A program made the translations under genes and the position numbers. This document shows, one piece after another, positions 1-64,000 of a DNA stretch of 64,000 nt (position 1 is its first letter; every line of letters begins with the position of its first letter). The stretch covers positions 14,880,001 to 14,944,000 of the forward strand of contig NC_092672.1 of assembly GCF_964355755.1 (NCBI RefSeq). Reading direction: 5' to 3'. The notes beneath the pieces were generated by a model. The model was not told the origin of the DNA, did not search any database, and was given only the letters and a program-made list of their open reading frames with translations. This DNA comes from Antedon mediterranea. Lineage: Eukaryota; Animalia; Echinodermata.

Positions 1-250
1 TCAGTCCTACAATTACTGTGTCATCTGCATATTTAAGCAAATAGGTATTCGGGTAATGGGATTTACAATCGTTAGTATAGTACATACAACAGAGGTGATA
101 AACAACAACCTTGAGGAGAACCAACATCTTTGGTAATAACATCAGATAGACCATTAGATACCTTATTAACATGCTGTTCCCTTAAATATAGGAACTTTTA
201 CTAATCCAGGAAATTAATTATAGATTAACCACAAGTTTCTGAATTAAGAA
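1..250 (-). mobile_element. LINE reverse transcriptase fragment
   Basis: Minus strand reads GSPQG ... LLKYADDTVIVGL (RT core motifs); runs off the window edge. Confidence 0.75.
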
Positions 251-369
251 AGACTACTACTAGCCCTACTAACTAGGCCTAGCGGCTAGCCTAGCTAGGC
301 CTATACCTACTAGCCTAGCCAGCCTAGTAGGTAGGCCTAGGCCTATCCTAATAATCAATTTACAATTAC

Positions 370-705
370 CTTGTAAGTTGTAAGTTGTTGGGAGTAGTTC
401 TCGGATTCCTATTTCTCAATTCCTCAATATCAATCAAGAACTGCAATTTCCGCAAATAAATTACAAGTTTGAGCTAAGCCAAACCTAGTGTAGTGGCCTT
501 ATACACTATAGAGCAGCCTATTATACACCCAAGACTCGACTTATGATGGTGGATGTCAAAATGTTCTTATTCTTGTTTCCTTCCACCACTTCCTTTTCCC
601 CTCACACACACACACCACACACAAAATTCGACTTCCGGTCGGTTGGTTTTTGATCATAACTGAATCTGTAGAGGGCGCCTATGGAAAGCCAAACCCGCCA
701 AAAAT
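370..705 (-). promoter_or_regulatory. Possible promoter and first exon of a gene leaving the window to the left
   Basis: Minus-strand donor AAG|GTAATT at ~369; ETS-like ACTTCCGG at 631-638; E2F-like CCCGCCAAAA at 694-703; TAGGCCTA/TAGCCTA cluster at 255-350 just inside the putative intron. Confidence 0.35.
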
Positions 706-1936
706 ACATAATACACACCACCATCCACCAGTAATTCATTATACAAAATTCGAACCATCCAATCTTATTTCATGCAGGTGTTTATTTATGAATCTCTTTG
801 ATTTATTTATGTGATTTTATTTATATTTAGTACAGGAAAGTAGGGTCCTACAGAAAGTTCAGTTATCATTAATGGATCTATTTTTCTCTCCATAGTAACA
901 TAATTATATGCAGGCCTTATTAATACGAATTAAAAACAATCGTTCTAACTAGAGATCCACGTTGCAGAATACTACTATTTCTATAGATCTTGGGACAAAT
1001 TAATTTTAAACATGAATGATATGTTACAACATGACCAATTGTCTTCATTATAGTTTGTGTTGTCGTAGTGTTATGATTGAGAGAAACTGGCTTTAGAATA
1101 CATTGAGTACAAATTGACGGGGTTAGTTGTATTGGACTCATCTATCCTCCAGAGTACTATTCGTACTTGTAAACATTGTGTAAAAATACTTTTTAAAGAA
1201 GCGCTGAATTATGTGATAAAAAAAAAATGGATGGAAAAGTAAACGTCGGTAAACTTGTGGCAGGATTTGTTGTATATGCATATGTTGCGGCACAGTTAAA
1301 TGTGAAACTGATTTTGCTATTAGAAAATGTAAAATGTTTCTCCTGTTTCGCTATTGGAACTTTTTCGCTATTGGTTAGTATATTTCTTTATTTGTAGTAT
1401 TTGCTTATTTATTTTATTCCTTTATATTCTTATATTTTGAGTAGTTCGTTCATTTATCATTGTTCTTCCTTTCAAAATATATTTCTGTGTAGGGACCGAG
1501 ATTTATTAAGAGCTGTAGCCTTTTTGTGATTTGTATGGATTGATTTTGCGGCAGCTGGCTACAGTAGTTTATTTACTTTGTGTTCGAGCTTATTATGCTG
1601 TAATGTCGACGGGTCATGAAAATATTGTCTTTTAATGACGTTATGTTCATTTCTATGTCTTCCGATAATGTTTTTGTCACTATATGTGGACAAATAACAG
1701 ACATTTTGAACTGCACATTTTAGTGGTCTTTATTCCACAAGGTAATATTCGTTTTGTAAGGAGTTGGACATTTATCATCAATAATGTTTATTATCAAACG
1801 TGATGTAACTATATAAAATATGCATTATAAATGTAATCTTTTTCGTAAAAATGTCCTCCTGTCTTGCGCAAAGCTTTTTCAAAAAGCAACGAGAATCGGT
1901 GCAGTCTAGATATTTTGAGTTATTGTAACTTATAAT

Positions 1937-2060
1937 TACCTCCGCCAAGGAAGTTATGTTTCACCCTTGTATGTTTGTGTGTGTGTGTGTGTGTGTGTGT
2001 CTGTGAACAGCCTGGAGGCCACAGTTTTTATCCGATTCTCACGAAATTTGGCAACAAGGA
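1937..2060 (+). mobile_element. Helentron-associated non-autonomous element (HINE/DINE-1-like), 5' end
   Basis: TACCTCCGCCAAGGAAGTTATG head followed by a (GT)n microsatellite. Confidence 0.6.
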
Positions 2061-2850
2061 TCTATGCCCCAAAAGCTCGGACGAGAATACGATTCTATAA
2101 AGCATAGAAATGGGTTTATTATTTATTAAAATATATAAATATGCGAAATAATGTATGCGAATTTAAATGTACTATCAGTAATCCGTGCTCGGCCGCGCGG
2201 TCTTTTCTGCCTTAATATTTACTTTGCATGTATAATAAAAGCGCACACTGATAAAAGTACTTTGACAAATTATCAAAACAAAAACAAATTGTATCAAGCA
2301 TAAAATTCGGAACTATTTTATGGCCATTGATTTTGTTATATACACTATCCCTTCACTTTAAAATATCTGTAAGCTAAAATATGATAATACTGGATATGAA
2401 ACTTTAGACTTTACTTTTGACTCTTCAGATTTTTTTACGAAAATAAAAGACGCTAAACAAAAATTGTGTTGTGAATTAGTTAGATGATGCGCGCAAACAC
2501 TAACGAAAGTATAAAATACCACACTATATTATTTTGGGTGTTTTTCGTGGGGTATTAATTATTTGATACATATACAATAAAAAAAAATGGACATAAATCG
2601 AATGAAACACATTGCTGCGGAACACGAATTGTTAAGTTGTTTTCATGTTCAACAATGTATCAAACCATATCGCCGGCCCGCCTGGGGATGATTGTATTAT
2701 CATAAAGCGCAATATATATGGATGGACTTGTGTGAATATTAATCTAGGATGTGCTTAAGAAAGTGACGTCTGTTAATATAAATCAGCAGATTAAAACATT
2801 TAATGATAAAATATAAATATGAATTAAGTTATAGAATTAAGATATGAGTA

Positions 2851-3560
2851 CAGGGGCGGTCGCAGAACTATTTAAGGGGATTGCCCAGTCTTCAGAGGGC
2901 CGTAGATTATTTGCGCCACAGGCCCCACCCTAGATGGCCGGAAATGTACGCTCGCACGTAAAATTCACGATAAATAGAAATGACACTCTATATCATAGCA
3001 AACAGATCGTATCACGCCTGTTATTTACGCTGGTAAACACAAGCGAAAAACAATAGGATAACATTTTTTGGTAGGTACTTCCGGTAATTTAATAAATTCT
3101 AGAAATTAAAATCAATGAATACAAATTAATTATTATCAATCAATAATTAAAACAATTTTGAAAAAAATGTGAAGCTCAGTGAAAAAAATATTATTTTGAA
3201 ATAAATGCTACATCAAGTCAGTAAATTTTCATTTATCTACGATAAACTGGGTAGGCCTACAACCACTATCGAAATTTGCAGAAAGAAGCAATCAAACACT
3301 GTTTTTTCAAAGTTCGGAACGTCCGTAATTATTAAATATTACGGAAATTCGCCCAAATATTACGGACGTAAGGAAACGAAGATACATTGGCCTATACTAT
3401 AGTCTTTTCCAACCCTGGACTTCTATAACGTTAATAATAGTTAATATATAATATGATGAAATGGTATCTAAATTTCAATTTTGTGGCAGAAAAAAACATT
3501 TAGTATGAAATTAAGGGTGTTGCTCGGGCAACTGGGAAATAGGCCTACCCCTGCGTTCGC
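2851..3560 (+). mobile_element. Non-autonomous DNA transposon (CAGGGGCGG terminus, hAT-like), family copy 1
   Basis: Starts CAGGGGCGG; internal blocks match the reverse complement of 29988-31045. Confidence 0.6.
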
Positions 3561-3739
3561 AATAATAAAACGGACTTTAAAATCAACACAAAAAGTGCAC
3601 TCTCGAAAAACTGTGTACATGAGGTTATTATTATCAAATAATGTGCATGCATGAGCGATTTTCAATTGATCAATTGCGTTGATTCCTCCCCAACTAATAA
3701 ACTTTGATTATTATTAGCATGACCCCAAATTGACGGCGG

Positions 3740-3822
3740 AATTAAGTGTGTGACTTTGTGTGTCGTCGTCGCCGTGACAACAGTCAGTGAGTTTAGGGGG
3801 GATGATACAACAAGTACGGACG
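3740..3822 (+). other. Putative non-coding first exon of the centrin-like gene
   Basis: Locally GC-richer; strong donor CG|GTGAGT at 3823; followed by a TAGGCCTA-rich tract; next acceptor at 6238-6239. Start is approximate. Confidence 0.45.
3768..3781. promoter_or_regulatory. RFX X-box-like motif
   Basis: GTCGCCGTGACAAC resembles the X-box GTNNCC-AT-RRNAAC with one spacer mismatch; sits at the putative start of a centrin-type gene. Confidence 0.4.
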
Positions 3823-3989
3823 GTGAGTATCCCAGTATCAGTCAGTGGATCCGTATCAGTACCCTACCTAGCTAGGCTAGGTTTATCTTTAAAAAAAGCA
3901 GTTAGGCCTAGCGAGTATATATGCTAGCAGGCCTACTTCTACTACTACTAAATAATCTAGCGTAGCCTAAAGGGCCTAGAATGGGTCCT

Positions 3990-4915
3990 CCTGATTGACA
4001 GACGATCGGGGCCAAAGACGATCAGGGCCAGACGATCGGGATTTTTAAGACGATCGGGTACAAACTCGTGCGGACGTTCGGGGCTAACTTTAATGTGGAC
4101 GTTCGGGCTCAACGATGAGTTGCGTTAAGTTGACAGATTCAACGATTTGACAGGAAAAGGGGGTAAAAATTAACGTTTAAAATTGTTAAAATCTTCAAAC
4201 GTTAAAGTTGAACAGAGTTCTGATATTTAAAAAAAAACAAGTGTACCGTATACTATTGTCAAATTAAATTATAATATTAAACCAATTAAATTTAAATGTT
4301 TGTCTTTAGTGTAAGCCTATTAAGATACCAACGAAAGCATGTCCTAGGCTGGGTTGAAGCATAAAAACCTGTAACTTTTTCAATTTTCACGCGGACCCGG
4401 CTGTGGCCGGCCTTAGTTTTGCAACACTTCACGTCTGCATGTCGCAGCAACGCTCGAGAGAACCAAGAAACTATGAACGATCGCGTGAAAATGTGTAAAT
4501 ATTAGCGGTCCGACTCGATCATCGTCATCGCTATTTTATTTTCAACGATTTTAAACTCAACGCAACTTAACGTCAACAGGAAAACAGGCTTTACTATGGT
4601 GGCATGGACAATCAGGCCAATAGAATTAGACGATCGGCCCATTAATCATTATAAAAATAAAGGAAAGAAGAACACGAAAACGAATGAATTTATAGGCCTA
4701 ATTGTTCACCAATGGCATAAAATAAATTAAGGGTGTTCTTTCCACAAGTTTGTGATACAAATGTAATAAACTGTGTAAATGTACATTTCGATACTCATTT
4801 ATTTGTTTTGCCGAGAACTCAATTATAAACTATAATGGAAAATGGATTTACAAACGCTATCGGGCCCAACTTTGTGGACGTTCGGACCCAACGCCTAAGA
4901 CGATTGGGCCAAACA
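3990..4915. repeat. Transposon-like element with dispersed GACGATCGGG/GACGTTCGG subrepeats
   Basis: Motif recurs several times at 4000-4110, and at 4630 and 4855-4910. Confidence 0.45.
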
Positions 4916-4919
4916 TAGC

Positions 4920-5525
4920 AGCAAAAAGTAATTACACAATCTTTCCCAAAATGAAAATACAGATAGATATGTGTTCAAGGACCACTCCATTAAATTTTGG
5001 AGGCCATTCGGACCACGGTCCTAATTCTGGATCACTTTTTAGAATTATTTTCAGACCTGCTAGTGTTAAAAGATAGGACAGAATTTTCAAAAGCCGGTGA
5101 GCAGTCTCAAGTAACAAGTAAATTAAAATTGCATTTTCTCAAGAACTACAGTACTTGTCCAAAAAACTTCATTTTTGTTCAAGAGGCAAGAGTTATAATT
5201 TGTAGTTTGTAATTTTAAAACATAATTTAATTAGATTTAATGTACACTTTTTTGATGCGAGTAGTTTAAAAAACCCATTTCTTTTCAAATTACATCGTTT
5301 GTTTTTCGCGTTGCTGTTCTATTGTTAGTCAACTGAAGCTATTGTTAGTTCAAAGGCTGGTTACATAACCATTACACCAAACTCGCATACACATGCTTGT
5401 AGTGAAATTAGCCTAAATCACACACAGCATTAAGACACACACAATTTTTCAGGAGACTAAATTAAATATGTAGAAGAATTTTACAGTTGGCGGAGGCATG
5501 CACTCTCGGAGTGGCTTTCTAGTTT
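4920..5525 (+). mobile_element. Helentron-associated element family B, 5'-truncated
   Basis: 3' end TTGGCGGAGG subTIR + GCACTCTCGGAGTG hairpin + TTTCTAGTT; body matches 10490-10590 and the reverse complement of 52135-53600. Confidence 0.7.
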
Positions 5526-5817
5526 GAATCTATTATAGCTCCTCAGGATGAACTGTGACCCCCAATTTTGTTATCTTATTATGGAAGTGAATAAGTTGTT
5601 GATGTGAATTCATGTAAAATGTTTACCTCTCAGGTGTTGTGATGTATGGCAACACAAATGTAAAATATAGGATATTTGTCTCTTTTGTCATAGCTCATCA
5701 CATTTAATAGAACGCATCTCGCTTCTTTATACCTCAATTTCTCCCAGATTTTTATATTTGTTTGCTCAATCAATTATCTTGTAATTATAGTAGTTACAAT
5801 AGTCTTTTTCTTCATCT

Positions 5818-6070
5818 TTATTAGTTATCCGCTACAGTACAAGCAGATAACTCCTTGTAATCTTCTTGTTTCTTTTTCTGTTTTTAGTTATACGCTAAGT
5901 AGCGGATAACTCCTTGTAACTGTCCTGTTTATCATCTTTTTATTTGGTTATTCGCAACTTTTGTTGCGGATAACCCTTGTGATTGTCAGGAATTTTTTTT
6001 TCCATATTTATTCTTTCTTTCCATGATTTCTGTACGCAGCATATCCCTATTGCTTGTAAACTAACTTTGT
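5818..6070 (+). mobile_element. Tandem Helentron-like heads (GTTATCCGC..GCGGATAAC hairpins)
   Basis: Three degenerate copies of TAGTTATCCGC-loop-GCGGATAACTCCTTGTAA; related heads occur at 58730-59070. Confidence 0.45.
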
Positions 6071-6251
6071 ATTACTTGGTAAAAAGATTGACTTTGAAGT
6101 GCAGATGTGCAGATGCAGATGTGCAGCAAACTTTGTTATATGACATTAGAGTCAAGGAAACTTTTTGAAACTACCAATTTAATTAGTATATTGGCTTTCA
6201 TTTTTGGAAGTAATAAACGTGATGTTTTTTTTTATAAAGAGATGTTAAACA

Positions 6252-6380
6252 ATGCCTAGGACAAGGTTAAAAAAGAAGTCATCTCAGTCTCAAAAGAATG
6301 AAGAGAAGGAAGACCCAATTCCTCCAGCTGCTGAAAGGTTAGAAGCTGTACAAGATCTAAGCAGGTCCAATAAGGAAACT
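6252..6380 (+). CDS. Centrin-like EF-hand protein, coding exon 1 (MPRTRLKKKS...SNKET)
   Basis: ATG at 6252 just after acceptor AG 6238-6239; 43 open codons; donor GTATGT at 6381; phase 0. Confidence 0.75.
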
Positions 6381-6532
6381 GTATGTCACTAACAATAACA
6401 TCATTTTGGCAGTATTATGTATAAAATTTTATAAATATGAAGAACCTAAATTATTCAAAATGAATATGTCATAGAAAGTTTTATAATTATAAGATATTTT
6501 AATTGATAATAATGTGTTTTTACTTATTGTAG

Positions 6533-6681
6533 TTAAATACAATTCTAACAGAAGAAAAGATAGGTGAGGATACAAAGATATTTATGGGTTACAAGGTATC
6601 AAGAACAGTGCTAACTGAGCTGACGCCCCATGAGATCAGGGACCTAAAGAATGTTTTTGAGGTTTTTGCGGATGAAAGCAA
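6533..6681 (+). CDS. Centrin-like EF-hand protein, coding exon 2 (LNTILTEE...ELTPHEIRDLKNVFEVFADES)
   Basis: AG at 6531-6532, donor GTAAGT at 6682; calmodulin/centrin-type first helix; phase 2 end matches the next exon. Confidence 0.85.
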
Positions 6682-8759
6682 GTAAGTTTTTATACTTTAT
6701 ATTCCCATGTATATTAGTGCATTTATTTATTTAGTTTTCAATTCACAGTATTGGCTAAACATTCACTTATCACTAAAGCCTAGTCTACACCGGCAAACTT
6801 GAGCAACCAACTTTCGTTTCATATGAGTTTGCAAACAAAAAGTTGGTAAAGATTGACAGTGTTATACAGTACTTTTAAGCTATTAAACCTATCTGTTGTT
6901 TATCTACAATAATGAACACACTTCACATATTATTTTTTATCAACTTGATCAAGTATTCTTACATGTACTTTGTATAAAGTACAATTATGTACAGTAGGAA
7001 AACATCTGACCAAAACTAAGCGAACTGACTATACGTTATAAAGTAAACGACTTAATATCTTTGAGTATTTGCTTTAATGCTGTTTCTTGCAAGGTCTGGT
7101 TAAAGTTTATATTCCAGTGCCAGTTGTTTTAAGTAGTAGATCAGGATATGTTACTAATTCAGAGTAACTATAGACCTATTGCTGTATTACTGTATTACTA
7201 TTATCCAAGGTTTTTTAATCTGTTACTGCAGTAACTCATTGGAATCTCATTGGAATCTCATTATTATCAATTTGCGTTTAAAGCAAACATTGTAATAATA
7301 CATGAACAGTATCTTGGTTTTGAAACATATAGACTACTACAATGCCCGAGTGGACTGGAATAAAAAAGACATTTTAAAAAGGAGGCACAGGCTGGTAAAT
7401 AGATAAATATTTTTTTTAGTACTTTCAAACTTTCATATAATGCATGAACATTAAAAGAAAAAAACAGACAGTCAATTAAATATAGCCAGCCAAAATTTAA
7501 GAAATAGCAAATAATTTTTTTTGTTTTCAAATTTTTAGTGAATTCATTTTTCTAAATTATATTTTGATTCAATAAAATTGATTAGGTCTTTCACCATAAG
7601 TTACAGTTACACTTGTTGTTAATAAATAATGTTTTAATTCTAACCACAAAGTCGAAAAAATGGCTTAAAAATACATTAAACAAGAAATATTTCTTACAAA
7701 AAACGCTGCTCGCTTATTGACGTAACAGTTTTAAAGATATATTGTCCCTCTGAAAAATATTGTTTATTCAGTCATTTTATTGTCACATAATAGTTATTTT
7801 ACCTGAAAAAATGTAATTAAAAGCAAAAAATACTTCAATTGTCTGTGGTTTTTGAGTTATAATTAAACGTTTCTTTTCTCTTTCTATAATGTGAATTTTG
7901 TTACAGAAGTGAATAACTTTGATATGAAACAGACTCAATTTAGTTTATTTATTGCTAAGGTCAAGTCTGGGGGTCACTTCAAGTGTGAAGTATCATATTA
8001 CAAACAAAAACTTTCATGGACTGTTTTGATAATAATTCAATGATTATCTGACAGCGAAATACAGTATTATCATGGGACTCATAAATACCAGAAATGCAGC
8101 TGCTACCTATAAATTATAGTGGAGTTTCCATTTTAACAAAAATGTCAAAGTGTAGTACTATAACTGCTGCTTGATTTCATCTAATTAATGAGTCATCTCG
8201 TGTGACGTACCGGGCTAGAGCAGCAGCGTGAAAAAATATGACATATTAGTACCCTTAACAATAGACTAAATAGTTTGAATCAACAGCTGCCAATGGAGTA
8301 CATTATTTAAATCACCTTATAGTTATGCTCCCTCAGTTGCTGGTATTTTAAAAGTGTTCTCATGAGAATGATGGTATGTTGATATTGAATAATTTTGGTT
8401 TGTGCGCTTGTAAGCAGCCTCCAACAATCAGCTCTTAAAAATACATATTTATTCTCTGTATTTGATAATTATCCTGTATTGCAAATAGAAGTATTCAAGC
8501 AAGCAAGTCTATGGAAGTTGTCAGTGGAAAGTGTTTTTTATAAAAAAGACCTCAGAAAAGTAGAAATTGAAGGATATTTTGATGACCAAGTGCTAGCCCA
8601 GTGAAAGTGTACAACAATATTGAATACCCTGGCAGAAGCAATCTCAGTGTGAACATGCAACTAGCCTAACACCAGCCTAGCTTGTTCCACTACATGTCTG
8701 ACTAATCATCATTGTTATGCTAATGAGGAGTTCATGCATGAACAGTACTACAACAATAG

Positions 8760-9230
8760 ATGGCTTACAGCCTACTGAAGCTACTGATGTTGTTGTCTTC
8801 TCCAAAAGTATCGAAGAGGCACAACGCGTCCTCGCTAATATTGCGTCAAACGTGTAAACGGTTCGGCCTTGCAGTATCTCTGAAGAAGACAAAAACACAG
8901 GTTTTTGGAAATGAAGTACTCGCAGATCAGAGCTCTCTTGTGAAGATTCATCATGAGAAAATTGAGAATGTTAGAGACTTTGTTTACCTACCTGTAGGAC
9001 ACATTACCAACACAGAAGAATGCTGCTTTACTGAGCGTCGCGCATCATTAGCTAATGCAAAATTTCAAGAAATGAGGAACGTGTTGAAAGACTGTAAAGT
9101 AAATATGTATACCAGAAAGAAAATTATGGAGAGTTGTGTAAGATCAAGATTAGTGTATGCAACACAAGCCTGTTACCCAAAAGAAGCTGAAATAAAGAAA
9201 TTGGAGACATGTTGGTACTATTGTGACCCA
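8760..9230 (+). mobile_element. RTE-like LINE RT C-terminal fragment
   Basis: FGLAVSLKKTK, IENVRDFVYL and VRSRLVYA resemble post-YADD RT/thumb motifs; degenerate. Confidence 0.7.
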
Positions 9231-9470
9231 TGGATCAAATTAAGCAATCTCCTTCATTGCGATCCTAGTCAAGCTAAGAAGCTAACCCAGTCAAGGAAGC
9301 CCTTCAACAGTCGGACCCAGCATATATTTGGATGCTAGAGAAGACTGCCTCTTGGATGCGACTGGCATCAGTGGGAGGAACAAAACTGTACTGTACTGAT
9401 AAGAAATTGTTTTTACTCGTTTCTGTCGCCATATTAAAAACTTCCATAGTATCGTAGGTAATAGCAGGCA

Positions 9471-9837
9471 GTGATTTTTTTTTCATACAAAAGTTGGGGA
9501 CCCCCTGTGTGAAAGATAGCCGAACTACTTTCTAAATATAACCAAACCTAACCCTAATATTTGCTAATAATAATAATAAATAATCTCTCTCACTATAAAG
9601 TAAAAACAAGTTGCTCATGTGATTCGAACCTTATACATAGTATAATCCACTTAACTACACAGAAATTGCTTGACAGAAAGTGTTTGCATTAATAAAGTGT
9701 TTGCATTAGTGAATTGTAGGTAGGTCAATTCTTACGTGACACCTTATGGATATGACTAATAAATATTTATGTATAATTTATGACGTTTCATGAGGGGTCC
9801 CCAACTTATGTACGTCACTTATCACTTTGTATATCAC
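9471..9837. mobile_element. Mutator-like MITE with 9-bp TSD
   Basis: TSD TAGCAGGCA at 9462-9470 and 9838-9846; termini GTGAT...ATCAC; inverted AAGTTGGGGACCCC / GGGGTCCCCAACTT. Confidence 0.75.
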
Positions 9838-9936
9838 TAGCAGGCAACCATGTGGAATATATTTTAATGGCATGACAAAAAGATAGGGGTGGCTGCCACT
9901 CTCATTTTCAGGTTAAGGTTATAAGGTTAGTGAAAT

Positions 9937-10415
9937 ATGGTCTTTATCTGTAAGGAAACAAGTTTACAATTGGCTGATCTTTTTAAGCATTTGTTCACTA
10001 AACTAATGAAGCAAGGAGTTATCCTCCTATCTTGGGGCCTCGCAGACGTTATACCTATATTCAAAAAAGGAAATAAGTCTACACCTTTGAATTATAGACC
10101 AGTGAGCCTGACTTCACTAGTATGTAAAACTATGGAAACATCCATTAGGAATAATATAATGGATTACAGTATATGGAAAGCAACAATTTGTTTTCGTCCT
10201 GGTAGGTCATGTAATACAGCACTACTAGAAGCGATAAATCAGTGCACCAATGGTTAGATGAAGGTTCAAGTTTCAAATGCGTTTTCTTGGACGTTAAAAA
10301 AGCTTTTGATAGCGCTCCACACAAAAGATTAATCAACAAGTTGAAAGCATATGGTATAAAAGGAAACTTAGTGCAGTGGATAGAGGCGTTTTGTACTAAT
10401 AGATCACAAGTAGTT
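9937..10415 (+). mobile_element. CR1-type LINE RT fragment
   Basis: PIFKKGNKSTPLNYRPVSLTSLVCK and FLDVKKAFDSAPHKRLINKL; frameshifted. Confidence 0.85.
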
Positions 10416-10600
10416 GTTTACCTCCGCCAAGGAGGTATATGTAATCGATCGCGTTTGTTTGTGTTTGTTTGTTTGTTTGTTAGCAGGATTACTCAAAAAG
10501 AATATACAGATAGATATGTGGTCAAGGTTCATTCCATTAAATTTTGGGACCATTTCGGACCACGGTTCCAATTCTGGATCATAATGTTGAAGACAGGCCG
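10416..10600 (+). mobile_element. Helentron-associated element family B, 5' part
   Basis: TACCTCCGCCAAGGAGGTAT head, (GTTT)n, GTTAGCAGGATTACTCAAAAAG. Confidence 0.7.
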
Positions 10601-11487
10601 ATTTTCTTTAAAAAATACTATTTTGGTAGATTTAATATACGTTTATACAAATGTATTGATTTGCAATGAATGGAACATTCCAAATTATTTGGTTTAACCA
10701 TACTTGCATACCTCCATGGTTTAACACAAGTAGGTAAATTTATGGACCCTTGGAGAATAAAACAAGAAATATTTCTTACAAAAAACACCGCGTAACTTTT
10801 TGACTGGACAGTTGTAAGAACAGTCTTCATTAATCTAATATAATAGGTCGGCCAATCAAAACGCAAGTGAACAATTGGGACTTTACTAATTGTGATTTAT
10901 GTCATTGGCCTGTCAGCACAGTCGTTTCTTTCTAGAATAAAACGCACAAACTTGTATTGGGAATAATGTATGTGGTTATTACTATCGCATTTAGGTATTG
11001 ATAATAATAATAATATGGCTTTTGAATATATAATTACTGTCTGTAGAATAACATTTATACATTTTCGGTTCGCGATGAAAAGTTATATGAATGGATTTGT
11101 AATAGGTATTTATAATAATAGTATATGGGTTGTATTATTGCTAAGCTATCACCAAATCGCGTTATAACATTATTTCTCAGGGTTTTTTGCACCATTGATC
11201 AATACCAAACGCGTATCGGTATTATAGTTTTAATGAATCATTACATTAATAAAAATACCCAATTAAATCAATCGCGTCAGTCCAATTCCGACTTATGTTT
11301 CGATCACATAGTTCTGTGTCTACACTGTCCCAACTAGTTTAACAAAAAAAGTGTGGTGTGCCCAAATATGGTAGTGATATGCCCGAATATCGTAGTGATA
11401 TGACATCGTCATGTCTATATAATATGGGCACATCATATTTAGTTTAATAGTATAGACAGAGCTTAAGGATTATATTTAAAAAATGTT

Positions 11488-12410
11488 TTCTTACATTTTG
11501 AACGGAAGTATTTATTTGTTTATAAGCCCAATTTTCCAGTCTTAATTTTACATTTTGAAAAAAAGTATCTATTTGTTTATAAGCCCAATTTTCCAGTCTT
11601 AATTTTACATTTTGAAAAAAAAGTATTTTATTTGTTGATAAGCCCAATTGTGCAGTCTTATTTTACATTTTGAACAAAAGTATTTATTTGTTGATAAGCC
11701 CAATTTTGCATTCTTATTTTACATTTTAAATGAAAGTATTTATTTGTTGATAAGTCGAATTTTCCAGTTTAATAATAATGACCCCTTCCACGGTGTACCA
11801 TATACATTTTACATGATATTGACCGTGGGTTCTTTACGCCTCTGATGCATTTGTTTTTATTGTACCTTTTTAATAAATTATTATATGTTTAGGCCTAATC
11901 ACACCCAATTTAATGAAACGGTCAGATTCCGATTTCAATTGAACGAAAGTAGTACTGTATTTATTATTCATTGATAAGCCAAGGGTCCCATGGCGTTAGC
12001 CGATATCTTGAGCATTTGATTCTTGTGTCAACCTGTAACACAAATCATTCTTCAAATTCTAAAGAAAGAACCTCACACGTCTTTTTTGTGAGTGATACAC
12101 TATGGATATGCCCACGGAAATAATATGTGGACATTGCAAACAATCATAGGCCTACAGTAACAAACATAACATGGCTAATAAGCATAACATTCAGACTTGC
12201 TTGTTTTCTAGTGGATTTTTATTTACTTTAGCATGTAGAATAAAACTAGTAACAGTGGCTATATTAATAATTATACTGATTATCCTTGATGTTATCGCGT
12301 CTAATAATAAAATATTTTGTTGTTGATAAGCCCAATTTTTCAGCCTTGATTTTACATTTTGAACGAAAGTATTTATTTGTTGATAAGCCCAATTTTGCAG
12401 TCTTAATAAT
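11488..12410. repeat. ~58-bp tandem repeats in two clusters (11488-11770, 12310-12410)
   Basis: Unit TTTTACATTTTGAACAAAAGTATTTATTTGTTGATAAGCCCAATTTTCCAGTCTTA. Confidence 0.85.
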
Positions 12411-12687
12411 GACCCTTCCACAGTGCATTTTACATGATATTGACCGAGGGTTTTTACGCCTCTATAGCCACTGATCAATACCATAATTAATGTACTTTTT
12501 TAAATGAATATTGAAATGTTTCAACATACCCAATTAAAAAAAACGGTCCATTTTCGAGTTCAATCTTTTGATTAGAGAGGTTGGAGTTTCATTTTGAACG
12601 AAAGTATTTATTTGATTGATAAGCCAAATTTCTAGTCCTAAAGATTTGAGATTCAACGGGTTTTGCTTTCAATTGTATAATAAAAAT

Positions 12688-12720
12688 AATTATATATATA
12701 TATATATATATACTTAATAC

Positions 12721-12768
<48 letters not shown>

Positions 12769-12778
12769 GTATAATTAT
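12688..12778. repeat. (TA)n microsatellites within an AT palindrome
   Basis: ATACTTAATATT-(AT)n-AATATTAAGTAT. Confidence 0.9.
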
Positions 12779-13444
12779 GAATTCACCAACACTTTCAGGC
12801 CCGGGCCCGAGTTTGTGTAGACCAGACTTCCATGCACAGCCACATGTTAAGGAATATGAATCTCTTTATGATTTTAATATGGTTCGAAATGATATTACAC
12901 AACAACGATTAGACAGCAACTGTGCAAGAGTCCAACTAATAAAATCGGAATGATCAATTAATTGAACATTTAACAGCATAAGGCCCATACACTAGGACAA
13001 TAACGATCGACGATAAATAGACAAATGTGCATTTTTAATACATAAACCAAAAGAAATATAAACCATTCCTTTGATGAAAATTATATTTTCACACGTCCAA
13101 TCAAATGACGTCATGATTAGTAAGACCAATAATATCGTGACAATACAGCGATTTTATTGTTTTTATTTATCATGACGTCATTTGATTGGAATTTGAAAAA
13201 CATTATTTTTATCAAAGACAGCATAAATTCAAATTCAAATTCAAATTCAAATATTCTTTATTCATCCTCTATCATGAAAATATACAACAACAATATATGA
13301 GAACATAAAAAAGATGAAAAGGAAACACATAAAAACTCAAAAGAGCTTGATTAGTTGTGTCCCCCTATGTCCCTAACTAGCCTAAAAAAACTAAAACATA
13401 AATAATAAAAAAGCTAAATCCTGCAACAAGTATGATTTTTAAAA

Positions 13445-16400
13445 TTATTTGTAAAATGATAATAAATGTTCTTTAAACAATGATTTAAATATATATATTG
13501 ATTTGGTACTTTGTAGTTCGTAATTCAAGTCATTCCACAATTTGGGTCCCACACATGACACAGTAAAACTAGTAGAAGTGCGATTACGTTTTCTGAGTCT
13601 CATTTTGTCTTTAGATCTTGTATTATAATTATGGTAAGAACCATTTTTAATAAAGAGCGATGAAAAACGCACGTCCTGATTAGTAGTAACATTATACATG
13701 AAAAGCCCAATTTGGTACTTATTGATATCCGCAATTTTAAGAAGTTTAAATTTATAGAAACATTCAGTCATTGAATCATTAAACTTTGACCATGTTATAG
13801 CTCGTAATGCCCTTTTCTGGAGTTTAAATAACTCATCTAAATAACTTGGAAATGTGCTACACCATATTATGTTGCAATAATTTAATACTGGTTCAATGAG
13901 TGATTTGTATATTGTCCAGAGAGCATAGGTTGGTAAAAAATGTCTTACTTTATATAGTATGCCTACATATCGAGATATTTTCCTAGCTGTAACATTGATG
14001 TGGTTCTTATATGTGAGAAATTCATCAATATGTACTCCAAGGAATTTAGTCGATTTAACTCTATCTATTCTTTTATTGTTGACATAAATATTTACATTCT
14101 CTAAATTACTTGGATTTCGCTGATTGCGGAAAATTATGTAATTAGTTTTTTTAACGTTGATTGATAGTTTATTGCACATGAACCAATCCGAAACATTTTT
14201 TAGTTCACCATTAACTAGTTCTATGAGCGTATCCAAGTTTTCGTGAGATGCAGATATGTTTGTGTCGTCAGCAAATAAAACAAAAGATAACGAGTTTGAG
14301 CAATTAAATACATCGTTAATGTACAAAATAAAAAGTAGAGGCCCCAGAATTGAACCCTGTGGTACACCGCAATTTATATCCATCAAACACGAACTTGTGT
14401 TATCAATAGACGTAAATTGTTTCCTTCCACTAATATAGTTTCTAAACCATTTAAGGGCCGTGCCTCTTATGCCATAGTGTTCCAATTTTTTAAGAAGTAT
14501 ATCATGGTTGATGGTGTCAAACGCTTTTGACAAATCAATAAATATTCCGATGGTATTTTTTTTCTTATCAAGCGCATCGGTTATTCGTTCAACCAGATCT
14601 ATAACGGCCATAAAAGTAGAACTGTTTTTTCTGAAACCATATTGTGCATTATTAAGGATGTTAAACTTTGTGATATAATTATTTACTCTAATTTGAACAA
14701 TTTTTTCAAGAATTTTTGAAGCGGTAGGCAGAATAGAGATCGGCCTATAATTACTGACGTCACTTTTATTGCCAGATTTAAAAATTGGAACTACTCTAGC
14801 TACTTTCATACTATCAGGGACCATGCCTGTCTCAAGAGAGAGGTTAAAGATAATTATGTACAAGAGGAGATGCCACAGCAGCAATAATATGTTTTAGAAT
14901 GCGATTACTTAAGTTATCAACACCTTCTGAATTTGAATTTTTGATTTGACTAACTATTTCAATGACCTCTTCTTCATTCGTAGGATTGAAAAATATGGAT
15001 TGGGATTGACTCTCTTTCATATATTGTTTAAAGTCAGAATTGTTTACATTCGGTATTTTGTTTGCTAATTCATTTCCAATGTTGGAGAAGAAGTCATTAA
15101 AAGCGTCAGACATACCTTTTGGATCACATACCAAAGTTTTATTACTATGGTTAATTACCTCATTTGGCTTAACACTCGATTTTTTTCTATTTAGAACTTC
15201 ATTTAAAACTTTCCATGTTTGCTTTGAATCGTGTCGAGCTGCATCCAGTTTTTTGGAATAATATTGTTTTTTCCGAATTCTAATTAAATGAGTTAATTTA
15301 TTTTTGTACTTTTTATATATATTTTTTAATAATTGTGTTGGGTTTTTAAGGTATTTTTTATAAAGTTTATTTTTCTTTTTTATTGAAATCAAAATTCCTG
15401 TTGTGATCCATGGTTTTTTCTTTGTATTACCATTTGGCTTATTACTTTTTGTAGGTATGTTATTATCTATGAGATTGGATAGTTTTTTAATAAATAGGTT
15501 ATATGATGTATTGGTATCTGTGCATAAATATAGTTCACCCCAATCCTCATTAGAAATAGCAATAAGCAAGTTATTTAATGTTGTATCATTAATTATTTTT
15601 TGTTTTGTAATTGGAGCTTGTGTGTTAGTATTTAATGACAAGTGTGTTGTCATGAAAATGGGTAGATGATCGGTAATGTCAGTGACTATTACTCCACAAT
15701 GCGAAATGTTATCATCATTTGTAATAATATTATCTAAAATTGTAGCAGAATACGATGTTATTCTGGTGGGTAAGTTGATTAATGGATTAAAAGATGTTGA
15801 GTAAATAATGTTTGTGAATTCCTGTGTTGTTTTTTGAATGTCATATTTTAATAAGTCTTGATTAAAATCTCCTAAGATATAGCAGTTTTTGTTTTCGCGA
15901 TTAAGTTTATGTAAGATTTCTTCCAGATCAGAGTTAAATGAGTTGACGTTTGAATTTGGTGGTCGATACAACATACCTACAATAGTATTTTTGCCGTTTG
16001 TGTTTATTATTTCTAGAAAAAGTGAATCAATGGAGTTATCATTAAATACAAAATCATCACGTGTTACGGTGTTGATTTGTTCTTTTAAATATAGACAAAC
16101 TCCACCACCGACTCTACCTTCTCTATTACAAGTGTACATATTGTATCCATTGATATTTAATAAGTCAATTGGCGTGTTCTTATTTATCCAGGTTTCCGAG
16201 AAACCAAGTACATCAAACGCACGACCTATGGTATCTAACATAATGCTAATTTCGTCGAAGTGTTTTGGAAGACTACGTGCATTCATGTGTAACGTTGTAA
16301 AGATACCATTGTTATCAATTTGCGCCTGCAGCTCATTAAGTTGTATTGGAGTGAAATATTTGCATAAACCAGCCTCGTCACTTTCAAAGCAATCTATGGA

Positions 16401-16466
16401 ATGTGTAGGACTCGATTTATTTTCATATTGAGTCGTGCTCATAAAGTAGTATTGGAAAAAGAACAA
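13445..16466 (-). CDS. LINE ORF2 (AP endonuclease + RT) with a single frameshift near 14855
   Basis: EN motifs HMNARSL, FSETW, GGGV, LGDFN, LDNI, TDH in 14844-16466; RT motifs NYRPIS, FIDLSKAFD, GVPQGSILGP, FADD in 13445-14884. Confidence 0.9.
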
Positions 16467-16706
16467 AATATAATCAATTCACCAAAGCTGTTAAGCAAAA
16501 TGGCGTTCAAATAAATGACTAAAAACCGGCAGGTTAGCAATACAATAATAAAAAAAACCACAATTTACAATAAAAAGAATCACAATAAAGCACACACACC
16601 AAACAGTTAATGCAGTCTATAATGTATACAATAGTTAAAATTCTGGTTTCAGGGCAAAAACAAGAAATCTCACAATTTCACATTTAATGTACTACCACAC
16701 GGTAAA

Positions 16707-17531
16707 TTAGGTGGAATGCAGTTTGTTGAGATCGGAAAATTTTGTTACGATAATCTTCTTATTATTCTTAGTTAGTACATGTATGCGTCCATCTTGGGTC
16801 CAGACTGCGGTCAAGGCGGAATTATGCTGGGTTTTGATGGTTCTTAACAATTTCATCCTTTTCATTGTTAGGTTCTCGTGTATAAAGGTATCGGTACCTT
16901 TCAGTTTTCTTTTTGCTTTATAAACTTCATTTCTTTTATTGTATTGAGCGAACTTCACAATAACTCCCCGGGGCTTGCCGTTACTTGGTTTCTTGGGGCC
17001 TAGTCTGTGACTCCTATCAATGTCATTATGATTCACCGTAAGGTTCATCTTAGAACTAAATAATTGTGTAACAATATTATCGGTATTCTCACCTACTTTC
17101 TCCTCCAGTCCGTGTATCACCAAACAGTTCCTCCTGGAATATTGTTCACTTTCATCCAGTGATTCCCTAATGTCCTCGATTTCCTGTTCCATTTTCTTCA
17201 TGCGATCATTCGACTCGTCAAGTTCAAATCTAAGAGCATCCATAGTGGCTTTACTAACAATTTGCATAATATGCTCAGCCAGTTGGTCCTTGATCATCGA
17301 TGTTATTTGTTTCGCTAAGTTATCCAATATGTCCGATTTGCCATCAAATAAGAGTTTCAATTCAGATTGGATAATGCCAGCGATTTCCTTAGAGTCTATG
17401 TCGCAATTGGACTTATCTAATTTATCATTAAGGCAAGGGATGCCTTTTCCTTCAGCCTCTTTTTGGTTACGACGTGGCCTGGCTGCAGGCGAATCGTCCC
17501 TCTGTCCTCCTTTTGGCTTACCACCGCCCAT
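16707..17531 (-). CDS. LINE ORF1 protein (coiled coil + L1-type RRM/CTD-like)
   Basis: Intact 274 aa; EQYSRRNCLVIHGL, IDRSHRLG, VIVKF, FIHENLT, VWTQDGRI. Confidence 0.9.
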   Translation of the reverse strand: MGGGKPKGGQRDDSPAARPRRNQKEAEGKGIPCLNDKLDKSNCDIDSKEIAGIIQSELKLLFDGKSDILDNLAKQITSMIKDQLAEHIMQIVSKATMDALRFELDESNDRMKKMEQEIEDIRESLDESEQYSRRNCLVIHGLEEKVGENTDNIVTQLFSSKMNLTVNHNDIDRSHRLGPKKPSNGKPRGVIVKFAQYNKRNEVYKAKRKLKGTDTFIHENLTMKRMKLLRTIKTQHNSALTAVWTQDGRIHVLTKNNKKIIVTKFSDLNKLHST

Positions 17532-18954
17532 GTTGCGGGCAAATAAAACACTGAAATCGAGTAATCAAAATTCCTTGAGGTAAATGAACAATAGTAAACG
17601 TAGGTTGCGACTATGTGTAACAATGCATTCAGCTGGTGTGACACGTGAAATGTTTGATTTCCAGGAGCGATTATCCTATAGGTCTAGAACGAAAACCTTT
17701 CTAATTTCTTTTGGTTTATGTAAAAGAAATGCATGCTATATATTTATCGTCCGTCGTTATCATCATAGTGTAATTGGGCCTTTATACAAAAAAAAATAAA
17801 TTGATTACGAAGTTACATGCCATTTTCACCTATCACCAAAAAAATAACCTTTTCAACACTAATTAATTGTTACGAAGCCAATTTATATTATATATTTCAT
17901 TAAAACTGAACTTTACGGTAAATGAAGAGTAAGTATCAGTTAATATGAATAATATAACTAGTAGGTCTATGAACTTGCGTCCAGACACAGAACTGTGACA
18001 TTACTATCATAAATGTTGAAACCACTTATAAAACCTTTTTTTAAAGAAAATATAATTGTGCTAGGAGAAGGCTAATAAACAAATAGATAATGTACAAACC
18101 TTTTTCTGGATTAATTAATGGAGCAGGCGTTCCTAATAATCTGCTGCTGCTACCTAGACTGATTGTTCACCTTCTGACGATAATTGATTAGACCATTATC
18201 GAATGATTACTTGACAGTGACTTATTATAATACCGGCCTGGTTGACAGCAAAAACGAAGTTATTATTTATTAAACAAGATTTTACAGATTTCCGTCTACA
18301 TCTCAATAATATGTATTATCAGCAAAGGCTTTCATATAGACTCTCTTCTCCCAGACGTTTTTTGGGTCCAGCAGCTACCTATAAATTATAGTCGAGTTTC
18401 CAAATTCACAAAACTGTCAGCCTTAGATACTAAAGCTACCGCTATGAAACAGCTTATTAATGAATGTGTCCTCCTGGGACATAGCTGGCTAGAGCCGCGG
18501 TGCGAAAAACAGTTGTAATGCTAACAATACTGCAAATAGGTATTAACCACTTTTGATCACCATTTGAATCAAAAGTGTGTTGGAATATAAACAAATATAC
18601 TAATAAACTTTATTACTGTGAGTGTGGGTAGCCCCTACTTTTTGATTATAAACACATACTAATATAATACTTTATTACTGACAGTTGCTTCTCAACGTTT
18701 GTATTAATTAATAATTACAAAAATATAAACGTAGTAGTGGTCTTTAAATGTACTTTACTATTTCAATCGACTATGAGACAGTGACAGTATTAAATTGGAA
18801 ATGTTTTACTCTATTTAGTGGTATATTATTTATAGGCCTATAAAAAAAATATTTCGTTACTGAGTGGATAATAAAGAAATATAAAGAATAATTTAATATA
18901 AAGAATATACTTTTTTTTTTCTTCTTTGTACCTATCCTCATTCCCATTCCCATT

Positions 18955-19293
18955 TCCTCGAAAACAGAGACCCCCACTAAAACATCTCAATATTACGTTA
19001 TATAGGGGGTCTCTGTTTTCGAGATTTTCTTGAAAACAGAGACCCCCACTAAAACGTCTCAATATTACGTCAATATTACGTTATATAGGGGGTCTCTGTT
19101 CGAGTTTTTATCGAAAACAGAGACCCCACTAAAACGTTTTAATATTACATTATATAGGGGGTCTCTGTTTTCGAGTTTTTCTCGAAAACAGAGACCCACA
19201 CTAAAACGTCTCTGTTTTCGAGAACTCTAAAACAGAGACCCTGACCCTGGGTCTCTGGTCTCTGTTTTCGAGGTCTCTGTTTTCGAGACACCC
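18955..19293. repeat. Palindromic tandem subrepeats GAAAACAGAGACCCC...GGGGTCTCTGTTTTC (probable transposon end)
   Basis: About four imperfect 60-80 bp hairpin units ending GGTCTCTGTTTTCGAGACACCC. Confidence 0.8.
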
Positions 19294-20079
19294 ACTATTA
19301 GCTAGGCTTAGAAAATTCAACCAAAAAACATTCTAGAATAAGATAATGTAATCATAACTCCAAAGCTCACCGAAGTTTTGTGGCTCAATAGAAAACTTTA
19401 CAAATCTATAATTTCTAGAAAAATCTTTAAAAGAATTGAAACTAAAGGGCAAGGCACAACCACGCTGCATACATAAAGGCCGCCATGATACTTCTCCAAT
19501 ACAACCAGCCTAGCGCCCTCACTAGCTCTGTTCAATGGGAACGCTATAGTATTGTCTTAATTATTGAAATGTTGTGGATAAAATAGTTAACCCCATCACT
19601 CAAACAAAATGACTCAATCAAAGCAAAATTGATTAACATTTCAAGAGAGGAGGGGCCTATCTTTTCAGTCTTTGTTACTAATTGTGTTTCCTGTCACCCT
19701 TTGGTACTTTGTATTTTGTTAATTTTACTCAATTACTCTTGTTCTTTTTGTTCCATGATTTCCGAAACGTCAATCTTTTTTGTAATTAAATTTAAAGTTA
19801 TATAGTACACATCTCTTAATTTATATAATAGTTATTGCTGAAATTGTGTTGTTTTTGTTCCATGATGGTTCCAAAACGTTGATCTTTTTTGTAATTAAAT
19901 TATTAATTAATTAATTAAAAATTATAGTAAACTTCTCTTAATTTATATAATGTTATTGCTGAAATTGTAACTGTTTTATGAACAAAATAATTATTTGTGT
20001 ACACCATTTAACACCAATAACCAGCTCAAGTTTACCTGAAGTGGCGTGTAAATGAATAATTTTTTAAAATTTTATATAG

Positions 20080-20291
20080 GCAAATAGGAGCCATTCCAGT
20101 GCAGAAAATGATGCGTGCATTGGGCTTCAAATTGACAAAGAAGGAAGCTCGTGAAATGATTGCAGATATGGATATTGACAAGAATGGCTTGATTGATTTT
20201 AACGAATTTCTTCAGTTTATCATTGATAGACAGGGCACAGCTAGGGACATACATGCTGAGATTGAACAGGGATTTAAAATGTTTGACTATG
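20080..20291 (+). CDS. Centrin-like EF-hand protein, coding exon 3
   Basis: AG at 20078-20079, donor GTTAGT at 20292; MMRALGF and EF loop DIDKNGLIDFNE; phases match both neighbours. Confidence 0.92.
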
Positions 20292-20400
20292 GTTAGTGTT
20301 TTTTTGTATAAAATCTGAGTTTTTATTTACTCTATTTACAGTAAACAGTTTTTATATTAGTCCTTTGTTTGTTAAAAATGGTATCTATTCTTTAATTTAG

Positions 20401-20573
20401 ACGGCACTGGTCAGTTGAATTTAGATGATCTTAAGACAGCATGCAAAGAAGCTGGCGCTAAGTTCACAGAGATTGAATTAAAGGAAATGATAGAGGAGGC
20501 AGACACCAATGGAGATGGAAAGGTTAATCTTGAGGAGTTTACAAACATTATGCTGAAGACCAATCTCTTCTAA
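20401..20573 (+). CDS. Centrin-like EF-hand protein, last coding exon
   Basis: TTTAG acceptor; EF loops DYDGTGQLNLDD and DTNGDGKVNLEE; centrin-type C-terminus IMLKTNLF-stop. Confidence 0.92.
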
Positions 20574-20729
20574 TTTAAACAGTATACTAATGCATTGTGT
20601 AAAGCGAATATAAATATTGAACTAAACTGAGAACTCAATTTGACATTTTTTTGCTTTAAATTACTCAGTTTTTTTAGGTAAATACATTTAGGTTATACAT
20701 AAGTATATGTAACATTTAGTCACAATTAA

Positions 20730-21760
20730 ATTTACAATATTTAATAGTCATTTAAATGTCCTTGTCTAAAGCCTCCCTGGACCTCCGATAGACATTATTA
20801 TTCTCAAGATAACAAGAAATGTTCTGGGAAAAAATTCTATTAAAAATCTTTGAAACACATGATGTCAGAAATATTCCTCTGTAATTATTCATATCTTTCC
20901 ATTCTCCTTTCTTAAAAATTGGGACTATACTACTAACATTCCATTCATTTGGAATAGTTTCGAGATGAATAATTCTATTAAATAACTCTAAAATAGAATG
21001 ATACAATATTTCTTAAAATAACATTTTCTTTCCACCATTCTTTAACAATGCAATTGTAATTGGAGCTTTATTATTTTTGGCAAATGAGATTGCCTCGGCC
21101 ACAATATCAACATTAATTTCTATATTATAGTATATACAATTATCATCGTCGTTTGTTGATTGATCAATATTATCATGTCGAATGTGTTCAACAAACTTAT
21201 TTGTTCTAAAAGAGCTACTATCATTCATATTTATATTCATTTTACCTAATGTTTCCCAGTTATTGTTTTATAGTTTGGTTCATCATCTTCTTGTCTGATA
21301 TAACCTCATTTGACCCAGGACCCCTAATACAATCAACCTTATTGTTTAACAATAAGGTTGATTGATTGTAATAATATTACAATTTTGTTTAGATTCTCTA
21401 AGAAATTCCCAGAAATCTTTACATGAGGGACCGCCCTTTTTTGCAATATCAACATTCTTTTCAAGAATACGCTTTTGTTGATAAGAAGCCAAATACAATT
21501 GCTTGTACCAGCATCTTAGTTATTTGACTTTACATAATGTCTATGAAGTCTTCTTCCTGTCGTTTATAGTTTACTTGTTTATCAAACCATGGTTTTCGTT
21601 TACTCTTCATCTCTTTAACTCCTATGGCTTCAGTTGCCGCGGATATTACAATATCTTTGGCGTTATCAAAAGAATTGGCATCCCAATTAATAAAACTGTG
21701 AGATATGTATCATTCTTAATGTCCCATAGGTTTCTGAGGTTGGATAATTATAACATCCAT
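20730..21760 (-). mobile_element. Degraded LINE ORF2 fragment
   Basis: IPNEWNVSSIVPIFKKG...NNYRGIFLTSCVSKIF. Confidence 0.8.
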
Positions 21761-21779
21761 CAACAGTAAAACTTTAAAA

Positions 21780-24340
21780 TATATATTGCATGTGCGCTAT
21801 TATGATCTAACAATCTTTGAGTTAAAAAATCTCATATGTAATGGATGTTTCTTATCTTCTAAAATTTTACTTAATTTACTTAGGACCTGTTTTTCATAAA
21901 GATATTTTAAATCATTAACCGTACAACCAATTATATTTGATGCTATCTTAGTAATTCTAATGAGACCTTTCTTGTGTGTTTCATTTAAATTACCGAACCA
22001 AGCAATAAAAGAGATAACTAGTACTGATTGAATAACTGTTTCATAGAATAATTTTTTAAAGTACCACAGCTAACATTAAATTTATTTAGCTTTCTTAGGA
22101 AATATAACCTTTGGTGACCTTTCTTAATTATCTCGGCCATATTTTTTTCAAAACTAAGTTGATCATCAATATGTGTACCAAGATATTTGGTTTCATGAAC
22201 ACGTTCAATTGTCTGATCATTAACTATCAGATAACTTTTTTCATTTTTCTTTTTCCTAAAATCCCATATAATTTCTTTAGTTTTATTAAAATTAATCTTA
22301 AGGTAATTGTCATTGCACCATGACATTAATTTAACATATTCAGCCTTATACACATGATCGTCAGCATTTTTCAATAGACCAATCAGTACCATGTCATCTG
22401 CGTATTTGATTATATGACACATGCTACATGAAGATCGACATTCACTAGTATATATTGTAAATAAACTTGGTGACAGACAACACCCCTGGGGTGCACCAGT
22501 GTTGATCCTTCTAATCTCTGAGATAGATTTACCAACTTTAACCGATTTGTAAGAAAATCACCAACCCATAGAGCAAGGTAAGGATTAACCTTCCATTCAG
22601 ACATTTTATTCATTAAAATATGAGGCTGCATCAAATTAAATGCAGATGAAAAGTCTATGAATAGCCCTCGAGCATAGGTCCCCTTCTTATCTAAATGTGA
22701 AACCACCAGGTCTAACAAGGTTATAATAGCATCATCGACCCCTCTATTACATTGATATGCAAATTGGTTATTATCCATAAAATCACTACATTCAGACATT
22801 AGTTGACTTCTAACAATTTTCTCAAGGATCTTCATTAGAATAGATGTTAATGCCACTGGTCTGAAGTCGTTAATGATTTTAGGGTTACCGGTACACATTT
22901 TCGGAACAGGTATAATCTCAGAGACCTTCCATAGATCAGGTACCACCCCCGTGTTCAGTGAACACTGGAAAAGCTGGCTTATTATTGGTGAAAGCTGAGA
23001 GGCACATGATCTAATCAAACGCCCTGATACACCGTCCGGACCCTTTGTTACTAACATTTACCCTTTCCATATATTTCTTAACATCATCTACATCAATTTG
23101 TATTGCACTTTTATCATTCATTTCATTTTTAAACCCTTCAGCAGATGCAGTCATTTCACATTTAAAATTTATTTCATCAAATCTAGAATAAAAAATATTA
23201 AAATCATTTGGTTTAAAACTGTGTTCAATTTCATTATTTTTCTTCCCTATACCTGTAATTTTCCTAACTCCATTCCAGGCACTTGAATTTGTTCTCAATT
23301 TTTTCTCCATATTCTTTTTTACATGCTTTGATTTTCTTAGTTACACATTTTTTAATCTTTTTCTTTTCCATCTCGTTGCATTTGTTTTTGGATGCAATAT
23401 ATTTCTTAAATAATTCCTTTCTTAAATCTTTTGTGAGCCAAGGCTTAGGCCTATTATTATTAAATATTCTAATTTTCTTTTTGGGTAAGATCAGATTTTG
23501 ACAGAATTTTATATATTCAACAATTGCTACTGTAGCCTCATTTAAAGTTTCCGAAGAGTCCATAAACATATTCCAATCAGTGGCTTCATAACACCCTTTT
23601 AACTCATTAACCTTATCCTCAGCAGACCACACTAATCTTTCTATAACAATAGGTTTCTGCTGTTTAAGTTTCTGTTTATATTTCGGAATAAGATTAATAC
23701 AATTATGATCAGAATTTCCTATACCTAGTAATTTATAAGCCTTATAGGCTTCACTAATATTCCCAAAACACTTATCTAATACATTTTCTTTTCTAGTAGC
23801 ATATTTAACATGCTGTCTATACTCGGGTAGGAACTTCTTGATCTTGCAGCCCTTGTTAAAATCGCCCATCACAAAGTTTGGTGCATCTGGTGCAATCTTC
23901 TCCATCCTGCGAATAACCTCAGAGACTTTCTGTGCCGCGATCATGTCGTTAGCATTTGGGTGGATATACGCACAAGTAATATATATTCTGTTAAATTCTC
24001 TCGGAAGATAATACGGTCTCAACGAAAGTGTCAACAATTCAATGTCAACAGAACAATATTGTTCCTTCACCGAAACATTTCTGCACCATTTATTATTCAC
24101 GTAGTTACATACACCCCCGCCTTTAGCTTTACCGGTGACATCCCTGCTTCTATCCATACGAAATAAGGAAAACCCATCAATACTTAACAATTCATCCGGA
24201 TCGGTATTGCAAAACCATGTTTCTGATATGCATATCACACACACATTTCGGTATTCATTTCGATATTTACAACACGCTTGTAATTCATCCATTTTGTTTC
24301 TTAACGATCTAGCATTACCAAAATTGCCTCTCCGCTAAAA
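21780..24340 (-). mobile_element. Rex1/Babar-type LINE ORF2 (EN+RT), frameshifted
   Basis: ISETWF, GKAKGGGVCNYVNNKWC, LRPYYLPREF, DFRPVALTS, FIDFSSAFN, KYADD, QRLYFLRKL. Confidence 0.88.
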
Positions 24341-25000
24341 AGTCTGCCGACATTTCCGCTTGGGCTGCTCCGTATATCTCTTTTACCAGTTTCGTCTTCT
24401 TTCATGGCTAGTTGTTTAAGTTGTTTGATGTCTTTCTTGGTTTTCAATTATCTTGATGTTTGTGTTCTGCTTATAAAGGGTGAGTAGGTCGTTGCTGAGA
24501 GTTATTGGTAGGGTGATTCTCGGTCTTCCTCGAAATGTTATATTGGTAGTGTTGCTTATTGCTGTGTTAGCTGGTGTACATGGGTCTTGTCTGAGAATGT
24601 GACCAATTGTCTCCATCTTGCGTCAAATATTTCTAACGATTGGTTTTGTTCCTGTCCTTCTGTATACATTTATGTTCGATATCCTGTCTGCAGAGGAACC
24701 TGATACCTATAATTTTGCGAAGTTGCTGTCTGTGAAATGTGTCAAGTTTATGTGCTTCTTCTTTTGTGAGTCCCCATGTTTCGGAGTTGTAGAGTAAATA
24801 CTTTTAACTAGTGAGTTGTACAACTTAATAAGTATTTTCAATTTGATTTTATCGTTTCGAAGCCACATCGAGTTTAGTTTGGTCATTGCTACACGCGCTA
24901 GTTGTTTTCTTCTAATTATGTCTTGTCTGTCCCCAAGGAGCGATCCTACTTTTTTCGTGTTTCTCCATTGCTCTTGTATGTCTTCTTTTTTCTCGTCCAA
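24340..25000 (-). mobile_element. RTE/RTEX-like LINE 3' fragment
   Basis: KKVGSLLGDRQDIIRRKQLA...KLYNSLVKSI; GHILR...GRPRITL. Confidence 0.7.
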
Positions 25001-25002
25001 AA

Positions 25003-26470
25003 ATGGGACCTAACTTTGCTTGCCTCTTTATGGGGTATTTTGAGCAGAATGTGTTACGAGATTTTAAGGGAAAGAAACCAGATTTATTCAAACGGTATAT
25101 TGATGATTGTGTTGGTGTTATGTCAGGAACTTTAGATGAACTTAATGAGTTCATTAACTTCGTGAACAATTTTCATCCTGCTATAAAGTTTACTCATGAA
25201 ATTTCTGACAAGTTTGTGAATTTCCTTGATATTAGTTTATCTATTGATAAACCTGGTCTTTCTACATCCGTTCACTACAAAGATACTGACGCGCACACTT
25301 ATCTAAATTACAACTCTTCGCATCCTCCAGCTTGTAAGAATGCTATACCGTATTCGCAACTTGTTAGACTTCGACGTTTATGTAGCGATGATGATGAATT
25401 TAACATCAAAGCATCTGAGATGATCGATTTTTTCAATGCACGCGAATATCCATCTGACATTACTGTGAAATCTATAAGAAAAGTTTGCCAGTTAACGCAC
25501 GAGGACACATTGCAACCTACACATAATACAAATGCTTGTGACCGCATACCTCTAGTCCTCACGTATCATCCTATGAATAAGAAGGTTATTACCATTGTCC
25601 GCGATAACTTTTCAATTTTGACTGAAGATAAATCCGCTACAAAAGATATTTTTCAAGAACCACCCATGATAGCTTACAGACGTGATGAAAGCATTAAAGA
25701 CACTTTAGTTAAATCTAAATTATAAAACAAAGGTAATGAATCAACTGGAACATTCAAATGTAATAGAAATAGATGTTCGACATGTAATTACGTTTCATAA
25801 CCAAATAGTAGGACCTTCTGGTAATTATGTTATCACAGATCGTATTACTTGCACCACTAGAAATCTACCGTAGTTTATTGTATTTCATGTACTAAATGTA
25901 ATATGCTTTATATTGGTGAAACTAAACGCAGGTTAGGTGATAGGTTTGTAGAACATTTAAGGTCTATTAAACTAAAGACTCCCGGATTACCTGTAGCCAC
26001 CCATTTTTGTAATAATGAGCATTCCCTTTCGAATATTACAATTTCTGGTGTTAAGGTAAATGGTTCTGAGACATCTCGTAAAATTATAGAAGAAAGAATA
26101 ATTGTAAAGCTTGGCACTCTTGCCCCTACCGGCATAAATGTACAATTTAGATCTTTTAAACATTAATTTTGCCAGAGACATTCACATATTAACAATTATT
26201 CTCACTTGAAGCTTTTTATAAGCAACCATTTCTGCTTTGTACCCCATAGCTTTTGGAGGCGTGTCTTTATAACTATGACTTTTGATTGGCTGATTTGTGT
26301 TATTATGTAATTTTGTGACTTATATATGTTATCCTTTGTTACATTTCTCTTCACCTGATGATGGGCTATGCCCGAAACATGTCGTAAAAATAAACGTATA
26401 TTGAGGCAGTTTTAACTTATTTGATCTTGATTTTTTTCTATATCCTGCCTATGCAGCTATTTGATGTATA
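25003..26470 (+). mobile_element. Penelope-like element A (RT 3' half + Cys linker + GIY-YIG; Neptune-like), 5'-truncated
   Basis: MGPNFACLFMG, RYIDD, FLD, YSQLVRLRRLCS; CNRNRCSTC linker; LYIGETKRRLGDRFVEH; hammerhead in the 3' region. Confidence 0.9.
26350..26388 (+). ncRNA. Minimal type-I hammerhead ribozyme (PLE A)
   Basis: CTGATGA-T-GGGC-TAT-GCCC-GAA-ACATGT-C; palindromic stem III, GUC cleavage triplet. Confidence 0.8.
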
Positions 26471-26472
26471 TT

Positions 26473-26988
26473 GTTCGAGTCTCGGTTGGGTCGACTTTTT
26501 CTCATTCTCACAGATTTCCTCATCTTTATCGTTTCAAATTAATTTATTAAATTACAGTATATCACCGGGTGGTTTAGAATTAATGTTCTTTGCCTCTTGT
26601 GTTTATATATATAAAAGTATCTCTTTGGAGATCCCGCCTCGTGAATAAAAATACTGAAAGATGAGGGCGTATCAATTTGATCTCTGTTGCGCGTGCGTAC
26701 AACTGAGGACTAGCGCTGTTCCGCCGTAACACGCCGAGAATGTTAAAGAGTCGCTATCCAATCGAGTTTGAACAATACCATGAAAGCCCCAGTGGTCTAA
26801 TGGTTAGGACATCTGCATATCAAGCAGGCGGTCCGAGTTCGAGTCTCGGTTAGGGCGACTTTTTCTCATTCTCACAGATTTCCTCATCTTTATCGTTTCA
26901 AATTAATTAATTAAATTTCAGTATATCACCGGGCGGTTTCGAATTAATGTTCATTTCCTAATGTGTTTATATATATATATATATATAT
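26473..26988 (+). mobile_element. tRNA-containing non-autonomous element in partial tandem, copy 1
   Basis: 3' segment 26473-26610 is repeated at 26837-26970; each ends in (TA)n; second copy at 59197-59630 (-). Confidence 0.75.
26786..26857 (+). tRNA. tRNA-Asp-like cloverleaf (anticodon ATC) inside a repeat; probably not a functional tRNA
   Basis: 72 nt; A-box TGGTCTAATGG, B-box GTTCGAGTC, TCTGC/GCAGG anticodon stem, T5 run immediately downstream. Confidence 0.6.
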
Positions 26989-26989
26989 T

Positions 26990-28826
26990 TAGATTTATTC
27001 TAAACAGCAATATATACTACACACAGGCAAAACGCCTACTAAAGCTCATTTACGAGAACTGGTCATGTTGATTTTAACCAACAACAATTTTATTTTTGGA
27101 AATGACTATTACCTTCAAATTCATGGCACAGCAATGGGCACGAAAATGGCGCCATCTTTTGCAAATTTATTTATAGGACAATTTGAGGCCAATTTTCTGT
27201 CCCTCCAACCTATCTTCATGATCGGGACCCATGGTGAAGATAATTTGGAATCTCTTCTTTCAATATTAATTCAGCCCACCCAACTATCAAATTTACAGCT
27301 ACCAAATCCACTCTAGTAGCGTTGACTTTTTGGACACTATAGTGACCATAGAAAATGGTACACTCAAAACTGACCTATTCCGTAAACCTGCGGATAAAAA
27401 TATATCGTACAGTCAAGCATTACGTATCAAACGTATCTGTTCTTCAGATTTAGATTTTCAGAATCGTACTGAAGAACTAACCGGACATCTCCGGAATAAA
27501 ATTACAAGAAGGAATACATCGAAACTGCTATAAAGAAAGCAAAAGATATTCCTCAATGTCAAACACTGACGTACAAACCACGTCAGTTAAAAATTCGACC
27601 TATCAACCTAGGTTGCCTCCATTACCGGCTATTATTAAGAAAAATTATGCCCATACTAGTCCACAGAACGTCTCAGGACTGTTTTCCCGGAACCACCCAT
27701 TATTGCATTTCGTAGACCTCCCAACCTTCGTGATATATTAGTCGGATCGAAATTTAAGAGTGAAATTAACTCTCATGACAGCCAAAATTTGGGCAGTCAC
27801 CTTTGCGGCAAATCTTGCAAAACTTGTTCATTGGTTGATTCTACTGAAAAATTTAAGAGTAACCAACCTGGCCGCATTTTTCGGATAAGACAATCAATTA
27901 ATTGTCTAACCACAAACGTCATTTATCTCATATACTGTAATATTTGTGGCAAACAGTACGTCGGAGAAACAAAAAACACTCTCCGTATGAGAATGACCAT
28001 AGAGATATTATAGTGAACTATAATATCTCTATGGAATGACACAACACAGATCAGCTATCAAAACATTAAAGCTTGATCAACCTGTAGCCGAACATTTTAA
28101 TTCAGCTGGTCACTTGATTGCAAATTTCAGAGATATTGCAATAGACCACGATGTCAAATGGAGCGACAAAACTCGCAAAGACAAACCACTGGAAAGTATG
28201 TAATATTTATTTCACATAAATGTGTACATATTATAACAATTCATTTAATAATGGTGAAATAGGCACTTTGCTAATAAGCAAGCTTTTACATGCAGAGCCC
28301 TTACATAAAAACAATGAAAAATAAAACAAAACAAAAAGTCAGAACTACAAAAAGGAGCAATTAATTTTAATAACAACTTAAAACCACAAAACCTTTTGGA
28401 CTTAACATTAGGAACATACTCCCAGATCGGTAAAATTATTCCATTGACTACCAAAATCTAAGTTTCAATATTAACCACCATTTAAGCTGTTTTATAGTTT
28501 CATTCCAAAACTGTTTATATCTCTACCAAGCTACCTTCTTTGTTTTCTACTCTTATTCAGACTCCATCCTGCCTCCTTTTGTTGTATTTCTTTTACTCCT
28601 GTCCACCCAGGCAGCACTTGCCAGCTCTTATACAATGACGTTATCCAAATTCCTTTGACTTGCACTGATGAAGGGCTAGTTTTGCCCGAAAGCTCTGCTT
28701 ACTTTTCTGACTGTTTTACTTATCGTGTTGATTTAGCTTTTCGGTTTTTTTTTTGTATCTGCATTGAGATCCAGCTACTAATACCCACAGCATTGTAATT
28801 TTTCAGTAATTTACCTTTGGATTTAT
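26990..28826 (+). mobile_element. Penelope-like element B, degraded, copy 1
   Basis: YLQIHGTAMGTKMAPSFANLF, YSQALRIKRICS, CKTC, QYVGETK; (TA)n at both ends. Confidence 0.88.
28661..28699 (+). ncRNA. Minimal hammerhead ribozyme (PLE B)
   Basis: GCA-CTGATGA-A-GGGC-loop-GCCC-GAA-AGCT-C-TGC. Confidence 0.82.
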
Positions 28827-28965
28827 ATGTATATACACATATATATATATATATACATCATCTGTAAATTATAGAAACAGTGCTCATATTCGGTACATGA
28901 TCTCATTATCGCGTCGAGCATAGCTCATTGGCGAAAGTTCCGTATTTTTTAGTTGTATGAAAAAA

Positions 28966-29037
28966 TGTCTCTGGCGGGATTCGAACCTGCAACCTCTTGC
29001 TTATAGGGCGAGTATCAAACCACTAGACCACAGATCC
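28966..29037 (-). tRNA. tRNA-derived sequence (SINE head or pseudo-tRNA)
   Basis: Minus strand TGGTCTAGTGG A-box and GGTTCGAATCC B-box; imperfect stems. Confidence 0.6.
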
Positions 29038-29309
29038 ATATATGGTATTTTCACAGATTTTCACCCACCAGATACATTTTCTCGCCCTTACAATCAGTAG
29101 AGACTTAACAAGTCAGAATAAATTCCAACTTTAATACGCATTTAAGAAGTGTGCCCCTGTTTCAAAAGTGTAGCTTCCAAATAAATTATTATATAATTTA
29201 TATCAACATTGCCAATATCAATAAAATAAGGATTGTTAAACACCTTGATAAATACCAAAAAAATGTATATGAATTTGGCCTAAAGTGAGACGTTTCGGCC
29301 TACAAATAA

Positions 29310-31200
29310 TAATGATAATTTAGGTATTTGTATAGCGCCAGTATCAACTAAACCAAAGTAAAAATCAAAGGCGCTTGTATTAGATGTTTAAAAGATGCGT
29401 TTTAAGTTCTTTAAAAAAAATAGCAATAGATTATTGATTCAGTAATATATCAAGACAGATAATTCCAAAGAGAAGCAGCAGAGAACATAAAAGACTATTG
29501 TCCATGCATAGGATTTGGTGTTTATTCTAGGAACAACCAGGAGGTTTTAATCAGCCGAACGAAGACAAGACAAGCAAGAGGGATGTATGAGGGAAGAAGA
29601 TTAGGGGCATTTATTAATGTAGCGGTAGTACGCTTTGACCGATACTTTCGAATGCGCTGCAAGCAATGTTACGTAGATGAAAGTTAGTAGTTTTCGTAAC
29701 ATTACTTTATGGTTGTTAAAGGATAATAATTCATCAAAATAAACCCCAAGATTGTTAACAAAAGGTGATGGCAAAATTGTACAGGAATTGAAAGAAATCG
29801 AATTTAGAACGTTGTGTTTGGTGGAAAAAATGATAAATTCGGTTTTAGTACTGGATAAGCAAGAGCATGTTGGATGATAGCCAGGATGATATTTTAGAGA
29901 GACAGCTTTCAAGTCGTTTAGTTATATCATGAGATTCAGAAGGATCAAAATCGATATATAGCTGTAAGTCATTAGCATATATAAGGACAGGGGCGGACGC
30001 AGGGGTGTTGTTGACCCAGTTGTCCGGGCAGCACCCTAAATTTCATACTAAATGTTTTTTTCTGCCACTAATTAAAATTTAGATCCCATTTAATCATATT
30101 ATATAATTAACTATTAACGTTATAGAAGTCCAGGTTTAGAAATGACTATAGGCCTATGTAAATTAACAGACTGAAGCGTAAAATTAACCAGCAGTCAACA
30201 ATACCGTGCATAATTTACCGGGGGTCAGCGTTTTTGTTGTTTGTTGACTGTTTGGATTGCTTTTGTCTATATGTTCGTGGTAAATCCCGTCATATGGGTC
30301 GTTCAATTCTCCATTAATCATTGCATTTTGCCAGGGATTCTCCATCATTTAAGTATTTCCATAGTACCAAATATCTTCATTTCCCTACGTCCGTAATATT
30401 TGGGCGAATTTCCGTAATAATTACGACGGACGCTAAAAAAAAAAACAGTGTTTAATTGCATTTTTCTGAAAATTTTGGTCATATTTTCTTTTCTCGAGTG
30501 TGGTTGTACAAACAAAATAAAATGTAATAGTTAATTATATCTCAACAGTAGGTTATAATAGTAAATAACGATTATTTACCTGACGTTTCGCCCACAGTTG
30601 GCTTTCTCAAACTGTGGTTGTACAGTTTATAGTGGATAAATGAAAAAATGAATTTTGGATATTGGGGTTTTATTTAGCATTTATTTCAATATAATACAAT
30701 ATAACGTTTGCATGCTCAATATATTTATAGCAGCAGCTTCACATTTTGTTACAAAATTGTTTTAATTATTAATTGATAATAGGCCTAAATAATTTGTATT
30801 AATTGATTTTAATTGCTAGAAATTATTACATTACGGAAGTACCTTCGTCGGGCACCTCCTCTGACATTCGCATTGAACGCAAAAAATGTTATCCTATTGT
30901 TTGTCGCTTGTGTTTTACCGGCAGAAAAACCTGGCGTGATACGGGGGAGGGGGGTTGTAGGGTGCTGTGGCGCAAATACTCAGTATAGTATCTATACGGC
31001 CCTCTGAGGACTCTTGGACAACCCTTTTAAAATAGTCCTGTAAAATAATTTCAGTAGGCCTAAGAGGGGAAGATACAGAGAAAAAAGCAAGGATAGAACC
31101 CTGTGGAACTCCGTATTCTAAATTCTTGGGAGCAGATCTAGTCACCAAGTATCATAATCATTTCCAGACATTTCTATTTGAAATAAAATTTTGTTTTAAT
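29310..31200 (-). mobile_element. Degraded L2-type LINE fragment split by an insertion
   Basis: YGVPQGSIL at ~31100; YANDLQLY, KTEFIIF, NLGVYFD at 29600-29985; 3' end near 29310. Confidence 0.7.
29988..31045 (-). mobile_element. hAT-like non-autonomous element, family copy 2
   Basis: CAGGGGCGGACGCAGGGG terminus; inverted homology to 2851-3560. Confidence 0.65.
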
Positions 31201-32389
31201 ACCTTATTCATTTGTTTTATTATTGATTGAAAGAAAGAAAATAAATGTTTACGTTGAATTGAATTGAATTGAATTGAATTGAATTGAATTGAAGGTTAGA
31301 ATTTAATTGCGACGTATAAAAAAGGGCCGAACGTAATAGAGAAAGAGCCGAATAAAAAAGCGCCGAATGATGAAAGAGCCGAAGGCAGCCATGGAACGCT
31401 ATCGCTGCCTCCGGCAGCAAACTTTAATTCTATTCGGCTCTTTCAGCATTCGGCTCTTTTTTATTCGGCCCATTTAGCATTACGTTCGGCTCTTTTTAAT
31501 TCGGCCCTTTTTTATTCGGCTCTTTCTGCATTACGTTCGGCTCTTTTTGATTTGGCCCTTTTTTATACAGCGCAATTAAATTCTAACCTTTTACATGAGG
31601 TCAAATGGAAGAAAATCAACGGCTGGAAATGAGTCTATGAAATGTTTACAAAACATATAGATGCAGCATGTAGAGTGTTTGGTTGGTTGAATTAAATGAA
31701 TTTGAAGGCTATTTCAATAGGAGTAATCATTTTATTGACATGATTAATGTGTTAGAGAACTTGCAATTGTCCCACCTTATTGACCATTTTGAGAGAGAAA
31801 TGGTTTGATTTATGGCCTAGGCTAGCTAGGCCTAGTGTCAGCCTAACATTTAATAATAATAATTTACCCTTTCTCTCTCAAAATTTGTTAAAAGATGAAT
31901 TAATTTTAGGTTATTCAACACATCTTTAATCGGTTGGCTACTCATGGTTGGCGCCATGACATCTACTCATTTCCAGTCGTTGATTTTCTTCCATTTGACC
32001 CCATGTCAAAGGTTACATTTTAATTGCGCGATATAAAAAAATGCCGATTTAAAAAGAGCCCAACGTAATGCAGAAAGAGCCGAATCAAAAAGGGTCGAAT
32101 CAAAAAGAGCCGAACGTAATGGTAAATGGGCCGAATAAAAAAGAGTCGAATGCTGAAAGAGCCGAACGTAATGGTAAATGGACCGAATAAAAAAGAGCCG
32201 GATGCTGAAAGAGCCGAACGTAATGTAATTAATTAATGTAATTAAATTTTTAAATGAAATGATATGTCTACTATATTGGTATATATTCTTGTTATTTGTT
32301 ATTTATGTGTTGGAGAGACACACCTTACCGGTGACAGCGTTTGTTTAATGCTTTTGTCTTTCCTCGGCCTCGTGTCTTGTTTTTCATAT

Positions 32390-33310
32390 ATATATATATA
32401 TATAAATAAATGAAAGACGCTAGTAAATTACCAACTGAACATTATTGCACTACAGGCTGTTTCATGAGTATGAACTCAATCTTCAGGTGCTTGGCTCTGA
32501 ATGATAGTCACAAGTGAATACAAAAAGCTATAATGAAGTCTTAAGGCAAACTGTTTATGTGAACAATAGTATGCTAATTAGCAAGTACACCACATCTCTA
32601 TTTCCTGGACAGTCTATTGTTAACCAAATTCTTATTATCTAAATTACTGATACTTTAGTAGAAACTTTCTCCTATGTCTACATGCACTGACTAATTCGTT
32701 CCTATGGTTAAGTGAGCTGGTTTCAGGCTTGCATATAATATAATACTTCTCTTGTAAGCATAGATTACACCGTTTGTTAACATTGGAATATGGTTTACAC
32801 TTCTTTATTATTCGCCATTTAATGTTATACTTTATGTTATCATCTTTTAGCTTCCAGATGTACTGGCTAAGCGTTGTGCTGTTTTTGTATTTAACATTAC
32901 GGAATGAACTATTGTGTGCGTTATATCTGCATTTAAATGTGTTTTCGGTTAGTCAGACATATGTTTCAACTTTATCATCATCATTTGTTGTTACTGTAGC
33001 CTGATAAACAACACCACTGGTTAGGCATTTCCCATCTAATGGGCATTCATTTCGACAGTTGCATTGCTTGATGTTATCACAGGGCATATCATTACGTAAT
33101 ACATTTTTGTTGTGGGCCGATATTACAGACCCTATATTAGGCATACAACTATAGCTGATTTTAATGGTGTTTCTATTAAATATTTTTCTTAGCTCATGGT
33201 TATGTGGAAAACATTCATCTACAGTCTTTAAGAACTCGTGCCCTATTTTGGTTTTCACGTTGGCACTGTAAGGCGGGTTGAACCAGATGATATTTCTTTT
33301 CCTTGTCTTC
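32390..33310 (-). mobile_element. Penelope-like element C (Naiad-like), 3' fragment
   Basis: [53 protein letters not shown]; flanked by (TA)n. Confidence 0.85.
32447..32490 (-). ncRNA. Minimal hammerhead ribozyme (PLE C)
   Basis: GCAC-CTGAAGA-T-TGAG-loop-CTCA-TGAA-ACAGCCTGT-A-GTGC. Confidence 0.7.
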
Positions 33311-33708
33311 TATATATATATATATATTTTTATGTTTTTTTTTTGTAATTATTATTTTATGTTTATTGCCGAAATGAATAAAATAAAATAAAAATAAAAT
33401 AATGGTAAATGGGCCAAATAGAAATGCGCCGAATGCTGAAAGAGCCGAACGTAATGGTAAATGGGCCGAATAGAAATGCGCCGAATGCTAAAAGAGCCGA
33501 ACGTATGGTAAAAGAGCCAAATAGAATTAAAGTTTGCTGCCGGAGGCAGCGATGGCGTTCCATACACTACTAGGCGAGCTATATCAGTATTTGGTTTTAT
33601 CAAAGAACTTACAACACACAAGAATCTCCTGTTCGTCCGAAGCGCGTAACAATTTCGAAAGGCATTGTGGGATAGAATAAAGCTATGGGTGGAGCCATTG
33701 TGAGCCAT

Positions 33709-33963
33709 GGAGTAGGGCGCCCGCATCAAATTAGAAAGTCAAAATCATAGAGGGGATCTGCTAATGCTCTAGGGGGATAGAGTAATTGACTGAGGAGTAG
33801 GGCGCCCGCATCAAATTAGAAAGTCAAAATCATAGAGGGGATCTGCAAATGCTCTAGGGGGGATAGAGTAATTGACTGAGGAGTAGGGCGCCCGCATCAA
33901 ATTAGAAAGTCAAAATCATAGAGGGGTTCTGCTAATACTCTCTAGGGGGTAGAGTAATTGACT
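33709..33963. repeat. Three ~85-bp tandem repeats
   Basis: Units start GGAGTAGGGCGCCCGCATCAAATTAG at 33709, 33794 and 33880. Confidence 0.92.
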
Positions 33964-34000
33964 TCCTAGTTTGGAGGGGGCGCTGCTCCATGCTGTGAAA

Positions 34001-34823
34001 CAGAGCCATATATATAAAGAGTTACGACATTGAAAATTAGAAGCCATTTTTGTGTCAAAGAATTCGCACGCTGAGGGCGCGCGCGTCTCTTTTGTATAGC
34101 GTTTTCCTGTAGTTCCATGCATTATTTTTAGATTTTGTTGTCAATGAAATAACGCTTAGATTCCGTTTTTATTTTAGTAAATAAAGTTATTAATGGTATT
34201 AATTTGGTAACATATATATATATTGTGTCTATAATAACAAAAGAATAAATGCTAGGGCCTACATGCAAATCAGGATACATCAAAGCATGAACCAATACAA
34301 AAAACACACAAATTCACCCCTCTTTTTATACAGTATATGGCTCTCTATGTGTTTTTGACACAAGCTTTCAGAGACTCGTTCATCATTTCATTTGTAATAA
34401 TTTGCCTTTATTATTTTAATATTGTTCATACCCTATTCAATATATTAACAAATATATCCACGACACTTTATTATTTTATTTAGTCATCAAAGCATGCATT
34501 ATGAATTGAAAATATTACATAATTGTTATTAATAGGACGTAGTTATGGGATGTTTTGTTCCAAAATCAATCAATCGAACGTTATAATGTACTAGCGCACG
34601 CGCGCGCAATATTCTTTGGCGCAAGTACTTCTGTACGCTGTGCACATCGATATTTCATCGTAAAATGTGCAATTACATTTTTTTTAATACAAGAAAAAAT
34701 TGAAAGTATTTTGTTGCTCCTATACTTTACATGCATTAATGCAGACAAGTTTGACACATTTTGATCTGCATATCACGTGACTATAATCCAATGTCGTAAC
34801 TCTTTATATATATAATGGCTCTG
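34001..34823. mobile_element. hAT-like MITE with 8-bp TSD
   Basis: TIR CAGAGCCAT(AT)nAAAGAGTTACGACATTG; TSD CTGTGAAA at 33993-34000 and 34824-34831. Confidence 0.88.
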
Positions 34824-34988
34824 CTGTGAAATGCATGGCGTCGCCCAGTTTGACCTTTTAACCCTGTACTTCCGATACTGTGTTTTGAATGCAAATTGAA
34901 GAACAGGAGATTCTTGTGTTATAAGTTATTTGGTTTTATTAGGAGTCGACATAGGCCTATAATAGTGTGTGTGGAAGTGCAAAAAATA

Positions 34989-35042
34989 ATGAATTCCTCA
35001 CTTTACAACTTAGAGTCAAAATTTAAAAGTATTTTTGCCAAG
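34989..35042 (+). CDS. Candidate Scm3/HJURP-family CENP-A chaperone, exon 1 (MNSSLYNLESKFKSIFAK)
   Basis: ATG at 34989, donor AAG|GTATGA at 35043, phase 0; splicing to 48963 builds a continuous Scm3-like motif; no in-frame ATG back to the upstream TGA at 34851. Confidence 0.7.
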
Positions 35043-35147
35043 GTATGATTTAATGTTTTAGGTATTCTAGGCGCCCGTCTAGGCATATAGACTAATCATA
35101 TTAACCGTAAAACAGTGACGAATTCTTCAACCTGGCCTAGGCTAGGC

Positions 35148-38100
35148 GGTTTACATACAGCCGAAACGGCCGCCGACTGAAACGGCCGCCAATTAAAACA
35201 CAATTGAATGTATGAAACGCCGCGTGTGCCGTTTGTCATACAACATGTAATCAAAACGACGTATGGTTTAAAACAATAGACACGTTTCGCGCTCGCGAGG
35301 TCAACGTCAGTTTGACCTTTTAGTGGGTATACAATGGTAAACAAACACAGCGAGAGGTATGTTAAAGCATGGGACACGTATGTTCGCCGCAATGCAAATT
35401 ATAGGTAATTGCTGAGAAGGTAAAACTATAGAGGGCGTCGAAGCAACCAAGCGTGTAATTAGAAAATTTTCGCACGAAACTTTTTGGACGACGCGCGGTA
35501 ACTTGACGATCATTCATACATTTAAAAGACCTAAAATATGTACACAAACTGCTCTATGATATTAAGCATTTAGCTTTTTTCATTTTTGAAATTATATTCT
35601 TTAGAAATGTGAAGATTTTAAAAATATTGATACAATATTTAAAATACTATCAAACTTCAAACATATCAATGCAAATGACAACAATAACACAACAACGCTA
35701 CGAGAATTTCGGAAGTAAAACGAGTCGTTTAAAATGTTAAATTGTAATTAATCTGAAGTTTTCCCAGATATGCAGTGTGTCATATCATTTTATTTAGATA
35801 TCATTTAATTTAATTCCAATTAAAATTATTAGGAGGTAATTACTATATTAGAGCATCATTTAACTGAATTTCGGCTATTTTGACACATCAGAATAGACGT
35901 GCCTATGTTAAAGCATAGGCGCGTCGCGCGTGGCGCGTCTTAAGGCTATTTATAGAGGCTTGAATATACCTAATTTTGTAGGCTTTACATACTTTTATTT
36001 GTAATTTAAAGACATAAAGCTGTATGACTTTATGAAATTATGCCAGACGGGCATTGTATATATTGTTACTTTCTATTATTTTCATTTTTGCATTTATTTT
36101 AAATACAGTATATGAATACTGTGTAGTACAATACGAGGCCTAGGTATTTCATGATTATAATAAATTGACACAACAGGCCTTATATTTATTATTTATAATC
36201 ACATTTTTTTTTATTATAAAAACATTTTGGTAAAATTAAATTACAGTACAGTAGTATGTTTAAAAGTCATTATTTTAACTTTTATATTTATTAGGCCTAG
36301 TAGTTATTATTTCAGAATGGATAAATATACTAGCAAAACACAAGTACTGTATGTGATTCACACTATGTAGAACATAATTGTGATTAAAAAGACAGTAAAT
36401 GAGCATAATTTTCTATCAACAAGTCAAAGTTGTCTCAGATTCCAAATCCATTCCAAAGTAACCATCTGATCATCAATTTGATGTATGTATGAGGAGTATC
36501 TGGCAGCATAAAAACTAGTTGACGATCATATCCAGGCCGGTCATTTTTTTTATCATATTCACCAGGAAAAGTACTTCATCCAATAGTACTTATTGCATTT
36601 CTGTTAACTCTAGAAATATCCTTAAACAATAAAAGAATTGTTGTTTGTTACTCATTAGTTATAAATTTTCCATTGTATTTTAATTGTATGCAAACAAAAA
36701 GAATAGAATAAAATATGTGTTACCTCTAACTATAATGGAATAACCCAAACCTAATGTTGTATAACAAAATACAGATTATACTATTATCAAAGACGGGTAG
36801 GTCACTGTAATGATTTTAAGGAGCTAAAATCGTATTATTGTATAATTAATTAATAACAATATAAAAATACTAATATTAACGTTAAAATTATTGCGAAACA
36901 TTAGTTCTTTAAAATTTCTAAAGCTAGTGAAGAATCCAAGTATATTCAATAACGAAAAGTGTTAATCAGACAAAGAGAGGCCTAGCCTAGACTAGGCCTA
37001 CGTACATGTTTTTCCAAAATATTACACGTGGTAGCTAGCCTCAACTCGATATAAACTAATTTAAAATAAGATAATGTAATTCACATTACCTTAAATAGCA
37101 TTTAACCAACTTTAGTGTGTTTGGTTGATCACTAGCATATTCAAAACAACCGTATTTTAGGGGGAAAATAGTGATTTTTTATCACTTTCTCCACCTTTAT
37201 CTCGTCGCCCCATCAATTACCTCCATAATGCTTTCAAAATACATAACAAGGTCAATCTCTCATGAATATGTATGAGAATATCTGACCTCTCAAAAAACTT
37301 TTGAATTTTTTTTATAGATGTTTGAAAATTACATGATTTTTGGCGTAAAATTTGAGTGAAATTTGAGTGAAAGTTAACATAAATAATAGCTATACTGTGT
37401 TTTATATTTTTATTGTATTTTTAGATATATTGAATAATAAAGTTTAAAGGAAAATAAAATAACTTGTTTGAAGGTCATAACTTTATAGAAAGGTTATGTA
37501 AAATGCCAGGTCATTTGTTGATCAAAATGTAATCGACCGTTACGCGAAAATAAACAACTGCGCGTGTGGCTTTTAAACGGTGCGTGGTCGCACATGCGCA
37601 GAACCAATTTCATTCGGGAACGTACGTGGGGAGAACTGAGAGATGATCATCTTAAAAAGCAATCGTCAAAACTAGCCTTTTGATGGAATGGCATGGTAAG
37701 GATGTTATTTATTTTCTAAACTTATGTTTTATATTCACTGTAGAATTATTTGGGCATTTGGTTCGGAATCATCGACTTTATTTATGTATTGTCATTTTTG
37801 GTTTGACATATATAATTACGGTGCATTACATGTTAACTGTTGATTTTATTTACAAATGTTGCGTAAATATATTAATTATTATCTTTCATTCTTCTTCATG
37901 TTCCTATTGCATCTTCCATGTATTATGTGATGTTCTTCGGCGCTTAAACAGACACCCAAGCCTCCTAGGCCTAGTAGACCAAGTACCGCATCATCAGGCA
38001 ACGCCACCGGGCGGGCACATCGTGGACGTACCTTTCCTTGAAAAATTTCCAAGATTTTGCGCCACTATACTTCGGAGCCGACGCAAACCACTCAGCAAGT

Positions 38101-38529
38101 GTTTGAAAATTAATTACAGGAATATTATTCAGTGATTTTGTGTAGTTAAATTCACGATTTATCCAACATATACAACATTTATGATGCACCTTGTAACAAA
38201 AGCACTCGGCAGTCGCCATTTCGCTATGCTTCAACACGCAATATAGCTGTGTTCGGTTTGTTTACAAATCTATACCCACTATTTCTGATTGGTCGCGAGC
38301 GCGAAACGTGTCTATTGTTTTACTTTTTTTCAGATTGAAATGAATTTAGACAATATTAAATTATATAAGATATAGGCCCTAGGCGCTATTACTGCAGTTT
38401 CGCACCACACCTCACCTAAACTTTCCTTTTTCACACTCACAACATAATATTATGTAACATGTTTAAATACGATTTGACTACTTACGAAGTAAAGGCCGTT
38501 TCAGTCGGCGGCCGTTTCGGTCACACGCC
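35148..38529. mobile_element. Mutator-like non-autonomous element with 8-bp TSD
   Basis: TIR CCGAAACGGCCGCCGACTGAAACGGCC (35161-35187 / 38494-38520); TSD GGCTAGGC at 35140-35147 and 38530-38537. Confidence 0.8.
35274..38317 (-). mobile_element. Nested TIR element (ISL2EU-like) with a remnant protein-coding exon
   Basis: Perfect TIR CAATAGACACGTTTCGCGCTCGCGA; minus-strand ORF remnant KSWKFFKERYVHDV ... HIIHGRCNRNMKKNE. Confidence 0.6.
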
Positions 38530-38964
38530 GGCTAGGCTATTCTCTAAGGCCTAGGCCTCTAATAGTAGCCTCCTGAGTCCTAGGGCCTAACTAGCCTAGG
38601 CTAGGCTAGGCTTAAGTATTATTATTATTACTAATATAGGCCGGCCTGGGTCAGGCTGTTGTACGTTGTGACTCTCCTGTCATCAGTGTAGTGTGGTGGG
38701 GGAACGAACGGGTGCTAGAACCCATACCCAAACGGCGCTAATGAAATGCAGTTTCGTACCGAATTCGATCCAACTCGGCCCTAAACCATCTCGGCCAAAG
38801 TCAAGTCGACCCCACGTCAAGTCGGCCCCAAGTCAAGTCGGCCCCACGTCAACTCGGCTCAAGTCAACTCGGCCTCAAGTCAACTGGGCCTCACGTCAAC
38901 TCGGCCAAAAACTAATCCGTCAACTCGGCCTCTAAAAACTATGGAACGCAAAAAGTGCTAATAT

Positions 38965-39990
38965 AGTAACTCACCGTACACCACTCTAAATGAGTGGTGC
39001 AAGAGGCTGGTGAGCCAGTCGTGGCCCTCTATATTAGCCTCCCTCGTCTTCTGAAATTGTCTTTTAAATAGTATGGTTGTTTCAACTTCTACTGTACTGG
39101 CAGGGAGAGCATTCCATGAATTTACGACTCGGGTAAAAAAATGACTACGGCAATTTAATCTAGCATTATTCTTTTTCAATTTATGTTTATGACCCCTAGT
39201 GGTGGTATATTCAGACTTTTTAAAAAGTAAATCACTATCAATAGCCTCTTTGTTAGAAAGAAAATTGTATGTTTGAATCATGTCCCCTCTATGTCGTCTT
39301 TCTTCTAAGGTTGTTAAATTAAAAACTTTTAACCTATCTGCATAGGGCATGCCATGCAAACTAGGTGGTAGCCTAGTTGCTCTCCTCTGAACTTTTTCTA
39401 ATAATGAATGTCTTTCCTTAGTTGAGGAGACCATGCCTGGACTGAAAATTCGAGATGAGGCCTGACTAATCCAATATAAAGCGATTTAATCATATCAACT
39501 GATTTATATTTAATGGATCTTTTAATAGTACCTAAAACTCGATTTGCTGTTTTGGCTGCTGCTACACATTGTTTACTAGTCTTAAGAGATTTATCAATAA
39601 TCACTCCCAAGTCTTTTTGTTCTGTTACTTCATCTAGGATAACCCCATCAAGTTCATAAGAATGATTCGGATTATTAAATCCTAGGTGCATGACATTGCA
39701 TTTACTACTATTAAAGCTCATTAGGGATTCACGACACCAAAGTGATAACTTGTCAATATCATTTTGTAGTACTCCAGGATCGACCTCGGAATGCACACTT
39801 CCAAACAATTTAATGTCATCAGCAAATTTCAACAATGAAGAATCAATGGAAAAATCTATGTCATCAATAAAAATGAGAAAAAGCACCGGTCCGAGGACCG
39901 AACCCTGAGGCACACCACTATGAACAGGGGCCCACTCAGATTTCCTACCATTCACAACAACCCTTTGAAATCTATCACTAAGCCAATTTT
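38965..39990 (-). mobile_element. CR1 LINE 3' fragment inserted in the foldback's left TIR
   Basis: SGVPQGSVLGP, KFADD, KDLGV, LVRPHLEF, LEKVQRRATR. Confidence 0.9.
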
Positions 39991-40596
39991 GTGTCTCAGC
40001 CTTGGCTAATTAGTAGTTAATATTATAATGGCAGGATATAGTACGGTTAGGCCTACATAATAGACGAAATAAAACGGAAAATTCAATATAAATTGTAACA
40101 CACTGGTCCTGATCGTTTTTTGTTTTGATAAGTAGTAGGCTATTTATTTATATTGTTTGAAATAAATAAATATTTCTTCACATTTTGTATACAGGAATAA
40201 CTGTCGAAGAAGACAACTGTCTACAACTCTATATACCTCAATATAAAAAGAATAAAATAACATTAAAATCATAACAAATCAATAGGCAAGAATACAAATT
40301 GCATAAGCATTATGGGGATAGGTTACATGCACACACACCCAGATATGAATGTGCATTATTTTCAAATAGGCCTTACCGTTTTTTTTGTATGAAATTGTTA
40401 TTTTCATTTCGTTTCTACTTCATAATTATTCATAATTAATACAGTACACCATGGGAAGAAAGAAATTTGCTTCCATGACAGTCCATGTTGTTATTTCTCT
40501 TAATTTTAAGGTATTGTTCTTTTTCAAACAAAGTATCACATGATGACTGACGTTTGTATATAACTGTTATTTGGCTACTGTATATTCTCATGACTA

Positions 40597-40986
40597 AAGG
40601 GGCATTCACATCTGTTCCGTTTCACGGAACGTAAAACGGCACCGTTTTGTTCGAAAAGCGTTAAAACAATAGCAGCGTTTACACCAAATCTGTTCCGTGA
40701 AAAATGAACGGCCGGTGAAAAACAACGGAACGGACAGATCGCTCATAACTTGATAGAAACGGAACGGAAACGAAACACGGTCTAATTTGACCAATCATAA
40801 CTCGTTTCGTAGTTTATTATGTCAAGGGTCATGAAGTTAAAAAAGTGCGGCGGGAATTGGAGAGACATCTGATCGAATGAGTGTGAATGCTTAAAACGGA
40901 ACGGTGAACGGGCGCGTGTCGCGTTGAAAAAAACGGCGCCGTCTTCCGTTCCGCGAAACGGAACAAGTACGGTGGGAATGCCCCTT
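40597..40986. mobile_element. MITE (PIF/Harbinger-like termini)
   Basis: AAGGGGCATTCAC...TGTTCCGTTTC mirrored by GAAACGGAACA...GAATGCCCCTT; flanked by TA. Confidence 0.7.
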
Positions 40987-41202
40987 TAGGTGATCACTTT
41001 CATTGAACAATATCAGGGCGCGGTGGGTGTTAAAAAAAACAGATAAGAATGCTACTTAGGCAATATTATGTTGTTTAGGAATTCCGTTGTTTTGGACTCA
41101 AACAATATATGTTTTAGTTTTTGCTTGACAAAATAAAAATACGCCATTTTTTCATGATGATTTCTTCAGTGTGTTTTAGATTAATTTCCCATACATGTAT
41201 TC

Positions 41203-42012
41203 TACCCTTTTTACACTATCGACGGAGAGAGGAACACGAGTTGAACTCGGAGGCAATTTCCATTTACACTAGCCAAAAATATTTTTCTTTTTAAAATGAC
41301 TGCATTTCCGCCTTGTAGACTGTACGTACATTAAATAGGCCCTAAATTGTTAGGTTGCCGTAAAAATAGGGTAGGTACGGTAAGTATTTAAAATAAAAAA
41401 TGTATTTGTTAGTTAATTAGCATAACAATGTATCAATGAAGGAAAATTATTATATGGTACTTTTTCAGTTCCTAAAAAAGATATCATTTTCATCCATTGA
41501 GACGTCAGTATTATATATATTTTTCCCTTTTTCAATAATTAGGCCTACATAGAATCGGCCAGGGTAGAGTTACACCAATATTACATTATTTTAGGCTTTC
41601 TGGTAAGGTAGAATGCACACGAACATTTCAATATTTTCAGCAGAAAAGAATGAGTCATAAATTTGTTTGTGCCTTTAAAAGAAAATAACGAACAGCACAA
41701 CATATCGTACAATTGTTTTAAGCAAAAAAAACTATTTTGTTTGCATAATATATTGTATTTCTGTGACAACATGTTAAATTTTCACGTCAATGACCTTTAA
41801 CAGCTCGGTGTTGAACCACAAAAACTTCGTGTCTCTGAGAAGGTACACCGGAAAACATTCAGCTTCATTTCACCCCGGGAAGAGCACACCGGGGTGGTTG
41901 GATTTTCCCATTTACACCAGTCAATAAAAACCACAACACCGGAGTTTAACGGCCCGGTGTACTAACAACTGCGGGGTTACACCGCTGTTACGGTGATAGT
42001 GTAAAAGGGGTA
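41203..42012. mobile_element. MITE
   Basis: TIR TACCCTTTTTACACTATC / GATAGTGTAAAAGGGGTA. Confidence 0.65.
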
Positions 42013-42345
42013 TTCATTGGATTCTCCATTATTTTATAATCAAATCACAAAAGTAATAAAAACAATTTGAATAGCGCACAATTGCAATAGAACATTAACA
42101 TGACAGAACATTCCGAATTTGTTTCCATAATCTCTTCGGTAGTTTGATTGACATTGTCATTGTACCCCCGAAAAAATAAATGTGTGAAAGATATTGTTAC
42201 TGTAATATACCGTTTTAATGTCACAATTATATAGTTATTCACTTTGACCGTAACATATTGCTAATAATTTGAGAGAAAATATATACAAAAAAAACCCCAT
42301 TTTTATTTTACTGTATTATTAATCTAATAATATCTATATAATATA

Positions 42346-42849
42346 CAGTAGAACCTCCATTTTACGTACGGTACGGGACCGAAAGACGTACGTAAAACAA
42401 GGGATTCGTAAAATCAAGGTTGACCTTAAATTGACCCCAAATACGTAGAGATCGTAGCTAGCCGTGTTTGCCTACTTCTGTACAGTATGCAGGTGGTCAC
42501 TAGCTAGGCCTTGCCTAGACTATTCAGGCCAAGCTAGCAGGCCTAGCAAGATGTGAGGCCTAACTAGAAAAGTACAGTATACAGGCTGTGCGATGTTTAA
42601 AATAAAGTGTAAAATATAATTGTTTTCTATCAATATTAAAAACAGTCGCTGCTTTAGGGGGAATGCACGTGCGTAGCTTGTCCCACACACAGCAGAATTC
42701 CTCACACAGCCATGATTGTGGCTTTGTGTGCTTTGTTGTTGTTAAATTGCGCCCTCAATGTAAGAAAATGATGACGTCATCGGTTATTTTAAGCGTACGT
42801 AAAATCGAGGGAACGTAAAATCAGGGTACGTAAAACACAGGTTCTACTG
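42346..42849. mobile_element. Tc1/pogo-like MITE
   Basis: TA|CAGTAGAACCT...AGGTTCTACTG|TA. Confidence 0.8.
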
Positions 42850-43323
42850 TATAGGCCTAGCCTTCTAAAAATATTTCGATGGGAACATCCTTGTATCAAA
42901 AAATAGATCTAACAAACACATTACTGAGGGTTCTTACTGAGACTAACCAACCAACAATATAAATAAATACTAAAAAACGATCAGGCCCAGTGGGTTATAA
43001 TTTACATTGAAATTTCCGTTTTATTTCGTCTATTATGTAGGCCTACTATTACTACTATATTTTAGCACTTTTTGTGTTCCATACTTTTTAGAGGCCGAGT
43101 TGACGGATTAGTTTTTGGCCGAGTTGACTTGAGGCCGAGTTGACGTGAGGCCGAGTTGACGTGAGGCCGAGTTGACTTGAGGCCGACTTGACTTGGGGCC
43201 GACTTGACTTTGGCCGAGACGGTTTAGGGCCGAGTTGACCTGCGCCCTTCGTACCCACCCCTTAAAATTACTCGAAATGTTTTCAATACTTCATCTAGGC
43301 CTAGGGCCTTAACCTAGTTAGGC

Positions 43324-44669
43324 AATGTCAGATGAAATCGGTTGCGCTTGAAATCGGTCGCGATAAAATCAACATCCGGTATATTGTATGGAGTGCCATT
43401 AGATATGCTTTTTATCATATAGTTACGTTTGATATCGGTCGTGTTTTATTTTGGTCGCGCTAATTTGTAAGGGTATGTATGGTAACACATTTTAGCAGTA
43501 TAAATTACGAACGATATACAAAATACACGAACGGAAAATATGGATACGCATCATTGCGCACGGAGCTGTATCCCGGACAATGTTGCCAGGCCAACTTCGG
43601 TATTGCCAGAAAAAAAACGTTGATTTTAAGATATTAAATCGTCATTTACTCGCTGAATAACCGTTTATACGGTAATAATTTTATCTAAAAAAATTCTAAA
43701 TACGTTTCTGCAAATGCACAAGCATTTTTTAGAAAATACTTCATAGATTTCAAGAGTTATAGCCAAAAAACTGCAAATTGTCCATTGGAGGGATAGGAAT
43801 ATATTCGCAAAGTGACGTCACCCGCAAATTTTTTTGATTTTCAAATGGGGCTTTCCCCAAAAGGGCCAATTTATATTTTGTAACAATATACATTCTAGCA
43901 ACACCTAATAGCCCCCAAAACATCATTCTAAAATGAAAAAAATCGAAAATCCATTTCAGGTCCATTTTAACCATGGAACTATGTTTCACAAAATCACGTG
44001 TAGGAGGCCCATAGATGTTTCAAATGTATGGTTTTTAGTAATAGGGCTATACGTCATTTTACCTAGCCATGGGAAACAATCGTACGTGTTTTGTCCATGA
44101 TTTGAAACACTAGTGCATGTTTTTTTTAAAGGGGAATCCCGTCAGCGAAATAACGTACAGTTAACGGCTGCACGATAATAGAAGGCGCATCTGATATGGC
44201 TTATTTGGGGGTTTATTTCAGTAACTCGCCTACGAAATTGTTTTCATAATAAAAGACACAGACATATATTCTCTATATAATATATTAATTACAATACATA
44301 ATAAAATTATTATATGCATATTATTCTGAACGTGTTTAGAAATGCCATTTTGAAAAGATACAGATCCTCCGAGACCTGTGAAATGAAAAAAAATAATGAT
44401 TGATAATAAATATTTATTAACCAAATAAAAAATATCCACATAAATATTCTAGTTCCTAAAAAATATCAATTAAATCTATTTAAACGAAGAAAATGTATAT
44501 CCCGCTAGCATGCATCTCGCTCCATACAAAATAGCGCGATTTCAAACGCGACCGATTTCAAACGCGACAGATATCATCAAACGTATAGCTCTAGCGGCGC
44601 GCCATACAAAATACCGGAAGTTGATTTTATCACGACCGATTTCAGACGCTACCGGTTTCATCGTAAACC
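43324..44669. mobile_element. Mutator-like MITE with 8-bp TSD
   Basis: TSD AGTTAGGC at 43316-43323 and 44670-44677; ~60-bp TIR GATGAAATCGGTTGCGCTTGAAATCGGTCGCGATAAAATCAAC. Confidence 0.8.
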
Positions 44670-45199
44670 AGTTAGGCTAGGCTACTCACGAGTTGTCTAC
44701 AACATTCTGCAAGCATAAAATTGTAAAATATCGATAATTTTTTATTTATAAATATTTTTAATCAATTAATAATTGAGCACCCTTCAGAAATCCATCGGCA
44801 GCTTAGCTTCGCGAAAATCATCGCCAGGCATGCCGAAAAAGTATGGAGGTATCATAGGGCATCGATCTATAGAGGACGCTGTTAGGTATAACAAATATTT
44901 TTTACATGTTCCTCATGAAACGAATTTTAAGTCTTTTCATAAAGAAATATTTTGTGTTTAATTACGCTGTTAATTTTTAGAAATTCTTTTTATTTTACCT
45001 TGAATTTACCTTGAATCTTCGAGACTTAGAGAACTGTGCTTATTTGTCCCTCAAACATTACAGCATCCTCTTCCAACTTATGCGGGCAGAACTTTAAATG
45101 GTGGCCAGACCAGAACTTCCCAATACCCGCTATGAACTTATTGAAAGAAGGGAGTTCCAATCATTCACGACGCGAGAAGCAAAGGACTTCTTCCTTACA

Positions 45200-45900
45200 A
45201 TCAAATTTGTTTTAGATTTATATACTTTGAATGGAAGGCCTCTAGTCCTAGAATATTCAGATCTCTTACTGTAAATAATCTATCAGGATCCAAAGAATAA
45301 TACCATGAAAAATCTTATAGAATCTGAATAACATCTGCTCTTTTTTTCCTGAATAATAATGTGAGTAAATTTAAAGTCCTCAGCCTAGTATCTACATAAT
45401 CTTTATCTTTCAAATCCTTAATCAATTTATTTTAGTCCTTCTCTGCTGAACTTTCTCTAGTAATCTGAGTCTTATATCTAGGGCCGGTTCCAAACACAGC
45501 TACCATATTCCATTAACCGGTCGAATCATAGACTTAGATAAACGTATATCCTGCACTATCAAGATTTTTAAATGATCTTTTAATCAGACTCAATCTTCTA
45601 TTTTAGCTGCTCTCGCAACTTTAACAGAATGAGCTGAGAAATCCAGTTTCCGATCAAACTAAATACCAAGGTCCGATTCTACATTAACCTCTGCAATTTC
45701 AACTCCTCCTATATAATATTTAAACATATTATTCCCTCGACCGAAATGCATTATTTTGCATTTAGATAAATTAAAGGGTAATTGTCAATCCAGTGACCAC
45801 TTGTATAAAATATCTACATTCTGCTAAAGAGTATCTCTATCCAACTCATTACTTACTACTCTATATAGCTTGGTATCGTCTGCAAACAATTTAATATATT
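45200..45900 (-). mobile_element. Degraded CR1 LINE 3' fragment
   Basis: IKLFADDTKLY, FNLSKCKIMHFG, DLGI; many stops. Confidence 0.75.
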
Positions 45901-46942
45901 ATATATTTTAAGTGTTGTGTGTTATTGTCTTGTCAAATTATATTTTTGTGAGGGTCCCTAATGATCAGCTTCGCTGGACGGATCATCCTCGAGTCGTAAA
46001 ATATTGTTAAAAATAAATAATGAATAGTTGATTCATTATTTAATGTTATATTTTTATGGAAAGAAGATAAAAAAGAAGAAATGAAAGACATGAAATGATG
46101 TATTCAGTGTCAGCAGAAGTAAAATAAATTCTAGTAATTGATGGAAAACATTTTTATTATAATTATCATTGTATTACTGTACATTACATTTCAATAAATC
46201 ATATCTTTCTGTTTTGTTGCATTTCTTATTTCCATGGGTGAATAAAAAATGTTAATATATACTTCTATAAAATCAGGGAAACCATTGGCGTTTTAACATT
46301 ACTAAAACAATTAATTTGTCATAAGCTTGTTTATTGTGTTATAACATTGTAGCTTATGACTGAAGGAAGTACTGCCATTCTTTTAATTTCATTTATTTAT
46401 TTGACCTACAAACCATAATGTAAAATAAACTGAAACAGAGAAAAATTGGTCAGTACTTATATCAGTCTTCAAGAGTCAGCAGTTCTATATTTATCTTCTT
46501 TTCTGTGTGAAATTCTACTATTAAAATGAAAGAAGAACAAGAACAAATTAAAAACATAACATATGGTGATACCCACAATGATGAATACAGCAATTGTATA
46601 TTATTTCTTTATTAAAAATACAAAACTCATGTCGGAATGCAAATTATTATTTAGTACGTGCTTTAAACATTAAGTTCTACGCCTTTTATTGAACGCAACA
46701 GTTTACTCTATCAAGAGTTAATGCCCTATGAGGCCTCCATACTTTATCGGCAGGCCTAGCGATGATTTTCGTGAATCTAAGCTGGCGATGTATTTCTGTA
46801 GGGTGCTCAATATTAATTGATTAGAATTAATTATAAATTTTAAAAAATATCGATTTTTTACAATTTTATGATTGCAGGATGTTGTAGACAACTCGTGAGT
46901 AGGTTGGATGAAGATTTTGAGTAATTTTAAGGGGTGGGTACG

Positions 46943-47766
46943 AAACTGCATTAGCCCCCCTAAACCAACCCGTACACATGCTAACCCGCATGTAATGCAA
47001 AGTCGTACACATGCTAACCCGTACACATGCTAAACTGCATTAGCGCCCCTAAACCAACCCGTACACATGCTAACCCGCATGTAATGCAAAGTCGTACACA
47101 TGCTAACCCGTACACATGCTAAACTGCATTAGCGCCCCTAAACCAACCCGTACACATGCTAACCCGCATGTAATGCAAAGTCGTACACATGCTAACCCGT
47201 ACACAAGCTAAACTGCATTAGCGCCCCTAAACCAACCCGTACACATGCTAACCCGCATGTAATGCAAAGTCGTACACATGCTAACCCGTACACATGCTAA
47301 ACTGCATTAGCGCCCCTAAACCAACCCGTACACATGCTAACCCGTACACATGCTAAACTGCATTAGCGCCCCTAAACCAACCCGTACACATGCTAACCCG
47401 CATGTAATGCAAAGTCGTACACATGCTAACCCGTACACATGCTAAACTGCATTAGCGCCCCTAAACCAACCCGTACACATGCTAACCCGCATGTAATGCA
47501 AAGTCGTACACATGCTAACCCGTACACATGCTAAACTGCATTAGCGCCCCTAAACCAACCCGTACACATGCTAACCCGTACACATGCTAAACTGCATTAG
47601 CGCCCCTAAACCAACCCGTACACATGCTAACCCGTACACATGCTAAACTGCATTAGCGCCCCTAAACCAACCCGTACACATGCTAACCCGTACACATGCT
47701 AAACTGCATTAGCGCCCCTAAACCAACCCGTACACATGCTAACCCGCATGTAATGCAAAGTCGTAC
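46943..47766. repeat. Homogeneous minisatellite of mixed 89-bp and 56-bp units
   Basis: Unit starts at 46943, 47032, 47121, 47210, 47299, 47355, 47444, 47533, 47589, 47645, 47701; internal 17-mer CGTACACATGCTAACCC. Confidence 0.95.
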
Positions 47767-47819
47767 CTAATTATTTGGCTTATAGTTGACGTTGTACCAG
47801 GGAAGAGTTAAATTACCGC

Positions 47820-48790
47820 CGTGGGTGGCTAAATTCGGTACCGTATCCTAACTTCCGTCTGCTAAAGGTATGGTAAAATTGTATTACGTCATAATCAGCC
47901 AATGGGGTGCTGGTACGTGTGTTGTCATCGATAAGGACTTTTTTCATATCTCGTCTGTAGAGAATGCCTATCAGCAGCGCCAGGTTGTGATGTGTGAGCT
48001 GATTCTGTGACTTCAATCCAGAAGTTTGATAACGGGAGACAACATTGATTCTGTAGACTTAATAAAGCAAGTTCATGTGGTTGGTGGACGTTACAAAACA
48101 TGCACTCAATCTCAAATATTATTTCATTCATTATACATCATATAGTAGTAGTATTATAATTAAATCCGATATGTTGATAGCCAAATTAGAAAAACTACAA
48201 AGAAATTATAATTCAATGTTGAAAATTGTGTTGCGTCTAGTTCATTTGTCCATAGTTACTATTAATAAGGAGTTTTATTTTTATTCCAAATGGCCTATTT
48301 AGGCCTATATTTTTTTTTATTAAACTTTGTTTACAGATGGTGACCATAAACAACAAGCAAATGCGGACATTAAATATATTAAATACTATGATTTAGCCCC
48401 AGGGCTGGGTCACAGAAATCAGTGCACACATGCAGCTGGCCACAGCCTAGCACCGCTTTCCCTACACAAACAAACTCATATAATGAGGCTATAGGTTATA
48501 TGTAGTGCGTAGTAGGCCTCTTTTGAAACGGTTTTCTGTATTTGGCTTTTCAATAATAGCAGACGTAGGCTACATTTAGTTTTTGTCAAACACGAAGTAG
48601 CGATAAATAAAGCATAAAGAAAATGTTAAGCGGTTGATCACTGATTCGCGATAAAAACCAATCCAAAGTCCTTATACAATGACGTCAAACACGTACCAGC
48701 ACCTCATTGGCCGATTATGAAGTAATGCAATTTTACCGTACCTTTTGCAAACGGAAGTTAGGATACACTACCATATCTTTAGCCACGGCT
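47820..48790. mobile_element. MITE with ~110-bp TIRs
   Basis: GTATCCTAACTTCCGTCTGCTAAAGGTATGGTAAAATTG mirrored at 48690-48790; related fragment at 50545-50620. Confidence 0.75.
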
Positions 48791-48962
48791 AAAAAAACGG
48801 CTGAAAAAGTATCACTATCAGTAGAGTAAAGTTTAAATATGTATGCAATACAACTTCTATATTTTTGTAAATGCAATAATTTTAGCCTTTGGCTACGTTT
48901 TGTGTTTATACCAGAATAAAATAAATTAACTACATTCATATGCTTTTAATTGTTTTTTAAAG

Positions 48963-49032
48963 TATAATCAGCCATTCCCAGATGATGATGAAATTGACCT
49001 GAATACACTCGATGTTACGGTAGGTAACAAAG
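48963..49032 (+). CDS. Candidate Scm3/HJURP-family protein, exon 2 (YNQPFPDDDEIDLNTLDVTVGNK)
   Basis: T-rich acceptor with AG at 48961-48962; donor AAG|GTGAGT at 49033; 70 nt, phase 0 to 1. Confidence 0.8.
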
Positions 49033-50065
49033 GTGAGTGCTAACTAATTTACCATATTTATTCGAATAAACACTTTCATCAAATAAACGCCCTGCCACAT
49101 GCATAGTATACACAATATTGTATTTTATATAACACCTAAATAAATTGCTGTCATTTGATTGGACGATTGAGGGTCACATGGCGTGCAATAGTACTTTTTG
49201 AAACATTTTTGTGTACGAAAAAAAAAAAAAGTTTCGTGGATGAGAATAATTACCTAAATTTTAGATATACAGTACTGTAATATGGCTCTGTACTGTGAAA
49301 TACAACAACGGCACCTGTCGCCTGGTGGCCTCAATTTCCTTTCTCTTTTAAACATTTTTATTTTGTGTACGAAAAAAAAAAACGTTTCGCAGATGAAAAA
49401 AAATCTAGTACTATATACAAATTAAATGTTAGATATACTGCAGCTGTAATGGCTCTGTGCTGTGAAATACAACAGCGCCACCTGTCGTCTGGTATCTTGT
49501 ACCGCGGGCAGCTTTAGATTGTTTTTAGGATTTTGGTTAATTAATGGGGACATCCCTACAAGACGTGGAATTGTTGGAAAAACCATAATTAGCCTAGATA
49601 AGTTCCAATTGTCTGTCGAAGTTTTGCCTTTCAGCCAAGCTAGTACTAGGCTATTACTAGGTTGGTCGTTTGTTGACATAATTAACACAAAAGTAGTGTA
49701 GTACTAGTAGTGTTTATAAAATCCATATAAATATAACATTTAATATAAAATTATTAAAAACGAAATGTTTTTAATCAATGTGAATGAAATGTAGGCCTTG
49801 GCTAGGGCTACCTTATTTGATTTAAATGACAGGAATTTATTTAGATGTTATATAAAATAAATAATGAATGTTTTGTATTCGTGTAATGGTACAAATAATG
49901 GCACTTAGTGAATGATGAAAGGTTATATTATATAACCTTTCATCATTCACCATTTCTATTTATCATCCTTCATCATTTCTATTTTAGAATCCATTGATTG
50001 ACATGATCTACAATCTAATTATGTTATATTTGTTCACATCTACTAGGGAGTAATTATTATAACAT

Positions 50066-50431
50066 TTTTATTTTTATTTTATTTTTTTATTTTTATTTTA
50101 TTCAATCGAAACCAACAGCGATAATTACCGCCACTAACAGGTTTGATACAAACAAAGCCAGGAGAGTTTAAAGCACCTTGATTGGTCCTGACATTGATCA
50201 AGGGCTTCTCTCGTCCAGTGCCCACCTTGACCAGAGGTCTGAGGCAGATACTAGATGCAGGGGCTGCCATAAGAGTCAGCAGTGCTGATTTCAAATGCCT
50301 AACGGGACCCCAGCTCCGTATACAGCACCCGCTATTCCCAGATGGTCTCCCATCCAAGCTCTAACCAGGCCCAACGTTGCTTAACTTCGGTGATCTGACG
50401 AGAACCGGTGTTTCAACGTGGTAAAGCCGTA
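50066..50431 (-). mobile_element. 5S rRNA-derived SINE (SINE3-type)
   Basis: 5S-like head at 50321-50431 (GATCACCGAAGTTAAGC...GCTTGGATGGGAGACC), ~220-bp unrelated body, A-rich (TAAAA)n tail. Confidence 0.8.
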
Positions 50432-51322
50432 TTAAATTAAACATTACACATTACATTAAACATTACCATATTACACTAAAAAAAATTTTTTTAGGTCAAA
50501 GTTTTAGTTAAATGAATAATTATAATTGATATCCTAGAGATACGGTACTGTATCTTACCTTCTGGCTGCTAAAGGTACGGTAAATGGCATTACATCATAT
50601 CATGGCTATCCAATAGGAATGATGATTTGTTTGTGATCATTTGGTATAACAAAGCTCACAGAATCAAAAGCATGCAACACAAAGATAGCACGACTAGACA
50701 ATGAATAATGATTTGAAAATCTTTGCAACAAGCTAATCTTGACCTACTATACTAGCAAAAATAACATACTAATTGCTGTAATAATGCATATAATAAAACG
50801 TCAGCAGCTGGCTGCTGTTGTTAGGGCTAGGCCCTGACTGGGGTTAACTTAACCTAGGGCAGGCCTTATATACAACTTTAATAAGGATGGGAGACGACAT
50901 CTTCGATATGAAACGCAACCATCTCCTCAGTCATACATTGATCTAAACTAGTTTTGTAAGAACATTTTAATGCAAAAAATATCGCTATTTCTGTTGGGTT
51001 GAGGACATGACAGAATCTGCAATATAATAATACAACATACAGCATCATAAAACTCCCTATTATTTGTAATCGCACTGTTTATTTATGTTTTACTGTATGA
51101 TGGAATTACATTTGTTTATAACACAGGTCATCTGGCGAAAATACAAATAAATATGGGCTTTGGATCTTTTACTTTTCAATCAGGTATTCAACCTTTTATA
51201 GTAAATTACTACTATTAGTATTGATGTTTTTGATATTATGTAAATCACTAAAACTTGGTTCTAACTAGGATGCAACACAAGGACATAAGCGCAACATAGG
51301 TAACCAATCATAATGGATTGTT

Positions 51323-51694
51323 ATAGAGTTTTGCGGTGCTGAAGTCATGACGGTAGGTGGCGCTGCATGGTTGCTAGCCAACCAAGAAATGCGTTCAACC
51401 TGACTCTTGTCACCAATAGTTTGGAATAGGCTTATTGAAGTAGTCATTTTAAAACTTAATAATTTTTTAAAAAAACAAACTAAAATTTCAAAAGATCACT
51501 AAATATTTGTTTTTAATGATCTATTGATTCTTCAACTATAGTTTAAGTTAACAAAAATCAAGCCAAGATACATAATTTGATAGAAATACAGATCTATACA
51601 GTTTATCAACATAGTAGCGTTGAACGCATTTTTTGGTTGGCTAGCAACCATGCAGTGCCCTCTATCGTTGTGACGTCGCACCGCAGAACTCTAT
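51323..51694. mobile_element. MITE with ~75-bp TIRs
   Basis: ATAGAGTTTTGCGGTGC...GCATGGTTGCTAGCCAACCAA mirrored at 51620-51694. Confidence 0.8.
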
Positions 51695-51975
51695 TGTTAA
51701 CTGTTGCTTGTCGTTGCTCACTCACTCACGGTGTGCTGATCTGATAGACGCTGCACTGCTGGCTGCCGTGGGTCCGTAGAGGGCCTATCTGAATCTCCTC
51801 AGTTTCCAGTTAAGCTTGAGGAGGACTAAGATAATTACCTTTTACTATTTTACTTTTGTTGGGTCTACGTCCATTTTGTTACTAGTAGGAACCATGCTTT
51901 AATAACGGTACTCACAATTTAAATTATTGAACATAAAGTTGACAGATTAACATACAACAATCTTAATTCTTCCAG

Positions 51976-52043
51976 GTTGTGATTCTACAAAAGAAAGTAC
52001 AGACTCGGCTCTTGGTAGTACAAACTACTCGGACAACAATGAT
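51976..52043 (+). CDS. Candidate Scm3/HJURP-family protein, exon 3 (GCDSTKESTDSALGSTNYSDNND)
   Basis: TTCTTCCAG acceptor; donor GTAAGA at 52044; 68 nt, phase 1 to 0, fits both neighbours. Confidence 0.7.
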
Positions 52044-52224
52044 GTAAGACTGTCATTATTATCAAGTTATTGCTGTAGTTTAGAAATCTGCGACAATAAA
52101 ACTCAGACTGCTATCTGAAATATATTTTTAATAAGAATGACACTCCGAGAGTGCATACCTCCGCCTACTGTAAAATTGTAAGATTTCACAGAGGAAAAAA
52201 TATACATATTAAATTTGTGTCTTA

Positions 52225-53151
52225 CGCCCGTATTCTTAAACCGGACTTTAGTCGTAGTTCGAAGTTCGACTTGAAAAAGTCGTAGTTCGAGCTATTACTT
52301 CAAATTCGATTCAAAAGCGAAGTAGTCAAAGTTTGCAGTTCGACTTAATGAAGTCGAGCTTTTAGTCGAGTTGCACACGTCTGGGTAACAAAAGCTATAC
52401 ATTTGGCCAATGACAAGAGAGTATTTGAGGAGCAGAGGAAATTTTGCGCATTGATATCACTTTCCATTTCTTACAACACTTTTTACGCATCAGGACTATA
52501 TACATGAAAAATAATTTTAATCGTTAATTATTAGAACAATATCAGTATTAATTTAACAGTGAAGTATATTTGATTAACAACAAATAAAATCTTCAAAATA
52601 TATTTAGGAACCATGGCGGTACGGTAACTTTTATATTTTCTAGGCCCCCAACAAAGTATAATCGCGACGAACCAAGCACTTCATAGCGTGACAAGAAAGC
52701 GCTAGGCCCCCTAAACATTCCATCGCGTGGTGAATTGCTGCATCTCCCATTGTCGCTATGGCGTGACGTAGCTGAAGTCGGACTTGCGTGAAGAAAATAA
52801 TGTAATTTGTATACAGTTGTAAATAAAGATGATTTTCATTATTATAACTTATACCAATGTATATTTAATTAAGCTAATATAAATATAGATATTTCATTCT
52901 TCAATATCTGGCCAATATAACAACTCAATGACTGTTACGTTTTTGATAAACATCGTTTAAAAACCATTTAGTCGACCATTTAGCCTGCCCCCTCCAGGAC
53001 TAAAAAATCGATCAAAATCCGTCTCGATTTGGTCGAGGTTGGCCTGATTTAGTCGGTGATTTAGTTGAAGTTCGGTTTATGAATTAAAATGACGTCATTT
53101 TTTTAGTTTTAGCTCGAACTACGACTAAAGTCCGTTTTAAGAATTCGGGCG
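52225..53151. mobile_element. PIF/Harbinger-type MITE with TTA TSD
   Basis: 38-bp TIR CGCCCGTATTCTTAAACCGGACTTTAGTCGTAGTTCGA; TTA at 52222-52224 and 53152-53154; empty site in the copy at ~5430. Confidence 0.88.
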
Positions 53152-53651
53152 TTAATGCTGTGTGTGATTAGGCTAATTTCACTACAACCACGTATATGCA
53201 AATTTGGTGTAATGGTTATGTATACAATAGTTTCAGTTGACTTACAATAGAACAGCAACGTCAAAAACAAACGGGTGAATTTGAAAAGAAATAGGTATCG
53301 AAAAACCTGTTAATCAAATTATGTTTTAAAATTACAAATCACACATTATAACTCTTGCCTCTTGTACAAAAATGGACATGTAGAAACAGAAATACAGCCT
53401 GCTCGCCGAATTTTGAAAATTGTCTCCTATCTTTTAACATGTCTTTTAGCATGTCTGAAAATAATACTAAAAAGTGGTCCAGAATTGGGACCCTGGTCCG
53501 GATTGCCTCCAACATTTAATGGAGTGGTCCTCGACCACATAACTGTGTATTTTCATTTTGTATTGGTAAAGATCTTGCAATAACTTTTTGAGTAATCCTG
53601 CTAACAAATAGACAAACAAACAGACACATGCAATCGATTTCATACCTCCTT

Positions 53652-53943
53652 TGATTGATTGATTGAATTTATTTGATGCTCAACATTAAAATAACGAACA
53701 GACAAAAGACAAAATAACGAGCATCAGGAACACCCATTAGGCCGGAAAAACCAGCCCATTTCCAATGGGGTCCAAATTGCACATAACAAACAAGAGAAAA
53801 TACAACATTTATAAAACTATAAATATATAAATATACATAAAAATAAAGCCCAGTAAAACAGAAAAATTAAAAAAGAAAGCAAACAAGTAATGAGAAAAAT
53901 TGCACGTTATCAAGACCATTATAGTTATCAAAATCGAGGTAAA
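53652..53943 (-). mobile_element. Short 5'-truncated retroposon 3' end with (CAAT)n tail
   Basis: Minus strand AATAAATT(CAAT)n tail; interrupts the HINE head. Confidence 0.6.
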
Positions 53944-54906
53944 TTGGCGGAGGTAAATAAAAAATATACTCCATTAATGAAAATTAAAGTTCTTTTATCA
54001 TAAGTTAAGGATAGTGAGAGAATGATATACATTTTATAAGCATAAATAAGCTTTTTTTTTTCCCAAATTTCTTTCAGAGGGACTACGGGGTAGTACTACT
54101 TAGTCAGGTCGCTTATCACTTTTTTTGTGTATTTTGTGACAAAAGCACCAAACTTGGCAGAAACCTTCTTTAGGACCTAACTAACAATTCTAGAAGGGGT
54201 GCCCAAAAATTCGAACAATTTAATGATGTCATTTTGACCATGCCAATTTTTAATATCTTATTAGCTATGTAAAAATATTTTAAAAATATAAATTACATAA
54301 ATATGTCAAGTTTGGTTTTAAATCATAGCTTCTGTACAATATCACTAACATGAGAAAAATATAATTTACAATATAATGACGTTATCAAAGCCACACCCAT
54401 TATATATTACATAACTTTGTGGGAAAATTTAAGAAATTAAATTAATATGGCATGTTTGGTATTAAATTAAAGCCACGGAACTATATGAAATATAATTTGA
54501 ACAATATAATGATGCCATTACTTAAGCCACACCCATTATATAAATATATTATTACATAACTTTGTGAAAAATGAAACGGCAATATGCGTTCAGTAACTGA
54601 GCTAATGATTACGTAATCATTGTTGAACATATGCTCACTTGGGTTGATTTGCATAAATGCCATGTGACGTATAATAGAAATCTCACTAGCTAGTGTGGCT
54701 AGTTGAACTAAAGTGAAATGTTTCGGCCCACAAAGTTTGGTCCGGGTCGAATCATCTCCCAAATTGTCCCAGATTTCAGTCTTGAATTTATTGACAGAGG
54801 GGAATTTTATACCTTATTCCGATAGAGAATTAATCGTAATGTAAAATACGTTATTACATAATGAAATTCATCTCATTTTTAAAAAATAAAATGTTTTCTT
54901 TTTTAG

Positions 54907-57090
54907 AATACTTCTGATGAAAACTATTCATTAGAAAATAGTAGTTCTGGTAAAGATTCTGATGGTAGTGGCCCAGCACATCAGACGCCAAAAAGAAAGA
55001 GATACTGGAAAAAGAAAAGTCAAAACGATAAAAGTAATCTCATACACCCACATGAAACAACACTGCATGTCGGAAGTGACTCATTAGAAGATGTCCAGTA
55101 TTATACTAATGAGTCTGAAGACAAATATGTTTATAGCAGGCATTTCAATAAGGGAGAAGCTTTTAAAGATAGCGATACACTGTCTAGAAAAATACCATCG
55201 ATTCGTGTAGAAACAAGGCAATTTGTTGAAACTGTTCAATCCTTCATTTTGGAAGGTCCACACTCATCTTTTTCTTCAGATGAGGAAGAAATGGAGCTTA
55301 TTAATGATGATGTCATTGAGTGCAGTACTTTCAGACTCGGTAGTCTAAATTTTCCATTAGCATCTGAAATCTGTGGAAGCCATTCTGGTACAGGAGTCTC
55401 CAAACAAAGTATAATGAACACAACATACACAGTTGATGGCTCAGATATGAAATGTAACTCTGTTTTTAATCAACCAAAGTTTATGCAAAGTAAAACATCC
55501 AGTTATACTGGTATGGAATGTGGATCAATTTCCAAAGTATCAAATCAATTTCCTAATGTTCCTCAGAGACCCGTAAATAAATCTATTTTAAGTAAACCTG
55601 ACTTTTGCCATGAAAACAAATTAAAAAATATGTTTCCAAAGCCTGATTTTAAATTAGATGTAGCCTTTAAAAATAGTGAAATTGTTCAAAAACAACAAAC
55701 TAAACCATTTCAATATTTTGGGAAGCATGATTCTACAAAGTGTGGGAAATCATCCATAAATGTTTCCAAACCTGAAAGATTAAAAGATATGCCGAATTCC
55801 CTTTTAACGCCAAAAAGTAAAATTCACCTAAATTTACAGCTAACAGCTCCAGCAACCCCAGGTTGCACTACTGAAGAGATTATACAGTTTATGAACTCAC
55901 CACTTGAAGTTCTTATGGAACAGAATAATGCAAGAGCTGCTCTTGAAAAGTCTTCTAGAAAGCACTTCTCTTTTTCCCCAGAACCTGCAACAGCTGAATC
56001 TCTGGATACTGAATCAGTAGATGTAGAAACAGCTTTTGCCACTCTTGTTTCTTCAATCGAAGACCAGGAAGTTGGTATTAAAACACCAAATCGACTTCCT
56101 CGTAATCAATGTGCTAAACGGTCTCCAAGATTACTTATCTCACCTTGTAACAATTTAATTGTGAAGTCACCAAGAAATTGTAAGAGAAAGATTGATAACA
56201 GTAAAGATTTTAAAGCAACATGTAAGAATATGATTGAAAGGAAGTTTAAGGATTCAGATGATCGAATAAATTCAATTGTTATATCAGATGATGACAGTTC
56301 AGATGCTAAAGCTTTTAGCATTAGTGCACAGAAAAATACAATTTTAACCACACATAAGCCTAAACATGTTCACCACCAGGCCACTCAAAAGATAATTGTA
56401 GAAACAAAAGAACATAATGATGGCAGTACTAGTGTCAAAAGCAATCAGCTAAATAATAATTCAAATGAGAAGGATGTTTGGTGGGTGAAGAAACCTTCTT
56501 TGCCAATGGAAGAAACCAGGGTGATTAAAACGGCTGCCAGAAGTACTACCAGTAATAACATTAAGACAGAAGATATTTATGCAAACAACACATATTCATG
56601 GTTCGTAAACAAGCACCCAGATGAATCCAGCATTGATGTCAGTAATGTAAGTATGCTGTCTGTCATTCATAAAATCAGTCCTGAACGATGTCAAAGTTTA
56701 TCAGTTGACCCAGTTTCTTATAAGAATGATGTACTTCAATCACCAAAATCAATTCGTATCCCATCAAGAACATCTCCAAGAAAACAGACTCCTTCCAATT
56801 CCACTCTCAAGACATCAACTTTACCAAGTGTTCGGACATCAACCCCAAGGAAATCAAAACCAAAGTCGTTTCATATCGCAAAGAAAATACCCAACAGCAA
56901 ATCTAATTTAAATTCAATTACATCTATTTCCGAAACTAGCAAAGAGAAGAAGAGCTCCCAGGGGAATTCAAAATCCATAAAACAGGGAAATTCTTCAAAC
57001 ATTTCTTCTAAGAATTTATCAGCTTCATTTTCTTGCTTAGGTCCTGGTCTATGCGAGAAAGCATTCTGTTTTAATTGTACATTTAGCTAA
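54907..57090 (+). CDS. Candidate Scm3/HJURP-family protein, large last exon (727 aa, S/K/N/T-rich, C-terminal Cys4 motif)
   Basis: Acceptor TTTTTTAG ending at 54906; frame open for 114 codons before the 55249 ORF; stop at 57088-57090; AATAAA at 57699-57704. Confidence 0.88.
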   Translation, partial: NTSDENYSLENSSSGKDSDGSGPAHQTPKRKRYWKKKSQNDKSNLIHPHETTLHVGSDSLEDVQYYTNESEDKYVYSRHFNKGEAFKDSDTLSRKIPSIRVETRQFVETVQSFILEGPHSSFSSDEEEMELINDDVIECSTFRLGSLNFPLASEICGSHSGTGVSKQSIMNTTYTVDGSDMKCNSVFNQPKFMQSKTSSYTGMECGSISKVSNQFPNVPQRPVNKSILSKPDFCHENKLKNMFPKPDFKLDVAFKNSEIVQKQQTKPFQYFGKHDSTKCGKSSINVSKPERLKDMPNSLLTPKSKIHLNLQLTAPATPGCTTEEIIQFMNSPLEVLMEQNNARAALEKSSRKHFSFSPEPATAESLDTESVDVETAFATLVSSIEDQEVGIKTPNRLPRNQCAKRSPRLLISPCNNLIVKSPRNCKRKIDNSKDFKATCKNMIERKFKDSDDRINSIVISDDDSSDAKAFSISAQKNTILTTHKPKHVHHQATQKIIVETKEHNDGSTSVKSNQLNNNSNEKDVWWVKKPSLPMEETRVIKTAARSTTSNNIKTEDIYANNTYSWFVNKHPDESSIDVSNVSMLSVIHKISPERCQSLSVDPVSYKNDVLQSPKSIRIPSRTSPRKQTPSNSTLKTSTLPSVRTSTPRKSKPKSFHIAKKIPNSKSNLNSITSISETSKEKKSSQGNSKSIKQGNSSNISSKNLSASFSCLGPGLCEKAFCFNCTFS

Positions 57091-57199
57091 AATGATATTG
57101 TGTGTTTGAGTAGTAATTCTACTTTTGGTAGCAAGGCATATTTATAATTTGGTTTGATCTACAAAGTTGATTGTGAAACAGCATTGTAGATCAAATTTA

Positions 57200-57642
57200 A
57201 TGACAAAAAGAATCAACATTTCAGGACCACCATGGATCCATTTTCAATTAAAAATTATTTTAATTTTGATGATCCTGAAACATTGATACTTTTTTTTTAA
57301 ATTGAAATATTATGTTCCATAGAATAAGTAATTAGTCCTGCTACCAAAGACAGTGTTCTCCAATCTCAAGGTATTTCAAGAAATTTAACTGTAAATATGT
57401 GTTTTTTAATACATACATATTATGACAAAAAGAATCAACATTTCAGGACCACCATGGATCCATTTTCAATTAAAAATTATTTTGATTTTGATGATCCTGA
57501 AACATTGATACTTTTTTTAAAAATTGAAATATTATGTTCCATAGAATAAGTAATTAGTCCTGCTACCAAAGACAGTGTTCTCCAATCTCAAGGTATTTCA
57601 AGAAATTTAACTGTAAATATGTGTTTTTTAATACATACATAT
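57200..57642. repeat. Near-perfect 222-bp tandem duplication in the 3' UTR
   Basis: ATGACAAAAAGAATCAAC starts at 57200 and 57422. Confidence 0.92.
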
Positions 57643-59196
57643 TTTTTTAACATTTCCTAATTCTAAGATAGTTTTAAAAAGTTTTTGTACATAATTTCAA
57701 TAAAATATTTAAATATATTTAGTCTTGCATCTTTTAAATATTGTCCCTCTGAAAAAAAAAAATTTACTTGGAAGTTTACAGATTACTTAAAAACAAGAAC
57801 ATACCATCCACGTGTACTAGCCAAAACAAGTAAACAAATCATTTAAACATAATTTAATTAAAACATGTTAAATACTGATGATATACTATTCATTGCCCAT
57901 AGTAAAAAATATATCACAAACTGCATTAAAAAAAATTATATAATCATTCAGAAAACATAACATTTTAAAAGTTTGAAAAGTTGCGCTTATTAAAAAAAAA
58001 ATTCTACATAAAAACTACACTGAGCAAAAATTTTGATATCTGACTATTTTAACCCAAAAGAGTTTCCAACCTGGGATCAGCATGCAAGCATAAATTAGGT
58101 TTTATATGCATTATCATTCGTATAACCTAATTGGTTCTGTCAGAATCTTTCTTTATTTATTCTTTCCTTAGCACTATTTTGTCCGTCAATTATCTTGAGA
58201 TCAATTTCATCTAGCTACGTAAATTTTTCAGAGTATATTCCTTATGGCCAGGAATCGATGTGGTTATCTTTTCATGGTGAGCAATCAAAATGTATGCAGT
58301 GTACACGCGATTTATCAAATTCATGTTTGTATTATAATAAATTTGGTACTCATAGATTTCAAGTCATATGTTATTAATATTATATAACAATACAAATATG
58401 TACCTAGCGCATGGAATGCATACGCGCGCTTACAATTTTTTAAATCATAACATTTTTTTTTTAACTGAAATTAGAGTACATGAGTGCGCAGAATTTTGCA
58501 TGTTATACGAGCATGTTAAAAGTGACAGGCTACGCATTAATAATTTTATATTTGGTAAATTTTAATAGTCTTGTAACCATAGAAACTGGGAGAAACCATG
58601 AAATTTCACTTAAAATGAGCAAAAACAACAGTTTTGATAAATTAGATGTTATTTATTGTAGAAAAAAGCAATGGATTTGATACTGCATGGAATTTTTATC
58701 TGTTATTAACCATATTAGGCAGTAAACATAAAATGAGGCGGATAACTAATAATAAAAAGAAACAGGGCTTATCCGCTTGAGGTGGATAACCAATAAGTAA
58801 AAGAAACACTACAATTACAAGGGCTTATCCGCTTGAGGCGGGTAACAAATAAAAAAATTAAATAAAGATTCTGACAAAATCAATAAGGTTATATGCATGA
58901 TAATGTATATAACCTAATAACATTTACACGGTGCTATACTATCTTTGCTTTCAATATAATAATGGCTCTGAATCCTTTATTATCATGGATATGACCTTAT
59001 TGATTTTGTCAGAATCTTTATTTATTGGTTATTCACCTCAAGCGGATAAGCCCTTGTAATTATAGTGTTTCGTTTTGTATATATTAATCCAAAGGCAAAA
59101 TACCGAAAAAATGACAATGCTGTGGGTATCAGTGGCTAGATCTCAATGGAGATACAAAAAAAGGCAAAATCAAAACGATAAAGGAAGGTTGTATGC

Positions 59197-59630
59197 GTAA
59201 TATAAACATCACAGGCACAGAATAAATTAAACCGCCCGGTGATATACTGAAATTTAATTAATTAATTTGAAACGATAAAGTTAAGGAAATCTGTGAGAAT
59301 GAGGACAATTACCCCAACCGAGATTCGAACCCGGAACATTCTGCTTGATAGGCAGATGTCCTAACCATTAGACAACTGGGGCTTTCATGTTATTGTTCAA
59401 ACCTGATTGGATAGCGACTCTTTAACATTCTCGGCGTGGTACGGCGGAACAGCACTAGTCCCTCAATTGTACGCACGTGCACCAGAGATCAAATTGATAC
59501 GCCCTCATCTTTCAGTATTTTATTCACGAGGCAGGATCTCAGAAGACATACTTTTATATATACTGTATAAACATCACAGGCACAAAATAAATTCTAAACC
59601 GCCCGGTGATACACTGAAATTTGATTGAAT
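59197..59630 (-). mobile_element. tRNA-containing partial-tandem element, copy 2 (cloverleaf at 59310-59382)
   Basis: Reverse-complement match to 26550-26970, with the same partial-tandem layout. Confidence 0.8.
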
Positions 59631-59802
59631 AATTTATTTATTTATTTATTAATTTAATTAATATATATTATTATGTATATATAAATCCAAAGGCAAATTA
59701 CTGAAAAAAGGACAATGCTGTGGGTATCAGTGGCTGGATCTCAATATGAGATACAAAAAAAAGCTATATCAAAACGATAAAGTAAAACAGCCAGAAAAGT
59801 TA

Positions 59803-59850
59803 GCAGAGCTTTCGGGCAATATAACATTACTGTAGCCTTTCATCAGTGCA
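59803..59850 (-). ncRNA. Minimal hammerhead ribozyme (PLE B copy 2)
   Basis: GCA-CTGATGA-AAGGC-long loop-GCCC-GAA-AGCT-C-TGC. Confidence 0.7.
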
Positions 59851-62499
59851 AGTGAAGAAATTTTGATAAAGTAAAGTGCTGCATGGGTGGACAGGAATAA
59901 AAGAAATACAACCAAGGAGACAGGGTGGTGAATGGTGGATGGAGACTGAATAAGAGTAGAAAACAGAGAAGATAGCTACAATTGGTAGAGATATAAACAA
60001 TTTTGGAATGGAAATAAAAAAAGCTTAAATAGTGGTTAATATTGAAACTTAAATTTTGGTAGTAAATGGAATAATTTTACCTACAGTATCTGAGAGTATG
60101 TTCCTAATGTTAAGTCCAAAAGGTTTTGTTGTTTTAAGTTGTCAGTGGTTTTCTTTGTCTTTGCGAGTTTTGTTGCTCCATTTGACATCGTGGTCTATTG
60201 CAAAATAACTCTGAAATTTGCAATTGAGTGACCAGCTGAATTATGTTCGGCTACATGTTGACCAAGCTAAGCTCAGGTACAGGCATGAATTTTAAATATA
60301 ATATTTGGTTAGTTGTACATAAATCAAATATTTGTAACAGAAATCAAGACGAAAAAACATGAATTTCCCTTAATATGGCAAAATTTTATAAAAACCAGGA
60401 AGACTTTTTTCAGTAGTTAGGTAGTTAACCTAATGTAATAACATGTTTGGTGACTCCCTAGATGGTGAAAAAAGAGGGTGGATATACGGTGGATAATTTT
60501 TGCTATAGCATGAAAATAAAAATCTGAAGTTGAATAAAAATATCAGAAATGTAATATTCAAGTTATATTACCTATAGGCCTATTCATTCATCTGATAACA
60601 TTTTTTACCACACCGTTTATTTTTCATAGATTTTTAAAATGCCTCTCTATTTACAAAATGTGTGTACAAAAGAATAGATATTTTACTGTGTAATTTGAAC
60701 TATCCCCTCACTAATAAGAAAGTGCTTATTTTCAACAAGCTCCTGTAACACAAATAAAATCTAAAAAATTATGAAAGATAGGGGAAACTATAGATCGATA
60801 ATTATTGGAATGTATGATCAATAGAATGTTTTTGCCCGCACCTGGCCTTTAATGTTTTGATAGCTGATCTGTGTTGTGTCATTCTCATACGGAGAGTGTT
60901 TTTTGTTTCCCCGACCGGGTCCCCGACGTACTGTTTGCCACAAATATTATAGTATATGAGATAAATGATGTTTTTGGTTAGACAATTGTCTTATCCGGAA
61001 AATGCGGCCAGTTTGGTTACTCTTAGTCTTAAATTTTTCAGTAGAATCAACCAATGAACAAGTTTTGCAAGATTTGCCGCAAAACGAAATGTAATAATGG
61101 GTACGGTTCCGGAAAAACAGTCCTGAGTCGTTCTGTGGACTGTAGAAATGGGCATATGTTTCTCAATAAATTAATAGCCCGTAATGGAGGCAAACTAGGG
61201 TGATAGGTAATTGTGACCAATGGCACTCTGGTCATTGGCTGACGTGGTTTGTACGTCAGTGTTTGACATCTTTTGCTTTATTTTATAGCAGTTTCGATGT
61301 ATTCCTTCGAATTGCTATAGTATGCAGTGCTTCTTGCCAATAGCTGATGAAATGCCTAAGCGGAAATAGCACATGTAGCTGAATCATGAGCTAAAGCAAG
61401 TGTACATGCTATTGTATGCTTATTTGATGCTTTTTATTAATGCTATTCAAGCATTTTCAAATATAGCTAATCATTTGCTATATTATGCTATTTTTTGCTT
61501 TAACCAATCCTGCGCCTGAGTGGCCTATAGTAGGCCTATGTAGGCCTACAGTAATTCCTTTAGGCTTTGCATTAAAAATGTATAACGTTCCAATGGCTTT
61601 AAATATCGAATTTAATATCAAAACCAGCAATTTGTTTAAAGGTTTTTGTTAAGATAATAACGAAATTATAAAGTTACTGCGAACATGATTTTAAACAACA
61701 AAATGTAAAAACAATGCGTTTTACAAACTAAGCGCTTTTCGACATGTATTGAATATAGGACTATTCCATTATTTTATAGGGTGTTAGCGAATGTGTTGGG
61801 TTGGGTGTACCAGGCTTGTTGAGGCTTCTATTGTTCGCGTCATTCATTGTGCCAATTGTTTTGTATTTCACTGTGTTTGAGAAAAAAAAATGCTGCTGTA
61901 GTTAGCCTATAGCTTTTATTATGTGTCTGTTAATTATATCGTTTTTTACATTATATAACTTCTCAACAGTTTTTGAATCATGTATCCTCTACAAATAACA
62001 AGAAAAGATTCATATACATTTTTATGTTATTTAATTTATGTTTTAATTTATATAACTACATCCATGTTTTCTCAACAGTTGAATCAAATAGCCTCTACAA
62101 ATAACAAGAAAAGATCGAGAAAAAGAGACATTCTTAAAACTTTATTATAAGGCACAAGAACTTTAACATTATGTAATATAGGCTTGAGGCATGCACAAGG
62201 AACATGCATTTTTAAATTACTTTCATTCCGTGTCGAATCAACGAATATTCTGAAAATTGGTACAGGTCACGTCACGGATTTGGCTGAAATTTGTTTTAGG
62301 GTAGGCCTACCTCTATATATAATGAACACATGCAAAGTTTTAGCGCTTAACTCCAAATCTTTTTGAAAATATGGCCTATTGAAGACGGGGTACTATGATC
62401 GTCAGAATTCACATAATTTGAGTAATTGAATATTTTGCGTTTTGTAATGTGATTTATGACACTTTAAAATTAAGATTTTTATTTTTATTTCTTTATTCT

Positions 62500-63565
62500 G
62501 ACATAAAATCATAGGATAAAACACAATAAAGTACCGATACGGCAAACTTATTTCTATTGTGGTCCTAAACAAATATTACAGAATAAACAAGAAAACCACA
62601 CTTAATTAAACATGATAAACATACATATAGCAAATTAAATTTCTCTCAATCCATAGAGATATTATGCTCTCTATGCTCAATCTAAGAATTTCACTAAAGT
62701 AGCCTTTAGATCTCTGTTTAAATAATTGTATTGAAGAGGAGCTTTGAACAAAATAGTATAGGGGAGTGAATTCCATAACTGAACCTGTTGTGAGTTCCAA
62801 TGACTGGAATTTTGATCGAAATGCTGTCTCTGGCAAATCTGGTATTGTGATTGTGTCGATGTGTCTCGTCAGGGTAATTATATCCACGTAAGTTGGAGCA
62901 CTTGTATTAATTATTTTATACATAATACATAGTTTCCTCTCTTGCACTCTTAGGTCAACTGGCAACCAATTTAGGTTGACAAACTCATGTATATATATAT
63001 GTATATGAGATCGTACGTGGTCCTAGGTTCAAAATGCACCTTATAATTTTGAGACGTCTGTAGCCTATTTTTAGTATAATTATTTGCACATGAGTACCAT
63101 ACACAGCACTTATAGTCATAATGACATTGTGTCAGAAAAGAGGCAATTAATTTAAGAGCATATTTAGTAATATATTTTTTATTTCTATTAAGAAATTTAA
63201 GTATACAATGAATTTTATTGATTACTTTCATACCTGTAGCTGTACCAGTCAGATTCTGGTCAAGATCAATTCCAAGGTATGTGATTGAAGATTTAGCAGT
63301 TATGTTTTTATTATTACAGATAATTTTCATTTCTGACTGTTTTCTACACATGATTTTTGAACCAAATAAAATTGACTCCGTCTTACCTAAATGAAGGGAT
63401 AATCTATTGTCAGTAAGCCAAAGATTCAACGCTGGCAATTCATTACTTAGTCTGTTTTCAATATAATCTAGGTCTTTATTCGTGACCAAAAGAGCTGCAT
63501 CGTCTGCATATAACAACAACTCACAACCAACGGCCGATTCCATGTCGTTGACATATAGCAAAAAT
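62500..63565 (-). mobile_element. L2/Crack-type LINE 3' fragment
   Basis: LYVNDM...LLYADD, NRLSLHLGKTESILFGS, YLGIDLD. Confidence 0.85.
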
Positions 63566-64000
63566 ATCTGTAAATTGGTATCTAATACAAATCTGGCCTC
63601 AAAATAAGTGTATCTTTTCTATTACTACTGAAACCCCCAATTTATTACAATCACAAACAAATGTATTGATGAGGCACAATGGTTGCCTATCAATTAAATA
63701 TTAGACCATTTACTCTTTTCAACTGTGTCTGGCATGGCTTTAAAGTTGGTTACAAACTGAAAATTGGCAAAAAACGTTGATATTTACACTGAACTTATAG
63801 GCAACATATTCACCCACATGAAATTATTACCACTTATCTGGTGTACCTCTGGACAAAATTCTGTTATGAAGAATCATCTCCTTCATGGTGTGTGACAGCA
63901 TTTTGAAATTCTGACATTTTTGCCATTTTAATCTATAGGTCATTTCGTTGTGGCGTAACCCCTACAGTAAGCATATTGCAACTATCCCCTAGATGCCCGA

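What the first reader, a model, noticed from the sequence alone, without database searches (positions are those of the whole stretch)
34989..57090. Candidate Scm3/HJURP CENP-A chaperone hidden by micro-exons in an invertebrate-type genome
Seen: four GT-AG, phase-compatible exons (54+70+68+2184 nt) give a 791-aa protein starting MNSSLYNLESKFKSIFAK|YNQPFPDDDEIDLNTLDVTVGNKG. Recalled family knowledge, not aligned by tool: human HJURP has ...MQRLIEKYNQPFEDTPVVQMATLTY, and fungal Scm3 has helix-I(F/I)xKY...D(E/L)(I/V)DLxTGEIV. This sequence combines the HJURP-like KYNQPF with the fungal-like SIFxKY and DEIDLxT, placed at the extreme N-terminus of a long disordered protein of HJURP-like size. Established: the CENP-A deposition chaperone is well characterised in fungi (Scm3), tetrapods (HJURP) and flies (CAL1) but has been hard to detect in most other animals. 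Inference: this is the ortholog, missed because the ~40-aa domain is split by a 13.9-kb intron. I cannot check whether it has already been reported.
Basis: partly seen in the sequence, partly recalled or inferred. Interest (0 to 1): 0.9.

Follow-up and report, generated by a model that had tools for sequence, protein, structure and literature searches.

The report
Feather star centromere histone chaperone HJURP
This feather-star gene carries the Scm3 domain and likely encodes HJURP, the helper that loads the special centromere histone onto chromosomes; echinoderm members of the family were published in 2026, so it is an ordinary new member, apart from a cysteine motif at its end that may be shared with fungal relatives.

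Summary
The gene is real and the family is right, but the model is incomplete and the discovery is already in print. The four exons exist. NCBI's 810-aa model XP_071945777.1, labelled Antedon mediterranea, adds a 57-nt exon (51127-51183) carrying the end of the scm3 domain. It passes Pfam Scm3 at 38.5 bits against a cut-off of 24.3. A two-crinoid profile run on 1.84 billion proteins gave 15 non-query hits, all 15 with Scm3. Hollis et al. 2026 (PMC13322267) report echinoderm HJURPs, and their alignments hold the 40%-identical Anneissia ortholog. The domain was therefore not hidden by the intron. A side finding remains: a four-cysteine motif ends the protein in 7 of 7 echinoderm species and weakly matches one fungal genus's Scm3. 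No read across a splice junction was seen, and CENP-A binding was not tested. The scan noted an HJURP-like gene before, in another genome (e1-9944759). New member of a known kind; interest 0.2.

The parts
34989..35042 (+). Coding exon 1: Met1 to Lys18, predicted helix of the scm3 domain, ending on the K of the KY motif
   Evidence: helix 2-19 at pLDDT about 90
35043..48962 (+). Intron 1, 13,920 nt, GT-AG, phase 0, between K and Y of the KY motif; repeat-rich
   Evidence: repeats seen
48963..49032 (+). Coding exon 2: Tyr19 to Lys41, acidic/hydrophobic stretch, predicted beta hairpin
   Evidence: Pfam Scm3 hit on this exon alone; strands 28-30 and 35-38
51127..51183 (+).
   Evidence: the same stretch is in the published scm3 alignment
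51976..52043 (+). Coding exon 4, 68 nt: holds a DSA(L/I/F)GS block shared by echinoderm HJURPs
   Evidence: also visible in the paper's Data S2
54907..57090 (+). Coding exon 5, 727 aa plus stop: Ser/Lys/Asn-rich, predicted disordered, with S/T-P sites
   Evidence: 679 of 810 residues under pLDDT 50
54985..55017 (+). Basic cluster, residues 110-120; possible nuclear localisation signal (inferred)
   Evidence: sequence; partly kept in Anneissia
55201..55251 (+). Predicted helix, residues 182-198, with weak matches in starfish and urchin HJURPs
55870..55953 (+). Predicted helices, residues 405-432, in a block 60-67% identical between the two crinoids
57034..57078 (+). C-terminal four-cysteine motif C-x5-C-x-K-x-x-C-F-x-C, residues 793-807; likely zinc-binding (inferred)

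Best explanation
This five-exon gene encodes an 810-aa Scm3-domain protein that is likely the crinoid HJURP, predicted to bind CENP-A/H4 through its first ~55 residues and to load it at centromeres. Shown here: gene structure, Scm3 domain, orthology to published echinoderm HJURPs, predicted helix plus beta hairpin, disordered body. Inferred from the family (PMC13322267): the helix lies antiparallel to CENP-A helix alpha2, the KY motif contacts a conserved glutamate, and the strand meets loop 1, giving preference for CENP-A/H4 over H3/H4; the complex is brought to centromeres after mitosis by the Mis18 complex and/or CENP-C. Inferred further: S/T-P sites in the disordered part time this through CDK phosphorylation, and the C-terminal four-cysteine motif binds zinc and helps targeting.
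For: Pfam Scm3 38.5 bits, E 9.2e-10, cut-off 24.3, the only family hit. Two-crinoid profile against 1.84 billion proteins: 17 hits at E<=0.001, 2 of them query relatives; 15 of the other 15 hit Scm3, 12 of 15 above the cut-off. A profile of 18 of these proteins finds PDB 2L5A (E 1.5e-8), 2YFV (1.1e-4) and human HJURP 3R45 (7.5e-4) as the top 3 of 9 matches; the next is at E 2. The Anneissia ortholog (40% identical) is in the paper's Data S1/S2. A profile of the C-terminal motif alone recovers XP_038057064.1, the Patiria HJURP of the paper's Table S1. AlphaFold2 gives helix 2-19 and strands 28-30 and 35-38, pLDDT 80-90 over residues 1-40. The paper shows CENP-A preference, centromere localisation and mitotic failure on loss for the zebrafish ortholog. 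Starfish CENP-A loading needs Mis18BP1/Mis18 (10.1101/433391, passages).
Against: Only 18 residues precede the KY tyrosine, against 26 in Anneissia and a helix of about 25 in the family, so the binding helix is about two turns short. The single protein finds nothing in PDB by sequence at E<=10. The profile that found the solved structures contains fungal Scm3 sequences, so that match is iterative, not independent. The paper's functional tests are in zebrafish and C. elegans; I saw none in an echinoderm in the sections read.
Confidence: 0.93

Rival explanations
1. The gene is the HJURP ortholog but is mostly expressed as the 760-aa form that starts in exon 3, lacks the CENP-A-binding helix, and would act as a regulator or dominant-negative through its C-terminal part.
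For: NCBI lists XP_071945778.1 (760 aa) starting at the Met at 51153, with no Scm3 hit. An Acanthaster isoform also replaces the part before the KY tyrosine.
Against: Exons 1-2 are the best-conserved stretch between the crinoids (70% over residues 1-30). Both short forms are database models whose transcript support I could not see; they may be prediction artefacts.
Confidence: 0.04
2. It is a diverged paralog or weakened copy: the short helix would bind CENP-A poorly and another gene would do the loading.
For: Eight residues fewer in the N-terminal helix than in Anneissia.
Against: The frame is open for 810 codons; KY, the acidic/hydrophobic stretch and both terminal motifs are kept. Searches gave only this one Antedon locus. 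The paper finds a single strong hit in most deuterostome genomes. No whole genome was held, so a second copy is not excluded.
Confidence: 0.02
3. The exon 1 to exon 2 join is a chance splice and the long exon belongs to an unrelated disordered protein.
For: No junction-spanning contig was seen among the listed joints (245 joints not shown).
Against: NCBI's model makes the same join; the Anneissia protein is collinear with it end to end; starfish and urchin proteins share both the N-terminal domain and the C-terminal motif.
Confidence: 0.01

Closest known systems
Echinoderm Scm3/HJURP candidates of Hollis et al. 2026 (PMC13322267): Anneissia japonica LOC117125200, Patiria miniata XP_038057064.1, Acanthaster, Asterias, sea urchins
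   Same: N-terminal scm3 domain with KY, the acidic/hydrophobic stretch and GxL...FG; a DSA(L/I/F)GS block after it; long disordered body; C-terminal four-cysteine motif.
   Different: Shorter (810 aa against 889 and 1256-1382) and the N-terminal helix is 8 residues shorter than in Anneissia. The word Antedon had 0 hits in the paper's text-readable supplements; the supplementary PDF could not be read.
Human HJURP (748 aa; PDB 3R45)
   Same: scm3 domain at the N-terminus and similar size; matched by the family profile at E 7.5e-4.
   Different: The paper states that the vertebrate motif before the HMD region and the Mis18-binding R2 homology are absent in echinoderms. I did not align the full human protein. 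I recall no terminal four-cysteine motif in it; not tested.
Fungal Scm3 (Pfam PF10384; PDB 2L5A, 2YFV), including the cysteine-rich domain named in Folco et al. 2024
   Same: scm3 domain: the direct BLASTP match to an Ascosphaera-cluster protein is 45% over 56 columns. Hymenoscyphus Scm3 ends in a four-cysteine motif of nearly the same pattern.
   Different: Hymenoscyphus Scm3 carries a Myb domain that the crinoid protein lacks. The cysteine motif was absent from 11 of the 12 non-echinoderm hits. I saw only the title of Folco et al. in reference lists; that this domain binds zinc and targets centromeres in fission yeast is recalled.

Membership tests
Scm3/HJURP CENP-A chaperones | scm3 domain above the Pfam PF10384 gathering score | tested here: met
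   38.5 bits against 24.3, E 9.2e-10, residues 4-47
Scm3/HJURP CENP-A chaperones | KY dipeptide preceded by a hydrophobic helical repeat and followed by alternating acidic/hydrophobic residues (features from PMC13322267) | tested here: met
   K18-Y19 and residues 26-31; alignment; features read
Scm3/HJURP CENP-A chaperones | Reciprocal search returns Scm3/HJURP proteins | tested here: met
   15 of 15 non-query hits carry Scm3; 2L5A, 2YFV and 3R45 are the top 3 of 9 PDB matches
Scm3/HJURP CENP-A chaperones | Helix of about 25 residues followed by a beta strand | tested here: inconclusive
   Helix plus hairpin predicted, but the helix is 18 residues. 3R45_C is only rank 40 at Z 2.4, rmsd 4.1, 46 aligned. 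The Atlas's top 2 structural rows are Scm3 clusters, under its bar (TM 0.48-0.49)
Scm3/HJURP CENP-A chaperones | Long, polar, disordered remainder | tested here: met
   679 of 810 residues under pLDDT 50; 68.7% polar/charged/Pro/Gly in residues 63-790
Scm3/HJURP CENP-A chaperones | Binds CENP-A/H4 in preference to H3/H4 | not tested
Scm3/HJURP CENP-A chaperones | Centromere localisation and requirement for CENP-A loading | not testable with these tools
   Needs cells; shown for zebrafish in the paper
Fungal Scm3 cysteine-rich (CYS) domain | Four cysteines at the C-terminus, homologous to the fungal motif | tested here: inconclusive
   An echinoderm-only profile scores Hymenoscyphus Scm3 at 5.8 bits, above all of 1000 shuffles of each of the two proteins (best 2.7 and 5.2), 8 residues from the end. 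No fungal protein reached E<=10 in the database search. Fission-yeast Scm3 was not among my sequences
Fungal Scm3 cysteine-rich (CYS) domain | Binds zinc and aids centromere targeting (recalled) | not testable with these tools
   Paper not held

The most novel reading that the evidence does not exclude
Echinoderm HJURPs keep an ancestral two-ended design: the scm3 domain at the N-terminus and a zinc-binding four-cysteine module at the very C-terminus that is homologous to the cysteine-rich domain of fungal Scm3. That module would be their centromere-targeting part, in place of the vertebrate Mis18-binding region they lack. It would be a second family-wide marker besides the scm3 domain and a direct mutational target in starfish oocytes.
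Probability: 0.4. Interest if true: 0.45.

Novelty: new member of a known kind. Interest (0 to 1): 0.2.

Why it matters
It adds one crinoid to a family whose spread across animals was published and tested in 2026, so the main claim changes nothing. Two small points have value. The NCBI record is still named 'uncharacterized protein' and can be labelled. The terminal four-cysteine motif, conserved in all 7 echinoderm species seen and not mentioned in the paper's main text (the words cysteine and zinc occur only in one reference title), gives a testable handle on how echinoderm HJURP reaches centromeres.

Tried and rejected
Expression: the run search listed 5 runs, no RNA holder on record. Contigs of 4 of the 5 runs laid on 34300-52300 were swamped by repeats; none of the 15 listed joints matched a splice junction and 245 were not shown. 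Run X1 (guessed RNA) had no cover in one unique intron bin that X2 and X5 cover; this is no evidence either way. The junctions remain unseen in reads. Word search with residues 1-64: 1 candidate, none scored. Foldseek of the whole model against PDB: 0 matches. VIA-align: 115 chains at Z>=2, none at Z>=5. ESM Atlas for the C-terminal motif: nothing usable. Pfam has no family for exon 5 or its last 49 residues. The strict cysteine pattern was written after seeing the sequences, so its shuffle result (0 of 20,000) is biased and is not counted as support. No complex was predicted: no CENP-A/H4 of this species was at hand, and a textbook pair tends to pass by likeness. No whole genome was held, so copy number and synteny were not tested. 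Papers not held: Folco 2024, Sanchez-Pulido 2009, Williams 2009. Searches for the cysteine motif in animal HJURP found no paper describing it; the Data S2 full-length rows are cut in the text copy and the supplementary PDF is unreadable, so it may be visible there. Look-ups in PMC13079627, PMC11185503, PMC8015856, PMC13017519, PMC12532704 and PMC12695027 (passages) gave nothing on this motif. In one search, 2 of 17 proteins (P0014, P0016) were dropped because the anchor pattern did not match.

Full report
Observation. Exon 2 alone hits only Pfam Scm3 (E 8.5e-4, 19.4 bits, below the cut-off of 24.3).

Gene model. Searching with the long exon gave 2 hits among 7990 scored candidates: a 760-aa NCBI protein identical to the window, labelled Antedon mediterranea, and Anneissia japonica LOC117125200 with PF10384 precomputed. 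The cluster also holds XP_071945777.1, 810 aa. It maps to five exons; the extra one is 51127-51183, 57 nt, phase 1-1, and the five-exon translation equals the record letter for letter. That exon carries the GxL...FG stretch that closes the metazoan scm3 alignment. Against my reading: the profile score barely prefers five exons (51.6 against 50.5 bits), the exon can be skipped in frame, and I could not see the transcript evidence behind NCBI's model. No splice junction was seen in contigs (tables cut).

Family. The 810-aa protein passes Pfam Scm3 at 38.5 bits. The two-crinoid profile, scored against 1,835,955,588 proteins, gave 17 hits at E<=0.001; 2 are the crinoid proteins, and all 15 others hit Scm3, 12 above the cut-off. 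Seven of the 15 carry names: two starfish, one sea urchin and four ascomycete proteins, one named 'Centromere protein Scm3'. A profile of 18 sequences, fungal ones included, ranks yeast Scm3 (2L5A, 2YFV) and human HJURP (3R45) first among 9 PDB matches; the single protein finds none. AlphaFold2 on 20 sequences predicts helix 2-19, strands 28-30 and 35-38 and helix 44-50, with 679 of 810 residues under pLDDT 50. Structure searches were inconclusive. The helix is short: 18 residues before the tyrosine against 26 in Anneissia.

Mechanism. Shown: domain, orthology, anatomy. Inferred from the family as described in PMC13322267: the helix packs against CENP-A helix alpha2, KY meets a conserved glutamate, the strand meets loop 1, and the chaperone delivers CENP-A/H4 to centromeres through the Mis18 complex and CENP-C. 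Starfish need Mis18BP1 and Mis18 for CENP-A loading (10.1101/433391, passages). The protein has 14 S/T-P sites, 9 followed closely by K or R; a CDK timing role is inferred from recalled work on human HJURP.

Prior art. Hollis et al., Sci Adv 2026 (PMC13322267; I read the abstract, introduction, result sections 6, 7 and 11, discussion, method section 14, Table S1 and parts 1 and 5 of the data file; not the supplementary PDF) report scm3-domain HJURPs in echinoderms, fish, arthropods, nematodes and early-branching animals, with functional tests in zebrafish and C. elegans. Their alignments include Anneissia LOC117125200, 40% identical to this protein. Antedon had 0 hits in the readable supplements. 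So the species may be new to print, but the class and the family assignment are not.

The 'hidden by an intron' idea. NCBI's model joins the split domain correctly, so the gene was not lost to annotation. The split looks older than this species: two Acanthaster isoforms part exactly before the KY tyrosine, which suggests an intron at the same place; I recall the same for human HJURP but did not test it. Such models can drop the domain, as in NCBI's 760-aa form here.

Side finding. The protein ends in C-x5-C-x-K-x-x-C-F-x-C. This pattern is within 8 residues of the C-terminus in 12 of the 27 proteins stored at that point: all 9 echinoderm records (7 species), 2 Hymenoscyphus Scm3 proteins and 1 unnamed protein without a Pfam hit. 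A profile of five echinoderm ends found 7 proteins among 841 candidates: its five sources, the Patiria HJURP of the paper's Table S1 (E 4.3e-13) and the unnamed protein (E 2.6); no fungal protein. Locally it scores the Hymenoscyphus ends at 5.8 bits, above 1000 shuffles of each (best 2.7 and 5.2). Against homology: 11 of 12 non-echinoderm hits lack it, six of them short and possibly fragments, and the motif is small enough to converge. A cysteine-rich domain of fungal Scm3 is known by title (Folco 2024, seen only in reference lists); its zinc binding and targeting role are recalled. My searches found no paper describing the motif in animal HJURP, within the limits given under Tried and rejected.

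Verdict. Likely the crinoid HJURP (0.93), five coding exons, 810 aa. New member of a known kind; interest 0.2. The boldest open reading, an ancestral C-terminal zinc module shared with fungi, has probability about 0.4 and would merit 0.45. The scan noted a similar gene in another genome (e1-9944759); I did not check it and it is not support.

Noticed in passing
window 13445-17564 (-): LINE-like element: an upstream ORF without a Pfam hit (16707-17564), an endonuclease ORF (14844-16478) and a reverse transcriptase ORF (13445-14893) in overlapping frames.
   Followed up: partly
window 10215-10697, 22018-24334, 39398-40009, 62971-63618: Further reverse transcriptase fragments; the one at 39398-40009 lies inside intron 1 of the gene.
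   Followed up: partly
window 24916-25725 (+): 269-aa open frame with no Pfam hit; looks like a retroelement fragment (recalled resemblance to Penelope-type elements, not tested).
   Followed up: no
window 50317-50434 (-): Full-length 5S rRNA match (82.9 bits) inside intron 2, in a bin of very high contig depth; probably a dispersed copy or 5S-derived repeat.
   Followed up: no
window 26786-26857, 28966-29037, 59310-59382: Three tRNA-like sequences, two called Asp with the unusual anticodon ATC; probably tRNA-derived repeats.
   Followed up: no
window 34008-34813: Perfect 25-nt inverted repeats 756 nt apart (MITE-like), ending about 175 nt upstream of the start codon; tandem repeats of 86 nt x3 (33687-33943) and 52 nt x2 (33400-33503) lie just before.
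   Followed up: no
window 57195-57638: 222-nt tandem duplication, 98% identical, just after the stop codon in the likely 3' UTR.
   Followed up: no
proteins P0004 and P0019 (Acanthaster isoforms): The two isoforms differ only before the tyrosine of KY, suggesting an intron at the same position as intron 1 here.
   Followed up: partly
protein P0027 (unnamed, 1404 aa): Ends in the same four-cysteine motif but has no Scm3 hit; may be an HJURP model that lost its small first exons.
   Followed up: partly
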